Positions 1-64,000 of a DNA stretch of 64,000 bases are shown piece by piece (position 1 is the first letter of the stretch; each line of letters opens with the position of its first letter). The stretch spans positions 1 to 64,000 of the IMG/VR virus record IMGVR_UViG_3300042509_001467, one strand, 5' to 3'. Under the pieces are notes generated by a model. That model had not been told where the DNA came from, ran no database searches, and saw only the letters and a program-made list of their open reading frames with translations. Source of the DNA: a virus. Made by a program: the position numbers and the translations under genes.

Positions 1-26
1 CAGAACTCACGGCACTAGAGCGTCAG

Positions 27-1493
27 ATGCAATCCGAACTTGGCATGATGGACGATCAGGCTAGTCAGGAGCAACTTCAGGGCAAATACAAGCTCCAAGA
101 CATTGAGAAGTTCATGGGTCGCGCTGAGTATTACGACAAGGGCTTTAAGGGCGTTGATAAGGTTCGCGCTGATAAGAAGGAAGAGGCGAAGGTTAAGGCT
201 GAAAAACTTGCTGAAGGTCGCTTAGGCAACATTGGCGAAGCGATCATGAAGGCTAAAAACCCTGCCGAAGCCGAGTCATGGATTGGCAAATACAACGACG
301 AGGCGATTAAGCAAGGTAAGCCACCGATTGACGACGCACAGCGGTTTGTCATCATGGAGTCTGTCAATCAAAAGACTCTTGCTGATGCGAAAGAGATTGC
401 GTACTTCAAAGCCGCTTACGACCCGATTGATAAGACAATCAAGAGGTATGCAGGTGCAAAAATGCCGCCAGAAGTAGTTGCTGAATTGCAGACTAGAATC
501 AATGAGCTTAACGCATGGGGCGCACCTCGGGGCTTGACCCTGCCATCTATTGATCCAAACGCTACTCCCGAATGGGAAATGAAAACAGAGAAGGCGTTGC
601 GAGAAGCTAAGATGTGGGACGTTGACTTTGAGAACAAGAAGCAAGAAGGCATCAACAAAAAACTTACAGCCCAAAAAACTCGCGTTGACATTGAAGCCGT
701 AAACCAAAAGATCAGGCAAGGTAAAGCCACACCTGGAGACTTAATCTACAAGAGTTTTCTTCAGGGCGAACCCGTATCTCCAGAGGAAGTTAAAACCTAC
801 CTTAAAGATAAGGCTAAGGTGCTTGACAATAGCTTTGAAACGGCTGGCTCTACCGATCCTAACTGGAGAGCAAAAGCGGTTGTCAACATCCGCACTCAGC
901 TTGACGAAATGGCAGGTTTTCTTGGTCCAGACCATCCAGCAGTAAAGCAAGCGTTTTCGCGCTCTAAGGCTCAGGGCTACCTTGATCCAAAGTACAAGGA
1001 CATGGATCACGCGGCTTTTTCAAAGCACTGGAAAACAGGTAAAGCCATTTTCGATCAGTACGGTCAAAAAAAAAAGTCAGCCCCTGAGCCCGTAAGCAGT
1101 TTGTTTATGCCATTGAAAGGCAGAAGAAGCTCAGGGTTTGGACCACGAACGCACCCTGTCACGGGAGAAAAAGGCAAGATGCACTACGGCGTAGATATTG
1201 CTTCGCCTGGTGGCTCCAAAATCTATTCCGCTGGTGGCGGCGTTGTATCCCGCGTAGGGTTTGACAAAAACGGCTACGGTAACTGGATAGAAATCACTCA
1301 CCCTGATGGTCGCAGAACTCGCTACGGTCACATGAAGTCACCTAGTAAACTAAAGGTGGGTCAAGAAGTAGGGCGCGATACCATCATTGGATACGTCGGT
1401 TCTACTGGAAGATCAACTGGAAACCACTTGCACTTTGAAGTCCGCGACAAAAACGGCAACCCTCTAAACCCTGAGAAGGAAATCCAACGATGA
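27..1493 (+). CDS. Internal virion/ejection protein with C-terminal M23 (LytM-type) peptidase; probably 5'-truncated by the window edge
   Basis: C-terminal HYGVD, YGHM and HLHFEV zinc motifs of M23 peptidases; helical N-terminal part; frame is open back to base 3; lies immediately before the giant ejection protein. Confidence 0.85.
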   Translation: MQSELGMMDDQASQEQLQGKYKLQDIEKFMGRAEYYDKGFKGVDKVRADKKEEAKVKAEKLAEGRLGNIGEAIMKAKNPAEAESWIGKYNDEAIKQGKPPIDDAQRFVIMESVNQKTLADAKEIAYFKAAYDPIDKTIKRYAGAKMPPEVVAELQTRINELNAWGAPRGLTLPSIDPNATPEWEMKTEKALREAKMWDVDFENKKQEGINKKLTAQKTRVDIEAVNQKIRQGKATPGDLIYKSFLQGEPVSPEEVKTYLKDKAKVLDNSFETAGSTDPNWRAKAVVNIRTQLDEMAGFLGPDHPAVKQAFSRSKAQGYLDPKYKDMDHAAFSKHWKTGKAIFDQYGQKKKSAPEPVSSLFMPLKGRRSSGFGPRTHPVTGEKGKMHYGVDIASPGGSKIYSAGGGVVSRVGFDKNGYGNWIEITHPDGRRTRYGHMKSPSKLKVGQEVGRDTIIGYVGSTGRSTGNHLHFEVRDKNGNPLNPEKEIQR

Positions 1494-4400
1494 GTCAAAC
1501 CCCATTTGAAAAGACGTTCGGGCTAAACGTGCCTAAAGTGAAAGAGGTTAAGCCAACCGCGCCTACCACAAAGCCAAAAGCGCAAGACGATGGGTTTAAG
1601 AAGCTGCTCAAAAAGAATGAGGCTGATAAGAAGAAAGGCGAGGCTACGTTACCTAAGAGCAAGGATGTTAGACCTAGCCGTAAGGATTTTCAAGACTCCA
1701 CGCCCCAAATGAAGGCGTCTAACAATCGCGGATCAAAAACTCCTGCGGTTGATATGCTTAAACAAGTAAATAGCACAGGAGCGGTTAACCCAAGTAGCTT
1801 TGCCGATACATTCACGGGCAGAAACATTCGGTTTGGTCAGCCTATTACTCCTGAATCCGGGTGGACGCTAAACCGCCAAATTGCAGAAGGTGGCAGAAGC
1901 ACCATCGAAGCAGAAATGCACTCCTGGGACATTAAAAACTTTGGCGTAGCTACGTTTGGTGACGTAAACAACGTACCAAAAGACAAACGGGCATTGTGGC
2001 AAGCACGGCAAGCGCACCAAGCGAGAGCGCAGCGCATTTTGGACGGTGGGGTTGATCCTGCTCCTGTACGCGACCCTGCTAACTACCCTGGAATTGACGA
2101 AACCCTTTTAAGTTCACTTTCTGCCAAGCCACCGATGTCATACGCAGACACCGCACGGGCAACGGTGAAGGCTCAACAAGAAGCGCAAAGATATTTACAG
2201 TCTGATGCGGAAACGCGATCTAACCAAGACCTTGTAAAACTGTTTGGGGATAGGTCAAGACGTGGGTCAACTTTCGATCCAAGAGTAGACGCAGGTACTA
2301 GACGCCAAATTGGAAGTAATCAAATGGATGCGGTTGCTAGTCCATTTGAAGCTGAAAACAACGATCCAATCTCTCGCGCTATAGGTATGGCTGGCGTTCA
2401 ATCAGTTAGCCCACTTACAGGACTTACTATGAGCATTGCCAACGCTGGTGATGTGCTTGCCGGGCGTGAACCACGGGGAACGAGAGATATTGCGTCCTTT
2501 TTAGCTAAAACAACTCCTGGCATCGAAGGCATGAGCGACGCGGAGCTTTACGGACGTGCGGCGGCTTCTCCACTTACGCGATTCTTCCAAGAACCCGTAT
2601 CGTTTGCTCGTGCTGGAACTGGCGATACAAGAATGTCCGACGAGCTTTCAGGGCTTGGCGCGGGTGCAGAGTTCATTGGCAACATCATCCCGCAAATGGC
2701 GGCTGGGGCGGCAACGGGCGGTGCTTCACTTGCTGGAAAGGTTGCGGCTGGAGTTTCGCTGGACTTGATCCCGATTGCTCAGATGGTTCAGGACATGGGC
2801 GGCATTGAAAACCTTCCAGCCATGGGTCAGCAGCTTGTCGAAACAGCTTTTAATCCTAACGCTCCCGAAGGTGCAAGGGTTAACGCTATCGCCACGCTTG
2901 GGATGCTTGGTATTGGGGCTACCGCTGGTGGTGTCGCTGGTGCAAAGAAACTCGCAGGGGGCGGCAAGAGCGTTCCTGCTCCAAGGGTTGCGGACGTACA
3001 ACCATCACCAATTGCCGAGATTATCAATCAACGGGCGACTTCAAAGGCTAATGAAAACTTACCGACGCCAACGTTCCGCAAACCACGCGCTACAGCAAGC
3101 GAAAGCGTTCCTGTTCCAACATTCCGCAAGCCACGACCACGCATTGATTTAGGTGATGCGGATGTTATCCCAACACCAGCAAAGCCGCAACCTAAAAAGA
3201 AGGGTAGTAAAGCAACCGCGCCTAAGAAAGAACTTTGGCAAATGACGCGAGACGAGGCGTATGGTGATGCGACAAGGGGCAACCCGGAAGCAATGGAAAA
3301 GGCTTACATTGAGCATAAAAACGCAGTTGTTGAAGCCATCCGTGAAGGTAAACCCGTGCCGAAGGAAGTTTTACGGCAATACGCTGGGCTTGCTCCCCAT
3401 CTTTTAACTAAAGCTGAATGGGCAGAATCAGACCGCATGGGATACACCGATTACGCATCCATCACCCCGCATAAAACTTGGGTTGAGAAAGCATTAAAAG
3501 CGGGTAAAGAAGTGCCGCCTGACGTGTTAGCCGACTACCCTGATCTTGCGGCTAAATATGCAACGCAGCCGCCAGCAGAAACCCCCCAACCACGCGCTCA
3601 GTTTAGCGATGCGGATGTTTTACCGACGTCAACCCGAACACAGGCTAGAAGGGGCGTAGAACAGCCGGAAACGCCAAAGGTTGAGCCAGATTCTTCTCCT
3701 GATTACTACCACGGGACAAGAGCAACGTTTGATAATTTCAATGATGATTGGACATGGTTTGCCCCTGATGAAAAGGCGGCAGAGCATTACGCTGGTAAAA
3801 CTGGAACAGTTAAAAAAGCTAAATTAAAATTTGACAACCCGTTTGTAATGGAAGACCCAAGGGCGCACAGGGCCGCGCTAAGAAATGCGCTGGATGAAGG
3901 GTTCAAAACCCTTGAAGACTGGGCTGATTCAAAGGGTTACGACGCGCTTATCATGAAAAATGTAGACCCTTTAACAAAAGGTGATTACGTGGTGGTAAGA
4001 GGGTCAAAAAATATCATAACGGATGCGCCTAAACCCCAGCCCCAATCGTTCGGTGATGCGGACGTATTACCAAAGCCACGCGCACAGAAGAGTGAGGCGA
4101 AGGTTAAGCTAAGCAAGGCTAAACCTGTACTCGAAGAAGGGCAAGGTGGCGTCCCATACTTCCAAAAGCTCGGGGCAATGGACGCCGCTGATCCAGCAAG
4201 AAAGCGGATGCGCGCAGTCCCAAACAACTACAAATTGGCGTATTCCCGAGCATGGTGGGACGCAAAGCGGTCATTGCGGGAATCCGCTCAACCAGCACCT
4301 AAACCAACCCAAACCCGCGCATCCTTCACGCCAAAAGAGGCAACGGAATACGCTTCTGGTGAGGCTCCTAACTTGGTGGGGATGGCGAAGGGCGAGCTTC

Positions 4401-7400
4401 CGGTTGAGGCGGTGAAGGCTCCTAAAAGCCCATTCCCTGCACCTGCTAGGGCAAAAGGTCTTGGGTTAAACGCTACGGTGATTTACCCTGCTAAAGTTGG
4501 CGGGAAGTTCTCTGACCCAGAAATCGCTAACATTAAAGCATGGGCAAAGGATAACGGGCAGATGGTTACGTCCGCGTCTCCAACCAAGATTGTGTTTAAC
4601 GGCGACGTTGGCGATTCTCGAAAGATTGCCGCAATGGTCGCTGAGGCAAAGCCGCCTACAAAAGCTCAAGTTGCAAACGCAGAAAAGATGAAGGCTTACA
4701 AAGAAGGCATTGCCACGAGAGCCAAGGAAAACGAAGCCGTAATCCAATCCGATGCCGGGAAATGGGTTGAAGACAACTTTGACGAAGGCTTTGCAAACCT
4801 TTTTAACAAAGCCGCGCTGGTTAAATTTCTAAATGGAGAAACGCCAAAGTTTGAAGGGCTTGCAGATTCAAAGTGGGCTGATAGCGTACAAAGACTTGGC
4901 GCGGTCAAAGATGGTCGTGTAGATTTTGACAAACTCAAATCTGAGTATCAGAAATCCAAACCCCCCCAAGAACCACCCGCCGCACCATCAAAGGGCGTCG
5001 AGGCTAAGGGGAAAGAGCCGTGGGAGATGACGCGGGAAGATTTCAAGAAGTCTCCTGCTACTTTTAGCCATGCACAGCCAAATTCAGATTGGGCGTCTAA
5101 TGCCGAAGCAAATGGACTACGGCTTACTGACACGCTTAAAAAGCATTTGCGACCTGACAATGAAACCGCTCTCAACGATGTTCCCGATACAGCATGGGTT
5201 TTACGAGGTGGCGACAACCCTTACGGGAAAAACCTTGCTTTGTTTGATGGGGCTAACGCAAAAATTTTAGTTGAGGGGACAAAAGAGTTTCGAGAAATTT
5301 CAAAAGGATTGCGACCTGCGGCAATTAGAAACCAGACAGCCGCACCTGATATTGTTGCTAGGGCAAAAGCGCGAGGGTATGACGCTGTTGAGTTTAAGGG
5401 TTCAAACATTGGAACTGTTGTCATCAATAACAAAAAGTTTGTATCGCACCGCGCCGCAGTCGAAGCCGCCCTCAAGGAAGGCAAGCCCGTACCCGCCGAG
5501 GTTCTTGCCGATTACCCTGATTTGGTGGCTAAGGTAAAGCCCAAAGAATTACCGGGGGATGTTGCGCCGGAAGCAAGCCCGGTTAAGGCTATTCGGGACG
5601 CGCACGTTATCCCAGATAAGACAGATCGTATTCCAATGCCTGATGCTTGGAAGGGAGAGAAGGTAAGTAATGTTTCAGGACTTCGCCCTAGCCAAGCCAA
5701 GTTCTTGGGCGATGAAATGTTAAAAAGCGTTGAAGATGGTTCCGTTGGCTCAAATAGAAAAGGCGGGATCATTGGCAAGCGGTTTAAGGAAACCGTAGAA
5801 ATCAAGGTTCCTGGTGATGGCACTTGGAAGTTTGCACAAGGCGCAACTGCTGATGAAATCTTTAAGCGTATTGGCTATGATCCTGATACTGCAACGACTA
5901 AAGCCCCAAGCCGCGCAGGACTAGGCGACCCATACTCGTTCAAGATTACGGGCAAGGAAGAAACAGGCAGCACCTTTACGACTAAGGAGCTTGAAGACTA
6001 TACAACGGGGCGCGTAAAAAAAGCGGTTGCAAAGTCTATAGCCGAAGGTGAAAACCCAGATTATTTAGACACTCAGTCTTTAAGTCTTTTTGAACCAGCA
6101 TTGCAAAAAGCGCAAGATCGCGTGGATATGCTGAACACGCGGGTCAATAAATTAAACGATCAACTTAGATCAAGGGGCTACGGTAAACAGGCAAAGGAAA
6201 TGACCAAAGTTGATCTTGCCGATACCGAAGCAGAATTGCTAAAGGCTAAGGGCGCAAGAGACACCGTAAAGCAATCGGCAATAAAAAATGCAGTTGCTTA
6301 TGCCAACAAGGAATTCCCTACCGCCGAATACGTTCAAGGCCCATTCCCGCGATCTTCCGATAATCAGCCAATAGCAGAAACTAAAAGCAAGGCTACATAC
6401 GAAATTACCAACTTAGAAAGCCTCTCGCGTGGCGTTGGAGCTAAGTACATCGTCGGGGTTGAGTCCCCTGACGGTAAATCTCTTGTTGCTTACAAGTGGT
6501 CGCGCTCGGCTGATGCAGAATTGAAATCAGGTCAAGTTATGGTTGACCTAAACGGCGTAGAGGTTAAGCGATACACCCCAACCGCACGTCAAGCCAAAGG
6601 CGCAAAACTTAAAGAGACATTCCAGAAGTTCACCGACGAAGACGTTATCATCGGCATCAACCAAAAGAAAAACCGCGCATCAGTCGCACGTATCAACCCC
6701 GAGAAAGTGAAGCTATTGCGTCAGCTTGCAAAGGACGCGGCAGAGTACGGGATTGCAACGCTTGACGAGTTCGTGGATTACGTCGGCGGCATGGTGGATA
6801 GCGCGTCGGATCAAACCAAGAAGATATTTAAGGTCGCGGCAAAGCAGGTTTGGGAGGCTGAGAAGGGTAAGGCGGCTCCGGTTGCTGAGGCTACAAGCCC
6901 TAAAGGGGCTACCGGGCTTGCCAACCGGGTAAATGATGCTGAGGCTGCTACAGGATCACTCAGCGCGTCACCTAAAGGCAAAGGGGTTAAGAAAGGCACT
7001 GGTCAGGCTGAAGGCAAAAGGCAAGTGCAAACCGGAGAAGTAAACCCGTCGGTGGTTGCTAACGACATAGCCCAAAAGCAACGTGCGTTTGCTAACGAAG
7101 TTGAGGTTGGCGTTCTCATGGAAGGGAAGCGGCAACTGGTTAATGCCCGTGATTCCGCTCGTGCGGCATGGGATAAAGCTATTGATAGTAAAGGCGACAC
7201 AACCTTTGCCAAACAAGAGTTTGATAAGGCTCAGGCAGAGCTTGATGACTTTGTAGGCAAGGTGCAGACAGCCAAGACCAAGACCTCAGATGCGTTTAGA
7301 GCGTTGCAGGAAGGCACTCGGCTAGAGGATGGATCGTTTGACGACATTCTTGACCACTACGCCCGGAAGAACAACAAGAAGCGCAGCGACCTAGACCTGA

Positions 7401-10087
7401 ATTCCAAGGACTTGGTTGAGCTTAAAAAGGCTGTAGAGGCTCGGGATTCTACAATCAAAAAACTTGAAGAAATGATTGCAAAGAAGGAGTCGGCTAAGGT
7501 TGAGTCTGGGCTTGCGATTGCTCGTGGTCAGGCGCGTAGTCGTGGACCTCGTACAAGAGAAGCTATTCGTACAGATATGGATGCGGCTAAGGCTAGGTTG
7601 AAAGAATCTGTCAAGAAGAGTTTAATAGCTGATTCAAGCGTTGCTGGTTCAGGTTTTGGTGCGCTTGGAGGCAACTTCCAGGCACTAGCAAAGAACGCTC
7701 CAGAAGTGGTAAAGGCAATTAAGGACATTGTGGTTCTGACTATTGAAGACCTAAACGTTCAGAGGCTAGACAAGACGTTTTATGATGCCGTCCGCAAAGA
7801 GTCTGAAATGGATTTGTCAGATTCTGACATTCGACAGGTAATGGCTGGATTCTACAATCCAAACCCGGCTCCAATAACGGAACTGAAAAAACGAATTAAC
7901 TCCCTTAAAACCCAGGCGCGAATCCTAGAGGAAATCAAGGGCGTTAAAGATGGAACGCCGATTGAAAAGTCTGTTAGCAGAACCAAGCCAGACGCGGAAA
8001 TCCAAAAACTCAAAAAGCAACTAAGCGATTTGACAAAACCTGAGCGTGAAGCAAAGGCAAAGCAAGCGACGGTTGCGCGGCGCATCGCCAAGCTGAACAA
8101 GGAAATTTCGCTCATTAAAAATGGTGGGACAATCACCCGTAAAACTCCTGGTGCAGTAGACCCACGGGTTGCCAAACTGCAAGCCGAACGCGCAAGGTTG
8201 GTAAAGATACGCGATCTAAAAGCAGAAATCAAGGCGCGTGAGGCTGGCACGTTTAAGAGCAAGCCTAATCTATCCACTCCTGTCACTGACGTTGAAATCA
8301 ATACGCTTCAAAAACGGATTAGCGAATTAAGAGCGGTAGAGACTGATGCAAAAAGACGCGCAATGCTCACGGCAAAAATTAAAGAGCTGCAGGGCATGAA
8401 GCAAAGCGGGGCGAAAAGAACGTCGCAACCGCGCAAGCCATTTACAAACCTTGATCTTCGCGCAATTAAAGATTCTTTGGTTAAAGACCTTGCACTTAGA
8501 GATACCATCACAGACCTAGAAAGTCAACTGGCGTCGGGCAACTTCGCGGTAAAGCCGCCGAAAGAAGTACGGGAATTGACCATTGAGCAAGCCAAGCTTC
8601 AGAAGCGAGTGGACGATTTGCGTAAACGAATCAAGATGATGGTCAAGCTCAATGAGCCTAAAACTCCTGCCGATAAACTTGCTGACTTTGTTGGAGCAAG
8701 CGTTCTGTCAAACCCAGTAGCCCGTGCCTTTGACCTTGCCGCTAACACCGTCAAGCTAGGGTCGTATCTTGCCACAAACGGGCTTCGAGTGCCTATGCAC
8801 GTTGCTATGGATCGCTTATTCCTAAAAGGCGTCTCTGGAGGCGGCGAGAGGTTAATCACAATCCGCAAGCTTAGAAGAGCAATGGAAGGCTATGGCGCAA
8901 CTGTTAGAGAGGAATCAAGCCAGAACATGAAGGGCATGGACCCTGATAGCGCATCAAAGTACGGACGTGGTTCGTTTGTAGCCCGTGCTACAGGGATGAC
9001 TGATATTCCGTTCAAAGAGTTTTACAACCGCCTTGCCTTAGACGATATGGCGTCTGCGATTGCAGAAAAGGAGCTTGGCAGACGCGCTCCAAAGGCAGAC
9101 CTAGACTACCGAATCAGGGAGCTAATCCAAAATCCTACGGATGAGATGGTAGCCGTTGCACACGATTGGGCTTTGCGGCAGACGTTCAACATTGATAACG
9201 TGTTTGGAAAGTTGCAACGAAACATTGTCACTTCGCTTGAAGAGCTTGGCAGGGCGGGCGGTGGCGAGGCTGGAAAAGCGTATGGCAAAGTTGCAGGAAT
9301 TATTTTAGAAACGCCTTTCAGGTTTTCTAAAGTGATTGGAAACGTTGCTTTAGATAGGTTGAACAGCAACCCGGTAGCCGCCGCTGTTGAATCTAGTATG
9401 AGGCTTGCTTCAATGGGAAAATATGGTTATTCTCCAAAACAAGCTCGTCTGATTGCTGATATTGCGGCAAAGGGATTAACGGGCATGGCTCTTACTTATG
9501 CTGGTCAATATGCTTATGAAAACGGAGCTTACGATCCTGAGTTAATCAAAACCGAAGGCGGGACGATGTTCTTTGACTTTGGCAAGATTGCTCAGATTGG
9601 AGGTCCACTGGCTCCATTTATGTTCGGGGCGGCAATGCGAAAGATTGAAGACCTTGACTTGACAGAAAAGCAAAAGTCCGCACTACGATTCAAGATGACG
9701 GTTGACATTTTAGCCGATCAACCTACGTTTTCGGGGGCTAAACGTGTTTCGCAAGCATTGGAAGGCGAAAAGGGAGCGGAGAAATTTGCGGGGCAAGTAA
9801 GTTCTACCCTTGTACCGTTCTCTGGGTTCCTTGGAGAATGGGCTAGGCAGCAAGACTCTTACAAGACAAAGCAGGAATACCAAAAAGAGCGGCGCGTAAA
9901 ATCTGATAGCTTTACCGACGAGTTCAAAAAGAAAATTCCGTGGCTTCGTGAGACATTGCCTGATGCAAAGTTTACTAAGGTAGGCAAAAGCGGTAAGTCG
10001 TCTAGCCAATCTGCATCACCAACGCCCACCGACTTCTCTAACATGACCAACGAGGAACTCATGCGGATGTCTGGCGGCACGAACTGA
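1490..10087 (+). CDS. Giant (2865 aa) polyvalent internal virion/ejection protein with ADP-ribosyltransferase-like domain(s)
   Basis: YYHGT...WF...A..YA...KLKFDNPF...GYDALI ART-like domain (~3704-4018); three W(E/Q)MT...H..V..A..GK.VP..VL..Y modules; long coiled coils; N-terminus similar to 43785..48893. Confidence 0.75.
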   Translation: MSQTPFEKTFGLNVPKVKEVKPTAPTTKPKAQDDGFKKLLKKNEADKKKGEATLPKSKDVRPSRKDFQDSTPQMKASNNRGSKTPAVDMLKQVNSTGAVNPSSFADTFTGRNIRFGQPITPESGWTLNRQIAEGGRSTIEAEMHSWDIKNFGVATFGDVNNVPKDKRALWQARQAHQARAQRILDGGVDPAPVRDPANYPGIDETLLSSLSAKPPMSYADTARATVKAQQEAQRYLQSDAETRSNQDLVKLFGDRSRRGSTFDPRVDAGTRRQIGSNQMDAVASPFEAENNDPISRAIGMAGVQSVSPLTGLTMSIANAGDVLAGREPRGTRDIASFLAKTTPGIEGMSDAELYGRAAASPLTRFFQEPVSFARAGTGDTRMSDELSGLGAGAEFIGNIIPQMAAGAATGGASLAGKVAAGVSLDLIPIAQMVQDMGGIENLPAMGQQLVETAFNPNAPEGARVNAIATLGMLGIGATAGGVAGAKKLAGGGKSVPAPRVADVQPSPIAEIINQRATSKANENLPTPTFRKPRATASESVPVPTFRKPRPRIDLGDADVIPTPAKPQPKKKGSKATAPKKELWQMTRDEAYGDATRGNPEAMEKAYIEHKNAVVEAIREGKPVPKEVLRQYAGLAPHLLTKAEWAESDRMGYTDYASITPHKTWVEKALKAGKEVPPDVLADYPDLAAKYATQPPAETPQPRAQFSDADVLPTSTRTQARRGVEQPETPKVEPDSSPDYYHGTRATFDNFNDDWTWFAPDEKAAEHYAGKTGTVKKAKLKFDNPFVMEDPRAHRAALRNALDEGFKTLEDWADSKGYDALIMKNVDPLTKGDYVVVRGSKNIITDAPKPQPQSFGDADVLPKPRAQKSEAKVKLSKAKPVLEEGQGGVPYFQKLGAMDAADPARKRMRAVPNNYKLAYSRAWWDAKRSLRESAQPAPKPTQTRASFTPKEATEYASGEAPNLVGMAKGELPVEAVKAPKSPFPAPARAKGLGLNATVIYPAKVGGKFSDPEIANIKAWAKDNGQMVTSASPTKIVFNGDVGDSRKIAAMVAEAKPPTKAQVANAEKMKAYKEGIATRAKENEAVIQSDAGKWVEDNFDEGFANLFNKAALVKFLNGETPKFEGLADSKWADSVQRLGAVKDGRVDFDKLKSEYQKSKPPQEPPAAPSKGVEAKGKEPWEMTREDFKKSPATFSHAQPNSDWASNAEANGLRLTDTLKKHLRPDNETALNDVPDTAWVLRGGDNPYGKNLALFDGANAKILVEGTKEFREISKGLRPAAIRNQTAAPDIVARAKARGYDAVEFKGSNIGTVVINNKKFVSHRAAVEAALKEGKPVPAEVLADYPDLVAKVKPKELPGDVAPEASPVKAIRDAHVIPDKTDRIPMPDAWKGEKVSNVSGLRPSQAKFLGDEMLKSVEDGSVGSNRKGGIIGKRFKETVEIKVPGDGTWKFAQGATADEIFKRIGYDPDTATTKAPSRAGLGDPYSFKITGKEETGSTFTTKELEDYTTGRVKKAVAKSIAEGENPDYLDTQSLSLFEPALQKAQDRVDMLNTRVNKLNDQLRSRGYGKQAKEMTKVDLADTEAELLKAKGARDTVKQSAIKNAVAYANKEFPTAEYVQGPFPRSSDNQPIAETKSKATYEITNLESLSRGVGAKYIVGVESPDGKSLVAYKWSRSADAELKSGQVMVDLNGVEVKRYTPTARQAKGAKLKETFQKFTDEDVIIGINQKKNRASVARINPEKVKLLRQLAKDAAEYGIATLDEFVDYVGGMVDSASDQTKKIFKVAAKQVWEAEKGKAAPVAEATSPKGATGLANRVNDAEAATGSLSASPKGKGVKKGTGQAEGKRQVQTGEVNPSVVANDIAQKQRAFANEVEVGVLMEGKRQLVNARDSARAAWDKAIDSKGDTTFAKQEFDKAQAELDDFVGKVQTAKTKTSDAFRALQEGTRLEDGSFDDILDHYARKNNKKRSDLDLNSKDLVELKKAVEARDSTIKKLEEMIAKKESAKVESGLAIARGQARSRGPRTREAIRTDMDAAKARLKESVKKSLIADSSVAGSGFGALGGNFQALAKNAPEVVKAIKDIVVLTIEDLNVQRLDKTFYDAVRKESEMDLSDSDIRQVMAGFYNPNPAPITELKKRINSLKTQARILEEIKGVKDGTPIEKSVSRTKPDAEIQKLKKQLSDLTKPEREAKAKQATVARRIAKLNKEISLIKNGGTITRKTPGAVDPRVAKLQAERARLVKIRDLKAEIKAREAGTFKSKPNLSTPVTDVEINTLQKRISELRAVETDAKRRAMLTAKIKELQGMKQSGAKRTSQPRKPFTNLDLRAIKDSLVKDLALRDTITDLESQLASGNFAVKPPKEVRELTIEQAKLQKRVDDLRKRIKMMVKLNEPKTPADKLADFVGASVLSNPVARAFDLAANTVKLGSYLATNGLRVPMHVAMDRLFLKGVSGGGERLITIRKLRRAMEGYGATVREESSQNMKGMDPDSASKYGRGSFVARATGMTDIPFKEFYNRLALDDMASAIAEKELGRRAPKADLDYRIRELIQNPTDEMVAVAHDWALRQTFNIDNVFGKLQRNIVTSLEELGRAGGGEAGKAYGKVAGIILETPFRFSKVIGNVALDRLNSNPVAAAVESSMRLASMGKYGYSPKQARLIADIAAKGLTGMALTYAGQYAYENGAYDPELIKTEGGTMFFDFGKIAQIGGPLAPFMFGAAMRKIEDLDLTEKQKSALRFKMTVDILADQPTFSGAKRVSQALEGEKGAEKFAGQVSSTLVPFSGFLGEWARQQDSYKTKQEYQKERRVKSDSFTDEFKKKIPWLRETLPDAKFTKVGKSGKSSSQSASPTPTDFSNMTNEELMRMSGGTN

Positions 10088-10124
10088 AAGAGACGAAATC
10101 GCGGTTAATCTTGTTAGGTTTATT

Positions 10125-10493
10125 ATGAGTTACATTGTTGACCGCGTTTTGCTTAACCCTACAGTTGTTGAAGCTCCTATTGATTCTAGCGATCCAGCAA
10201 ACCTTTGGAGCGGCGTATCAATCCCTGACGCGGCTTTGCGCGATTTGGTAGTGTACGTTCACAACCCAGCAGGATCGGGCGCAAACGTCTTTGTTTGTCT
10301 TGTTGCAAAGGGAACAGCCACAACCGCTTACGATATTAGTAGCGCGACAGGTCTTACGTTTCCCATCGCGCCAGGAGATACTATCCCAATCGGCATTAGA
10401 CGTGGTGCGGCAGAGATTTTCCTTGCTGGTGACGGGGCTGCTGTTGACACGCTTGTTACCATTGCATCCGTCACAGGGGTTCAGGCTTGCTAA
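10125..10493 (+). CDS. Putative small virion beta-rich protein
   Basis: Beta-rich, Ala/Gly/Thr-rich ORF in the late operon. Confidence 0.55.
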   Translation: MSYIVDRVLLNPTVVEAPIDSSDPANLWSGVSIPDAALRDLVVYVHNPAGSGANVFVCLVAKGTATTAYDISSATGLTFPIAPGDTIPIGIRRGAAEIFLAGDGAAVDTLVTIASVTGVQAC

Positions 10494-10807
10494 ATAATAG
10501 CCTTGGCTCCTCTATACGCAATCAATTAAAGCCGTCAACACTTACTTCGGTCACTGCTGACGGGGCGGCTATTAACGGACCATGTAGGCTTATCACCGTG
10601 GTTATTTCAGCCTCTGCTAGCGGATCGGTAGTTCTGTACGACAATACCGCCGCGTCTGGCACTAACCTATTTGGAACGCTTGCTATTTCTGGGGCGGGGA
10701 CAACAACCGTATCTATTCCTAACGGTGGCACGGTGGTTGCTAACGGGGTTTACGTTGACGTAACAGGTTCCATTACGAGCGTAACACTTGGCACGAGGGC
10801 ATTGTAA
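10487..10807 (+). CDS. Putative small virion protein (paralog of the C-terminal half of 49257..49895)
   Basis: Shares TADGA...CRL...LYDNTAASGTN...IP.GG..ANGV with 49257..49895; TTG start. Confidence 0.7.
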   Translation: MLNNSLGSSIRNQLKPSTLTSVTADGAAINGPCRLITVVISASASGSVVLYDNTAASGTNLFGTLAISGAGTTTVSIPNGGTVVANGVYVDVTGSITSVTLGTRAL

Positions 10808-17650: not shown

Positions 17651-18139
17651 TTACTCGTCGGTGGTCGGTTGCATACTAGACTCTGGAAAGTTCAGGTACG
17701 CAAATGATTTGTGTAGCTCAATCGCTTTGGCGTCGTACACTCTAGCCGCTTCTTCGGCGGTGTCGTATACTCCAAGATATTGCTTCTTATAATCAACCAT
17801 GATTACTGATTGGAATTTTCCGCTCCCCACTTGGGACACTCCGCGAAATCCAGATTTGGATTGCACGGTTCGGTGTCGCTTCCTGCAATTCTCAGCGTTA
17901 GTGCAATTCTGCAAGTTTGCAACCCGATTGTCCAACTTGTCGCCGTTGATATGGTCAGTCTGCAATCCTTCCGGGGTCATGTTGATAACGCGGTGCATCA
18001 TGATCCCGAACCCTGGCTTTACCATGCGATAGGCGTAACCCTTGCCAGTAAGCATCCAAGAGTATCGAGCCAACGGCGCGTACCACTCGTCGTCCACCGT
18101 CACGACTAAATCTGAATTGCTGAGTTTGATATGCTTCAT
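17651..18139 (-). CDS. HNH-AP2 homing endonuclease
   Basis: MHRVI...DHINGDKLDNRVANL HNH domain plus SGFRGVS...YLGVYDTAEEAARVYD AP2 domain. Confidence 0.92.
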   Translation of the reverse strand: MKHIKLSNSDLVVTVDDEWYAPLARYSWMLTGKGYAYRMVKPGFGIMMHRVINMTPEGLQTDHINGDKLDNRVANLQNCTNAENCRKRHRTVQSKSGFRGVSQVGSGKFQSVIMVDYKKQYLGVYDTAEEAARVYDAKAIELHKSFAYLNFPESSMQPTTDE

Positions 18140-18141
18140 GG

Positions 18142-18549
18142 TTAGTCCTCCTGGAAAGGATCGTATTCCTGATCCTGGGCTTTGGCGCGTGGCGCAGCCG
18201 CCGCCTTGCTAGGTGCGCCTTCTCCATCTTTCGGTCGGTCTAGCGATTGCACCGAGTCAGCGACAATCTCAACGACCTCGCGCTCTGATCCATCCTTCGC
18301 CGTGAACTTGCGTGTGGATAGCCGTCCATCAACCGCGACCAGGCGACCCTTACCGACGTACTGGTTCACGAACTCGGCGGTCTTCTCCCATGCGGTTACG
18401 TTGAAGAAGTCCGCATCTGGTGAACCGTCTTGCGGCTTGAATTTCTTCGTGACGGCGACGTTGAAACTCACCACGCTCTTGCCAGTTGCCACTACTCTCA
18501 ATTCTGGGTCACGGGTTAAGCGACCTACGATTACTACTCTGTTTACCAT
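18142..18549 (-). CDS. ssb: Single-stranded DNA-binding protein
   Basis: MVNRVVIVGRLTRDPELR...KGRLVAVDGRL; acidic DPF tail. Confidence 0.95.
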   Translation of the reverse strand: MVNRVVIVGRLTRDPELRVVATGKSVVSFNVAVTKKFKPQDGSPDADFFNVTAWEKTAEFVNQYVGKGRLVAVDGRLSTRKFTAKDGSEREVVEIVADSVQSLDRPKDGEGAPSKAAAAPRAKAQDQEYDPFQED

Positions 18550-18644
18550 GCTTATTTGTATCCTTCGGTTGCCCGATGTAAGTATCTTACCACGTTTTTT
18601 CAAATTGTGGGAGTTTCTTATAAAAATTGTGGTAAATTGTTTTC

Positions 18645-18917
18645 ATGCCGAAAAATAGAATCCTAGAAGCATTTATCGTGAACCCGCTTGAGCCGCGTGA
18701 TACGCCACTGAACCCTGCCATGTCGGTTCGATCCATCCTATTGTATGCCCTGGAGCGAAACTTCGTTGGCGAGCTTCATATCAAGTTTGCCACACGTTCA
18801 GCAGCCAGCTACACCAGAAAGATGCTGATCGGCGTTGAAGAGTTCAAAGGTTTAGAATTTTGGGGGACGAATGAAACTCTTTGCGTCCGAAGACGGTATA
18901 ATAATATCGGCACTTAG
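18645..18917 (+). CDS. Hypothetical protein, divergent from ssb, possibly leaderless
   Basis: TG-N-TAAATT extended -10 lies 6 nt before the ATG; followed by a terminator. Confidence 0.5.
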   Translation: MPKNRILEAFIVNPLEPRDTPLNPAMSVRSILLYALERNFVGELHIKFATRSAASYTRKMLIGVEEFKGLEFWGTNETLCVRRRYNNIGT

Positions 18918-18957
18918 ATTTTTCACCACCAGAAACCAACAACAGCTAGTACCTTGA

Positions 18958-19031
18958 CCCTCGATCTTCGGATCGGGGGTATTTTTTGTGGTTCAGGAGG
19001 CAAAAGGAAACCCCGGTGGATAAAGCCGGGG
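18958..19031. terminator. Pair of convergent intrinsic terminators
   Basis: CCCTCGATC-TTCG-GATCGGGGG followed by a T-rich tract (+); CCCCGG...CCGGGG preceded by AAAAGGAAA (-). Confidence 0.7.
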
Positions 19032-19076
19032 CTGTTATTTAGGATAGACCGCGATGAACGGTTTGAGTATAGCACA

Positions 19077-20522
19077 CTAATTTAGTTCTAGGTATGGGTC
19101 TAGCCAAAATTCATGCCCTTCTCGCATAAGTTCTGGTCGGTTCATCGTATCTTTGATCGTCTCCTTGCCGTAACCCGCGCCTTTGAGCGCGTTCACGATC
19201 ACGTCACGGTGTACTCTCGCCCCTGTTGGCAAGCTATAGAAGAGGCTCTTGACTATATCCCACGGCTTTGCCCTATGATCCGCGCCGTGGAGCCATGCCA
19301 GCCGTCCAAGGCTAATCTCATGCCCGTCAATGTCAATCTTGTCTGAGAGAATCTCAAAGCTGATTGGTTTGGATTGTTTGCCGACGTTACACTTGATATG
19401 CGCGAGGCTCACGATCTTGCTGCTTGAATCGTTCTCAACCTGGACTAAGGTTAGTGCTGATCTTGCAACGTTGAACATCTCCACCGATCCGTAGGGTATC
19501 GCGCTAGATGCGTTGGTTAGTCCTGCCTTGCGGCTTTGTGCGGTCGCCTTAGCGACGTGACCTGCTCCTACCATTGTGCAACCGTGGCGGTGCAAGACCT
19601 GAGCCATGCCATTCATGGCGGTTCGTACTGCGATGTCGGTCTGTGCGCCCCCTGCTTGGACTGCCTTGGCTACAAACTCCCAGAGCGGGTCGAAGTAGCA
19701 GAACTTGATCCTCATGTCGCCTATGAACTGGTCGCAATCTTTGATGCCCTTTGGCGTAAAGCCCTCAAACCATCCAGAGGTCACGGCGACCGTTGCCGGG
19801 TCGCCTCCATGAGCAATTAAGCTCGGCTTAATACGTGACTCGGGGCTATCTTCGTTGCTAATCCACCAGCAATTCATTGGCTCGGCTATTGGTCTGCCTG
19901 GAAAGGGGATACCTGCCGAAAGGCAAGCTATCCAGTGCGAGAGTAAGGTCGTCTTACCAGATTCTCCCTCTGCGCTGAGTAGGGTGATCGCATTCTCGGG
20001 TACGTAGTTTGCAACCAGGAAGTTCTGGGGCTTGGCTACGATCTTGTCAGCGTATACGAATGGAATTGCTTTGCGGGCGTTCGCATTAGCGGTAGCCTCT
20101 ACATTCTTTGCCCCCTCTGTGACAACCCTAAGACTATCCTTAGTCTCAAAACTCGGGTTAATCAGCGAGTCAAGCACCTGGTGTCCGAACTCGTCAATAC
20201 CCCTGCGAGTTGCCTTGTCTTTGACAATCCCGATGTAAGAGGGTAGGTTTTCGGTGCTGACTACGGACTCGGCGCGTAGCAATAGGCTCGGGGTGCCACC
20301 AGTTTGCTCGTACAGCCCCTTCGCCATGAGCCTCGCCTTCATCACTACCATGTCCACAACGACGCCCTCGGCGTCTGCCTCAGCGAAGATGTCAAAGTAC
20401 CATTGGTGCGCCCTCACAAAGAAGTCGGTGGAGGTTAGTTCTTTGAGCGCGGTCTTTGCCGCGCTAGGCGAGAGCATCATGCACCCAAGTACACACATCT
20501 CAGCTTCTTCGGAGTAAATCAA
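19077..20522 (-). CDS. DnaB N-terminal domain fused to a RecA-like AAA (RepA/SF4-type) ATPase
   Basis: EAEMCVLGCMM DnaB-N signature; Walker A AEGESGKTT; ISNED, FDP, GHVAK and GSVE motifs. Confidence 0.8.
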   Translation of the reverse strand: MIYSEEAEMCVLGCMMLSPSAAKTALKELTSTDFFVRAHQWYFDIFAEADAEGVVVDMVVMKARLMAKGLYEQTGGTPSLLLRAESVVSTENLPSYIGIVKDKATRRGIDEFGHQVLDSLINPSFETKDSLRVVTEGAKNVEATANANARKAIPFVYADKIVAKPQNFLVANYVPENAITLLSAEGESGKTTLLSHWIACLSAGIPFPGRPIAEPMNCWWISNEDSPESRIKPSLIAHGGDPATVAVTSGWFEGFTPKGIKDCDQFIGDMRIKFCYFDPLWEFVAKAVQAGGAQTDIAVRTAMNGMAQVLHRHGCTMVGAGHVAKATAQSRKAGLTNASSAIPYGSVEMFNVARSALTLVQVENDSSSKIVSLAHIKCNVGKQSKPISFEILSDKIDIDGHEISLGRLAWLHGADHRAKPWDIVKSLFYSLPTGARVHRDVIVNALKGAGYGKETIKDTMNRPELMREGHEFWLDPYLELN

Positions 20523-22294
20523 CGTCCCGCCTTCTTGTTTTCTAGTAGAGATATGAGTTGGCTTGCCTCGCCCTTGGTCAGCTTTGCAAGTATGCCCTCG
20601 TCCACTTCTTTGAATGATCTAATGTACTTGATCTGGGCGGGGCTTGGGGATTCTTTGCGCCATTTCTGAGCGCGTTTGACTAGCCCGACACAATCAGCCC
20701 ATCTTGCCTTGATCGTCGCCTCCGCCCTGCCAATAGCCTCGTCCACATCCCTGCCAGCAATAAACTCCTGGCTATAATCTTTGCTCTCCATGCGTAAATG
20801 CCATTGCCCCGTCGCATCCTCTCGGAGCGTTGCCGATCTGCCATTGCCGCATGAGAGGTGCATCATCTGAACATCTGCGCTTAGATTGATCCACGAGAGA
20901 CTTGGATTTCCGATCACTTGGTCAGCTACCCTTAGCTCGTCTAAGATTGAAACCTTTTGCAAGGCGTCGGTCAGAGTAGACATATCTAACTCGCGGTGCA
21001 TCAGCACCGCTAATGCCTCCTTGCTTATGTCATCCAGAATCAAGAGTGCATCCGCGGTCTTCTTACCTCTAAGGTCTAGCTTGGGTGGCAACCCTACGAT
21101 CCCGGCGACGGTCGGCGTCTCTTGCTTCACGTCCTCGCCCTCTTCGTCCACAATCTCGATCACGATACACTCAGGTTTGCGGCTATTGCCGATCCTCTGC
21201 AAGCGTGTCTTGATATGTTCGCGTGTTTCTAGCCCATCAATGCAACCTGGCTCGGTTCTTAGACCTCGCCCTACCATCTGGGTATAGAGCGCAAAGCTCT
21301 TGGTTGGTCTTAAAATCAGGACGCACTCACAATTTGGCAGGTCTACACCCTCGGTTGCAATCTCCACGTTGATCAGAACCTTGACGCGGTTCTCACGAAA
21401 GCCCTGCATGACCGCCCTTCGCTCGTCCTTGTGCATCTTGCCATGAACCATCTCAGCGGGTACGCCTTTAAGCTGAAAGCACTCGGTGACTGCCATAGCG
21501 TGTTTGATGTCGCAACAGAAGACGATTGTTTGCTTGCCGTTTGCAACGTCAGCCCATGTATCATAGGCGAGAATGTTCCTCATGTTGACGTTAATCGCCT
21601 CTGAGAGTTGGCTAATGTCGTAGTCGCCCATCAGGGTGCGAACCTTGCGTAAGTCAACGCTTGACTTGCGGCGATACCCTGCGATGTCGCATAGCCACCC
21701 CTCTTTGATCGCGTCGGCTAGGGTCTTGGAGTAGCTGACGACTTGGTATGGGGTTTGATCGTGTCCAAACAGGGCGCGGTTGTCCATCCTATGCGGCGTT
21801 GCCGTGACGCCTATGCTCTGGGTAGAACCGTCTAGGCATCCAGCTTTAAGATAAACCTCTTGGTATGACCTGGCTGCGGATCGGTGCGCCTCGTCTGTCC
21901 AGACCACGCTTGGAGCGAACCGCTCAACAATGTTAGAGTCTGCCCTGCCTACGCTTTGAACGCTGGCTACGCATAGGTCAGCACCAAAGTCGCAACGCTC
22001 TCCTGCGCCATGCTGGGTGACTTTAACCTCGGGTGCTATGCTTTGTACCCTTGACTTGATTTGCTGGATCAGTTCGTCTCTATGGACGATTGCAAGCATC
22101 TTGCCATCGTGCTTATGGCGTTGCATCTGCCACGCCATAACGTTGGTTTTGCCTAAGCCTGTGGCTAGGACTATGAGGCGTCGTTGGAAGCCTTGCTTTC
22201 TTGATTTGTCGTCGGCGTCAATCGCCTCTTGTTGATAATATCTAGGGGTCGCCGCCCTCGGTGCCACTTCTTCGCCAAACAGTCCTGCCATCAT
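20519..22294 (-). CDS. Superfamily 2 DEAH helicase
   Basis: LATGLGKT, DEAH, TATP, TEGVD and QMVGRGLR motifs. Confidence 0.93.
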   Translation of the reverse strand: MMAGLFGEEVAPRAATPRYYQQEAIDADDKSRKQGFQRRLIVLATGLGKTNVMAWQMQRHKHDGKMLAIVHRDELIQQIKSRVQSIAPEVKVTQHGAGERCDFGADLCVASVQSVGRADSNIVERFAPSVVWTDEAHRSAARSYQEVYLKAGCLDGSTQSIGVTATPHRMDNRALFGHDQTPYQVVSYSKTLADAIKEGWLCDIAGYRRKSSVDLRKVRTLMGDYDISQLSEAINVNMRNILAYDTWADVANGKQTIVFCCDIKHAMAVTECFQLKGVPAEMVHGKMHKDERRAVMQGFRENRVKVLINVEIATEGVDLPNCECVLILRPTKSFALYTQMVGRGLRTEPGCIDGLETREHIKTRLQRIGNSRKPECIVIEIVDEEGEDVKQETPTVAGIVGLPPKLDLRGKKTADALLILDDISKEALAVLMHRELDMSTLTDALQKVSILDELRVADQVIGNPSLSWINLSADVQMMHLSCGNGRSATLREDATGQWHLRMESKDYSQEFIAGRDVDEAIGRAEATIKARWADCVGLVKRAQKWRKESPSPAQIKYIRSFKEVDEGILAKLTKGEASQLISLLENKKAGR

Positions 22295-22634
22295 GAATTT
22301 CTATCCTTACCGTTCCTTCTTGTTCTCCTGGCACGTATTCGATTGCCGAACCTGAAACGTACTTCACGTTATCGTCGGGCAATATCCCTGCATTGACCAG
22401 GCTATCCTCCACGATCTTGACCATGTTGCTGAGGTCGCGCCCTTTGTTGACTTTGCCCTCGACTACAATCACGATCTTAACCGGGAGTGATGATTTTGGA
22501 ACGGGGGTAAGGTGCAACTTGAACATCATCGTTGCCTTAGCCCCCCAGTTCCGGTACTCTTCTGATTTAACTCGCCGCCCGTTCTTGAGTGTGATATTCG
22601 CGTGGTTCACGCTCGGGGGCAGCGATAATCTCAC
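22242..22634 (-). CDS. rusA: RusA-like Holliday junction resolvase
   Basis: LPPSVNH; RDLSNMVKIVEDSL...DDN. Confidence 0.85.
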   Translation of the reverse strand: MRLSLPPSVNHANITLKNGRRVKSEEYRNWGAKATMMFKLHLTPVPKSSLPVKIVIVVEGKVNKGRDLSNMVKIVEDSLVNAGILPDDNVKYVSGSAIEYVPGEQEGTVRIEIHDGRTVWRRSGTEGGDP

Positions 22635-23278
22635 TTAGGCGCGACGCCCTCAACCAAGTAGCTCATCACCTGGTCGCGTGTCTTGCAACCTGCTACCTTT
22701 GCCTCGTTAATCAGTGCGTTCGGGGTTGACTTATCGCCAGCTAATTGCTTGATCGCGCCCCATGTCGCCTTGTCGCCTCCTACCTCTTTGGATAGGAACC
22801 AATCGGCTACCGCTTTCGGGTCAAAGGTTGGGAGTGGTGGAGCCTCATGCTCGTCTGAGTCGTCGTCCTCTAGCCTGATCTTAAACTGCTGGATCATGGC
22901 GTACTTGACGCCCTGAGTCCGAGCCTTCTGGATGCACTTGTCATCGGTAGTCATGCACTGACCAGCCGAGAATACAGAGTGTATTTGCCCTGTCTCCACG
23001 CACTCAAAGTCAATCCTTAGCTTGACCATGCAATCGGTACGCTCTTCTGGCGTACCGCTCTTTGACTTGGTGATCTTGACGTAATCCACGTCAAGAATAT
23101 GGTTGGTCGAGATGACGCCCTTATCAATCTCTTGTTGCCTGAGAATAGGCTGAACGTCGTACCAGTGCTGAAATGAGTAAGATACGCCGCCCCCTTCTGC
23201 CTTCTTCTTTGCGACTACATCAAAGTCGCGCTCAATCTCCAGCAGCTTCTTTAAAATCCCCGTGGTCACGTCCATCAA
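22631..23278 (-). CDS. ERF-family single-strand annealing protein
   Basis: YSFQHWYDV, DDKCIQKARTQGVKY, DDDSD; paralog at 57509..58189. Confidence 0.75.
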   Translation of the reverse strand: MMDVTTGILKKLLEIERDFDVVAKKKAEGGGVSYSFQHWYDVQPILRQQEIDKGVISTNHILDVDYVKITKSKSGTPEERTDCMVKLRIDFECVETGQIHSVFSAGQCMTTDDKCIQKARTQGVKYAMIQQFKIRLEDDDSDEHEAPPLPTFDPKAVADWFLSKEVGGDKATWGAIKQLAGDKSTPNALINEAKVAGCKTRDQVMSYLVEGVAPK

Positions 23279-23457
23279 TCCTTCTCCTCCACGTAGGTAG
23301 CGTTAATGCGTTCCACGCTAATGAATGAGACGTGGTTCTTGCCAAACATGACTTGTGTACCGCGTTCGGTCGTAAAGTGCCTTAGTTTTGGGTTGTGCGT
23401 GGCGACGTAGTTGCCTAGTCGCCTTAATGTTTCTTCAAATGTGTATGTTCTATCCAT
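23275..23457 (-). CDS. Hypothetical protein
   Basis: AGGATAG RBS; 4-nt overlap with the downstream gene. Confidence 0.6.
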   Translation of the reverse strand: MDRTYTFEETLRRLGNYVATHNPKLRHFTTERGTQVMFGKNHVSFISVERINATYVEEKD

Positions 23458-23468
23458 GTTCTATCCTC

Positions 23469-23768
23469 TTACGGCCAGGTTCCACCATCAAGTGCCGCCG
23501 TTCGCGTTCCTATTTCTAAAATGTCCGCCTCAAGGGTCGTAATATTGCCCTGGAGGGTCGCAACGTCTGCCTCTAGCGCGGCAATCGTCGTATCCTGATA
23601 GTCAATGACCAGGCTTGCATCTGCGGGGTCAACCGCAAAGATCGCATCGTCAGCCGAGCATACTATTTTACCGTCAACGAACCTCTCAATGCGATACCTA
23701 GTGGCACGATCTGAGCCAACGAAAATCCAATCTCCGACGATCATAGACGCCACCCTGCCTCTCGCCAC
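23469..23768 (-). CDS. Hypothetical protein with C-terminal coiled coil
   Basis: IAALEADVATLQGNITTLEADI heptads. Confidence 0.6.
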   Translation of the reverse strand: MARGRVASMIVGDWIFVGSDRATRYRIERFVDGKIVCSADDAIFAVDPADASLVIDYQDTTIAALEADVATLQGNITTLEADILEIGTRTAALDGGTWP

Positions 23769-24145
23769 TTGGCGATAAGGTTCTGGAAGTGTCCGGCGTC
23801 TTTGACTTTGAGCATATCGGTCATGATCCGGTCTAAGAAGTCATGCGACTCTTCTGCCGTTACCCTCTTCCAGTCCCGCATATTCTCTAGCCCTACTTGC
23901 GGTCGAAAGATAAAGCCCGTATGGGTGCATCTCAGGGTGATTGTGAACTGGTCTGGCTTCGGCATCTTCATCTTGATTGCAACCATTTCGACCCCGGCAA
24001 CCTCAAAAGACTCCATGACCGAGACGGGTATGACCTTAGCCGTGTCCTCCATCCAGTGCAGGTCGCTCACTCTTGGAACGGGCAAGTACGTCAAACCGTA
24101 CTTGCCTAACCCTATCTCACTAATGCCCTTTACGATTCCGTTCAT
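23741..24145 (-). CDS. Hypothetical protein
   Basis: ORF in a tightly packed leftward operon. Confidence 0.6.
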   Translation of the reverse strand: MNGIVKGISEIGLGKYGLTYLPVPRVSDLHWMEDTAKVIPVSVMESFEVAGVEMVAIKMKMPKPDQFTITLRCTHTGFIFRPQVGLENMRDWKRVTAEESHDFLDRIMTDMLKVKDAGHFQNLIAKWREAGWRL

Positions 24146-24552
24146 ATTTGCCCCCCGAATGTGTAATCCACGTTACCACACTTCTCAGCGATCATTGCTA
24201 GTGCTTGCATTAAAACCTGCTCATGCTCTGGCATATCTTTACCTTGTGCGTTATTGACGGTCTTCCACCATTCTGAGTACCTTTGATCTATCGCCCTCAG
24301 TGCGCGTGGCTCAATCGAGCTTAACCTGCATATCTGGTGCGCTGAGATTCCTAGCCCCTGCGCGAGACGGCAAAAGCGGTACTTGAATGGGGTAATGCTA
24401 CGCCTGGCGCGTCTGCTTGCGGTGTTGTGCAGCTCCCACGGGTACTTCTCGTCGGGGTCATTGTGCGGGTGGTGGTTTAAGAATTGCTCCCACTCTCCAT
24501 CATTCATGCTCATGCACAATGCCGTTATGATTTGGTTCGGCATCCCGTTCAT
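24142..24552 (-). CDS. Hypothetical protein, possible HTH
   Basis: LAQGLGISAHQICRL; ATGA overlaps. Confidence 0.55.
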   Translation of the reverse strand: MNGMPNQIITALCMSMNDGEWEQFLNHHPHNDPDEKYPWELHNTASRRARRSITPFKYRFCRLAQGLGISAHQICRLSSIEPRALRAIDQRYSEWWKTVNNAQGKDMPEHEQVLMQALAMIAEKCGNVDYTFGGQI

Positions 24553-25040
24553 TTTATTCTAAGCACCTCCGTTTGCTCTCCGAGCTTGACGCCTGGAACG
24601 TCCTCACCAGCGGCTAGTGCCGCCTTGATTGCCGTCTTGTCCCAAGTCGGCTCCATCTCCTTCATGTACTGGATTGGAATGACCTTTGGGTCTAGAATCT
24701 CCAGCGGTGCGGCTCCTGCCTTGCCTACTGTGAGGGTGAAGCGGTTGGTTTGCACCTTTGGTCTATCTAGTGCGATCATCGCTCCCTTGATCCGCTGCTC
24801 CATGAAGTCGGCTAGTTTTTGCACCGCTTTTGCCTTATCTGCAAAGAATTTGGATTCTGCCTTGAACTTCTCGGCGTCGCTCTCGGCGTTTCGCATGACG
24901 TAAACGCACCCTTCGAGCTTGGTTTCCAGGTCGCCCTCCATGCCCGCCAGGGTGTCGTCGAACGTTTGCTGGTCAATGTCGCCAGCTTCCAGCATGGCGA
25001 CCAGTTGTAGATGTTGCTCTGTTATTTCGTATAGGTTCAT
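24549..25040 (-). CDS. Siphovirus Gp157-family (Gam-like) protein
   Basis: MNLYEIT...DTL...K...DKTAIKAALAAGEDVPGVKL...LRIK. Confidence 0.88.
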   Translation of the reverse strand: MNLYEITEQHLQLVAMLEAGDIDQQTFDDTLAGMEGDLETKLEGCVYVMRNAESDAEKFKAESKFFADKAKAVQKLADFMEQRIKGAMIALDRPKVQTNRFTLTVGKAGAAPLEILDPKVIPIQYMKEMEPTWDKTAIKAALAAGEDVPGVKLGEQTEVLRIK

Positions 25041-25393
25041 AGTGCCTCCTCCTTTATTTTAAGTCCTTTTTCTATCCTCTTAGCGTTGTATGACGCTAGG
25101 CGCGTCCTTGCCTCGTCAATTCCTGCTCTTAGTGCCTCTTGCTCAGTCAAAAATAACCCGTGGCTACGTGCGATCTTTTCTGCCTCGACTTCGCTTGTGC
25201 TTGCTCCAAACATGGTGCTTGCCCCCAGGTTGATTACAAACGCCCAGTTTGCGTTTGATCTCTTATGTATTGCGGTGCAATGCGACTTCTCCACTACGAC
25301 GAAGAAGTGTCCAACTTTTGCAGCGTGGTGCTTGCGGTACTCCTTCTTGGTTGTGGTTCTGAATGTAAATCCTTCAATTGCTTGTGTTTTCAT
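25037..25393 (-). CDS. Hypothetical early protein
   Basis: ORF track; operon overlaps. Confidence 0.6.
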   Translation of the reverse strand: MKTQAIEGFTFRTTTKKEYRKHHAAKVGHFFVVVEKSHCTAIHKRSNANWAFVINLGASTMFGASTSEVEAEKIARSHGLFLTEQEALRAGIDEARTRLASYNAKRIEKGLKIKEEAL

Positions 25394-25536
25394 AGTTCAT
25401 GTTCTCCGATGTATCGTAGAGTCTCCCCGGTTTCCCGGGGTTCTCTTAGGTATTGCAGGGTTGCTGTGATCGTGCCGCAAATTACTGCGAAGAGTGCGAC
25501 CAGTACGATCAGGTCTGTCATTTTTTGGTTTTTCAT
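25390..25536 (-). CDS. 48-aa single-TM protein (not in the ORF track)
   Basis: MKNQKMTDLIVLVALFAVICGTITATLQYLREPRETGETLRYIGEHEL; ATGA overlaps at both ends. Confidence 0.6.
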   Translation of the reverse strand: MKNQKMTDLIVLVALFAVICGTITATLQYLREPRETGETLRYIGEHEL

Positions 25537-25904
25537 GGTTGGGTTTTCTCCGGTTTGTATAGTCCCATAACATAGTTATATTCATCATCGCTGACTGGGA
25601 TATCTTGCTCACTCATATTGTCTAGCCCAAGACATAGGATTGATTGAATCTCTTGCATCACCTCTGGCGGCAGCTTGCCGACATTCTCACCTTCTAACCT
25701 GATTAGAACATTGTCGCCTAACCCAGTCTCATCATGCGGCATATCCCAGTACCCATTAAGGTAGTAATCGTTAGGCTCAAGGCAATACACCCGCACTCCT
25801 GCAGTAATTGCGTCCTGCTCTTCTTCGTCTGATGTAAAGCAGAAGTTCTCGCACTCCTTTTCTTCATGCAGGTACTTGTAGTCGTCAACGTCGTATATTT
25901 TCAT
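25533..25904 (-). CDS. Hypothetical, very acidic early protein
   Basis: D/E-rich ORF. Confidence 0.6.
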   Translation of the reverse strand: MKIYDVDDYKYLHEEKECENFCFTSDEEEQDAITAGVRVYCLEPNDYYLNGYWDMPHDETGLGDNVLIRLEGENVGKLPPEVMQEIQSILCLGLDNMSEQDIPVSDDEYNYVMGLYKPEKTQP

Positions 25905-26317
25905 GCTGGTTCTCCGTTTTGAAACATCTTAAACTCTGCCCCATGGTCCAGGTAATCGAGGCTCTTAGATAAATCCTCCCTGATTTCTGCGTCGTAGTCG
26001 CGCTTAGATTTTACGTGAGATTCAAGGTATGCCCCTTCTGATTTCTCATCAAAATCATATCTAGCGCAGGTCTTGAGTGCCATTTCAAAGCTTCCGAGAT
26101 GCCCGATATGAACGTCAATTACCTCATGTCCGCACTCACGGGTGTAGATGTCTTTTAGCTCAAACGCTTGGCACTTTCCGTCATCGTTTCGCGATATGTA
26201 GTACTTGCCAAACATTAGACAATCGTCTTTAATCTCAACCTGGGTCGTCTTAATACCCATAAGTGCCGTGTACCTTTTTGCGGTGTTGATCTCTTCGTTA
26301 GTAAATGTTTTGTTCAT
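25901..26317 (-). CDS. Hypothetical early protein
   Basis: AGGATAG RBS. Confidence 0.65.
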   Translation of the reverse strand: MNKTFTNEEINTAKRYTALMGIKTTQVEIKDDCLMFGKYYISRNDDGKCQAFELKDIYTRECGHEVIDVHIGHLGSFEMALKTCARYDFDEKSEGAYLESHVKSKRDYDAEIREDLSKSLDYLDHGAEFKMFQNGEPA

Positions 26318-26330
26318 TGTTTTCTATCCT

Positions 26331-26391
26331 GCTATGAGTTCGGCATAGCTCCCTAGAATCTTTGGACTCTAGGCAACCCTGCCGGGGTTGC
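26331..26391 (-). ncRNA. Intergenic triple-hairpin RNA element abutting an RBS
   Basis: GCAACCC/GGGUUGC, CCUAGAGUC/GAUUCUAGG and GCUAUG/CAUAGC stems in tandem, then AGGAUAG. Confidence 0.5.
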
Positions 26392-26398
26392 TTTACTC

Positions 26399-26629
26399 TT
26401 ACTCTACCGGGGCGCACCCTGGCTTATACATCTTTTGCCACGGTTCATGGCGCATAAACCTTTCGGCGTGGTCAATGTTCATGCCCTTAAACATCCGTTT
26501 CTCTTGGTGCATCCAGATTTTGACTAGCCCAGTGCTTCGGTCTACGAATTCCAGCCACCACCCGCCATGTCGTTTGCCCATCCACTCAAGCTGCAATACG
26601 TGAGTATCATTCTGCTCAATGATCGTCAT
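26399..26629 (-). CDS. Hypothetical early protein
   Basis: ORF track; operon overlaps. Confidence 0.6.
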   Translation of the reverse strand: MTIIEQNDTHVLQLEWMGKRHGGWWLEFVDRSTGLVKIWMHQEKRMFKGMNIDHAERFMRHEPWQKMYKPGCAPVE

Positions 26630-26823
26630 AATTTATTCACCATCGCGCTAGGGTCTAGCCACGGGTTGATACCATCCGCATCCGTGACTCTAAACCTTTC
26701 GAATCCTTGATCTATCGCCCATTTCTTAGCCTCTTCGAACCGTGACCCATCGCCGACGGTGATAACATCTTCTGCCCATTCCGGGTCACCCTTTCGGTGT
26801 CCCCATAATACGAATTCTCTCAT
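26626..26823 (-). CDS. Hypothetical early protein
   Basis: ORF track; GGAGG RBS. Confidence 0.6.
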   Translation of the reverse strand: MREFVLWGHRKGDPEWAEDVITVGDGSRFEEAKKWAIDQGFERFRVTDADGINPWLDPSAMVNKL

Positions 26824-26996
26824 AGTTCCATTGCCTCCTGCTCTCTCGATTGTTGCACCAGGTCTGCCGCATCGAAGAGGGGTTGAAATTGGCGCGTCAT
26901 CTCTGCCGCCATTTGGTCATTGATTGCCCTCTTTGCGTCTGCCGGGTTTAACCCGGCATATACGGTCTTTTGGTTTATGATAATCTCAATTCTCAT
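26820..26996 (-). CDS. 58-aa hypothetical early protein (not in the ORF track)
   Basis: MRIEIIINQKTVYAGLNPADAKRAINDQ...; ATGA overlaps at both ends. Confidence 0.55.
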   Translation of the reverse strand: MRIEIIINQKTVYAGLNPADAKRAINDQMAAEMTRQFQPLFDAADLVQQSREQEAMEL

Positions 26997-27190
26997 GCCT
27001 TCGCCTCATCAGCATTGAATAGCTTCACGATCTGGCACTCTGCACCAGGTGCGAAGCACCTTTGCCCTAAGCTGCATCCGGTAATCGGACGCCATAGCTC
27101 CATCATTGACCATTGGCTAGAGTCCCAATCCGATCTAACGCGCCACGCGTGATTCTTATACTTCACGATTGAGCCGCTTGGAATAATCAC
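26993..27190 (-). CDS. Hypothetical early protein
   Basis: GTGA overlap; GGAGG RBS. Confidence 0.55.
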   Translation of the reverse strand: MIIPSGSIVKYKNHAWRVRSDWDSSQWSMMELWRPITGCSLGQRCFAPGAECQIVKLFNADEAKA

Positions 27191-27285
27191 GCTCTGAACC
27201 TCCTGGCGATTCTTCGAAGTTTGAGGGTGCTGATCTTGGTCCTGTTAACGTGACCTTTGCCTTGATATGTTTTGATTGTATCCAT
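27187..27285 (-). CDS. 32-aa basic peptide directly downstream of the twister ribozyme
   Basis: MDTIKTYQGKGHVNRTKISTLKLRRIARRFRA; GAGGATAG RBS. Confidence 0.5.
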   Translation of the reverse strand: MDTIKTYQGKGHVNRTKISTLKLRRIARRFRA

Positions 27286-27293
27286 GTGTCTAT

Positions 27294-27344
27294 CCTCACT
27301 CTCTATTTTCACGGGCTTGTGACCGTCCATGGCTAGATTAAGGG
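27294..27344 (-). ncRNA. Twister self-cleaving ribozyme (type P1)
   Basis: CCC UUAA UCUA GC CAUGG ACGG UCAC AA GC CCGU GAAAA UAGA GA GUGA GG: P2 UCUA/UAGA, P4 ACGG/CCGU, pseudoknots UCAC/GUGA and GC/GC, conserved UAA cleavage loop. Confidence 0.88.
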
Positions 27345-27369
27345 TGCCAGGTGCTAACCTGGCATAGTG

Positions 27370-27786
27370 TTACTTGATCTTTGAGAGTGTCCAGCCATCC
27401 TCAGTCTTGCCATTGAATGTCTGCTCTAGAGTCCAGCCCAATTCTTTAAGCGCGTTGATCACTGATGATTCACCCGCTGCCGAGGTTCGCGCGATCTTGT
27501 TATGCTCATCGCTTCCATGAGTGTAAATCCATCTTAGAAAATCTGCCATGACTGCCGAGGTCTTGCAATACCCATACCCGCTGGCATACGCTACCTTTTC
27601 GCCTCGATGGTTACTGATTCGCGGGCATGACCCCCAGGTACTAGACTTGTTGTAGCTGATTGCGAATCCGGCGCGTCCAGTGCCGTACTCTGAGTTGATT
27701 TGATTTACTAACACTTGCGCGTATTCTTGTGCGCGTAATTCAAGCGTCGTTAGTTTAGGTGTTTTGGTTGTTGTTGTATCGCTCAT
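27370..27786 (-). CDS. Hypothetical early protein
   Basis: SSTWG..P and ASGYGYCKTSA motifs; AGGATA RBS. Confidence 0.7.
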   Translation of the reverse strand: MSDTTTTKTPKLTTLELRAQEYAQVLVNQINSEYGTGRAGFAISYNKSSTWGSCPRISNHRGEKVAYASGYGYCKTSAVMADFLRWIYTHGSDEHNKIARTSAAGESSVINALKELGWTLEQTFNGKTEDGWTLSKIK

Positions 27787-27822
27787 TTGGTTTATCCTTA
27801 GTCTTGATTGCTGGTCATTGCG

Positions 27823-28077
27823 TTAGTTTTGTACGCTCATGTGGTCACTGTAGCTGCTCAGATACTCCTGCAGGTACTCAGGGTCATTATCACGCTTTGC
27901 GGCCGCTATCTCTGAGCGAATCTCTTCCATGTCCCCGGCATCGTCTATAATCACTGAGCGTTTACCCTGGCTGATTTGGTAGTAATGGCATCCGAACCGG
28001 TTTACTAGCTTAACTGTATATTTGGTCTTAGGTCGCGCCACTGTAAAGAGTGAACCGTTCAGGTATTCCGGTGTCAT
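27823..28077 (-). CDS. Hypothetical early protein (start MTPEYL)
   Basis: ATGA overlap with the upstream gene. Confidence 0.55.
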   Translation of the reverse strand: MTPEYLNGSLFTVARPKTKYTVKLVNRFGCHYYQISQGKRSVIIDDAGDMEEIRSEIAAAKRDNDPEYLQEYLSSYSDHMSVQN

Positions 28078-28519
28078 ACAACACCCCACATCTCTTGCCC
28101 GTCCACGTACAATGTCATATTGCCATGATCTGAGACCACCAGGTAAGTACCCGATGGATCGTCTGGCAATTCGTCGCACTTGATCAAATCGCCATCGTAA
28201 ATGTCATGTTCTAGACTCTCTTGGCTGATCCAATACCCGAAGTCTGAACCATCTCCCTCATGCGCTCCAAAGTACGCGTATGGTGGTGCAATAGCGTTCA
28301 TCTCATCGAAGAGAATGTCATTCAGGTACTCGTCCAGTAGGTCATCGTCCCCAACCTCCTCATCAGTTAGGCGATTCAATGCATCCTGAATCTCTTCGGG
28401 TAGCGTGAAGGATGAATTGTACTCTTTGAGTACGTCCACGAAGTCAGGAATGAGATCGGCTGCGATGTGCGTACCATGTGAGATGGTGCCGAGTGGTGCG
28501 AATTGTTTTGATCGTGTCA
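28074..28519 (-). CDS. Acidic hypothetical early protein (start MTRSKQF)
   Basis: ISHGT...DLIP and YFGAHEGDGSDFGYW motifs; GGAGG RBS. Confidence 0.7.
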
Positions 28520-28729
28520 TTAAAATAGTCCTCCAAATTGGCAATGCTGCCGCATCTCTTTTTCGCTCATGGGCTCGCAAGTCATGCGCTCGATTGTTTC
28601 TAGGCATGATTGGTCCGACTTTTGGGACCAGAAACGCTTTAGATCGTCTAGGTCCTCTTGGTAAAACCTGCTGCCGGGAGTGAGATGCTTCGAAGCTAGT
28701 TTAAAAGCTTTTTGCTGTAATCGTGTCAT
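28520..28729 (-). CDS. First gene of the leftward early operon, hypothetical
   Basis: Follows the extended -10 promoter and a GGATA RBS. Confidence 0.6.
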   Translation of the reverse strand: MTRLQQKAFKLASKHLTPGSRFYQEDLDDLKRFWSQKSDQSCLETIERMTCEPMSEKEMRQHCQFGGLF

Positions 28730-28766
28730 TTTGGTTATCCATGCAGCTCGCCGAGCTACGTTTAAG

Positions 28767-28775
28767 ATATTAGCA
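28767..28775 (-). promoter_or_regulatory. Extended -10 promoter of the leftward early operon
   Basis: TG-C-TAATAT about 40 nt upstream of ATG 28729. Confidence 0.5.
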
Positions 28776-28890
28776 CAGTATTTTCTAAACTGTATACTTC
28801 CGGTATCCTATTTTGTGCAAGTCAGGTATTTATACTGTATTCACTGAATACATTTATATTCAGATTTTTTTGTTTTTTGGAATATGAGCT

Positions 28891-28911
28891 TATTGCAAAC
28901 AATTTGCAATA
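28891..28911. promoter_or_regulatory. Operator-like palindrome
   Basis: TATTGCAAA-CAA-TTTGCAATA, a perfect 9-bp inverted repeat in the AT-rich divergent control region. Confidence 0.5.
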
Positions 28912-29320
28912 GTGTGATCCGACAATAAGCCAAGACGCCATTTGGTACGCGCTTCCAACCTTGTACCTATCCCTAGAAGTTCCGGCGCAGCTTTGTACCT
29001 TTTCTTGCGTGTATATAGTGTGTGGTACGTTTGTCTACACGTTTTACGTTAAAATTAATTCGTTCGATTTCCTAATTGTTGCGTGTGCAAGTATTTAGGT
29101 AGGGGGTACGGGGGACGAGCGGTTGAATTGTAGGGTATGTACCCCAACACATATGCCGACCTATTTTCAATTACCCCTTGCTCGTACCTACTCTCGATCT
29201 CAAGTTCAATTCAGCCTACGTAGCGACAGCGAATGTAGGCGTGTATTTTTCTTTTGAACCTAAATCAAGTGCCATAACGTTATTCCAAGACTTTATTTAA
29301 AAACCTGGTAATTTTAACAG

Positions 29321-29349
29321 TAGACAAGGTTTTTTTTACCGGGTATATT
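29321..29349 (+). promoter_or_regulatory. Sigma70-type promoter
   Basis: TAGACA-17 bp-TATATT. Confidence 0.65.
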
Positions 29350-29355
29350 CCTTCC

Positions 29356-29535
29356 TATACAGACTGAGCGATAGCTTAGTCTGCCCGCGACTAGCGGGAG
29401 CCGCACCAAGCTCCGGATTACAAGCTTTCACCCACGCCCTGCTAATTCGCAGGGCGCAAGAAGCAAGCATAGTAGTTTAGCGTAAGTACAATAGGATGCT
29501 TAAAGTGGATGCTCAAAGTGAAGCTACGCCTGGAT
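29356..29535 (+). ncRNA. Candidate structured ncRNA or late-operon leader
   Basis: Consecutive stems CAGACTGAGC/GCTTAGTCTG, CCCGC/GCGGG, CGCCCTGC/GCAGGGCG and AAGCAT/ATGCTT, enclosed by CCAC/GTGG and AGCT(T)TCAC/GTGAAGCT, right after the promoter. Confidence 0.5.
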
Positions 29536-29609
29536 GTTTACCTTAGTTGTATACGGGTATTTACGAGTAATTAGAGTCTTTTAGGGGTTGTGACTCGTTC
29601 TTAGAGTTA

Positions 29610-30209
29610 ATGGGAGAATTAACACCAAGACAGAGGGAGTGGCTTGAAGAGGTGGATATGCCTAAGCCTGAGTCTATTAACACAGGGCGTAGCCCTGCTA
29701 GTAGGCAACTCTTGATTACAAGGCTCGGTCACCCTAGTGAGTTCTATACTACTAAGTGCGGGGTTGTGCAGCCAGGCTTACTGGCTGACCGGATTGTGAC
29801 TCGGAGTGTTGGACCCTTTCGGGTGACTGGGCTTGATGTTGCGGTTGCTTGTCTTGCTTACGCTATGAAGCGGGTCAAGCAATATGAGTCAGAGTTGTAC
29901 GGGATTCTTGGAAGTGCCGGGATGCTCTGCGTTCGCATGGTGCGCGGGGGTAACTCGCCTAGCATACATAGCTGGGGATGCGCTATTGACATCTTGATTG
30001 GCGGGAAGTTAGACGACTATGGAGACGGCAAGACCCTCAAAGGCTTGTTTGTCCTCCATCAGTACATGAAGCAGGAGGGTTGGTACTGGGGCGCGGAGTT
30101 TCGTAAAGAGGATTCGATGCACTGGGAACTAGCCAATGACAGGTTGCAGACCTTACTCTCTTTGAGAGGTAAGGAGTTGCGTGACTACATCGCGGGAAGT
30201 AAAACATGA
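29610..30209 (+). CDS. Endolysin, M15-family zinc peptidase
   Basis: R..RG...SIHSWGCAIDI and WGAEF...DSMHWE motifs. Confidence 0.88.
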   Translation: MGELTPRQREWLEEVDMPKPESINTGRSPASRQLLITRLGHPSEFYTTKCGVVQPGLLADRIVTRSVGPFRVTGLDVAVACLAYAMKRVKQYESELYGILGSAGMLCVRMVRGGNSPSIHSWGCAIDILIGGKLDDYGDGKTLKGLFVLHQYMKQEGWYWGAEFRKEDSMHWELANDRLQTLLSLRGKELRDYIAGSKT

Positions 30210-30592
30210 AATTCAAAATCTATCTAAGCGTGAAGTTTCGTGCCTTTGGGATCACCTTTGGCACCGTGAAGAAGGAATGGGAGCGGGATTTACCCCGTGA
30301 GATCAAAGACGGCTTTGTTTTTAAGCCCATTAACGAGAAGGATGTCAAGGTCGAGATTGATTTAGACCCGCTAGTGGAGGTCGGCAACGAGTTTAACACC
30401 CTGATTACTGCCACGGTCAAGTACCGAGTACCTATTTTCGGGTACTGGAACGAAATTCAGCAAGAAACAGAGGTCAAATTTCCATCAACGGGTACGCATA
30501 CCGCGATTAAAGAGCGCGGTATTAATCTGACCTACGAATGGACGCGAGTTGCTCCAACAATCTTGCGTGATACCGACAAGATTAAGCCTTGA
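30206..30592 (+). CDS. Hypothetical protein with an apparent internal two-fold repeat
   Basis: VKFRAFG...INEKDV versus VKYRVPIFG...IKERGI. Confidence 0.55.
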   Translation: MKFKIYLSVKFRAFGITFGTVKKEWERDLPREIKDGFVFKPINEKDVKVEIDLDPLVEVGNEFNTLITATVKYRVPIFGYWNEIQQETEVKFPSTGTHTAIKERGINLTYEWTRVAPTILRDTDKIKP

Positions 30593-31074
30593 AGAAGCCT
30601 AGAGACGAGCATAACGACGAGTTAGGGGCTGATTTGCCAGCCGAGACGCCAGCCGTTCGCGGTGATGTGCTGATCGGCAAGGCGATTCCAGCCCTTGCTA
30701 TGGGTACTTTGGTCGGCAAGTTTGTTGTCAAGGTCGCCACGGGCGAATTGACGATGGATGCGGCGAAGTATGACGTTGGCTTGCCCTCTACTTGGTTCCC
30801 AGACCTAGAGGTTCTGGCAATGATTGAAGAAGTCAAGTCCAAGTACGAGATCGGGCAGATCATGTCTGGACCAGTCGTGCTTGGCGAGATGTGGGAGATA
30901 TACGCGGTGGCTAAGTTATCGGGCGATATGCGCCTTGCTTTGACTACCCTGAATATGATCTTGACGTGGGGATCAAAACTAGCCCCGCCAAAGAAGGCAG
31001 ACATCGAGGGGCAACAAGCAATCTCTCGCTTTACCGTGAGTAGAGACGCAGACCCAAGAGCAAAAAAGAAATGA
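30589..31074 (+). CDS. Putative terminase small subunit
   Basis: Position and size immediately upstream of terL; positional inference only. Confidence 0.45.
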   Translation: MKKPRDEHNDELGADLPAETPAVRGDVLIGKAIPALAMGTLVGKFVVKVATGELTMDAAKYDVGLPSTWFPDLEVLAMIEEVKSKYEIGQIMSGPVVLGEMWEIYAVAKLSGDMRLALTTLNMILTWGSKLAPPKKADIEGQQAISRFTVSRDADPRAKKK

Positions 31075-31081
31075 GAGTGTA

Positions 31082-32614
31082 ATGGATTGGCGAGAATTTA
31101 GATGTTGTAGCCCGGCGCAACGCCTCTTTCTTGACGCCTGTTTTGGCGTTGGGGTAAAGGCGCGTACCGACGGGCGTACAAAACTCTATGTTCTCGGCGG
31201 TGGTGCTGGATTCGGTGGTAAGTCCTACTCAATCCGCACCGGAATCTTTGAGGCGGCTGTACGGCTTGCTGAGGCGGGAGTAAACAACCCATTGCAACTT
31301 GTATGCTGCCTCATGGAGACTGACCTTGAAGAGCGGCATATCAACAAGATTCTGCATAGCCAGGACACGTACCCGCATGACGGCGAAGATATTGCTCGGC
31401 GTGGTCAGGACATCGGCTTGCTTAACGTTGGAACGCTAAAGCGTGAGGGTAAGAGCCAAGCCTGGACATTTACGTTTGAAGACCCGAAGCTAGGCAAGGT
31501 GTACTTTCGCCATGCCAAGAACCTAGACCGTAGAAAGGGTGCGGAGTACGATATGATCTGGGTGGACGAGCTTACGCAGTTTGCCCGTGAGGATTTTGAC
31601 TCCTTCAACTATATCCTTCGATCCTCAAAGAATCCCCCCTTCCTATCCTTCGTAGGCGTTACCAACCCTGACGGGCTTGGCAACTGGTGGGTGCGTAAGC
31701 TATGGGTTCCCGAGTTCCAAGACTTCTCAGACGAGAAGCTGACTAAGGAGCAGTTTGTCTTTGTACCCTTTAGGGCGACGGACAACCCGACCTTTAACGC
31801 TGACGTAGAGGCAACCCTGACCTCGGCATCGGACGTGATGGTCAAGAGCCGTTGGTACGGCGAGTGGGACATCATCAGCGGTATGCGCTTCCGGTTCCAA
31901 GAATCGGTGCATACCTTTACATGGCGCGACTTTGTAAAGTTCTACATGGGTAAGGAGTTTACGGATGCGCTGACTGATAGCATGGTCAATGACTATGCCC
32001 GGGAGCTATTGCTAGATGAGGAGCTTCTGGCGCATTACGCATCGTTTGACCCTGGTCTTGCTCATGCCTCCTTCCATATCCACGCCGTTGACAAGCATGG
32101 CAACGTTTGGACATGGCGTGAGCTTTACATGAACGACATGATTATCTTGGAGCAAGCTGACGCAATCCTCAAAGAACTTGCAGGGCTAAAGATCAGGAAG
32201 ATGTTTGCTGACCCTGCGCTATGGGGCAGGGATCAGGGGACGGGGCTTGCCCGTGTATCTCAGTTTAGGAAGAAGGGGATCAACTTCTTTCCAGCGTACA
32301 ACGACCGCATTAGCGGTTGGTCGCTGATAGACGAGAAGCTAGACCATAAGGGGCAACCAGGTACAGAAGGGTTTGTTAAGCCAAAGGCGATGATCCATTC
32401 TGGATGTAAGATGCTCTGCCACGGGTTACGGAACGCGCCAGCGAATAAGCATAACCCAGACGATATTGACCCTCAGTTTAAGGATGACCACGCACTAGAT
32501 GACTACCGCTACTTTATTTTCTCACACTTCGGGAAACCAACCAACGCAAACAGGAAGAAATATGACAACCAAAACAACAGAATCGAAGAAGGTTCAGCCC
32601 TTGCATCTCTCTAA
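31082..32614 (+). CDS. terL: Terminase large subunit
   Basis: Walker A GGAGFGGKS, Walker B WVDELTQF, TNP coupling motif, RNase H FDPG...ADP...DHALDDYRY. Confidence 0.93.
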   Translation: MDWREFRCCSPAQRLFLDACFGVGVKARTDGRTKLYVLGGGAGFGGKSYSIRTGIFEAAVRLAEAGVNNPLQLVCCLMETDLEERHINKILHSQDTYPHDGEDIARRGQDIGLLNVGTLKREGKSQAWTFTFEDPKLGKVYFRHAKNLDRRKGAEYDMIWVDELTQFAREDFDSFNYILRSSKNPPFLSFVGVTNPDGLGNWWVRKLWVPEFQDFSDEKLTKEQFVFVPFRATDNPTFNADVEATLTSASDVMVKSRWYGEWDIISGMRFRFQESVHTFTWRDFVKFYMGKEFTDALTDSMVNDYARELLLDEELLAHYASFDPGLAHASFHIHAVDKHGNVWTWRELYMNDMIILEQADAILKELAGLKIRKMFADPALWGRDQGTGLARVSQFRKKGINFFPAYNDRISGWSLIDEKLDHKGQPGTEGFVKPKAMIHSGCKMLCHGLRNAPANKHNPDDIDPQFKDDHALDDYRYFIFSHFGKPTNANRKKYDNQNNRIEEGSALASL

Positions 32615-33197
32615 GCAGAGAATACCTTTGCAGGTCTACGTCTCAATGCTTTCGATCCTTGATCAAGTATTGCGCGACACGGGGCGTATCCCGAGTGCAA
32701 AGCCCATCTTGTACGCGGGTGACGAGTGGCGCATCTCCTTTGTTCCAAACACAATCCATATCAACGGCATCATCACGGTCGAACGCTACCAGGGGCAACA
32801 CGTCTCAGAGCAACTGCACCGCCGCATCGTTGAACTGGGTGAAGAGCGCGACAACCTTATCAGGAAGATCAAGCCGCTATCGGTTTCGACCTTGCCACCA
32901 GAAGATAGTGACGCTTGGAAGGAGATGTCGGAGAACCGCAAGCTCAACATGAAGTACGAGCATGAGCGGCAGAAGAGGGCAAAAGATGTACCAACAACCC
33001 GCTTAGAGAATGTCAACAAGGAATATGATAGGCTTGCGGCTATGCAAGCCGAACTGACTATCGGGGTCAGTAGGTTTGACATTACGCTTGAAGACTTCCA
33101 GAAAGAGATTTGCACAAAGGATTCTGGACCGGGCAACTACCAAGTAGAGATGAACGTCAATCCCTATGTAGGACTATCTGACAATGCCGATCTTTGA
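32562..33197 (+). CDS. Hypothetical coiled-coil protein
   Basis: AGGA RBS before ATG 32562. Confidence 0.6.
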   Translation: MTTKTTESKKVQPLHLSKQRIPLQVYVSMLSILDQVLRDTGRIPSAKPILYAGDEWRISFVPNTIHINGIITVERYQGQHVSEQLHRRIVELGEERDNLIRKIKPLSVSTLPPEDSDAWKEMSENRKLNMKYEHERQKRAKDVPTTRLENVNKEYDRLAAMQAELTIGVSRFDITLEDFQKEICTKDSGPGNYQVEMNVNPYVGLSDNADL

Positions 33198-33507
33198 ATT
33201 TCAATCCCCGTCTGGCAGAATCTATGAGGAACTGTTTCCAGCAGGAAAGGCTCCTAAAGAGATGATCGTTGACGACAATGGTATGTCGGTCATCGCTAGA
33301 CGGATTGTATCAAAAGTGAATTTCAATGATTGGAGTTTATCACGTCAGAGAGAAGAGTCTGAGGACATGGCTTACCAAAAAGCGAGTTATCAGAATGACA
33401 CTCATGCTTCGCTCGGCTATAATCCAGAGACGGGCAAAAACCATACGATGAAGAGCTATGCCGATGCAGGGCATGGCAAACCAGTGGGGTTATCCAAAGA
33501 TTTATGA
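33184..33507 (+). CDS. FmdB-like protein lacking the zinc cysteines
   Basis: MPIFEFQSPSGRIYEELF...RRIVS resembles MP.YEY.C..CG..FE...R..S. Confidence 0.5.
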   Translation: MPIFEFQSPSGRIYEELFPAGKAPKEMIVDDNGMSVIARRIVSKVNFNDWSLSRQREESEDMAYQKASYQNDTHASLGYNPETGKNHTMKSYADAGHGKPVGLSKDL

Positions 33508-35285
33508 ACAGCTACCCAATAAGCAAGAAGTCCATTATCAATATGGCTGAATCGGCGGTAAGCCTCACCTACTACGACCGCGCATGGGTACTCAAAATGT
33601 TCATGTGTGGGCAGTACGACTTTGGCAAGTCGCTTGCCGATCAAAGTGTACGCAAGTGGTCATCGGGCAGCACAGGCGATATTTTGCCAACCTACCCCGA
33701 TGCAATCACAACCGACCAACCAGTAGGCGTCCAGAACTACGGGCTTGTCAACTCGCGCTATAACGTCCAGCGCATTGTATTTGCGGATGCAAGGTTCTCG
33801 TTTGACTTTGAGGATTCAAGAGAATCCGAGGTCAACAACGCATGGCTCAAAAAGATGTGGAGCCTTGGATCATGGTCTACCCCATTCATGGATGTGTGCT
33901 TTAGCTTTGAGCAGAACGGGATCGGGTTTGCCAAGTGCGGCGTATTGCCAGACGGAAGGATTCACTGGAAGTTTGTAGACCTGCACAACTGTATCTGGGA
34001 TCATGAGACTCGGAACCCTAACGAGTACCGATGGTACATTACCCGCGACTTTCTCTCTATCGCAGACGCGGCGGCAAAGTACGGTCACCTATTCTATGAC
34101 CCCGTTCTAAGCGAGGTCGAAAATGGCAAGAACATTGTCTCCGAGATTGAGAGGTTAGCGACTAACGTTAGCTTTGAGAACGGGCAAGCCCGTGGAACCT
34201 GGAAGCAGTTAGTGGAGTGGGAGTACAACTCCTATGATAAGCACTGCGTCATTCTAGGCGATCTGCGTACCGGGCGCATGGCAAACTGGGACGAGAATAC
34301 TGGTAAGTACCAATGGGCTAATACTGGCGGTAGCGACCTTGACGATCTTGCAGGACCACAACCGTTTGACTGTATCCCTATCGCAAAGATGTGGGACATC
34401 ATTGTACCAGGTCGCGCTAGACCCGTAGGCAAGGCAGAGTTCACAATCTCGCAAGCCTCTAGGATGAACCAGCTAGAGAGCGCAATGGGCGGCATCATTG
34501 ATAACGCGCCACCGCTTAACGGTATCGCCATGAACCTGATTACGCCTGAGATGAAGAAGAAGCTCGAAGATGCAATCAGTATGGGTAACACCGATCCAAA
34601 GGAGATTATGAAGCTCATTGCCTTTGAGACGGACGATATTAAGAACGGCATTGTGCGCTTACCAGGAGCCGAATTCCCAGTATCTATGCTCCAGCTTAGA
34701 GGCGAGATGGCGAGAGAGATGACTGCCAGCACCGGGGTTAACGATAACGATAGGGGCAACACCTTAGATGGTGACCGTGTTACCGCCCGTGAGGTTAGTA
34801 CGATCAACTCTAAGACCGACGTTCAGCCAGGTCATATCCGTAAGCAGTACGCCGAGTTCTTGCAAGAGATCGCTAAGATTTCTCGTAAGGTAGGCGCGAA
34901 GTATTCGCGCTGGCAAGGCGCGATCTACTACGAGGCAGAAGGCTCTTTGCTCCAACTTGACCTAACACGTTACCCGATCCATGTCTTCTTAAAGAAGGAG
35001 GCAGAGGTAACCGTATCGCCTGAATCCGTAGAGGGCTTGACCACCGAAGCGCGGCAACAGAAGCGTTTGCAACGGTTCGTCAACCTTGATTCGGTAGCGA
35101 TGCAGATGGGCGTCGTTGACGCCGTAAAGGTATTTAAGGACGTATACCGCGCCTTTGGCGTGAATGAGTTTGACGCATTAAGACCCGACCAGCAAGCGGC
35201 GATGCCACCAGGTATGCCACCAGAAGGCGGGCAAGACCCAACAGCAGCACTTAACGAGGCACGAGGAACACAACCACAATCATGA
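33504..35285 (+). CDS. Portal protein (podovirus-like)
   Basis: 593 aa between terL and scaffold; GIGFAK, TGVND..RG and TAREV motifs; Pro/Gln-rich tail. Confidence 0.8.
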   Translation: MNSYPISKKSIINMAESAVSLTYYDRAWVLKMFMCGQYDFGKSLADQSVRKWSSGSTGDILPTYPDAITTDQPVGVQNYGLVNSRYNVQRIVFADARFSFDFEDSRESEVNNAWLKKMWSLGSWSTPFMDVCFSFEQNGIGFAKCGVLPDGRIHWKFVDLHNCIWDHETRNPNEYRWYITRDFLSIADAAAKYGHLFYDPVLSEVENGKNIVSEIERLATNVSFENGQARGTWKQLVEWEYNSYDKHCVILGDLRTGRMANWDENTGKYQWANTGGSDLDDLAGPQPFDCIPIAKMWDIIVPGRARPVGKAEFTISQASRMNQLESAMGGIIDNAPPLNGIAMNLITPEMKKKLEDAISMGNTDPKEIMKLIAFETDDIKNGIVRLPGAEFPVSMLQLRGEMAREMTASTGVNDNDRGNTLDGDRVTAREVSTINSKTDVQPGHIRKQYAEFLQEIAKISRKVGAKYSRWQGAIYYEAEGSLLQLDLTRYPIHVFLKKEAEVTVSPESVEGLTTEARQQKRLQRFVNLDSVAMQMGVVDAVKVFKDVYRAFGVNEFDALRPDQQAAMPPGMPPEGGQDPTAALNEARGTQPQS

Positions 35286-36109
35286 GTACCCCAATAGAAG
35301 CACCCGCCGCAGTAGCGGCACCAGTAGTAGAAACCCCGGTATCTAACCCGTGGGCTGACATCGTAGAGGGCATGAAGCCCGAAGCTACAGAGGCAACCCC
35401 GGTAGCCGAAGCCCCAGTCGAGGCTCCGCCAGTCGTAACCCCGCCACCTGTTCAGATTGATCCGAACGAGTTTGCAAGTTTGCGAGAAGAGATGGACGCG
35501 CTAAGGAACCAAGTCGCGCCGCCACCTGCTCCCGCATTGCCACACTATGCGGGTTACTTTGACGATCATAGCGGCTTTACGTCAAGCGTAGACGTTGCCA
35601 ATATCAGGGAGCTTTACTCTGAGTCTGCTCCTGAGATGGTGCAAATGGCTGAGGATTATGCGAGGCTTGTAGACGTAGTAAACAATGCGATCTTGCCGAT
35701 GCTTAACCAGACGCGGCAACAAGCCGCGACCTTCCAGCCTATTGCTCAGTCTCAGATGGTGGAGCAAGTCAAGTCTACGTTTGAGCAAGCCGCACAATCT
35801 ATCAAGTCTAAATTAGGAGTTGAACTGAGTGGCGACGAGTTGGGACGAGGAATGATAGAGAATTTGCCTAAATTGATCGAAGCAAACGGTAATACGTATA
35901 CACCTGCTGATCTAGAACGGTGGTGGTATTCGTATAATATTGATAAAGTGTTAGCGGCTAAGGGCAACCCTGCGCCGTCTGACAATCAAGCACCTGCGTT
36001 TCCAGTAGCACCTCCGGTCAACGGAGTCTCTGCGGTTACCCCAGGGGCGGCGACGACGACGGAGAGCCGTATCTTTGCGGCGTTCCAGAATGGTAACCAA
36101 GGAAAATAA
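35282..36109 (+). CDS. Putative capsid scaffolding protein
   Basis: Pro/Ala/Glu-rich N-terminus, helical core, located between portal and capsid. Confidence 0.65.
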   Translation: MSTPIEAPAAVAAPVVETPVSNPWADIVEGMKPEATEATPVAEAPVEAPPVVTPPPVQIDPNEFASLREEMDALRNQVAPPPAPALPHYAGYFDDHSGFTSSVDVANIRELYSESAPEMVQMAEDYARLVDVVNNAILPMLNQTRQQAATFQPIAQSQMVEQVKSTFEQAAQSIKSKLGVELSGDELGRGMIENLPKLIEANGNTYTPADLERWWYSYNIDKVLAAKGNPAPSDNQAPAFPVAPPVNGVSAVTPGAATTTESRIFAAFQNGNQGK

Positions 36110-36111
36110 CA

Positions 36112-37266
36112 ATGAGCGTAACAGGCGTACAACAAGCATTTTCGCAAGGCATCAAAGAAGGCTTCCTTCGGCGACCTTTCAACGACACTCCGGGCTTTGT
36201 CCAGCTACTCGCTGGTCTTGACGGTCTATATGCCCGTTCCGAACAGGGGCGAATGGCACAAGGCGGCGTCATGTCCGTACCTGCAACCCGAATCAAGGTC
36301 GGTAGCGACGTAGGTGGCGACAACATCATCTGGGGCATCGGTGGTGCCGACGTGACTGCACTTGGCGTATCTGCCTTGACTGGCAACGTCAACGATCTTA
36401 TCTCTCCACTTGAAGAAGCGGCAGAAGACTTTCTTGCAAAGCAGGGCTTTACTTACGTTCAGTCCCCTCCTATCGCTCTCAAAGATGCGATCATCGAGAA
36501 GGTTTCCAAGAACCCAACCGATTTGATGGAGTTTGTTCGCAACAAGTCCGAGCAAGTTGCTCGTTCGTTCGTCAACAAGATTAATGCCGACATCTTCCCG
36601 CAAGCTACACTTGTCTCCGCATCTGCGGCTGGCAATACGCAAGCGGCAAGCGAAACCCAGTTTGAGTCGTTCTACCGCGCGCTCTCTACTGGTCAGCAGC
36701 ACCAAGGCACAGGCACTAGCCTCAGCTACGTTGTTAACGGCATTGAGGTTGGCACTGACAACACTCGGCTCCGCGCAATCCAATGGGGTGCAGAGAACTC
36801 TGGTACAGCGTTCACAATCCGCGCCTTCCGCGAAAACGTTCTTATGCCACTCCGAAAGAGAGGTCATAACCCAGACATCGCGCTCGTCAATGCGGTCGGC
36901 TTTGCCGCTCTCCAAAACTCGCTTGAAGGTACCAACCTCCAATACGGGCTTACAGAGACGCTTGACTTCGGTATCCAGGTCATCACCATTGATGGCGTCC
37001 GGTTCATCTATGAGCCGCGAATGGACACCTACACCAACGCATCTGCCGCTAACATCAACCAAATGTATGTTGGTTGCTCCGACTCCCTAGAGTTCCGCAT
37101 GAAGGCTCTTGGCGATCATGGCAACGACATCTCTTCTGGTTCGTTCCAACTCAAGGAGCATCCTCAGTCCGTGTCTATGAAGATCATTCAAGCCGCGATG
37201 TCTGGTGCTTACATTAACAAGTACCCATTCAAGTGGGCGCAAGTTAACAACGTTACCTTCGCATAA
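36112..37266 (+). CDS. Major capsid protein
   Basis: 384 aa after the scaffold; strong codon bias; PDIALVN and IDGVRFIYEP HK97-like elements; followed by a terminator-like hairpin. Confidence 0.75.
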   Translation: MSVTGVQQAFSQGIKEGFLRRPFNDTPGFVQLLAGLDGLYARSEQGRMAQGGVMSVPATRIKVGSDVGGDNIIWGIGGADVTALGVSALTGNVNDLISPLEEAAEDFLAKQGFTYVQSPPIALKDAIIEKVSKNPTDLMEFVRNKSEQVARSFVNKINADIFPQATLVSASAAGNTQAASETQFESFYRALSTGQQHQGTGTSLSYVVNGIEVGTDNTRLRAIQWGAENSGTAFTIRAFRENVLMPLRKRGHNPDIALVNAVGFAALQNSLEGTNLQYGLTETLDFGIQVITIDGVRFIYEPRMDTYTNASAANINQMYVGCSDSLEFRMKALGDHGNDISSGSFQLKEHPQSVSMKIIQAAMSGAYINKYPFKWAQVNNVTFA

Positions 37267-37295
37267 GGTCTTTTAACCAAACACCTCCACAGCCA

Positions 37296-37322
37296 GCCCC
37301 CTTAACCGGGGGCAAAATTTTA
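37296..37322 (+). terminator. Hairpin after the capsid gene
   Basis: GCCCCC-TTAACC-GGGGGC followed by AAAATTTT. Confidence 0.45.
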
Positions 37323-37936
37323 TGACATTCCTTGAACTCATGACCGACGTGGTTGCATATCTCAAATGGGATGGTGCAGGAATTGTCACACCAGACGTTA
37401 CTAACTCTGGGTTCAAAACAGAAGTAAACAAACTCGTCTCTGAGTTTGTCACCGATACCTGGTGCTACTACGTTACGAATAAGTCTGCCACTCTCGCAGC
37501 AAGTTCTGACGTTGCGACACTCGGCTCCAAGATTTTCTATCCAACTCGCGTCATTATTCACAGCAAGGTCATTCCGCTTGTTGGCGTCAATGAGAAGATC
37601 GAGTCCCAAATTACCGCGCCTAGCAATGGTGAGCCAAGCTACTACTGGATTCTCTCCGGTGAGCGTATTCAGTTTGATAAGCCCGTGTCTACGGCGGTCG
37701 CTGCTGGAACGCACAGGATTGACGGGTTTGCTGGTCACCCTGCTCTTTCTAACGATTCTGATGTGGTTCATGTTGACGAGCGTTGGCGACGTGCCTTGGC
37801 GTTCTACTGCGCCTTTCATATTGCGGCTCCGATTGCTTCTGACCCGATCACGGTAGGCAGGTTGAATTCTTACATTCAGGAGGCAGAGCGCATGATGGAT
37901 AAGATGCGCGGCGTTTATCGTGCGAGGTATAGCTAA
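37322..37936 (+). CDS. Head-tail adaptor (tail tubular A-like)
   Basis: MTFLELM start, GEPSYYWI and ALAFYCA; position after the capsid gene. Confidence 0.7.
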   Translation: MTFLELMTDVVAYLKWDGAGIVTPDVTNSGFKTEVNKLVSEFVTDTWCYYVTNKSATLAASSDVATLGSKIFYPTRVIIHSKVIPLVGVNEKIESQITAPSNGEPSYYWILSGERIQFDKPVSTAVAAGTHRIDGFAGHPALSNDSDVVHVDERWRRALAFYCAFHIAAPIASDPITVGRLNSYIQEAERMMDKMRGVYRARYS

Positions 37937-40575
37937 TGCGGCTAAACCTGAACTCACGGTTGCAGGAGCCAGTACGGTACGAAGTGCCAGCAAGACCGAG
38001 CGCGTCTACCCTTGACTCAACCGCTCTTAACGATAACACCCTAGCCTACATTCTGAATGGGTCAATCGAGAAGGGCGTCTTCTCGGCGTCTCGGAGGTAC
38101 AGGACGTGGGGCAACGCACCGACCACCACCGCATCAGGAGCATGGACGGCATCTTGCCTTGCAAGCATCTCGGGTACATCGGGTTGCGAGAAGCTAATCT
38201 TGATGACCCGCGACAACGCGGGTACGGGCTTTCAGTTTTATTCTGCCAACGTATCTGCAAGTGCAAGCGCGGCGGCTAACGTCTTTGGTACTGCCTACGG
38301 TGGGTTCACAGAGGCGACGGGCGAGTGGGTAGGACATCAGCACCTAGACCGCGCCTTCTTTGTTGGTGGCACGAACGGTAACGTTCGCATGATCTCTTCT
38401 ATTTGCGGTACGCCTAGCGTATCTGCAATGGTCAAGAAAGCAGCCTTTCCAAGCAATCAGGTCGTCGCAAGCTACCGAACTGCCGTCTCCGATTACTTAA
38501 CAACGCTTGGCAGAAATGGAGCGCAAACATTCCCGCACCCTTCTGATGGCGGCTTAACTTTAATCAACGCTCCTGATACTTCGTTTGTCATCAGTAGCGT
38601 TACGTACAGTATTAGTGGCAAGGTTGTTAACTATGCCGACAATCTTGCAATTACAGCGGCGGGTACTACTGCCGACGGCGCAATCAGTAGTAGCGGATAC
38701 CTTACTTATTGGAACATTAGTGGCACAGGCGGCGCACCTTCAAACGTTCTTGACTATACATTCCAGACCGCGCAAGACTATGATGATTGCGATTACTTCT
38801 ATGTGAAGTACACCGTGAAAGATTTAAGCGGCGGCGGTTTACCAGTTTTTGAAACATCGTACACCACGGCTCAGGCTCAGGTTAGCGTACAAAAAGATGG
38901 GTCTGGGACGTGGACGGATTTAACTTGCCAAGTCACGGTGGCAACCGTGTCTACTACCCGCGATACCGTCCATGTATGGTGCGACCTTACAGGGGTTGCG
39001 GCAGATATTCGTGGGGCAATCAAGAAGATTCGTTTCCCGATGCTTTCGCAATCTGGAACGACGTTGCCAGACGCCTACGACATTAACTTCCACAAGGGCG
39101 GCAAGGCATACAAGATGCAAAACCAGGTTACAGATACCCTGTCTGTAACAACGCCTCCGCAAGAAGATTTAGAGTATTACGTTCGCTACGTATCAAGTGA
39201 TGGGCTTACGGTTAGCAAGGCAATTAGGGTAACTGTCCCGCCGTCGGCGCATGAAGGGGTTCGCCCTAGTGCGGCATTGCCAAAGATCGGCGGCGTCGTC
39301 ACAATTACCACCTCAGAGGCGACCGCGCCTTGGGGCGGTAGTTCGCTTATCAAGGTCTACCGAAAGGTAACGGTTCGCGAAACCGAAGAAACCAGATATT
39401 ACTTGCTTGACGGGGTGGAGTCTAACGCTGGGGGCGGGGTCTACACTGATTACTACTCTGACAAGGATTTGCTTAATAGCACCTTGACGTACACGGCTGC
39501 CTTTGACGAGGCGGGCGAGTTAGAAGATGGCGTAGACCTCATTACCAACATGGTAGCAGGTTGCACCTGGAAGGGGGCAAACGTCCTGTTTGACCGCTCG
39601 GGGCTTGCTTATTTCTCTAAGGTTGGCACGTACAACGAATTTCTATTCCCAGGCGACGGTACAGAGATTGACGATCAGGACGTATCACGTCCGCGCTTTA
39701 TCCAGATCACGCCTAACGGCTTGCCAATTATCGCGGGTATCGGGCAGGACGCGCTCTATATGTTTGCGGTAGACCGCATCTATGCGATGGCTGGCGACTA
39801 CCCTTCGTCGGCTCCACCCGCAAGTATCTTGCCAAACCTAGGCGGCGTACTCAGTAGCCGCGCTTGCGCTCCATACTTCGGGGGCGTGGTCTACGGTGCT
39901 TCTGATGGGCTATGGTCTATTGAAGTGCCTTATGGCTTCAATGGATCGGCAGAGCAGGTTAGGGCAAACGAGCTGACCAAGAACCATCGAGATTGCTGGG
40001 AGTGGGTCAAGTCTGGCGGTACGTCCAATATGTGCGTAGCCATTGACCGTAACAGCCGCGACATCTGGGTGTTTAACAATAGTAGGGCATTGACGTACAC
40101 GCCTGAGACGGGATGGGCTAGGATTGAGTGGGCGGTATCTGACTCGGTTCTCTTCTGCCGACATCACCATTTGTATGGCACTATTTTGGTGCATAGTTCT
40201 CGGAAGGCTTCGGTCATTGGGGCGTTTACGACTGATGCTGCTACCGATCCAAACGGGACGACGGGTGGCACTGCCTTTACTGCGACTTTTGAGACGAAGA
40301 AGTTTGACGCGCCGTTACGTATTTTGAGGGTGCAAACGTACCTACAAAGTGCGTCTTCAACAACAGGAGCATCTTTGACTGCAATCTCCGAGCGGGGTGG
40401 TACTCAAAGTGTTAGCTTTAATGGCGCATCTCCGGTGTATAATGCACCTTGGAGTACAACGAGTTTCCCGTCGGGTGGACGCTGGATTAAGTTTCAACTA
40501 AGCCTAACGCCGGGTACGACGGTCGAGGCTTGCGTTTTATCGCTGGCGACTCACGATCAATACAGAGGAAAATAA
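37936..40575 (+). CDS. Tail nozzle / head-closure protein (beta-propeller) with a large inserted beta domain
   Basis: 879 aa, beta-rich; YFSKVG...F, GVLSSRA and GRWIKFQL termini typical of P22 gp10 / T7 gp12-like proteins. Confidence 0.65.
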   Translation: MRLNLNSRLQEPVRYEVPARPSASTLDSTALNDNTLAYILNGSIEKGVFSASRRYRTWGNAPTTTASGAWTASCLASISGTSGCEKLILMTRDNAGTGFQFYSANVSASASAAANVFGTAYGGFTEATGEWVGHQHLDRAFFVGGTNGNVRMISSICGTPSVSAMVKKAAFPSNQVVASYRTAVSDYLTTLGRNGAQTFPHPSDGGLTLINAPDTSFVISSVTYSISGKVVNYADNLAITAAGTTADGAISSSGYLTYWNISGTGGAPSNVLDYTFQTAQDYDDCDYFYVKYTVKDLSGGGLPVFETSYTTAQAQVSVQKDGSGTWTDLTCQVTVATVSTTRDTVHVWCDLTGVAADIRGAIKKIRFPMLSQSGTTLPDAYDINFHKGGKAYKMQNQVTDTLSVTTPPQEDLEYYVRYVSSDGLTVSKAIRVTVPPSAHEGVRPSAALPKIGGVVTITTSEATAPWGGSSLIKVYRKVTVRETEETRYYLLDGVESNAGGGVYTDYYSDKDLLNSTLTYTAAFDEAGELEDGVDLITNMVAGCTWKGANVLFDRSGLAYFSKVGTYNEFLFPGDGTEIDDQDVSRPRFIQITPNGLPIIAGIGQDALYMFAVDRIYAMAGDYPSSAPPASILPNLGGVLSSRACAPYFGGVVYGASDGLWSIEVPYGFNGSAEQVRANELTKNHRDCWEWVKSGGTSNMCVAIDRNSRDIWVFNNSRALTYTPETGWARIEWAVSDSVLFCRHHHLYGTILVHSSRKASVIGAFTTDAATDPNGTTGGTAFTATFETKKFDAPLRILRVQTYLQSASSTTGASLTAISERGGTQSVSFNGASPVYNAPWSTTSFPSGGRWIKFQLSLTPGTTVEACVLSLATHDQYRGK

Positions 40576-41351
40576 TGAATAACGAAACAAACCTAAACGC
40601 TCAGGTGAGCGATGTACTACTAGATCGTCGTAGCTTCGGCGGTACAGTGCGACCTTTGCCAATCGTAGCTGCTGCATTTGCAAGCAACGACTATTGGCTC
40701 ATCACAGGAACGACTGGAAACGCAGGACTTGCTACAGCCCCAGCATTGCTTACTGGTCGCGTTGGGCAGAGCATTACATTCTCCGCAACAGATGCGACAT
40801 CGCTTTCGGCTACATCGGTGCCGGGCGGTTGTGCGTTTTCAAACGTTGGCGACGAGTTGACTTGCGAGTACGAGATTGCATTTGACACAAATTTCCACGA
40901 CGATCTTGGATTCTTCTACGGCGTAGGTAGCACTCTTGCTCCTGTTCTCGCAGACTCCATCGCTATCGCGGATACCGTAGGTGTTCAAAAGTTAGTTGCT
41001 GGCACAGGGCTTGATTTTATCACTCGAACCGCATCTGGTACAGTTACTCGTACTGCAATTCCAGGCGTCACTTTTGCCGCTGGAACCCGGTACCTGATTC
41101 GGTTTACAGTGCGAAAGACTGCGATTACAACCACTTCTGCGGATTACCGAGTTGAAGTGATTGAAAACGCTCTTGCTAACGGTGGAACTGTTGGCGGCAC
41201 TGGCAAGACCTATCGGCTTGAAGGTTCCACAACAACCCTTCCAGCAACGACCACTCTCTTGGTGAATACTCAGGCATACCTCGGCAGTGCGGTGGACTCT
41301 ATCAAGTTCACAGTATTCGGCGACGCTTGCCGATTCATCACTAAGGTCTAA
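40575..41351 (+). CDS. Putative virion structural protein (beta-sandwich)
   Basis: Thr/Ala/Gly-rich; GAGGA RBS; late operon. Confidence 0.55.
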   Translation: MNNETNLNAQVSDVLLDRRSFGGTVRPLPIVAAAFASNDYWLITGTTGNAGLATAPALLTGRVGQSITFSATDATSLSATSVPGGCAFSNVGDELTCEYEIAFDTNFHDDLGFFYGVGSTLAPVLADSIAIADTVGVQKLVAGTGLDFITRTASGTVTRTAIPGVTFAAGTRYLIRFTVRKTAITTTSADYRVEVIENALANGGTVGGTGKTYRLEGSTTTLPATTTLLVNTQAYLGSAVDSIKFTVFGDACRFITKV

Positions 41352-41357
41352 AATAAC

Positions 41358-42035
41358 ATGGCGATTGATCCAGTAACAGGTGCGGCTTTAATTCAAGGCG
41401 GGTTTGGGCTTCTTGGCTCTCTCTTCGGGGGGAAGAAGAAGGCTCCGCGTAACCCGTTCCTCGATTCTCAACGGGCGGCACTTGACGCCGCCCAGGGCAT
41501 CGTTCGGAATACGAACCTTACTGACCTAGACCAGAAACTTCTGGAGAACTACCGGAATGAGATCAATCGCCAATCCGAACGCGCTATCTCGGCTCAAAAC
41601 GCCTCTGACTTTGCTCGTAACGATCAGCCACTTGTGGACTCCGAAAGGGGTGTAGCTCGTGGCGTGATCGCTCGTAGCGGGGCAGAGGCGTTAGCCAATC
41701 TCTCTACCCAGCTTGACGCTTCGCGTCCTGACCGTGGTATTGGAATGTGGGAGCGCATCGCCTCTATGAGCGGCGCAGGGTACGGCAACCAGGCTAACCA
41801 GAATCAGATGGATATGCAAGCGCAATCTTCTTACGATCAGGGGCTTGCTGGTATCGCTGACCTTGTGACCAGGAGCATGAAGCCAAAGGTTTCTGGTGGA
41901 TCAACCGCTAATCGATCACCTGAGACTTCTGCCTATATGTCTGGATCGGCTAGGAGCCTGAACCCTTACGTAGACTTAGGCAATTACATTCAGAGTCAGA
42001 TCGGCGCACCCGCCTATACTCGAAGAGACGTATAG
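41358..42035 (+). CDS. Putative DNA-ejection (pilot) protein
   Basis: MAIDPVTGAALIQGGFGLLGSLFGGKKK N-terminus; Gln/Ala-rich. Confidence 0.65.
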   Translation: MAIDPVTGAALIQGGFGLLGSLFGGKKKAPRNPFLDSQRAALDAAQGIVRNTNLTDLDQKLLENYRNEINRQSERAISAQNASDFARNDQPLVDSERGVARGVIARSGAEALANLSTQLDASRPDRGIGMWERIASMSGAGYGNQANQNQMDMQAQSSYDQGLAGIADLVTRSMKPKVSGGSTANRSPETSAYMSGSARSLNPYVDLGNYIQSQIGAPAYTRRDV

Positions 42036-42037
42036 TT

Positions 42038-42232
42038 ATGTTTAATCAGAAGTTAAAGCCAGTTTCTATGGACGAGTTCTATAGCCAGGTTGCCGCAATG
42101 GTAGACCCGGCTTCTTTGCCAGGTTCTATGCCTATGCCCGAGCAGGGCATGGAGGTAGAGGATGAGGACGAGAAGATGATGGCTAAGATCGCAGGAATGG
42201 GTATGCCGGACATGATGCCAGGTGGGTATTGA
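42038..42232 (+). CDS. Small Met/Pro/acidic protein
   Basis: Fills the gap in the late operon. Confidence 0.5.
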   Translation: MFNQKLKPVSMDEFYSQVAAMVDPASLPGSMPMPEQGMEVEDEDEKMMAKIAGMGMPDMMPGGY

Positions 42233-43785
42233 TGCGATTGCCAAACCAAGTAAACCTTGACGGGGTATCGCAAACCCTTGGTCTTGATCCTACGTCAATC
42301 CTAAGATTGCCTAAGACTGAGGCTAAGAAGGGTGTTGACCAGGTTATCAAGTCGAGCTTCGACTTCATGCGTATTCCTGACCTTACGCCAGGTGAGCTGC
42401 TTGATGCAAGCGACACAGAGGGGACGTTAAAGAGAACGGCTACCGATGGAGTGCAATCAGGGCAAACATTAGCGGATACTGCGGCGACCACCATTGAGAA
42501 TTTGAACGCCATGCGAATGGCTCCACCTACGGTTGATCCAGAGCAAACTCAGGACGCATACGGCATGATTAACACGCCTATGCCGACCATGCAAGACACG
42601 ACGATTGACCAATGGAATCCAGCGTACCGCAACTTCGCTATCGGCTCCGCGATTGGCAACTTGTTCAGCGGTCGCGGCTTAGACGGTGCTATCCAGCAGT
42701 TCGGGGCGTTCGCTGATACCCAGCAGAATCAGGCTCAACTTGCGTACCAGAAGCAAGTAGCTGAGGCTACTCAGCGGCGGCAGACAGGGCTTGATAAGCT
42801 AAAGATTATTCAGGACATCTACGGTACTGATCGGCAGGTCTTTAACGACCAGAGCGATAGCATTGATCGGCAGATCAAGATTGTCCAAGACGCTGAGAAC
42901 CGAAGGCTTGACAACGAGGCTAAGATGGATCGGGTGATGTATCAAGCCGAGGCGAGTATGGATCGAGTTCTAGCAAAGGGCGAACTTGACGCGGCGCAAG
43001 GTAAGGACACCGCTGAGAGTAAGCTAAGAACTGAGCTATTCAAAATTGTAACAACAGGCAACCGCGAACACTATATCAACGCGGCAAAGTTGCTCAACGA
43101 AATTACCCCAGGGCTGAACTTGCCTACTGACAAGAATCGGGAATGGACTCAGAAAGAGCTTGACCTTATGAGCAAGATCATTTACCGAGATAGGATTCTT
43201 GGACCAACGATTGCTGGCATTGAGGCTGGCACAAAGCTAAAAGAAGAGCAAGCAAAGCAAACTGCGACTCGAACCAAGGTCTTGGAGCAAGAGTTCAAGT
43301 GGTTTGGTCAAACTAAGGCGGCGCAGATCGCAAAAATTTACGCCGACATTGAGAACATGAGTACCGACAATGTTCTCAACCGTGAGGTCTTTGAGCAGAA
43401 GAAGAACGACATTTCTAAGTTGATGAACGGCACAATGTCGGCTCAAAGAGATGCGGTTAGCACTGCTCAGAAAGAGGTTCAAGGTCTTCGTGATCGCTTG
43501 ACTAAGTTCCAAGCCGATCTAGCCAAGGTTGCCAAACCAACCCAGGCAGAACTTGACACGTTGCAAGGCATCAAGAATTCGTTGAAGATGGCTAAGGATA
43601 ACCACACCAAGCAGTTTGCAATTTTGGAATCCATTATCAAAAAGAATGTTGAAGTCATAGCAAAAATTGACGAAAAGTACAAAGGTTTTAGCATTGAAAC
43701 TCCTGCCGAGAATAGCGGGGCAGTCAGCCCTCTATTCCCTGATTTGTCTGGGGGTATTGGACCCAACGCGAGGAATAGACCCTAA
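42229..43785 (+). CDS. Putative internal virion/ejection protein
   Basis: Gln-rich coiled coil; positional equivalent of 27..1493 but without M23. Confidence 0.6.
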   Translation: MMRLPNQVNLDGVSQTLGLDPTSILRLPKTEAKKGVDQVIKSSFDFMRIPDLTPGELLDASDTEGTLKRTATDGVQSGQTLADTAATTIENLNAMRMAPPTVDPEQTQDAYGMINTPMPTMQDTTIDQWNPAYRNFAIGSAIGNLFSGRGLDGAIQQFGAFADTQQNQAQLAYQKQVAEATQRRQTGLDKLKIIQDIYGTDRQVFNDQSDSIDRQIKIVQDAENRRLDNEAKMDRVMYQAEASMDRVLAKGELDAAQGKDTAESKLRTELFKIVTTGNREHYINAAKLLNEITPGLNLPTDKNREWTQKELDLMSKIIYRDRILGPTIAGIEAGTKLKEEQAKQTATRTKVLEQEFKWFGQTKAAQIAKIYADIENMSTDNVLNREVFEQKKNDISKLMNGTMSAQRDAVSTAQKEVQGLRDRLTKFQADLAKVAKPTQAELDTLQGIKNSLKMAKDNHTKQFAILESIIKKNVEVIAKIDEKYKGFSIETPAENSGAVSPLFPDLSGGIGPNARNRP

Positions 43786-46700
43786 TGGCAACCCCGTTTG
43801 AGCGAACGTTTAAGATCGGTAAGGCGAAGAACTATGTTGACGCGCCAGGTGCGTCTGCACCTGCTCCAAAGGTTGAACCAAAGGGTAAGCCTGTTCCAAT
43901 TAGGCGCGATAGTCAAGCCAACAAGAACCCGCTTACTAGAGAGATTAAGCGCGGGGGCGGCAAGGTGCGCGACCTTGCAACTAAGCCAGGTCAAGAAACC
44001 TTTCGTGAAGAAGTGCTTCGCCAACCAAAGTACCCTAAGCAACTACCAGAGAACTTCTCCACCTATCAGGTGCTAGTCCAAGAGTTTGACGACCTTGACA
44101 AGAAGGTTCTCGGGTTCTCAACCGCTGGCGACATTAACGCCGTACCTAAAGAGATTCAGGCTAACCCTAAGTTCCAAGAGTATTGGGCGAAGCGTGGCGA
44201 GATGAAGAAGGGGCGTCAGCAACAACTTGACAACAAGAGGGCGATGATGGAGACTGCCGCCACTATGGAGCAAAACCGTCAAGCTGGCATGGAGCGTGAG
44301 AACCTTACGCCAGAAGAATCTAAGGCGGTCAAAGAGTCTATTGCGCTACCTGGCAAGGTTCAAGACGTCGCCTACGGATTCTCACGCGACCCTGAGATGG
44401 CTGGTAAATCCGACACATCTCTCGCGGCTGATTCAATCATGTATGCCCTGCCCGACTTCTGGGGCGGCAATATGAGCGGTCTTGCTTTACGTGCCGCTAA
44501 CGCTGGCAAGGCGTATGACGAGATTGACCCAGGTCAAAGGGCGGCGCAAACCGCATTTAACTTTGGCGCGTCTCTCGTAGGCGCGGTTGCAATGGGTGGC
44601 GCAAACATCGGCGTCAAAGCTGGTCTTAACGCGGCTCGGGCTGGCATGACCGCTAAGGGGCTTTCTGGTGCGACTAGGGCTATCATGGAGGCTAGGACAC
44701 TAGCCAAGGGCGCAGACGTATCTGCGAGGGTTGCTAGGCTATCTAACGTTCTAGGCATTGATGCAGTCAAGGCGGCAAAGCTCTACACCACGGGCGCGGC
44801 GGCTGGAAGGTTTACGCTGATGGACTTGCCGGGTTACGGCAAGATGCTTGCCGACAATAACGGCGATGCTGGCAAGGCTACCAAGATGTTCTGGGATTCG
44901 ACCTTTGGCGAGTTCGCCAAGTTTGATACCCTGTTTGATCCTAATGTTCCAATAGACCAGAAAGTCGCTACGGTGACTGGAATGATTGGGGCGGGGCTTA
45001 TTGCCGTCGGCACGTCGTTCGGAGCCGCTAAGGGCTACGACCATATCAAGCAGCGGTTTGTAAAACCAGAGGCGAAGGGGCTTGGATCGGCGTTTGATCC
45101 AACGATTGCAGAACCGCTATCGCTACCTGAGCCTGACCCGGTTACGGGCGACCCTATTAAGATTGAGCCTGTACCTGCTACGGAGGCGGTTGATACCTTA
45201 CTTGGCAAGGGTAATTTGTCACGCATCGAGGCACTTAGCCCGGACGACATCGAGGTTGATCCGAAGATGCAACACCGTCCGATGGGGACTAACAAGGTCG
45301 GTGATGGTACTCCGTTCAACATTACGCAAGCCGACAAGATCACCGTCTTTAGAACTAAGGATGGGCGCAACATCGTAGGCGACGGGCATCACAGGCTAGA
45401 GATTGCCAAGAACGCTACCGAGTTTATCAAGCAAGAGCCAGACGGTACAAGCACACCTGCTGATCGCACCGTCATGGCAGAGGTCTTGAATGAGGCTGAT
45501 GGCTGGACGTTTGAGCAAGTCCGCAACATGGCGGCGGTTCGCAACATGGTTGGCGGCACAATCAGCCCGTTTGAGGCGGCACTTGCGGTCAACCGCATGG
45601 GGCTTGACCTTGACGCCCTTGCAAAGCAAGGCTTAAAGCCGCATCACTCTATGGCGAAAGAGGTTAAGGGGCTACTTAACCTTGACCCTATGCTACTTGA
45701 AGAGATGGGAGACTCTGTTCTCGGGATCAATGCAGACCCTAGAGCATCAAGGTTCGCATCGGCTATTGGGACGGTGGACGGGCTTAACCCTGCCCTGCAA
45801 CGCGAGGCACTAAAGAACGCCCTTAGCGACCGATCTAACGCTCAGACAGACGCAGACGCAATCCAGATCGCCAACGACGTAAAGAACGGAGCAATGACTA
45901 AAGCGGTCAAGGCAACTCAGCGCAACATTTTTGACGACGAGCCTGAGCCAGACATTATCGAAGTGCCTTACGACATCATGAACGCCATTCGCAAGCGGGT
46001 TCGTGATACGGTGCGCGGTCAGTACAACAACATCGTTGCAAAGCTAAAGGGTGACACTCGCGGCGGTGAGGTGATTGACGTGGATAGCCGTCAGGCTGAC
46101 AAGGCTAATCTTGGTGGATCGGCAGAAAAGGCGGTCGGTCGCGCTACCCAGGCGATGACCTCTGGAATGTGGAACGGCGGCAGGAACCCGATTGAGGCGA
46201 TGGTAGGCGAGGTCGCAAAGCTCGTAGATAGCGGCGACATGACGATTGAGGCGGCAACCCAGCAGGTTCTTGATAGGGTGCTGACTGAGATTACTGGTTC
46301 TGACAAGGACGTGATGAACCGCCAGATGAAGGCTCCTGATGTTTCACGTGAAACATCAGCCATTGATGACCTACCAGACTCCAATATCACCGAGGCTCAG
46401 GGTGGCTTAGGGCTATTTGCGTTAGGCGGCAATGCTAGTCCGCCACCTGTTACTAGGGTCGGAGACTCTTTGATCGTAGACCAAACTGCGAAGCCCGAGG
46501 TTGGCAGATCGTTTAACCTCCAAGGCTTGACACAACTCCAAGACCAGCTTGGACCAAACGGGGAGATTGTGCGCCAAGGCGCACTAAGCAGGGTCTTTGG
46601 CGAAATTGGATCACGAATGTCTAGGGCGTTGTTTGATGCAAGCAAGCGCAATATGGATTACCGCGCCCCGTACATCAAGATGCTCAACAGCGTGGATGAG

Positions 46701-48893
46701 GCGTTATCGCTTGAAACCAAGTCTCGCGGCAGCTCAATCTTCAAGCGCGGGAAGACCTTTGACGACGTTCAGCGTGAGTTCGTAGACATAGCCGAACTAC
46801 CATTTGATGACCCTAAGCGTATCGCAATCAAGGAGAGCGATACCAATATGGGCGAGGCATTGCGTCGGCATGACGATCTAACCCAAGGCGTGAAGCGCAT
46901 GATCGTTCAGGGCAAGATTCTTGACGGTTCAATCAGGGTTGTAGATGAAGAAGGTAACCCAGTCCCGCCGCAAGACGCGGCGGCGTCTGATGCAATGGTT
47001 GACGCGGCGACCGAAGAGTACGGCATCACGGATCGTGGTTACTTCCACCACTCATGGCTTGGCAATACCTCTGTTCACGTTCGTAACGCTGACGGTACGA
47101 CCACTATCATTGGCGACGGGCTAAAAACTTTTACTGAGGCAGAGTTCCTAGCTACCAAGTATGCCAACGAAAACCCAGGATCGCGTATTGAGATTAGGGG
47201 CAGGGATCGGTACTCAACCAGTAGCGGGTTCAAGCCAGAGGTAACCCGTGGCAAATTCTTTGGCAAAGTTGCTGAGGTTAAAAAGAAGCTGATTCAAGAC
47301 CTGCGCGATTCGGGAATGTACGATAGCATTGACGATAGCGGCAACGTCGTGATTGATTTTAACGATATGGCAAAAGATGTGGTCGGCTCGGTCGTCACAA
47401 TCGGCAAGCCGCGCCGCAAGTTCAATAAGGCAACAATGACCCGCGACACCGCGATTAACCCGCTAGGTAAGCAGGGCTACTCCAAGGATTACCGGGCGGT
47501 CATGGATTCGTATATCGCCAACTCTGCCAGGTCGCGTAACCTGACTGAGTTATCTGCGGCTATGAAGCCGCTTATTGACTCTATCAAGTTAAGCCCTGAT
47601 TGGAATGATAAAGCGAAACGCGCCGTGGAGATTTTTGAAGAGAAGGTCATTGGCGACATTTGGGGTACTCCAACCCGTGTAGATGATGCGGTTGCGGATT
47701 TGCTTACAAGCACCGGGCTTGACAAGTTTACGGCTAATCCTACAACGTGGGCGTCTAGCGCATCGGCGGCACTTACCTCATTCCAGTACCTAGCTAGGTT
47801 GCGGTTTAGCCCTAAGCAATGGGCGTTAAACGCCCAGCAAACCCTGCAACTCATTCCTGACATCGGCGGCAAGGCATACAAGGCGGCAGTAAGCGAGGTG
47901 CTTGATAGCTACCGTGGCAAGAATAGCACCGTCAAAGACCTCAAAGATCGGGGTGTTTTATCTGCTGCTGTTCACGCCGAGGACGTGAACCCATTCCGCA
48001 AGGGGTGGAAGTCTACCGACATCAACGCGAATATCTCGGAGTACAACCGCGCTGTTGGCTATGTCGTAGGGCGCAACAAGGCGATTGAGGCTGGGATCAC
48101 TGATCCTGACAAGATTCACGACTCGGGCTTGCAATGGGCTACCCGCGCAGAGGGCGATGCAAGTGTTTACAATAAGCCTGTCGCGTTTCGAGGTCCGATC
48201 AACAAGACGGCAACCCAATTCAAGTCCTTTACTGTTCACCAACTTAGAGACATCTTCCAGATGCAAGAGGGCGAATCCAAGAAGGCGTTCCGCAAACGTG
48301 CCCTTGGCAAACTCGGAATCATCGGGCTTACTGGTGGCGCAAAGGCATTGTCGCCTAGCGCATCTAAGTTCGTTACTGCTTACGCGATGTTCAAACTCAG
48401 CGAGAAACTAACTGAGGCAGGGATTAACGAAGAGTATCAAGACGAGCTATTCGCTACGTTCAACAACGGCTTGCCAGCCGCGTTCGGCGTTGACATCTCT
48501 GGAAGCATGGGGATTCTTGATACCTTTGGGGACAACGTAGTTGAGGTCTTTGGAAGCACTGCCGCAGGTCCAACACTAGGCGCGGTATCTGGGATGATTG
48601 AGCGAAGCTCAATGGGCAAACCTGCCATTGACGGGGTTACACCTTACGCAAAGATGGGAAGGGCTGCAACGGGCATGGATGAGTTCGACTCGCCTTGGGA
48701 GCGCGTCATGCAGACTCTTAATATTCCCTTGATGAAGAAGTCTATCGGCTACAACTACAAGGATGCGAAGAAGGGTGGCGAGTTCGTTAACGCTGTTCTG
48801 AAACCATTCAAGCTATCTATTGATCCCGATGTAGAGAATCGCAAGAAGAAGCGAGAAGTTCGTGCAAAACGTGAGAAGAGAGAGACGCGATAG
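43785..48893 (+). CDS. Large (1702 aa) internal virion/ejection protein with ParB/Srx-like domain
   Basis: IEVDPKMQHR...ITVFRTKDGRNIVGDGHHRL; N-terminus homologous to 1490..10087. Confidence 0.72.
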   Translation: MATPFERTFKIGKAKNYVDAPGASAPAPKVEPKGKPVPIRRDSQANKNPLTREIKRGGGKVRDLATKPGQETFREEVLRQPKYPKQLPENFSTYQVLVQEFDDLDKKVLGFSTAGDINAVPKEIQANPKFQEYWAKRGEMKKGRQQQLDNKRAMMETAATMEQNRQAGMERENLTPEESKAVKESIALPGKVQDVAYGFSRDPEMAGKSDTSLAADSIMYALPDFWGGNMSGLALRAANAGKAYDEIDPGQRAAQTAFNFGASLVGAVAMGGANIGVKAGLNAARAGMTAKGLSGATRAIMEARTLAKGADVSARVARLSNVLGIDAVKAAKLYTTGAAAGRFTLMDLPGYGKMLADNNGDAGKATKMFWDSTFGEFAKFDTLFDPNVPIDQKVATVTGMIGAGLIAVGTSFGAAKGYDHIKQRFVKPEAKGLGSAFDPTIAEPLSLPEPDPVTGDPIKIEPVPATEAVDTLLGKGNLSRIEALSPDDIEVDPKMQHRPMGTNKVGDGTPFNITQADKITVFRTKDGRNIVGDGHHRLEIAKNATEFIKQEPDGTSTPADRTVMAEVLNEADGWTFEQVRNMAAVRNMVGGTISPFEAALAVNRMGLDLDALAKQGLKPHHSMAKEVKGLLNLDPMLLEEMGDSVLGINADPRASRFASAIGTVDGLNPALQREALKNALSDRSNAQTDADAIQIANDVKNGAMTKAVKATQRNIFDDEPEPDIIEVPYDIMNAIRKRVRDTVRGQYNNIVAKLKGDTRGGEVIDVDSRQADKANLGGSAEKAVGRATQAMTSGMWNGGRNPIEAMVGEVAKLVDSGDMTIEAATQQVLDRVLTEITGSDKDVMNRQMKAPDVSRETSAIDDLPDSNITEAQGGLGLFALGGNASPPPVTRVGDSLIVDQTAKPEVGRSFNLQGLTQLQDQLGPNGEIVRQGALSRVFGEIGSRMSRALFDASKRNMDYRAPYIKMLNSVDEALSLETKSRGSSIFKRGKTFDDVQREFVDIAELPFDDPKRIAIKESDTNMGEALRRHDDLTQGVKRMIVQGKILDGSIRVVDEEGNPVPPQDAAASDAMVDAATEEYGITDRGYFHHSWLGNTSVHVRNADGTTTIIGDGLKTFTEAEFLATKYANENPGSRIEIRGRDRYSTSSGFKPEVTRGKFFGKVAEVKKKLIQDLRDSGMYDSIDDSGNVVIDFNDMAKDVVGSVVTIGKPRRKFNKATMTRDTAINPLGKQGYSKDYRAVMDSYIANSARSRNLTELSAAMKPLIDSIKLSPDWNDKAKRAVEIFEEKVIGDIWGTPTRVDDAVADLLTSTGLDKFTANPTTWASSASAALTSFQYLARLRFSPKQWALNAQQTLQLIPDIGGKAYKAAVSEVLDSYRGKNSTVKDLKDRGVLSAAVHAEDVNPFRKGWKSTDINANISEYNRAVGYVVGRNKAIEAGITDPDKIHDSGLQWATRAEGDASVYNKPVAFRGPINKTATQFKSFTVHQLRDIFQMQEGESKKAFRKRALGKLGIIGLTGGAKALSPSASKFVTAYAMFKLSEKLTEAGINEEYQDELFATFNNGLPAAFGVDISGSMGILDTFGDNVVEVFGSTAAGPTLGAVSGMIERSSMGKPAIDGVTPYAKMGRAATGMDEFDSPWERVMQTLNIPLMKKSIGYNYKDAKKGGEFVNAVLKPFKLSIDPDVENRKKKREVRAKREKRETR

Positions 48894-48922
48894 CCGTAGT
48901 ATAATCGTCTTAGGAAACAACT

Positions 48923-49267
48923 ATGCCAACATTTACGTTTGCCGATTTAAGAGAATTGACCGCGCTTGGCGTAGTCTGCCTTATCTTCATACTCATTGGG
49001 TTTGCTACTTACAAGATCATTCTGCCTAAGTTCTTCTCATACCTAGAGACGATGCAGAAGTCAAACACGGATGCGATTAAAGAGGTTCACGCAAAGGTAG
49101 ACGTGACTCTTAGAGAGGTTACTTTGGAGATGCGAACCGCAATGCACGAGGCGGTTAAGACTAGCCAGCAGATCGCAAAGGATAGTCAAGAGTTTACATT
49201 GAAGGTTTTAGATCAAGTCGGTCGGGATCAAAAAGAACAGAAGAAGGAGAAACAAAATGTCAGTTGA
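48923..49267 (+). CDS. Putative holin (single TM plus coiled coil)
   Basis: LGVVCLIFILIGFATY TM segment; charged C-terminus; TATAAT at 48900-48905. Confidence 0.55.
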   Translation: MPTFTFADLRELTALGVVCLIFILIGFATYKIILPKFFSYLETMQKSNTDAIKEVHAKVDVTLREVTLEMRTAMHEAVKTSQQIAKDSQEFTLKVLDQVGRDQKEQKKEKQNVS

Positions 49268-49895
49268 AGATTTAACACTAATTGAAAGGGCTAAGGGTAT
49301 TAACCTAGAAAAGCTCGTGCTTGGAAGCCCTGCGTCATACACGTTTAGCTTCACGCTGTATTTTAATAACAACGAGGCGTCCCTGTCTGACACTATCTCA
49401 GGCAGTGGCGGCACGTACTCAACCCTTGTAGCTATCTGTTCCAGTGCAGGCATTGATGTATCTAAGGTTGACGCCATTGCAATCTCTTCTTCTGGCACTG
49501 TGTACTACAGTGAGGGGCGAGATTCAATCACGGGGGTTGTGACCCCGCTTACCGTAAATGACCAGTCAATTACGGCTGAATCAATCAAGTTTCCGTCATG
49601 CGAGATTAGCGGCGCAAGTAGATACTCTCCAACTATTGCCACGGCTACTGCCGACGGCGCAATGGCTACGGGCGCGTGTAGACTTATGTCGGTTACGGGC
49701 AACGCCTCTGCCGCTTTCTCTTTCATTCTCTACGATAACACGGCGGCATCTGGAACTAACATTCTTGGAACGGTCAACTGCATTGCTGGCGAAAATAAGA
49801 TTGATATTCCAGCAGGGGGCATTGCTATTGCCAACGGGGTCTTCCTTGACATCACTGGAACCGGAACGGTTCGGATAACAACGGTGGCATTGTAA
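49257..49895 (+). CDS. Putative virion protein; two-domain counterpart of 10125..10493 plus 10487..10807
   Basis: C-terminal half homologous to 10487..10807. Confidence 0.65.
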   Translation: MSVEDLTLIERAKGINLEKLVLGSPASYTFSFTLYFNNNEASLSDTISGSGGTYSTLVAICSSAGIDVSKVDAIAISSSGTVYYSEGRDSITGVVTPLTVNDQSITAESIKFPSCEISGASRYSPTIATATADGAMATGACRLMSVTGNASAAFSFILYDNTAASGTNILGTVNCIAGENKIDIPAGGIAIANGVFLDITGTGTVRITTVAL

Positions 49896-49896
49896 C

Positions 49897-51315
49897 ATGG
49901 CTCACGAATTACTCAAGTCTACTCCTGGTCAGGTAAATGGTACAAGTGGTCAACGATTGTTCTCGACCACGGGCAACCTTACGCTTAACGCTGGTAACGG
50001 TGCGTTAACGACGGCGGTAGTGCCTGATGGGTCAGGCGAGACTCTTGTTAGGCTTACTGGCACAACTGCCAACTCCACGGTCGGGATTGACTGTTCAATC
50101 GCGGCGCGTCAATACAAGCCTCCATTTGCGTTCCAGATTTATCTAGATGATGCTCGGGTTCTAGCTGGCGACACGGTAGCCGCGTCTTCTGACTACAACC
50201 AGTGTGATTGTCAGATCAGCTTTGATGACGCAGATGGTACGTATGATGCAAACTCGCACCGTCATATCACAATGCTTACTCGCGGGTGGAACACGATCAT
50301 CGTTGGCAGGAACTATGCGAACGTTGGGGTTCGCGCTGGAACTCTAGGGTCGCGTGAGGCTGGTACAAACGTATTGCACGAGGGCAACGGTACTGGCGGT
50401 GACGCTATGCCGTTTGTGGCTGGCACTGGGGCTGGCGTTGGCGTGACGGGGGCGGCTTACTCTGCATCTCTTTATGACGGCGCAACCGCGCCTCGCAATA
50501 TCAGAATGAGTTTTTCAACCGCTGGCAATAACAACGTTCAGCGCATCTTCTTCAAAGAGATGGTTGACAACTTTGTATGCCAATCTTTGACCTGCAACAT
50601 TTTTGACGACGGGTACGAATCCACGTACACGATTGCCTTCCCGTACATGAGGGCACTTGGGATCGTTGGCGTAGTTCCAGTTATCATCAACAAGGTCGGG
50701 ACGGCTGGGTACATGACCCTAGCGCAACTCCAAGAACTATATGCCGCTGGGTGGGACATCATCCCTCACGGTAACGTTCACCCTACGGCGGTTGAGCAAG
50801 CTGCGTACACGCAAGCTGAGGCTGACGCGGAGATTGCCCTTTGCCGCGACCAGCTTATTGCGTGGGGATTCACTAGGGGTAACGCGCCCTATATCTATGT
50901 ATCGCCGCAAGGCGGCTTTCAGCGCATGGACAATCCAGAGTTCCGAAACGCGCTCACCAATACTGGCATGATCGCATCGTTCGGCACTTCAAACCGCAAC
51001 ACAGGATCATTCCTACTCTCGCCGCACTTTATTCCTCGCATGAACTTTAACACCGTTTCAAGTGTGACGGGTTGGGCTATTGCTGACTTACTTAGTCATT
51101 ATGAGAAGGCTTGTCGCAACGGGATGACTTGCCCGATCATGCTTCACGACATTGTAACGTCTGGGGCTACTACTGGGGTCAAGCTCCTTGACACCGAGTT
51201 TAAGCAACTCATTGATTTACAGTTTAGGCTACAAGAGGCTGGCATCACTAAGGTTGTACCAGTCACTAAGGCAGTCCCGCTACTCTTAGCAACAAGTCAA
51301 AGCATGGCGGCGTAA
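49897..51315 (+). CDS. Polysaccharide deacetylase (CE4/NodB) domain protein
   Basis: IFDDGY, PHGNVH and IMLHD motifs; paralog of 10808..12166. Confidence 0.85.
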   Translation: MAHELLKSTPGQVNGTSGQRLFSTTGNLTLNAGNGALTTAVVPDGSGETLVRLTGTTANSTVGIDCSIAARQYKPPFAFQIYLDDARVLAGDTVAASSDYNQCDCQISFDDADGTYDANSHRHITMLTRGWNTIIVGRNYANVGVRAGTLGSREAGTNVLHEGNGTGGDAMPFVAGTGAGVGVTGAAYSASLYDGATAPRNIRMSFSTAGNNNVQRIFFKEMVDNFVCQSLTCNIFDDGYESTYTIAFPYMRALGIVGVVPVIINKVGTAGYMTLAQLQELYAAGWDIIPHGNVHPTAVEQAAYTQAEADAEIALCRDQLIAWGFTRGNAPYIYVSPQGGFQRMDNPEFRNALTNTGMIASFGTSNRNTGSFLLSPHFIPRMNFNTVSSVTGWAIADLLSHYEKACRNGMTCPIMLHDIVTSGATTGVKLLDTEFKQLIDLQFRLQEAGITKVVPVTKAVPLLLATSQSMAA

Positions 51316-51319
51316 CACC

Positions 51320-52108
51320 ATGAAAGCCTTAGCCTTTGGATGTATCCACCACCCGGTAGCCGATCCAAAGGCTTTGCGGTTTCTACATGACCAGATTGAG
51401 GCGTTTCGACCTGACGTGCTGGTAAACCTAGGAGATTGGTACGACGGTGAGGGATGGTCGCGCTGGGACAATGAGAATCCTTGGACGATCATTGACGAAT
51501 ACCGGGCGGCGCGTGACCATGCAAGGGTACTCAACTCATTCTCCTTCATCCAAAAGAAGGTCTGGCTTTATGGCAACCACGAGGCAAACATCTCGGAGCC
51601 TGGTAGGTTAAAGAAGTCTCAACGCTCCATCGTGGACTGGCAAGATTGGAGTCCCCCAGGCGGGGGGCTTAGGGATGAGGTCAAAGATTGGCACGTCATC
51701 AAGAAGTACGGTTCGAGTGTTCGTTGGAATCTCGGACCTATTTCTTTTGTGCATGGCGTCAAGGCAAACGTTTATTCTGCCAGGGATGAGGCTCGGATGC
51801 ACTGTGTACCCAACGGGTTAACCGTCTCTGCTCACTCGCATAGACCCGTTATGGTGACCCGTGACTCTTTGGCGGGTAACCAACCCGCCGACCTCTGGTT
51901 TGCCAACGTAGGCACTGGGATAGACGTTTCTAAGGCGCGGTACATTCAGCGTTCAAACTATCAGGGGTGGGGCATGGCGGTCTGCTTGATCGAGGTTCAC
52001 TCTACGGACAAGTCGCTGCTGAAAGAAGGGCGGCGCGGGTACATGACCAAGATATGGGATGCAAAGACGGAGATACTAGGTATCCAGCGCGATAGGCTAA
52101 GAGCATGA
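51320..52108 (+). CDS. Calcineurin-like metallophosphoesterase
   Basis: CIH (for DxH), GDWYD, GNHE, VHG and AHSH motifs. Confidence 0.85.
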   Translation: MKALAFGCIHHPVADPKALRFLHDQIEAFRPDVLVNLGDWYDGEGWSRWDNENPWTIIDEYRAARDHARVLNSFSFIQKKVWLYGNHEANISEPGRLKKSQRSIVDWQDWSPPGGGLRDEVKDWHVIKKYGSSVRWNLGPISFVHGVKANVYSARDEARMHCVPNGLTVSAHSHRPVMVTRDSLAGNQPADLWFANVGTGIDVSKARYIQRSNYQGWGMAVCLIEVHSTDKSLLKEGRRGYMTKIWDAKTEILGIQRDRLRA

Positions 52109-52830
52109 AGACAATCACCGTCCGCAAGGCAAACGAGATCATCGCTCGGTACGACGGCTTTCTAGGCTTAGAGATACCCGAGCTAATTGTGCCGACGCCT
52201 GATCCTGTAGGCTGGTCCGACAAGGAGATTCTAGTGCCGTGTGGCTTTACGGGTTCGCTCTTCTTCCAGTCTGAGGGCGTCAATGCTTCCATCGGATCAT
52301 CCAAGCGAAAGAAGCATAAGAAGGACGAGGAAAAGAATGCATATCTCGACGGGCTGAACCTTGAAGCGGTCATGGAGCGCGGCATGGTCTTTGCTCAGAA
52401 CGTCGCTCATTCATTCTTTGACATCACCGTTTGCGGGCGCGAGGAAATAGGTACGGGAATCAAGTTAGAGAATTGCCAGTCTTTGGTTCTGTGCGGGTCG
52501 CTGACGAACATCGGCATACAAGACCCATACAAGACAGGGCAGGGGTACGGGATCATCGTACAGGACTGCTTGGCGTGCATCATCCATGACGTAGAAATCC
52601 GTGGCGCGAGGTACGGCGTCTCCTTTACTGGCTCCGGTGAGGCAAATACGGCGGTGAATATCTTTGGTGAGGTGTTGGTTGCGCTCGTGGACTTCCATAG
52701 TGGCAAGCACCTACGCCCATTCGTTGCTGGTGTGGCTACGATCAAGGACGGCAACGAGACGTTCGGCGGTGGTTCGGTGGAAGGTCAGTTCTACGGCTAC
52801 GAGGAATTGCGGCGGGTTGAGAAGGTTTGA
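52105..52830 (+). CDS. Hypothetical protein, possible beta-helix (paralog of 12999..13733)
   Basis: Only about a dozen amino-acid differences from copy 1. Confidence 0.6.
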   Translation: MKTITVRKANEIIARYDGFLGLEIPELIVPTPDPVGWSDKEILVPCGFTGSLFFQSEGVNASIGSSKRKKHKKDEEKNAYLDGLNLEAVMERGMVFAQNVAHSFFDITVCGREEIGTGIKLENCQSLVLCGSLTNIGIQDPYKTGQGYGIIVQDCLACIIHDVEIRGARYGVSFTGSGEANTAVNIFGEVLVALVDFHSGKHLRPFVAGVATIKDGNETFGGGSVEGQFYGYEELRRVEKV

Positions 52831-52940
52831 GTTGTTCGGGATTTCCGAATAAGTGAATTCTCTTTACATATCGCGGATGACGTGCATAGGAAATGGCGGT
52901 TTCTTATACACGTCGGCGGCTCAATCGCCTCAGTATATAG

Positions 52941-53177
52941 TTACCCAAAGTTGTCAGGGTGCCCCGCTACGCCAAAGTAACTATCATAGTCAGCATCTGT
53001 CATGTCCATCTCGTTAATAGCCTCGTTGAGTTCTGCAAGTTCATCTTTGTTTAGCTTAAAATCTGTGAAATTGTGTAACCAAGATGCGTAACTAGGATTC
53101 GCTATGCATATCTCCCCTACTTCATAACCTTTGTATTTGCCAAATGGCATAATCCTATCTTTTTTGACTGCGTTCAT
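52941..53177 (-). CDS. Small MPFGKYKG-domain protein occupying the mom slot
   Basis: MPFGKYKG...PSYASWL motif; duplicated RBS unit at 53177-53213. Confidence 0.7.
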   Translation of the reverse strand: MNAVKKDRIMPFGKYKGYEVGEICIANPSYASWLHNFTDFKLNKDELAELNEAINEMDMTDADYDSYFGVAGHPDNFG

Positions 53178-53253
53178 TGTTCGACCTCTTTTCTGGGTTG
53201 TTCGACCTCTTTTGGAGGTTTGTTTCTCGTCGGTCGTGGGGCAAAAGCCCATG

Positions 53254-53982
53254 TCAAATGTCCACCTGTGGGGGTGGGTTGGTTAAATCTGCTATGGCTT
53301 GGAGGATGGGGAATGCTTGGGTTGGCGAAACCGCGTTCCCTAAAGCCTCTAATCGTCGTCGTCGATACTTGTCCAGCCCTCGGGGAATCCCATCATGCGT
53401 TCGTACATCCACGGCTCCAAGGTTTCTCCAAAGGTGTCTCTGAAATTCCGACAGCATTGGTGCTTCATCATTGATTGGCAAAGCAAATTGCTCGTCCTGG
53501 TCGGAGTGTGCAACCACCCAGATACGCTTCCGTTTATGGGTAGCTCCGGTGCTTGCGCTTGATAATACAATCGTTGTTGCGCGGTAGCCAATTCCTTCCA
53601 GGTCGGACAGAACCCGATCAAGTCCTCGATGTATGAGCTGATGCACGTTCTCAATAAGTACCCAATTTGGTCTGCATTCGGTAGCAATTCGGATGATTTC
53701 TCGGTAAAGCCCTGACCGCTCTCCATCAACACCTTTTCCTGTCCTGTTTGCTGTTGAAATGTCTTGACAAGGTGACCCGCCTGAAAGCAGGGTGACTCGT
53801 CCCAAAAAAGGCTCTCCATTGAAAGTTGTAACATCGTCGTAAATGGGTACGCCTGGAAAGTTCTTTGCGAGAACCTTCTGGCAGTATTCGTCGCGCTCGA
53901 CTAGAGCAATGGTAGAGTATCCAGCCCAATGGGCTGCAAGATCGATTCCGCCTATTCCTGAGAATAATGAAAGGTGCGTCAA
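53254..53982 (-). CDS. C5 DNA cytosine methyltransferase alpha chain (intact)
   Basis: LFSGIGG, GGSPCQ, IENV, HKRKRIW and LGNAV motifs. Confidence 0.93.
   Translation of the reverse strand: MTHLSLFSGIGGIDLAAHWAGYSTIALVERDEYCQKVLAKNFPGVPIYDDVTTFNGEPFLGRVTLLSGGSPCQDISTANRTGKGVDGERSGLYREIIRIATECRPNWVLIENVHQLIHRGLDRVLSDLEGIGYRATTIVLSSASTGATHKRKRIWVVAHSDQDEQFALPINDEAPMLSEFQRHLWRNLGAVDVRTHDGIPRGLDKYRRRRLEALGNAVSPTQAFPILQAIADLTNPPPQVDI
53349..53834 (-). CDS. C5 methyltransferase beta chain in an overlapping frame
   Basis: WLHTPT and PWMYERMMGFPEGWT; start uncertain. Confidence 0.75.
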   Translation of the reverse strand: MLQLSMESLFWDESPCFQAGHLVKTFQQQTGQEKVLMESGQGFTEKSSELLPNADQIGYLLRTCISSYIEDLIGFCPTWKELATAQQRLYYQAQAPELPINGSVSGWLHTPTRTSNLLCQSMMKHQCCRNFRDTFGETLEPWMYERMMGFPEGWTSIDDDD

Positions 53983-54194
53983 ACGTCTACCTCCAAGCGG
54001 GTAAACCTGGTTGGGAATACTGTTGGGAATATCGCCGCTGAGTTCGTAGAATACACCGTTTTGGTGCAGATTTCTACCTGATTTTGTGGCGTGTTGAGGC
54101 TAAATCCTTTCGGACTTAAAATCCGTTGTTTTTCACGTCGCTTCCGAAGTGGAAGCGCATTAAATCCTCGTAAATCTGCGGTGCTGAATTGCAT
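53979..54194 (-). CDS. Leader ORF upstream of the methyltransferase
   Basis: MQFSTADLRGFN shared with 16029..16103; stop overlaps the MTase start. Confidence 0.5.
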   Translation of the reverse strand: MQFSTADLRGFNALPLRKRREKQRILSPKGFSLNTPQNQVEICTKTVYSTNSAAIFPTVFPTRFTRLEVDV

Positions 54195-54197
54195 GAG

Positions 54198-54425
54198 TTA
54201 GGCTGATTCCTCCTTTGACTTGTCCTTCGATGCGTCGTAGTAGGCTACAAAGCAATCACTCTTTCGGTACTCGCGCTTGTACAGCACCATGCCGTCATCG
54301 TAAATGACAACCCCGGTCATCGGATTCTTTTTGGGGTCGTCCAGATGATCCATGTACCACTTCCCGATGCGAGTAAGCGCAATGTACTGGGGGTAGCCAT
54401 CCCGAACGTCAACGGTGATCTTCAC
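54198..54425 (-). CDS. Hypothetical protein (paralog of 16107..16334)
   Basis: Sequence similarity. Confidence 0.7.
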   Translation of the reverse strand: MKITVDVRDGYPQYIALTRIGKWYMDHLDDPKKNPMTGVVIYDDGMVLYKREYRKSDCFVAYYDASKDKSKEESA

Positions 54426-54886
54426 GCCTCTTCCCTCCCGGCTTCTGCCAACAAGTCAGCGATTGACTGGGCGGCGCGTTTGGCTCGTTCGGGGGTGCGA
54501 AAGTCTAGCTCGACTCTTTGCCCGTCGTTCTGAATCAATAGCGATGAAGGTGCATCGTCAAATATCCTGAACGCTTCCCACGTTCTAATAAACGCAACGC
54601 TCCACTCGCACTTTGGGCAATACTCCCACTCCAACTCAGGGAAGAGTTCGGCGAATGTGAAGGTGGCTACGGTTCCAAAATTATTCTCAAATGGATCAGA
54701 GACATAAACATTTACACTGCCAGGAAAGATATGCAGATGCGAGTCTTCATCTAGGCTAATGCCGGGGTCTACGCCATGGCTCAAAGATTCCCTCCCAACC
54801 CCAGCCGCATCCAGCGCACGTTGCACTTTCAGCAGGAGGGTTGCTCGCTCTTGTGTTTCTAAATTATTCATCTTCGTTATCTCCAA
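54422..54886 (-). CDS. Hypothetical protein
   Basis: Replaces 16331..16543 at the syntenic position. Confidence 0.6.
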   Translation of the reverse strand: MEITKMNNLETQERATLLLKVQRALDAAGVGRESLSHGVDPGISLDEDSHLHIFPGSVNVYVSDPFENNFGTVATFTFAELFPELEWEYCPKCEWSVAFIRTWEAFRIFDDAPSSLLIQNDGQRVELDFRTPERAKRAAQSIADLLAEAGREEA

Positions 54887-54897
54887 ACCCCGTCAAG

Positions 54898-55399
54898 CCA
54901 AGGGTGGTCGGCGTAAATGGTCAGGAACGCGGCGACTAGTCCAATGTAAAGGAGTGCCAGCGCGAATTTGCCGGGGCGTGTTAGGTAGGTCATTCGGATA
55001 CCTCTGCTGGCTTTTGGGTCTGGAGCGTCGCAAGGTGGAATTCTTGGCATATTGCATGGCAACTTTCGCGCAAAGATTCATCCCAGTTAGTCCCAGCGAT
55101 CATCTGTGAAGGCTTATGACAATCCGGGTCTTGCACTCGCATGATGTCCTTCTCAACTAAGTCAAGTACTTTCTTTGCGGATTCTTCGGTATCCTCCACA
55201 ATCCGCGTTGGGTAGCTTTGACGCAAGAATCTAAGGGCTAGATTCCGGTCGCAAGTTGCAAATTGAAATTCATTTTTCATCGTCTAAAAATTCCTCTGAT
55301 CCGTTGCCAGATCGTTTGTCGTCGTAGCTCACCGTAGGCGTTGCCGCCGTAAATGTCCGGGCGGTCGCTCATTCGTGGTCCGTTGTACTTCTTGGCGGC
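54898..55399. repeat. 502-bp direct repeat, copy 2
   Basis: Matches 16561-17062. Confidence 0.92.
54990..55280 (-). CDS. Hypothetical protein (identical to 16653..16943)
   Basis: Identical translation. Confidence 0.7.
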   Translation of the reverse strand: MKNEFQFATCDRNLALRFLRQSYPTRIVEDTEESAKKVLDLVEKDIMRVQDPDCHKPSQMIAGTNWDESLRESCHAICQEFHLATLQTQKPAEVSE

Positions 55400-55468
55400 G
55401 GTGATGGCGTCCTCTAGCCCGGATTCTCTTTGGGCTTTTGCGCTTGCTTGCGATAATGTCTCCTTCAT
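55277..55468 (-). CDS. Hypothetical protein
   Basis: Paralog of 16940..17122. Confidence 0.65.
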   Translation of the reverse strand: MKETLSQASAKAQRESGLEDAITAAKKYNGPRMSDRPDIYGGNAYGELRRQTIWQRIRGIFRR

Positions 55469-55698
55469 GCTCTTAACCTCTCTGCTTGCTCTAATTCTTT
55501 CTGGTGCGCCTTTGCAAGTGCTTCAAGGACAATGTTTTGAGTGTTAATGTCCCATTCAACGTGGTCAAAAAGGCTTGGAGCGACGATTTGCTGAATCACA
55601 AACCCAATCACTGCATCGCTTGGCTCTCGGATTGAACACTCGTCTAACTTGCCCCAGATGGTTGCCTCTAGCTCTGTTGCGGTGTATGTGCCAATCAT
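55465..55698 (-). CDS. Hypothetical protein
   Basis: Paralog of 17119..17340. Confidence 0.7.
   Translation of the reverse strand: MIGTYTATELEATIWGKLDECSIREPSDAVIGFVIQQIVAPSLFDHVEWDINTQNIVLEALAKAHQKELEQAERLRA

Positions 55699-64000: not shown

What the first reader, a model, noticed from the sequence alone, without database searches (positions are those of the whole stretch)
27187..27364. Twister ribozyme in the early operon whose 3' end overlaps the RBS of a 32-aa basic peptide
Seen: all twister elements are present (P2, P4, both pseudoknots, UAA), with predicted cleavage between 27340 and 27339. The T1/P1 strand GUGAGG overlaps the GAGGAUAG ribosome-binding site of the next ORF, and a strong hairpin (27345-27364) caps the upstream fragment. 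Inference: self-cleavage processes the polycistronic early mRNA, and folding may gate translation of the downstream genes.
Basis: partly seen in the sequence, partly recalled or inferred. Interest (0 to 1): 0.7.

Follow-up and report, generated by a model that had tools for sequence, protein, structure and literature searches.

The report
Minimal twister ribozyme in phage operon
A lake-water phage carries a very probably genuine self-cutting "twister" RNA between two of its early genes; it is one more member of a large, already recognised kind that standard RNA catalogues score just below threshold, and whether it actually cuts has not been tested.

Summary
Window 27344-27293 (minus strand) matches the whole Rfam type-P1 twister model (RF03160): 52 bits, E 1e-8 for the whole window. 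That is below the gathering score of 67.2, but only because the optional stem P3 is missing. P1, P2, P4, both pseudoknots and the conserved nucleotides are present. The middle pair of T1 is changed on both sides (C-G to A-U). More than 112 IMG/VR phage contigs carry the same P3-less design, with strong covariation. All 14 that I scored fall below Rfam's threshold.

The usual layout in relatives is stop codon, P0 hairpin, twister, Shine-Dalgarno (SD) site, start codon.

The most likely role is co-transcriptional cutting of the polycistronic early mRNA. The upstream product would end in a hairpin, and the downstream product would begin with a folded 5'-OH end. Here the SD of a real 32-aa gene lies inside T1/P1 and should be freed by cleavage, but only 13 of 74 relatives share that overlap.

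This is a new member of a known kind, and this scan has reported phage twisters with P0 many times on other DNA. Cleavage and expression are untested; no RNA data were available.

The parts
27370..27786 (-). Upstream gene, 138 aa, no family. Its stop codon is TAA at 27372-27370, 30 nt before the cleavage site.
   Evidence: ORF list. No Pfam or PHROG hit. A paralog with 41% identity lies elsewhere in the same record.
27345..27364 (-). P0 hairpin: 8-bp stem UGCCAGGU/ACCUGGCA with loop UAGC. After cleavage it would be followed by a 5-nt tail (CCCUU).
   Evidence: Fold. Relatives have an equivalent hairpin: 34-nt upstream MFE at or below -8 kcal/mol in 73% versus 11% of control windows. P0 is named as an optional twister stem in PMC5408937.
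27293..27344 (-). Type-P1 twister ribozyme without P3 (52 nt). Predicted cleavage is between U27340 and A27339.
   Evidence: RF03160, 52 bits, full model, E 1e-8 for the window. Covariation in 74 relatives.
27341..27343 (-). P1 5' strand (CCU). It pairs with 27296-27294.
   Evidence: Rfam alignment. P1 pairs covary in relatives.
27334..27337 (-). P2 5' strand (UCUA). It pairs with UAGA at 27305-27302.
   Evidence: P2 is fully paired in 98 of 100 relatives, and all four of its pairs show changes on both sides.
27311..27326 (-). P4 (ACG/CGU) with loop L4 GUCACAAGCC. L4 holds the T1 strand CAC (27321-27319) and the T2 strand GC (27316-27315).
   Evidence: The outer P4 pair covaries: A-U 42, G-C 14, C-G 9.
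27297..27299 (-). T1 3' strand GUG. Its middle U27298 pairs with A27320, a change on both sides relative to the Rfam consensus C-G.
   Evidence: The middle T1 pair is Watson-Crick in 100 of 100 relatives, with all four pair types seen.
27293..27297 (-). Shine-Dalgarno GAGGA of the 32-aa ORF. It overlaps the last T1 base (G27297) and the P1 3' strand (27296-27294).
   Evidence: Sequence. Unpaired probability 0.02-0.03 before cleavage and 0.74-0.9 after, in a nested model.
27187..27285 (-). 32-aa basic peptide gene (MDTIKTYQGKGHVNRTKISTLKLRRIARRFRA, pI 12). Its stop codon overlaps the GTG start of the next ORF.
   Evidence: Seven nucleotide differences in a variant contig give one residue change in this frame and 5-6 in the other frames. 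A variant with C at 27330 removes the alternative ATG of the 47-aa reading.
26993..27190 (-). Next ORF, 65 aa. Its GTG start overlaps the peptide's TGA and has its own AGGAGG. It opens a run of small overlapping ORFs.

Best explanation
The stretch is a functional type-P1 twister self-cleaving ribozyme of the minimal design (P1, P2, P4, T1, T2, no P3 or P5), preceded by the optional P0 hairpin. It sits in a 78-nt spacer between a 138-aa gene and a 32-aa basic-peptide gene, in the minus-strand block of small, non-structural phage genes.

As the polycistronic RNA is made, the ribozyme should cut between U27340 and A27339. The upstream product would then end in the 8-bp P0 hairpin plus a 5-nt tail with a 2',3'-cyclic phosphate, which is a poor substrate for 3' exonucleases. 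The downstream product would begin with a 5'-OH buried in the compact twister fold, a poor substrate for 5'-end-dependent RNases.

The module would therefore punctuate the operon without any host RNase and uncouple the stability of the two halves. In this copy, loss of the 3-bp P1 partner strand would also free the SD of the peptide gene.

Shown here: the match to the family, covariation, and the conserved layout. Inferred: cleavage itself, the fate of the products, and the effect on translation.
For: Match to the family:
- Full-length RF03160 match, E 1e-8 over the window; it is the only hit at E<=0.1.
- Every conserved consensus nucleotide is present. The T1 middle pair is changed on both sides.

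Relatives and covariation:
- More than 112 IMG/VR contigs hold the same P3-less design. These give 100 unique copies in 74 flank groups.
- In 74 aligned copies, 88% of cells are paired versus 70% after shuffling. The covariation score is 0.467 versus 0.121, reached by 0 of 500 shuffles, and slid controls score 0.05-0.12.
- The G before P4 is invariant although the search pattern did not require it.

Published support for the design:
- P3 is optional and present in 78% of twisters. The crystallised O. sativa twister lacks P3 and P5. P1 is dispensable for cleavage (PMC5408937).

Layout in relatives:
- The median distance from an upstream same-strand stop codon to UAA is 31 nt. An SD plus start codon follows within 60 nt in 46 of 74.
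- Upstream hairpin: median MFE -10.7 versus -3.5 kcal/mol in controls, p 8e-26.
- The 3' tail after the hairpin is 0-7 nt in 61 of 63.
- The hairpin goes with a same-strand ORF ending within 60 nt: 40 of 45 versus 11 of 23, p 6.5e-4.

Other:
- A paralog of the upstream gene in the same record is followed by a type II hammerhead whose own stem III would cap the upstream product.
- mRNA processing is the published hypothesis for bacterial twisters (PMC6765202).
Against: - The score is below Rfam's gathering threshold (52 versus 67.2).
- P1 has only 3 Watson-Crick pairs, with a C-A mismatch at its end.
- No transcript, cleavage or end-mapping data exist for this or any related copy.
- The protective role of P0 is my inference. 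For the analogous hatchet P0, the authors state that its role is not apparent (PMC4604424).
- P0 could instead aid folding or stack on the short P1.
- The hairpin statistics do not separate 'protective end' from 'any hairpin that commonly follows a gene'.
- Homologs of the upstream gene in two other phages have no ribozyme after them, so the module is not tied to that gene.
Confidence: 0.8

Rival explanations
1. The main job of this copy is translational control. The folded, uncut ribozyme hides the SD of the 32-aa peptide gene, and with it the translationally coupled genes behind it. Only cleavage and release of the short 5' strand allow ribosome binding.
For: - SD GAGGA 27297-27293 lies in T1/P1.
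- A nested fold gives unpaired probability 0.02-0.03 before cleavage and 0.74-0.9 after.
- 13 of 74 relatives also have an SD starting in the P1 3' strand.
- The peptide gene is real by its substitution pattern and overlaps the next start codon.
Against: - 61 of 74 relatives put the SD outside P1; of these, 40 have a detected SD further downstream and 21 have no detected SD plus start. Masking is therefore not a conserved feature.
- P1 here is only 3 bp, which a ribosome can open.
- G27297 stays in T1 after cleavage.
- No ligand-binding or switching element is present, so cleavage would be constitutive.
- The purine-rich P1 3' strand is part of the general twister consensus and resembles an SD by default.
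Confidence: 0.25
2. The ribozyme module is mainly a conserved linker at which phages swap gene cassettes. The nearly invariant ~35-nt core gives unrelated phages a patch of homology.
For: - Lake metagenome contigs keep the twister but diverge from the window exactly at 27285, or keep the 32-aa gene but diverge at 27295.
- L005 and L018 share the upstream flank and the twister but differ from about 10 nt after it.
- After the hammerhead of the paralog, a 99-aa gene is present or absent between two copies of a 17-nt SD-plus-start repeat.
Against: - A direct test found no clear excess of homology breaks across the twister: 0.157 versus 0.105-0.139 at control points 300-450 nt away.
- The metagenome contigs are short and of low depth (2-5x).
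- This idea does not explain the conservation of the catalytic structure.
Confidence: 0.07
3. The match is a decayed or chance twister look-alike that no longer cleaves.
For: - The score is below the gathering threshold.
- P1 is short, with a terminal mismatch.
- There is no experimental evidence of cleavage.
Against: - E 1e-8 over the whole window.
- All conserved positions are intact.
- The A-U variant of T1 is the majority form among P3-less phage copies, 92 of 100.
- All 14 scored P3-less relatives fall at 50-61 bits, so the shortfall comes from the architecture and not from decay.
- P1 is dispensable for activity.
Confidence: 0.07

Closest known systems
Type-P1 twister ribozyme (Rfam RF03160; Roth et al. 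2014 as reviewed in PMC5408937), in particular the minimal O. sativa form without P3 and P5
   Same: P1-P2-P4 nested stems, T1 and T2 pseudoknots, conserved loop nucleotides, U-A cleavage dinucleotide, open ends in P1, and the optional 5' stem P0.
   Different: It has no P3, a minority design since 78% of annotated twisters have P3. As a result it and all 14 scored P3-less phage relatives score 50-61 bits, under the gathering score of 67.2. The middle T1 pair is A-U instead of the consensus C-G. P1 has only 3 pairs.
Hatchet ribozyme with its P0 hairpin (PMC4604424)
   Same: A non-conserved hairpin sits a few nucleotides 5' of the cleavage site in about 90% of copies and is dispensable for catalysis. 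It occurs in the same kind of metagenomic or phage-like setting.
   Different: It is a different catalytic fold, with no sequence or structural relation to the ribozyme core here.
Type II hammerhead ribozymes next to phage genes (Rfam RF02276; D. vulgaris examples in PMC8782182)
   Same: The intergenic position is the same, between a stop codon and the next SD. A paralog of the upstream gene in this very record is followed by one (26.7 bits, E 0.0017 in a 301-base search; all core motifs visible).
   Different: It is a different ribozyme class. There the ribozyme's own stem III would cap the upstream product, rather than a separate P0.
RNase III processing sites between phage T7 early genes, and the synthetic ribozyme insulator RiboJ (own knowledge, not tested here)
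   Same: It works like them. The operon RNA is cut between cistrons, a hairpin is left at the 3' end of the upstream message, and the downstream message gets a defined, structured 5' end.
   Different: It needs no host enzyme, unlike the RNase III sites, and it is natural, unlike RiboJ. The chemistry leaves 2',3'-cP and 5'-OH ends. This is a resemblance in function only, not membership.

Membership tests
Twister ribozyme, type P1 (RF03160) | Stem P1 closing the motif, with the 5' and 3' ends in P1 | tested here: met
   There are 3 Watson-Crick pairs (27343-27341 with 27294-27296) and a terminal C-A mismatch. The four inner P1 pairs covary in 74 relatives. P1 is dispensable for cleavage according to PMC5408937.
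Twister ribozyme, type P1 (RF03160) | Stem P2 of 4 base pairs | tested here: met
   UCUA pairs with UAGA. P2 is fully paired in 98 of 100 relatives, and every P2 pair shows changes on both sides.
Twister ribozyme, type P1 (RF03160) | Stem P4 with the conserved loop GUC-N-CAAGCC | tested here: met
   ACG pairs with CGU, with loop GUCACAAGCC. The outer pair covaries.
Twister ribozyme, type P1 (RF03160) | Pseudoknot T1 between L4 and the strand 3' of P2 | tested here: met
   CAC 27321-27319 pairs with GUG 27299-27297. The middle pair is Watson-Crick in 100 of 100 relatives: A-U 92, U-A 4, C-G 3, G-C 1. It scores 100% paired.
Twister ribozyme, type P1 (RF03160) | Pseudoknot T2 (G-C dinucleotides of the junction after P2 and of L4) | tested here: inconclusive
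   Both GC dinucleotides are present (27333-27332 and 27316-27315). They are invariant in all copies and were fixed by my search pattern, so no covariation can be seen. The T2 assignment rests on my recollection of the published structures.
Twister ribozyme, type P1 (RF03160) | Highly conserved nucleotides, including UAA at the cleavage site and GAG-N-G | tested here: met
   All upper-case consensus positions of the Rfam model match, except the covarying T1 pair and one position of the UAAA linker, which is variable among relatives.
Twister ribozyme, type P1 (RF03160) | Score at or above Rfam's gathering threshold (67.2 bits) | tested here: not met
   The score is 52 bits. The shortfall equals the deleted optional stem P3. 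Fourteen of 14 other P3-less copies score 50-61 bits. This is a curation cut-off, not a biological feature of the class.
Twister ribozyme, type P1 (RF03160) | Site-specific self-cleavage giving 2',3'-cyclic phosphate and 5'-OH ends | not testable with these tools
   No RNA run holds this DNA. No biochemical assay was possible.
Twister ribozyme, type P1 (RF03160) | Optional stem P0 5' of P1 | tested here: met
   An 8-bp hairpin lies at 27364-27345. An equivalent hairpin is enriched in relatives. P0 is listed as optional. I could not read the primary paper that defines it.

The most novel reading that the evidence does not exclude
The P0-twister-SD unit is a host-independent 'operon punctuation' device. 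One cut gives both products protected ends. In the subset like this copy, where the SD lies inside P1/T1, cleavage is the step that switches on translation of the gene behind it, here a 32-aa, pI-12 peptide and the overlapping small genes that follow. That would give phage twisters and the unexplained P0 stem a defined job.
Probability: 0.25. Interest if true: 0.6.

Novelty: new member of a known kind. Interest (0 to 1): 0.33.

Why it matters
The biological role of twister and other small self-cleaving ribozymes in bacteria and phages is still open (PMC6765202). So is the role of the P0 hairpin next to the cleavage site (PMC4604424).

This copy adds no new class. It does belong to a large P3-less phage subclass that default Rfam annotation misses, since all scored copies fall below the gathering score.

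The measured layout turns the 'mRNA processing' idea into simple reporter and end-mapping experiments. That layout is a hairpin within 0-7 nt of the cut, a stop codon about 31 nt upstream, and an SD plus start codon about 28 nt downstream. Two cultured Clostridia genomes hold the same design and could serve as test systems.

Tried and rejected
- **Default Rfam scan at gathering thresholds:** no hit. The hit appears only with E-value thresholds.
- **Phage GenBank collection by blastn with the 1-kb locus:** no match.
- **The search for related loci with the 138-aa protein alone:** no relative found. With the two-paralog alignment, 3 loci were found: one with the same hammerhead and two with no ribozyme. 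The gene family is therefore not a ribozyme marker.
- **PHROG and Pfam on ten flanking small ORFs:** nothing useful.
- **Sequencing runs:** 23 lake-water metagenome runs hold the DNA, but no RNA holder is listed, so expression and cleavage ends could not be examined. Laying four DNA runs gave only short, low-depth contigs.
- **Promoter and terminator scan of 24000-30000:** nothing above shuffle expectation. The hairpin is not followed by a U-tract on the coding strand, so it is not an intrinsic terminator.
- **Recombination-linker idea:** homology-break fraction 0.157 at the twister versus 0.105-0.139 at control points, so no clear enrichment.
- **Primary papers:** Roth 2014 and Weinberg 2015 are not held. 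P0 and P3 statements are taken from the review PMC5408937 and the hatchet paper.
- **47-aa reading of the ORF from ATG 27330:** rejected. That ATG lies in the ribozyme linker, has no SD, and is lost in a variant contig.
- **Structured spacer at 26331-26398:** scanned against Rfam, no family found.

Full report
**1. What is there**

The window is part of an 80.7-kb IMG/VR virus record. It encodes a P22-like portal, DnaB-type and SF2 helicases, and a 2865-aa polyvalent protein. Lake-water metagenomes hold the same DNA.

All ORFs between about 13.9 and 28.9 kb run on the minus strand. Those around the finding are small, often overlapping, and have no known family. Calling this an "early operon" is therefore a reasonable inference from gene order, not a result.

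**2. The ribozyme**

Rfam at gathering thresholds finds nothing in the window. With E-value thresholds there is a single hit in 64 kb: twister-P1 (RF03160) at 27344-27293 on the minus strand. It scores 52 bits, covers model positions 1-68 of 68, and has E 1e-8 for the whole window against 4227 families.

The alignment deletes only the 6-bp stem P3. The review PMC5408937 makes four points that bear on this:
- P0, P3 and P5 are optional, and P3 occurs in 78% of annotated copies.
- The crystallised O. sativa ribozyme lacks P3 and P5.
- P1 is dispensable for cleavage.

The missing P3 is thus a known minimal design, and it accounts for the shortfall against the gathering score of 67.2.

The loop triplet reads CAC where the consensus has CCC. 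Its T1 partner reads GUG where the consensus has GGG. This is a change on both sides that keeps the pseudoknot.

**3. Relatives**

- A 19-mer from the core found 34 IMG/VR contigs.
- The same pattern found 33 of 185,579 species genomes, nearly all gut Clostridia or other Bacillota MAGs.
- The IMG/VR loci give 100 unique copies in 74 flank groups.

The middle T1 pair is Watson-Crick in 100 of 100 copies, with all four pair types. P2 is fully paired in 98 of 100.

On an ungapped alignment of 74 copies:
- 88% of cells pair versus 70% after shuffling.
- The covariation score is 0.467 versus 0.121, reached by 0 of 500 shuffles.
- Structures slid by 1-3 columns score 0.05-0.12.

The G before P4 is invariant although the pattern left it free. 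Fourteen of 14 such copies score 50-61 bits, all under the Rfam cut-off. The whole subclass therefore escapes default annotation.

**4. The surroundings**

In relatives, the 34 nt before P1 fold with a median of -10.7 kcal/mol versus -3.5 in control windows of the same loci. The value is at or below -8 in 73% versus 11% (p 8e-26).

Among the 63 copies whose last 45 nt before the cut fold at or below -7 kcal/mol, the upstream product would end 0-7 nt after the last paired base in 61. In this window the tail is 5 nt.

This fits the optional stem P0 of the refined twister consensus. It also parallels the P0 hairpin that about 90% of hatchet ribozymes carry just 5' of their cleavage site, whose role "is not apparent" (PMC4604424). 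I could not read the primary papers.

Other layout figures for the 74 groups:
- The median distance from the stop codon of a same-strand ORF to UAA is 31 nt.
- An SD plus start codon follows within 60 nt in 46 of 74, with the start codon a median of 28 nt after GAGNG.
- The hairpin is present in 40 of 45 copies with a same-strand ORF ending within 60 nt, against 11 of 23 without (p 6.5e-4).

The conserved unit is therefore stop codon, P0, twister, SD, start codon. Some relatives also carry a pistol ribozyme or a second twister a few hundred bases away.

**5. The downstream gene**

The SD GAGGA (27297-27293) lies in the last T1 base and the P1 3' strand, 7 nt before the AUG at 27285. The 32-aa, pI-12 ORF is probably real. 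A variant contig differs at seven positions that change one residue in this frame and 5-6 in the others. That rests on one contig of depth 2.2.

The alternative ATG at 27330 lies in the ribozyme linker and is lost in another variant.

A pseudoknot-free partition function gives the SD an unpaired probability of 0.02-0.03 in the uncut RNA and 0.74-0.9 in the 3' product. Only 13 of 74 relatives have an SD beginning in the P1 3' strand. The overlap is thus a local feature, not the conserved purpose of the module.

**6. Mechanism**

The best-supported reading (0.8) is constitutive, co-transcriptional self-cleavage that divides the operon RNA. P0 leaves the upstream message with a hairpin and a short tail. 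The twister fold leaves the downstream message with a buried 5'-OH.

That mRNA processing is the role of bacterial twisters and hammerheads is a published but unproven proposal (PMC6765202). The protective reading of P0 is my inference.

It gains some support from the same record. A paralog of the 138-aa gene (41% identity, E 5e-29) is followed by a type II hammerhead (RF02276, 26.7 bits against a gathering score of 37, E 0.0017 in a 301-base search; CGAAAC, GUC, CUGAAGA and the loop-tail pseudoknot are all visible). There the ribozyme's own stem III would cap the upstream product.

The rivals are:
- SD unmasking as the main function (0.25, overlapping with the above).
- A recombination linker (0.07; the break test was negative).
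- An inactive look-alike (0.07).

**7. Novelty**

This is a new member of a known kind. The class, the P3-less design, P0, the association with phages and the processing hypothesis are all in the literature.

This scan has already reported phage twisters with P0 on other DNA: 51 findings in at least 43 genomes. What this copy adds is modest:
- A quantified layout for the P3-less subclass.
- The fact that the subclass sits under Rfam's threshold.
- One case in which the SD is inside the ribozyme.

No RNA evidence exists for this locus.

Noticed in passing
L123:2276-2333 (-) = record 64276-64333, just beyond the window's end; paralog gene L123:2333-2719 (-): A paralog (41% identity) of the 138-aa gene upstream of the twister is followed directly by a type II hammerhead with a loop-tail pseudoknot (RF02276, 26.7 bits, below the gathering score of 37). 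Two ribozyme classes therefore occupy the same slot after homologous genes in one virus record.
   Followed up: yes
L123:1900-2275 (-) compared with L124:1884-1960 (+): After that hammerhead, a 99-aa gene sits between two copies of a 17-nt SD-plus-start repeat (AGGTAAAACCAAATGAA). The related phage L124 has one copy of the repeat and lacks the gene. It looks like a cassette gain or loss by recombination between repeated translation-initiation regions.
   Followed up: partly
window 26331-26398 (-): A gene-free spacer in the same operon folds very stably (-31.3 kcal/mol, z -4.56, 0 of 200 shuffles as good). It matches no Rfam family even in a 151-base permissive scan. It ends in AGGAUAGAAAACAAUG, which resembles the SD region after the twister.
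   Followed up: partly
window 27285 and 27295 (lake metagenome contigs laid): One contig keeps the hairpin, the twister and the first four codons (MDTI) and then continues into different sequence. Another keeps the 32-aa gene but has different sequence upstream of 27295 (ending ...CCCGAAAGGGUUCCAAGAGUAGGAAC), possibly another structured element. Both contigs are short and of low depth.
   Followed up: partly
L044:1133-1199 and L081:2863-2931 (pistol); L002:959-1019 (second twister): Pistol ribozymes above the Rfam threshold lie about 480 nt upstream of P3-less twisters in two phage contigs. A second twister lies about 400 nt downstream in another. Consecutive spacers can thus hold different ribozymes.
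   Followed up: no
L007, L013, L030, L031, L034, L055, L091, L095, L103 (twister flanks): One group of P3-less twisters has no P0 hairpin, and most of these have a long P1 instead (the 9-bp class, 8 of 100 copies). These RNAs may not release their 5' product after cleavage, which would be a different mode of use.
   Followed up: no
window 1490-10087 (+): A 2865-aa ORF has an ART-PolyVal (ADP-ribosyltransferase of polyvalent proteins) domain at residues 740-825. It is probably an ejected internal virion protein.
   Followed up: no
L127-L159 (genome contigs): The same P3-less twister pattern occurs in only 33 of 185,579 species genomes. Almost all are gut Clostridia or other Bacillota MAGs, and two are cultured strains: Lacrimispora saccharolytica An817 and Clostridium transplantifaecale Marseille-P8228. 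The window's phage, by contrast, comes from lake water.
   Followed up: no
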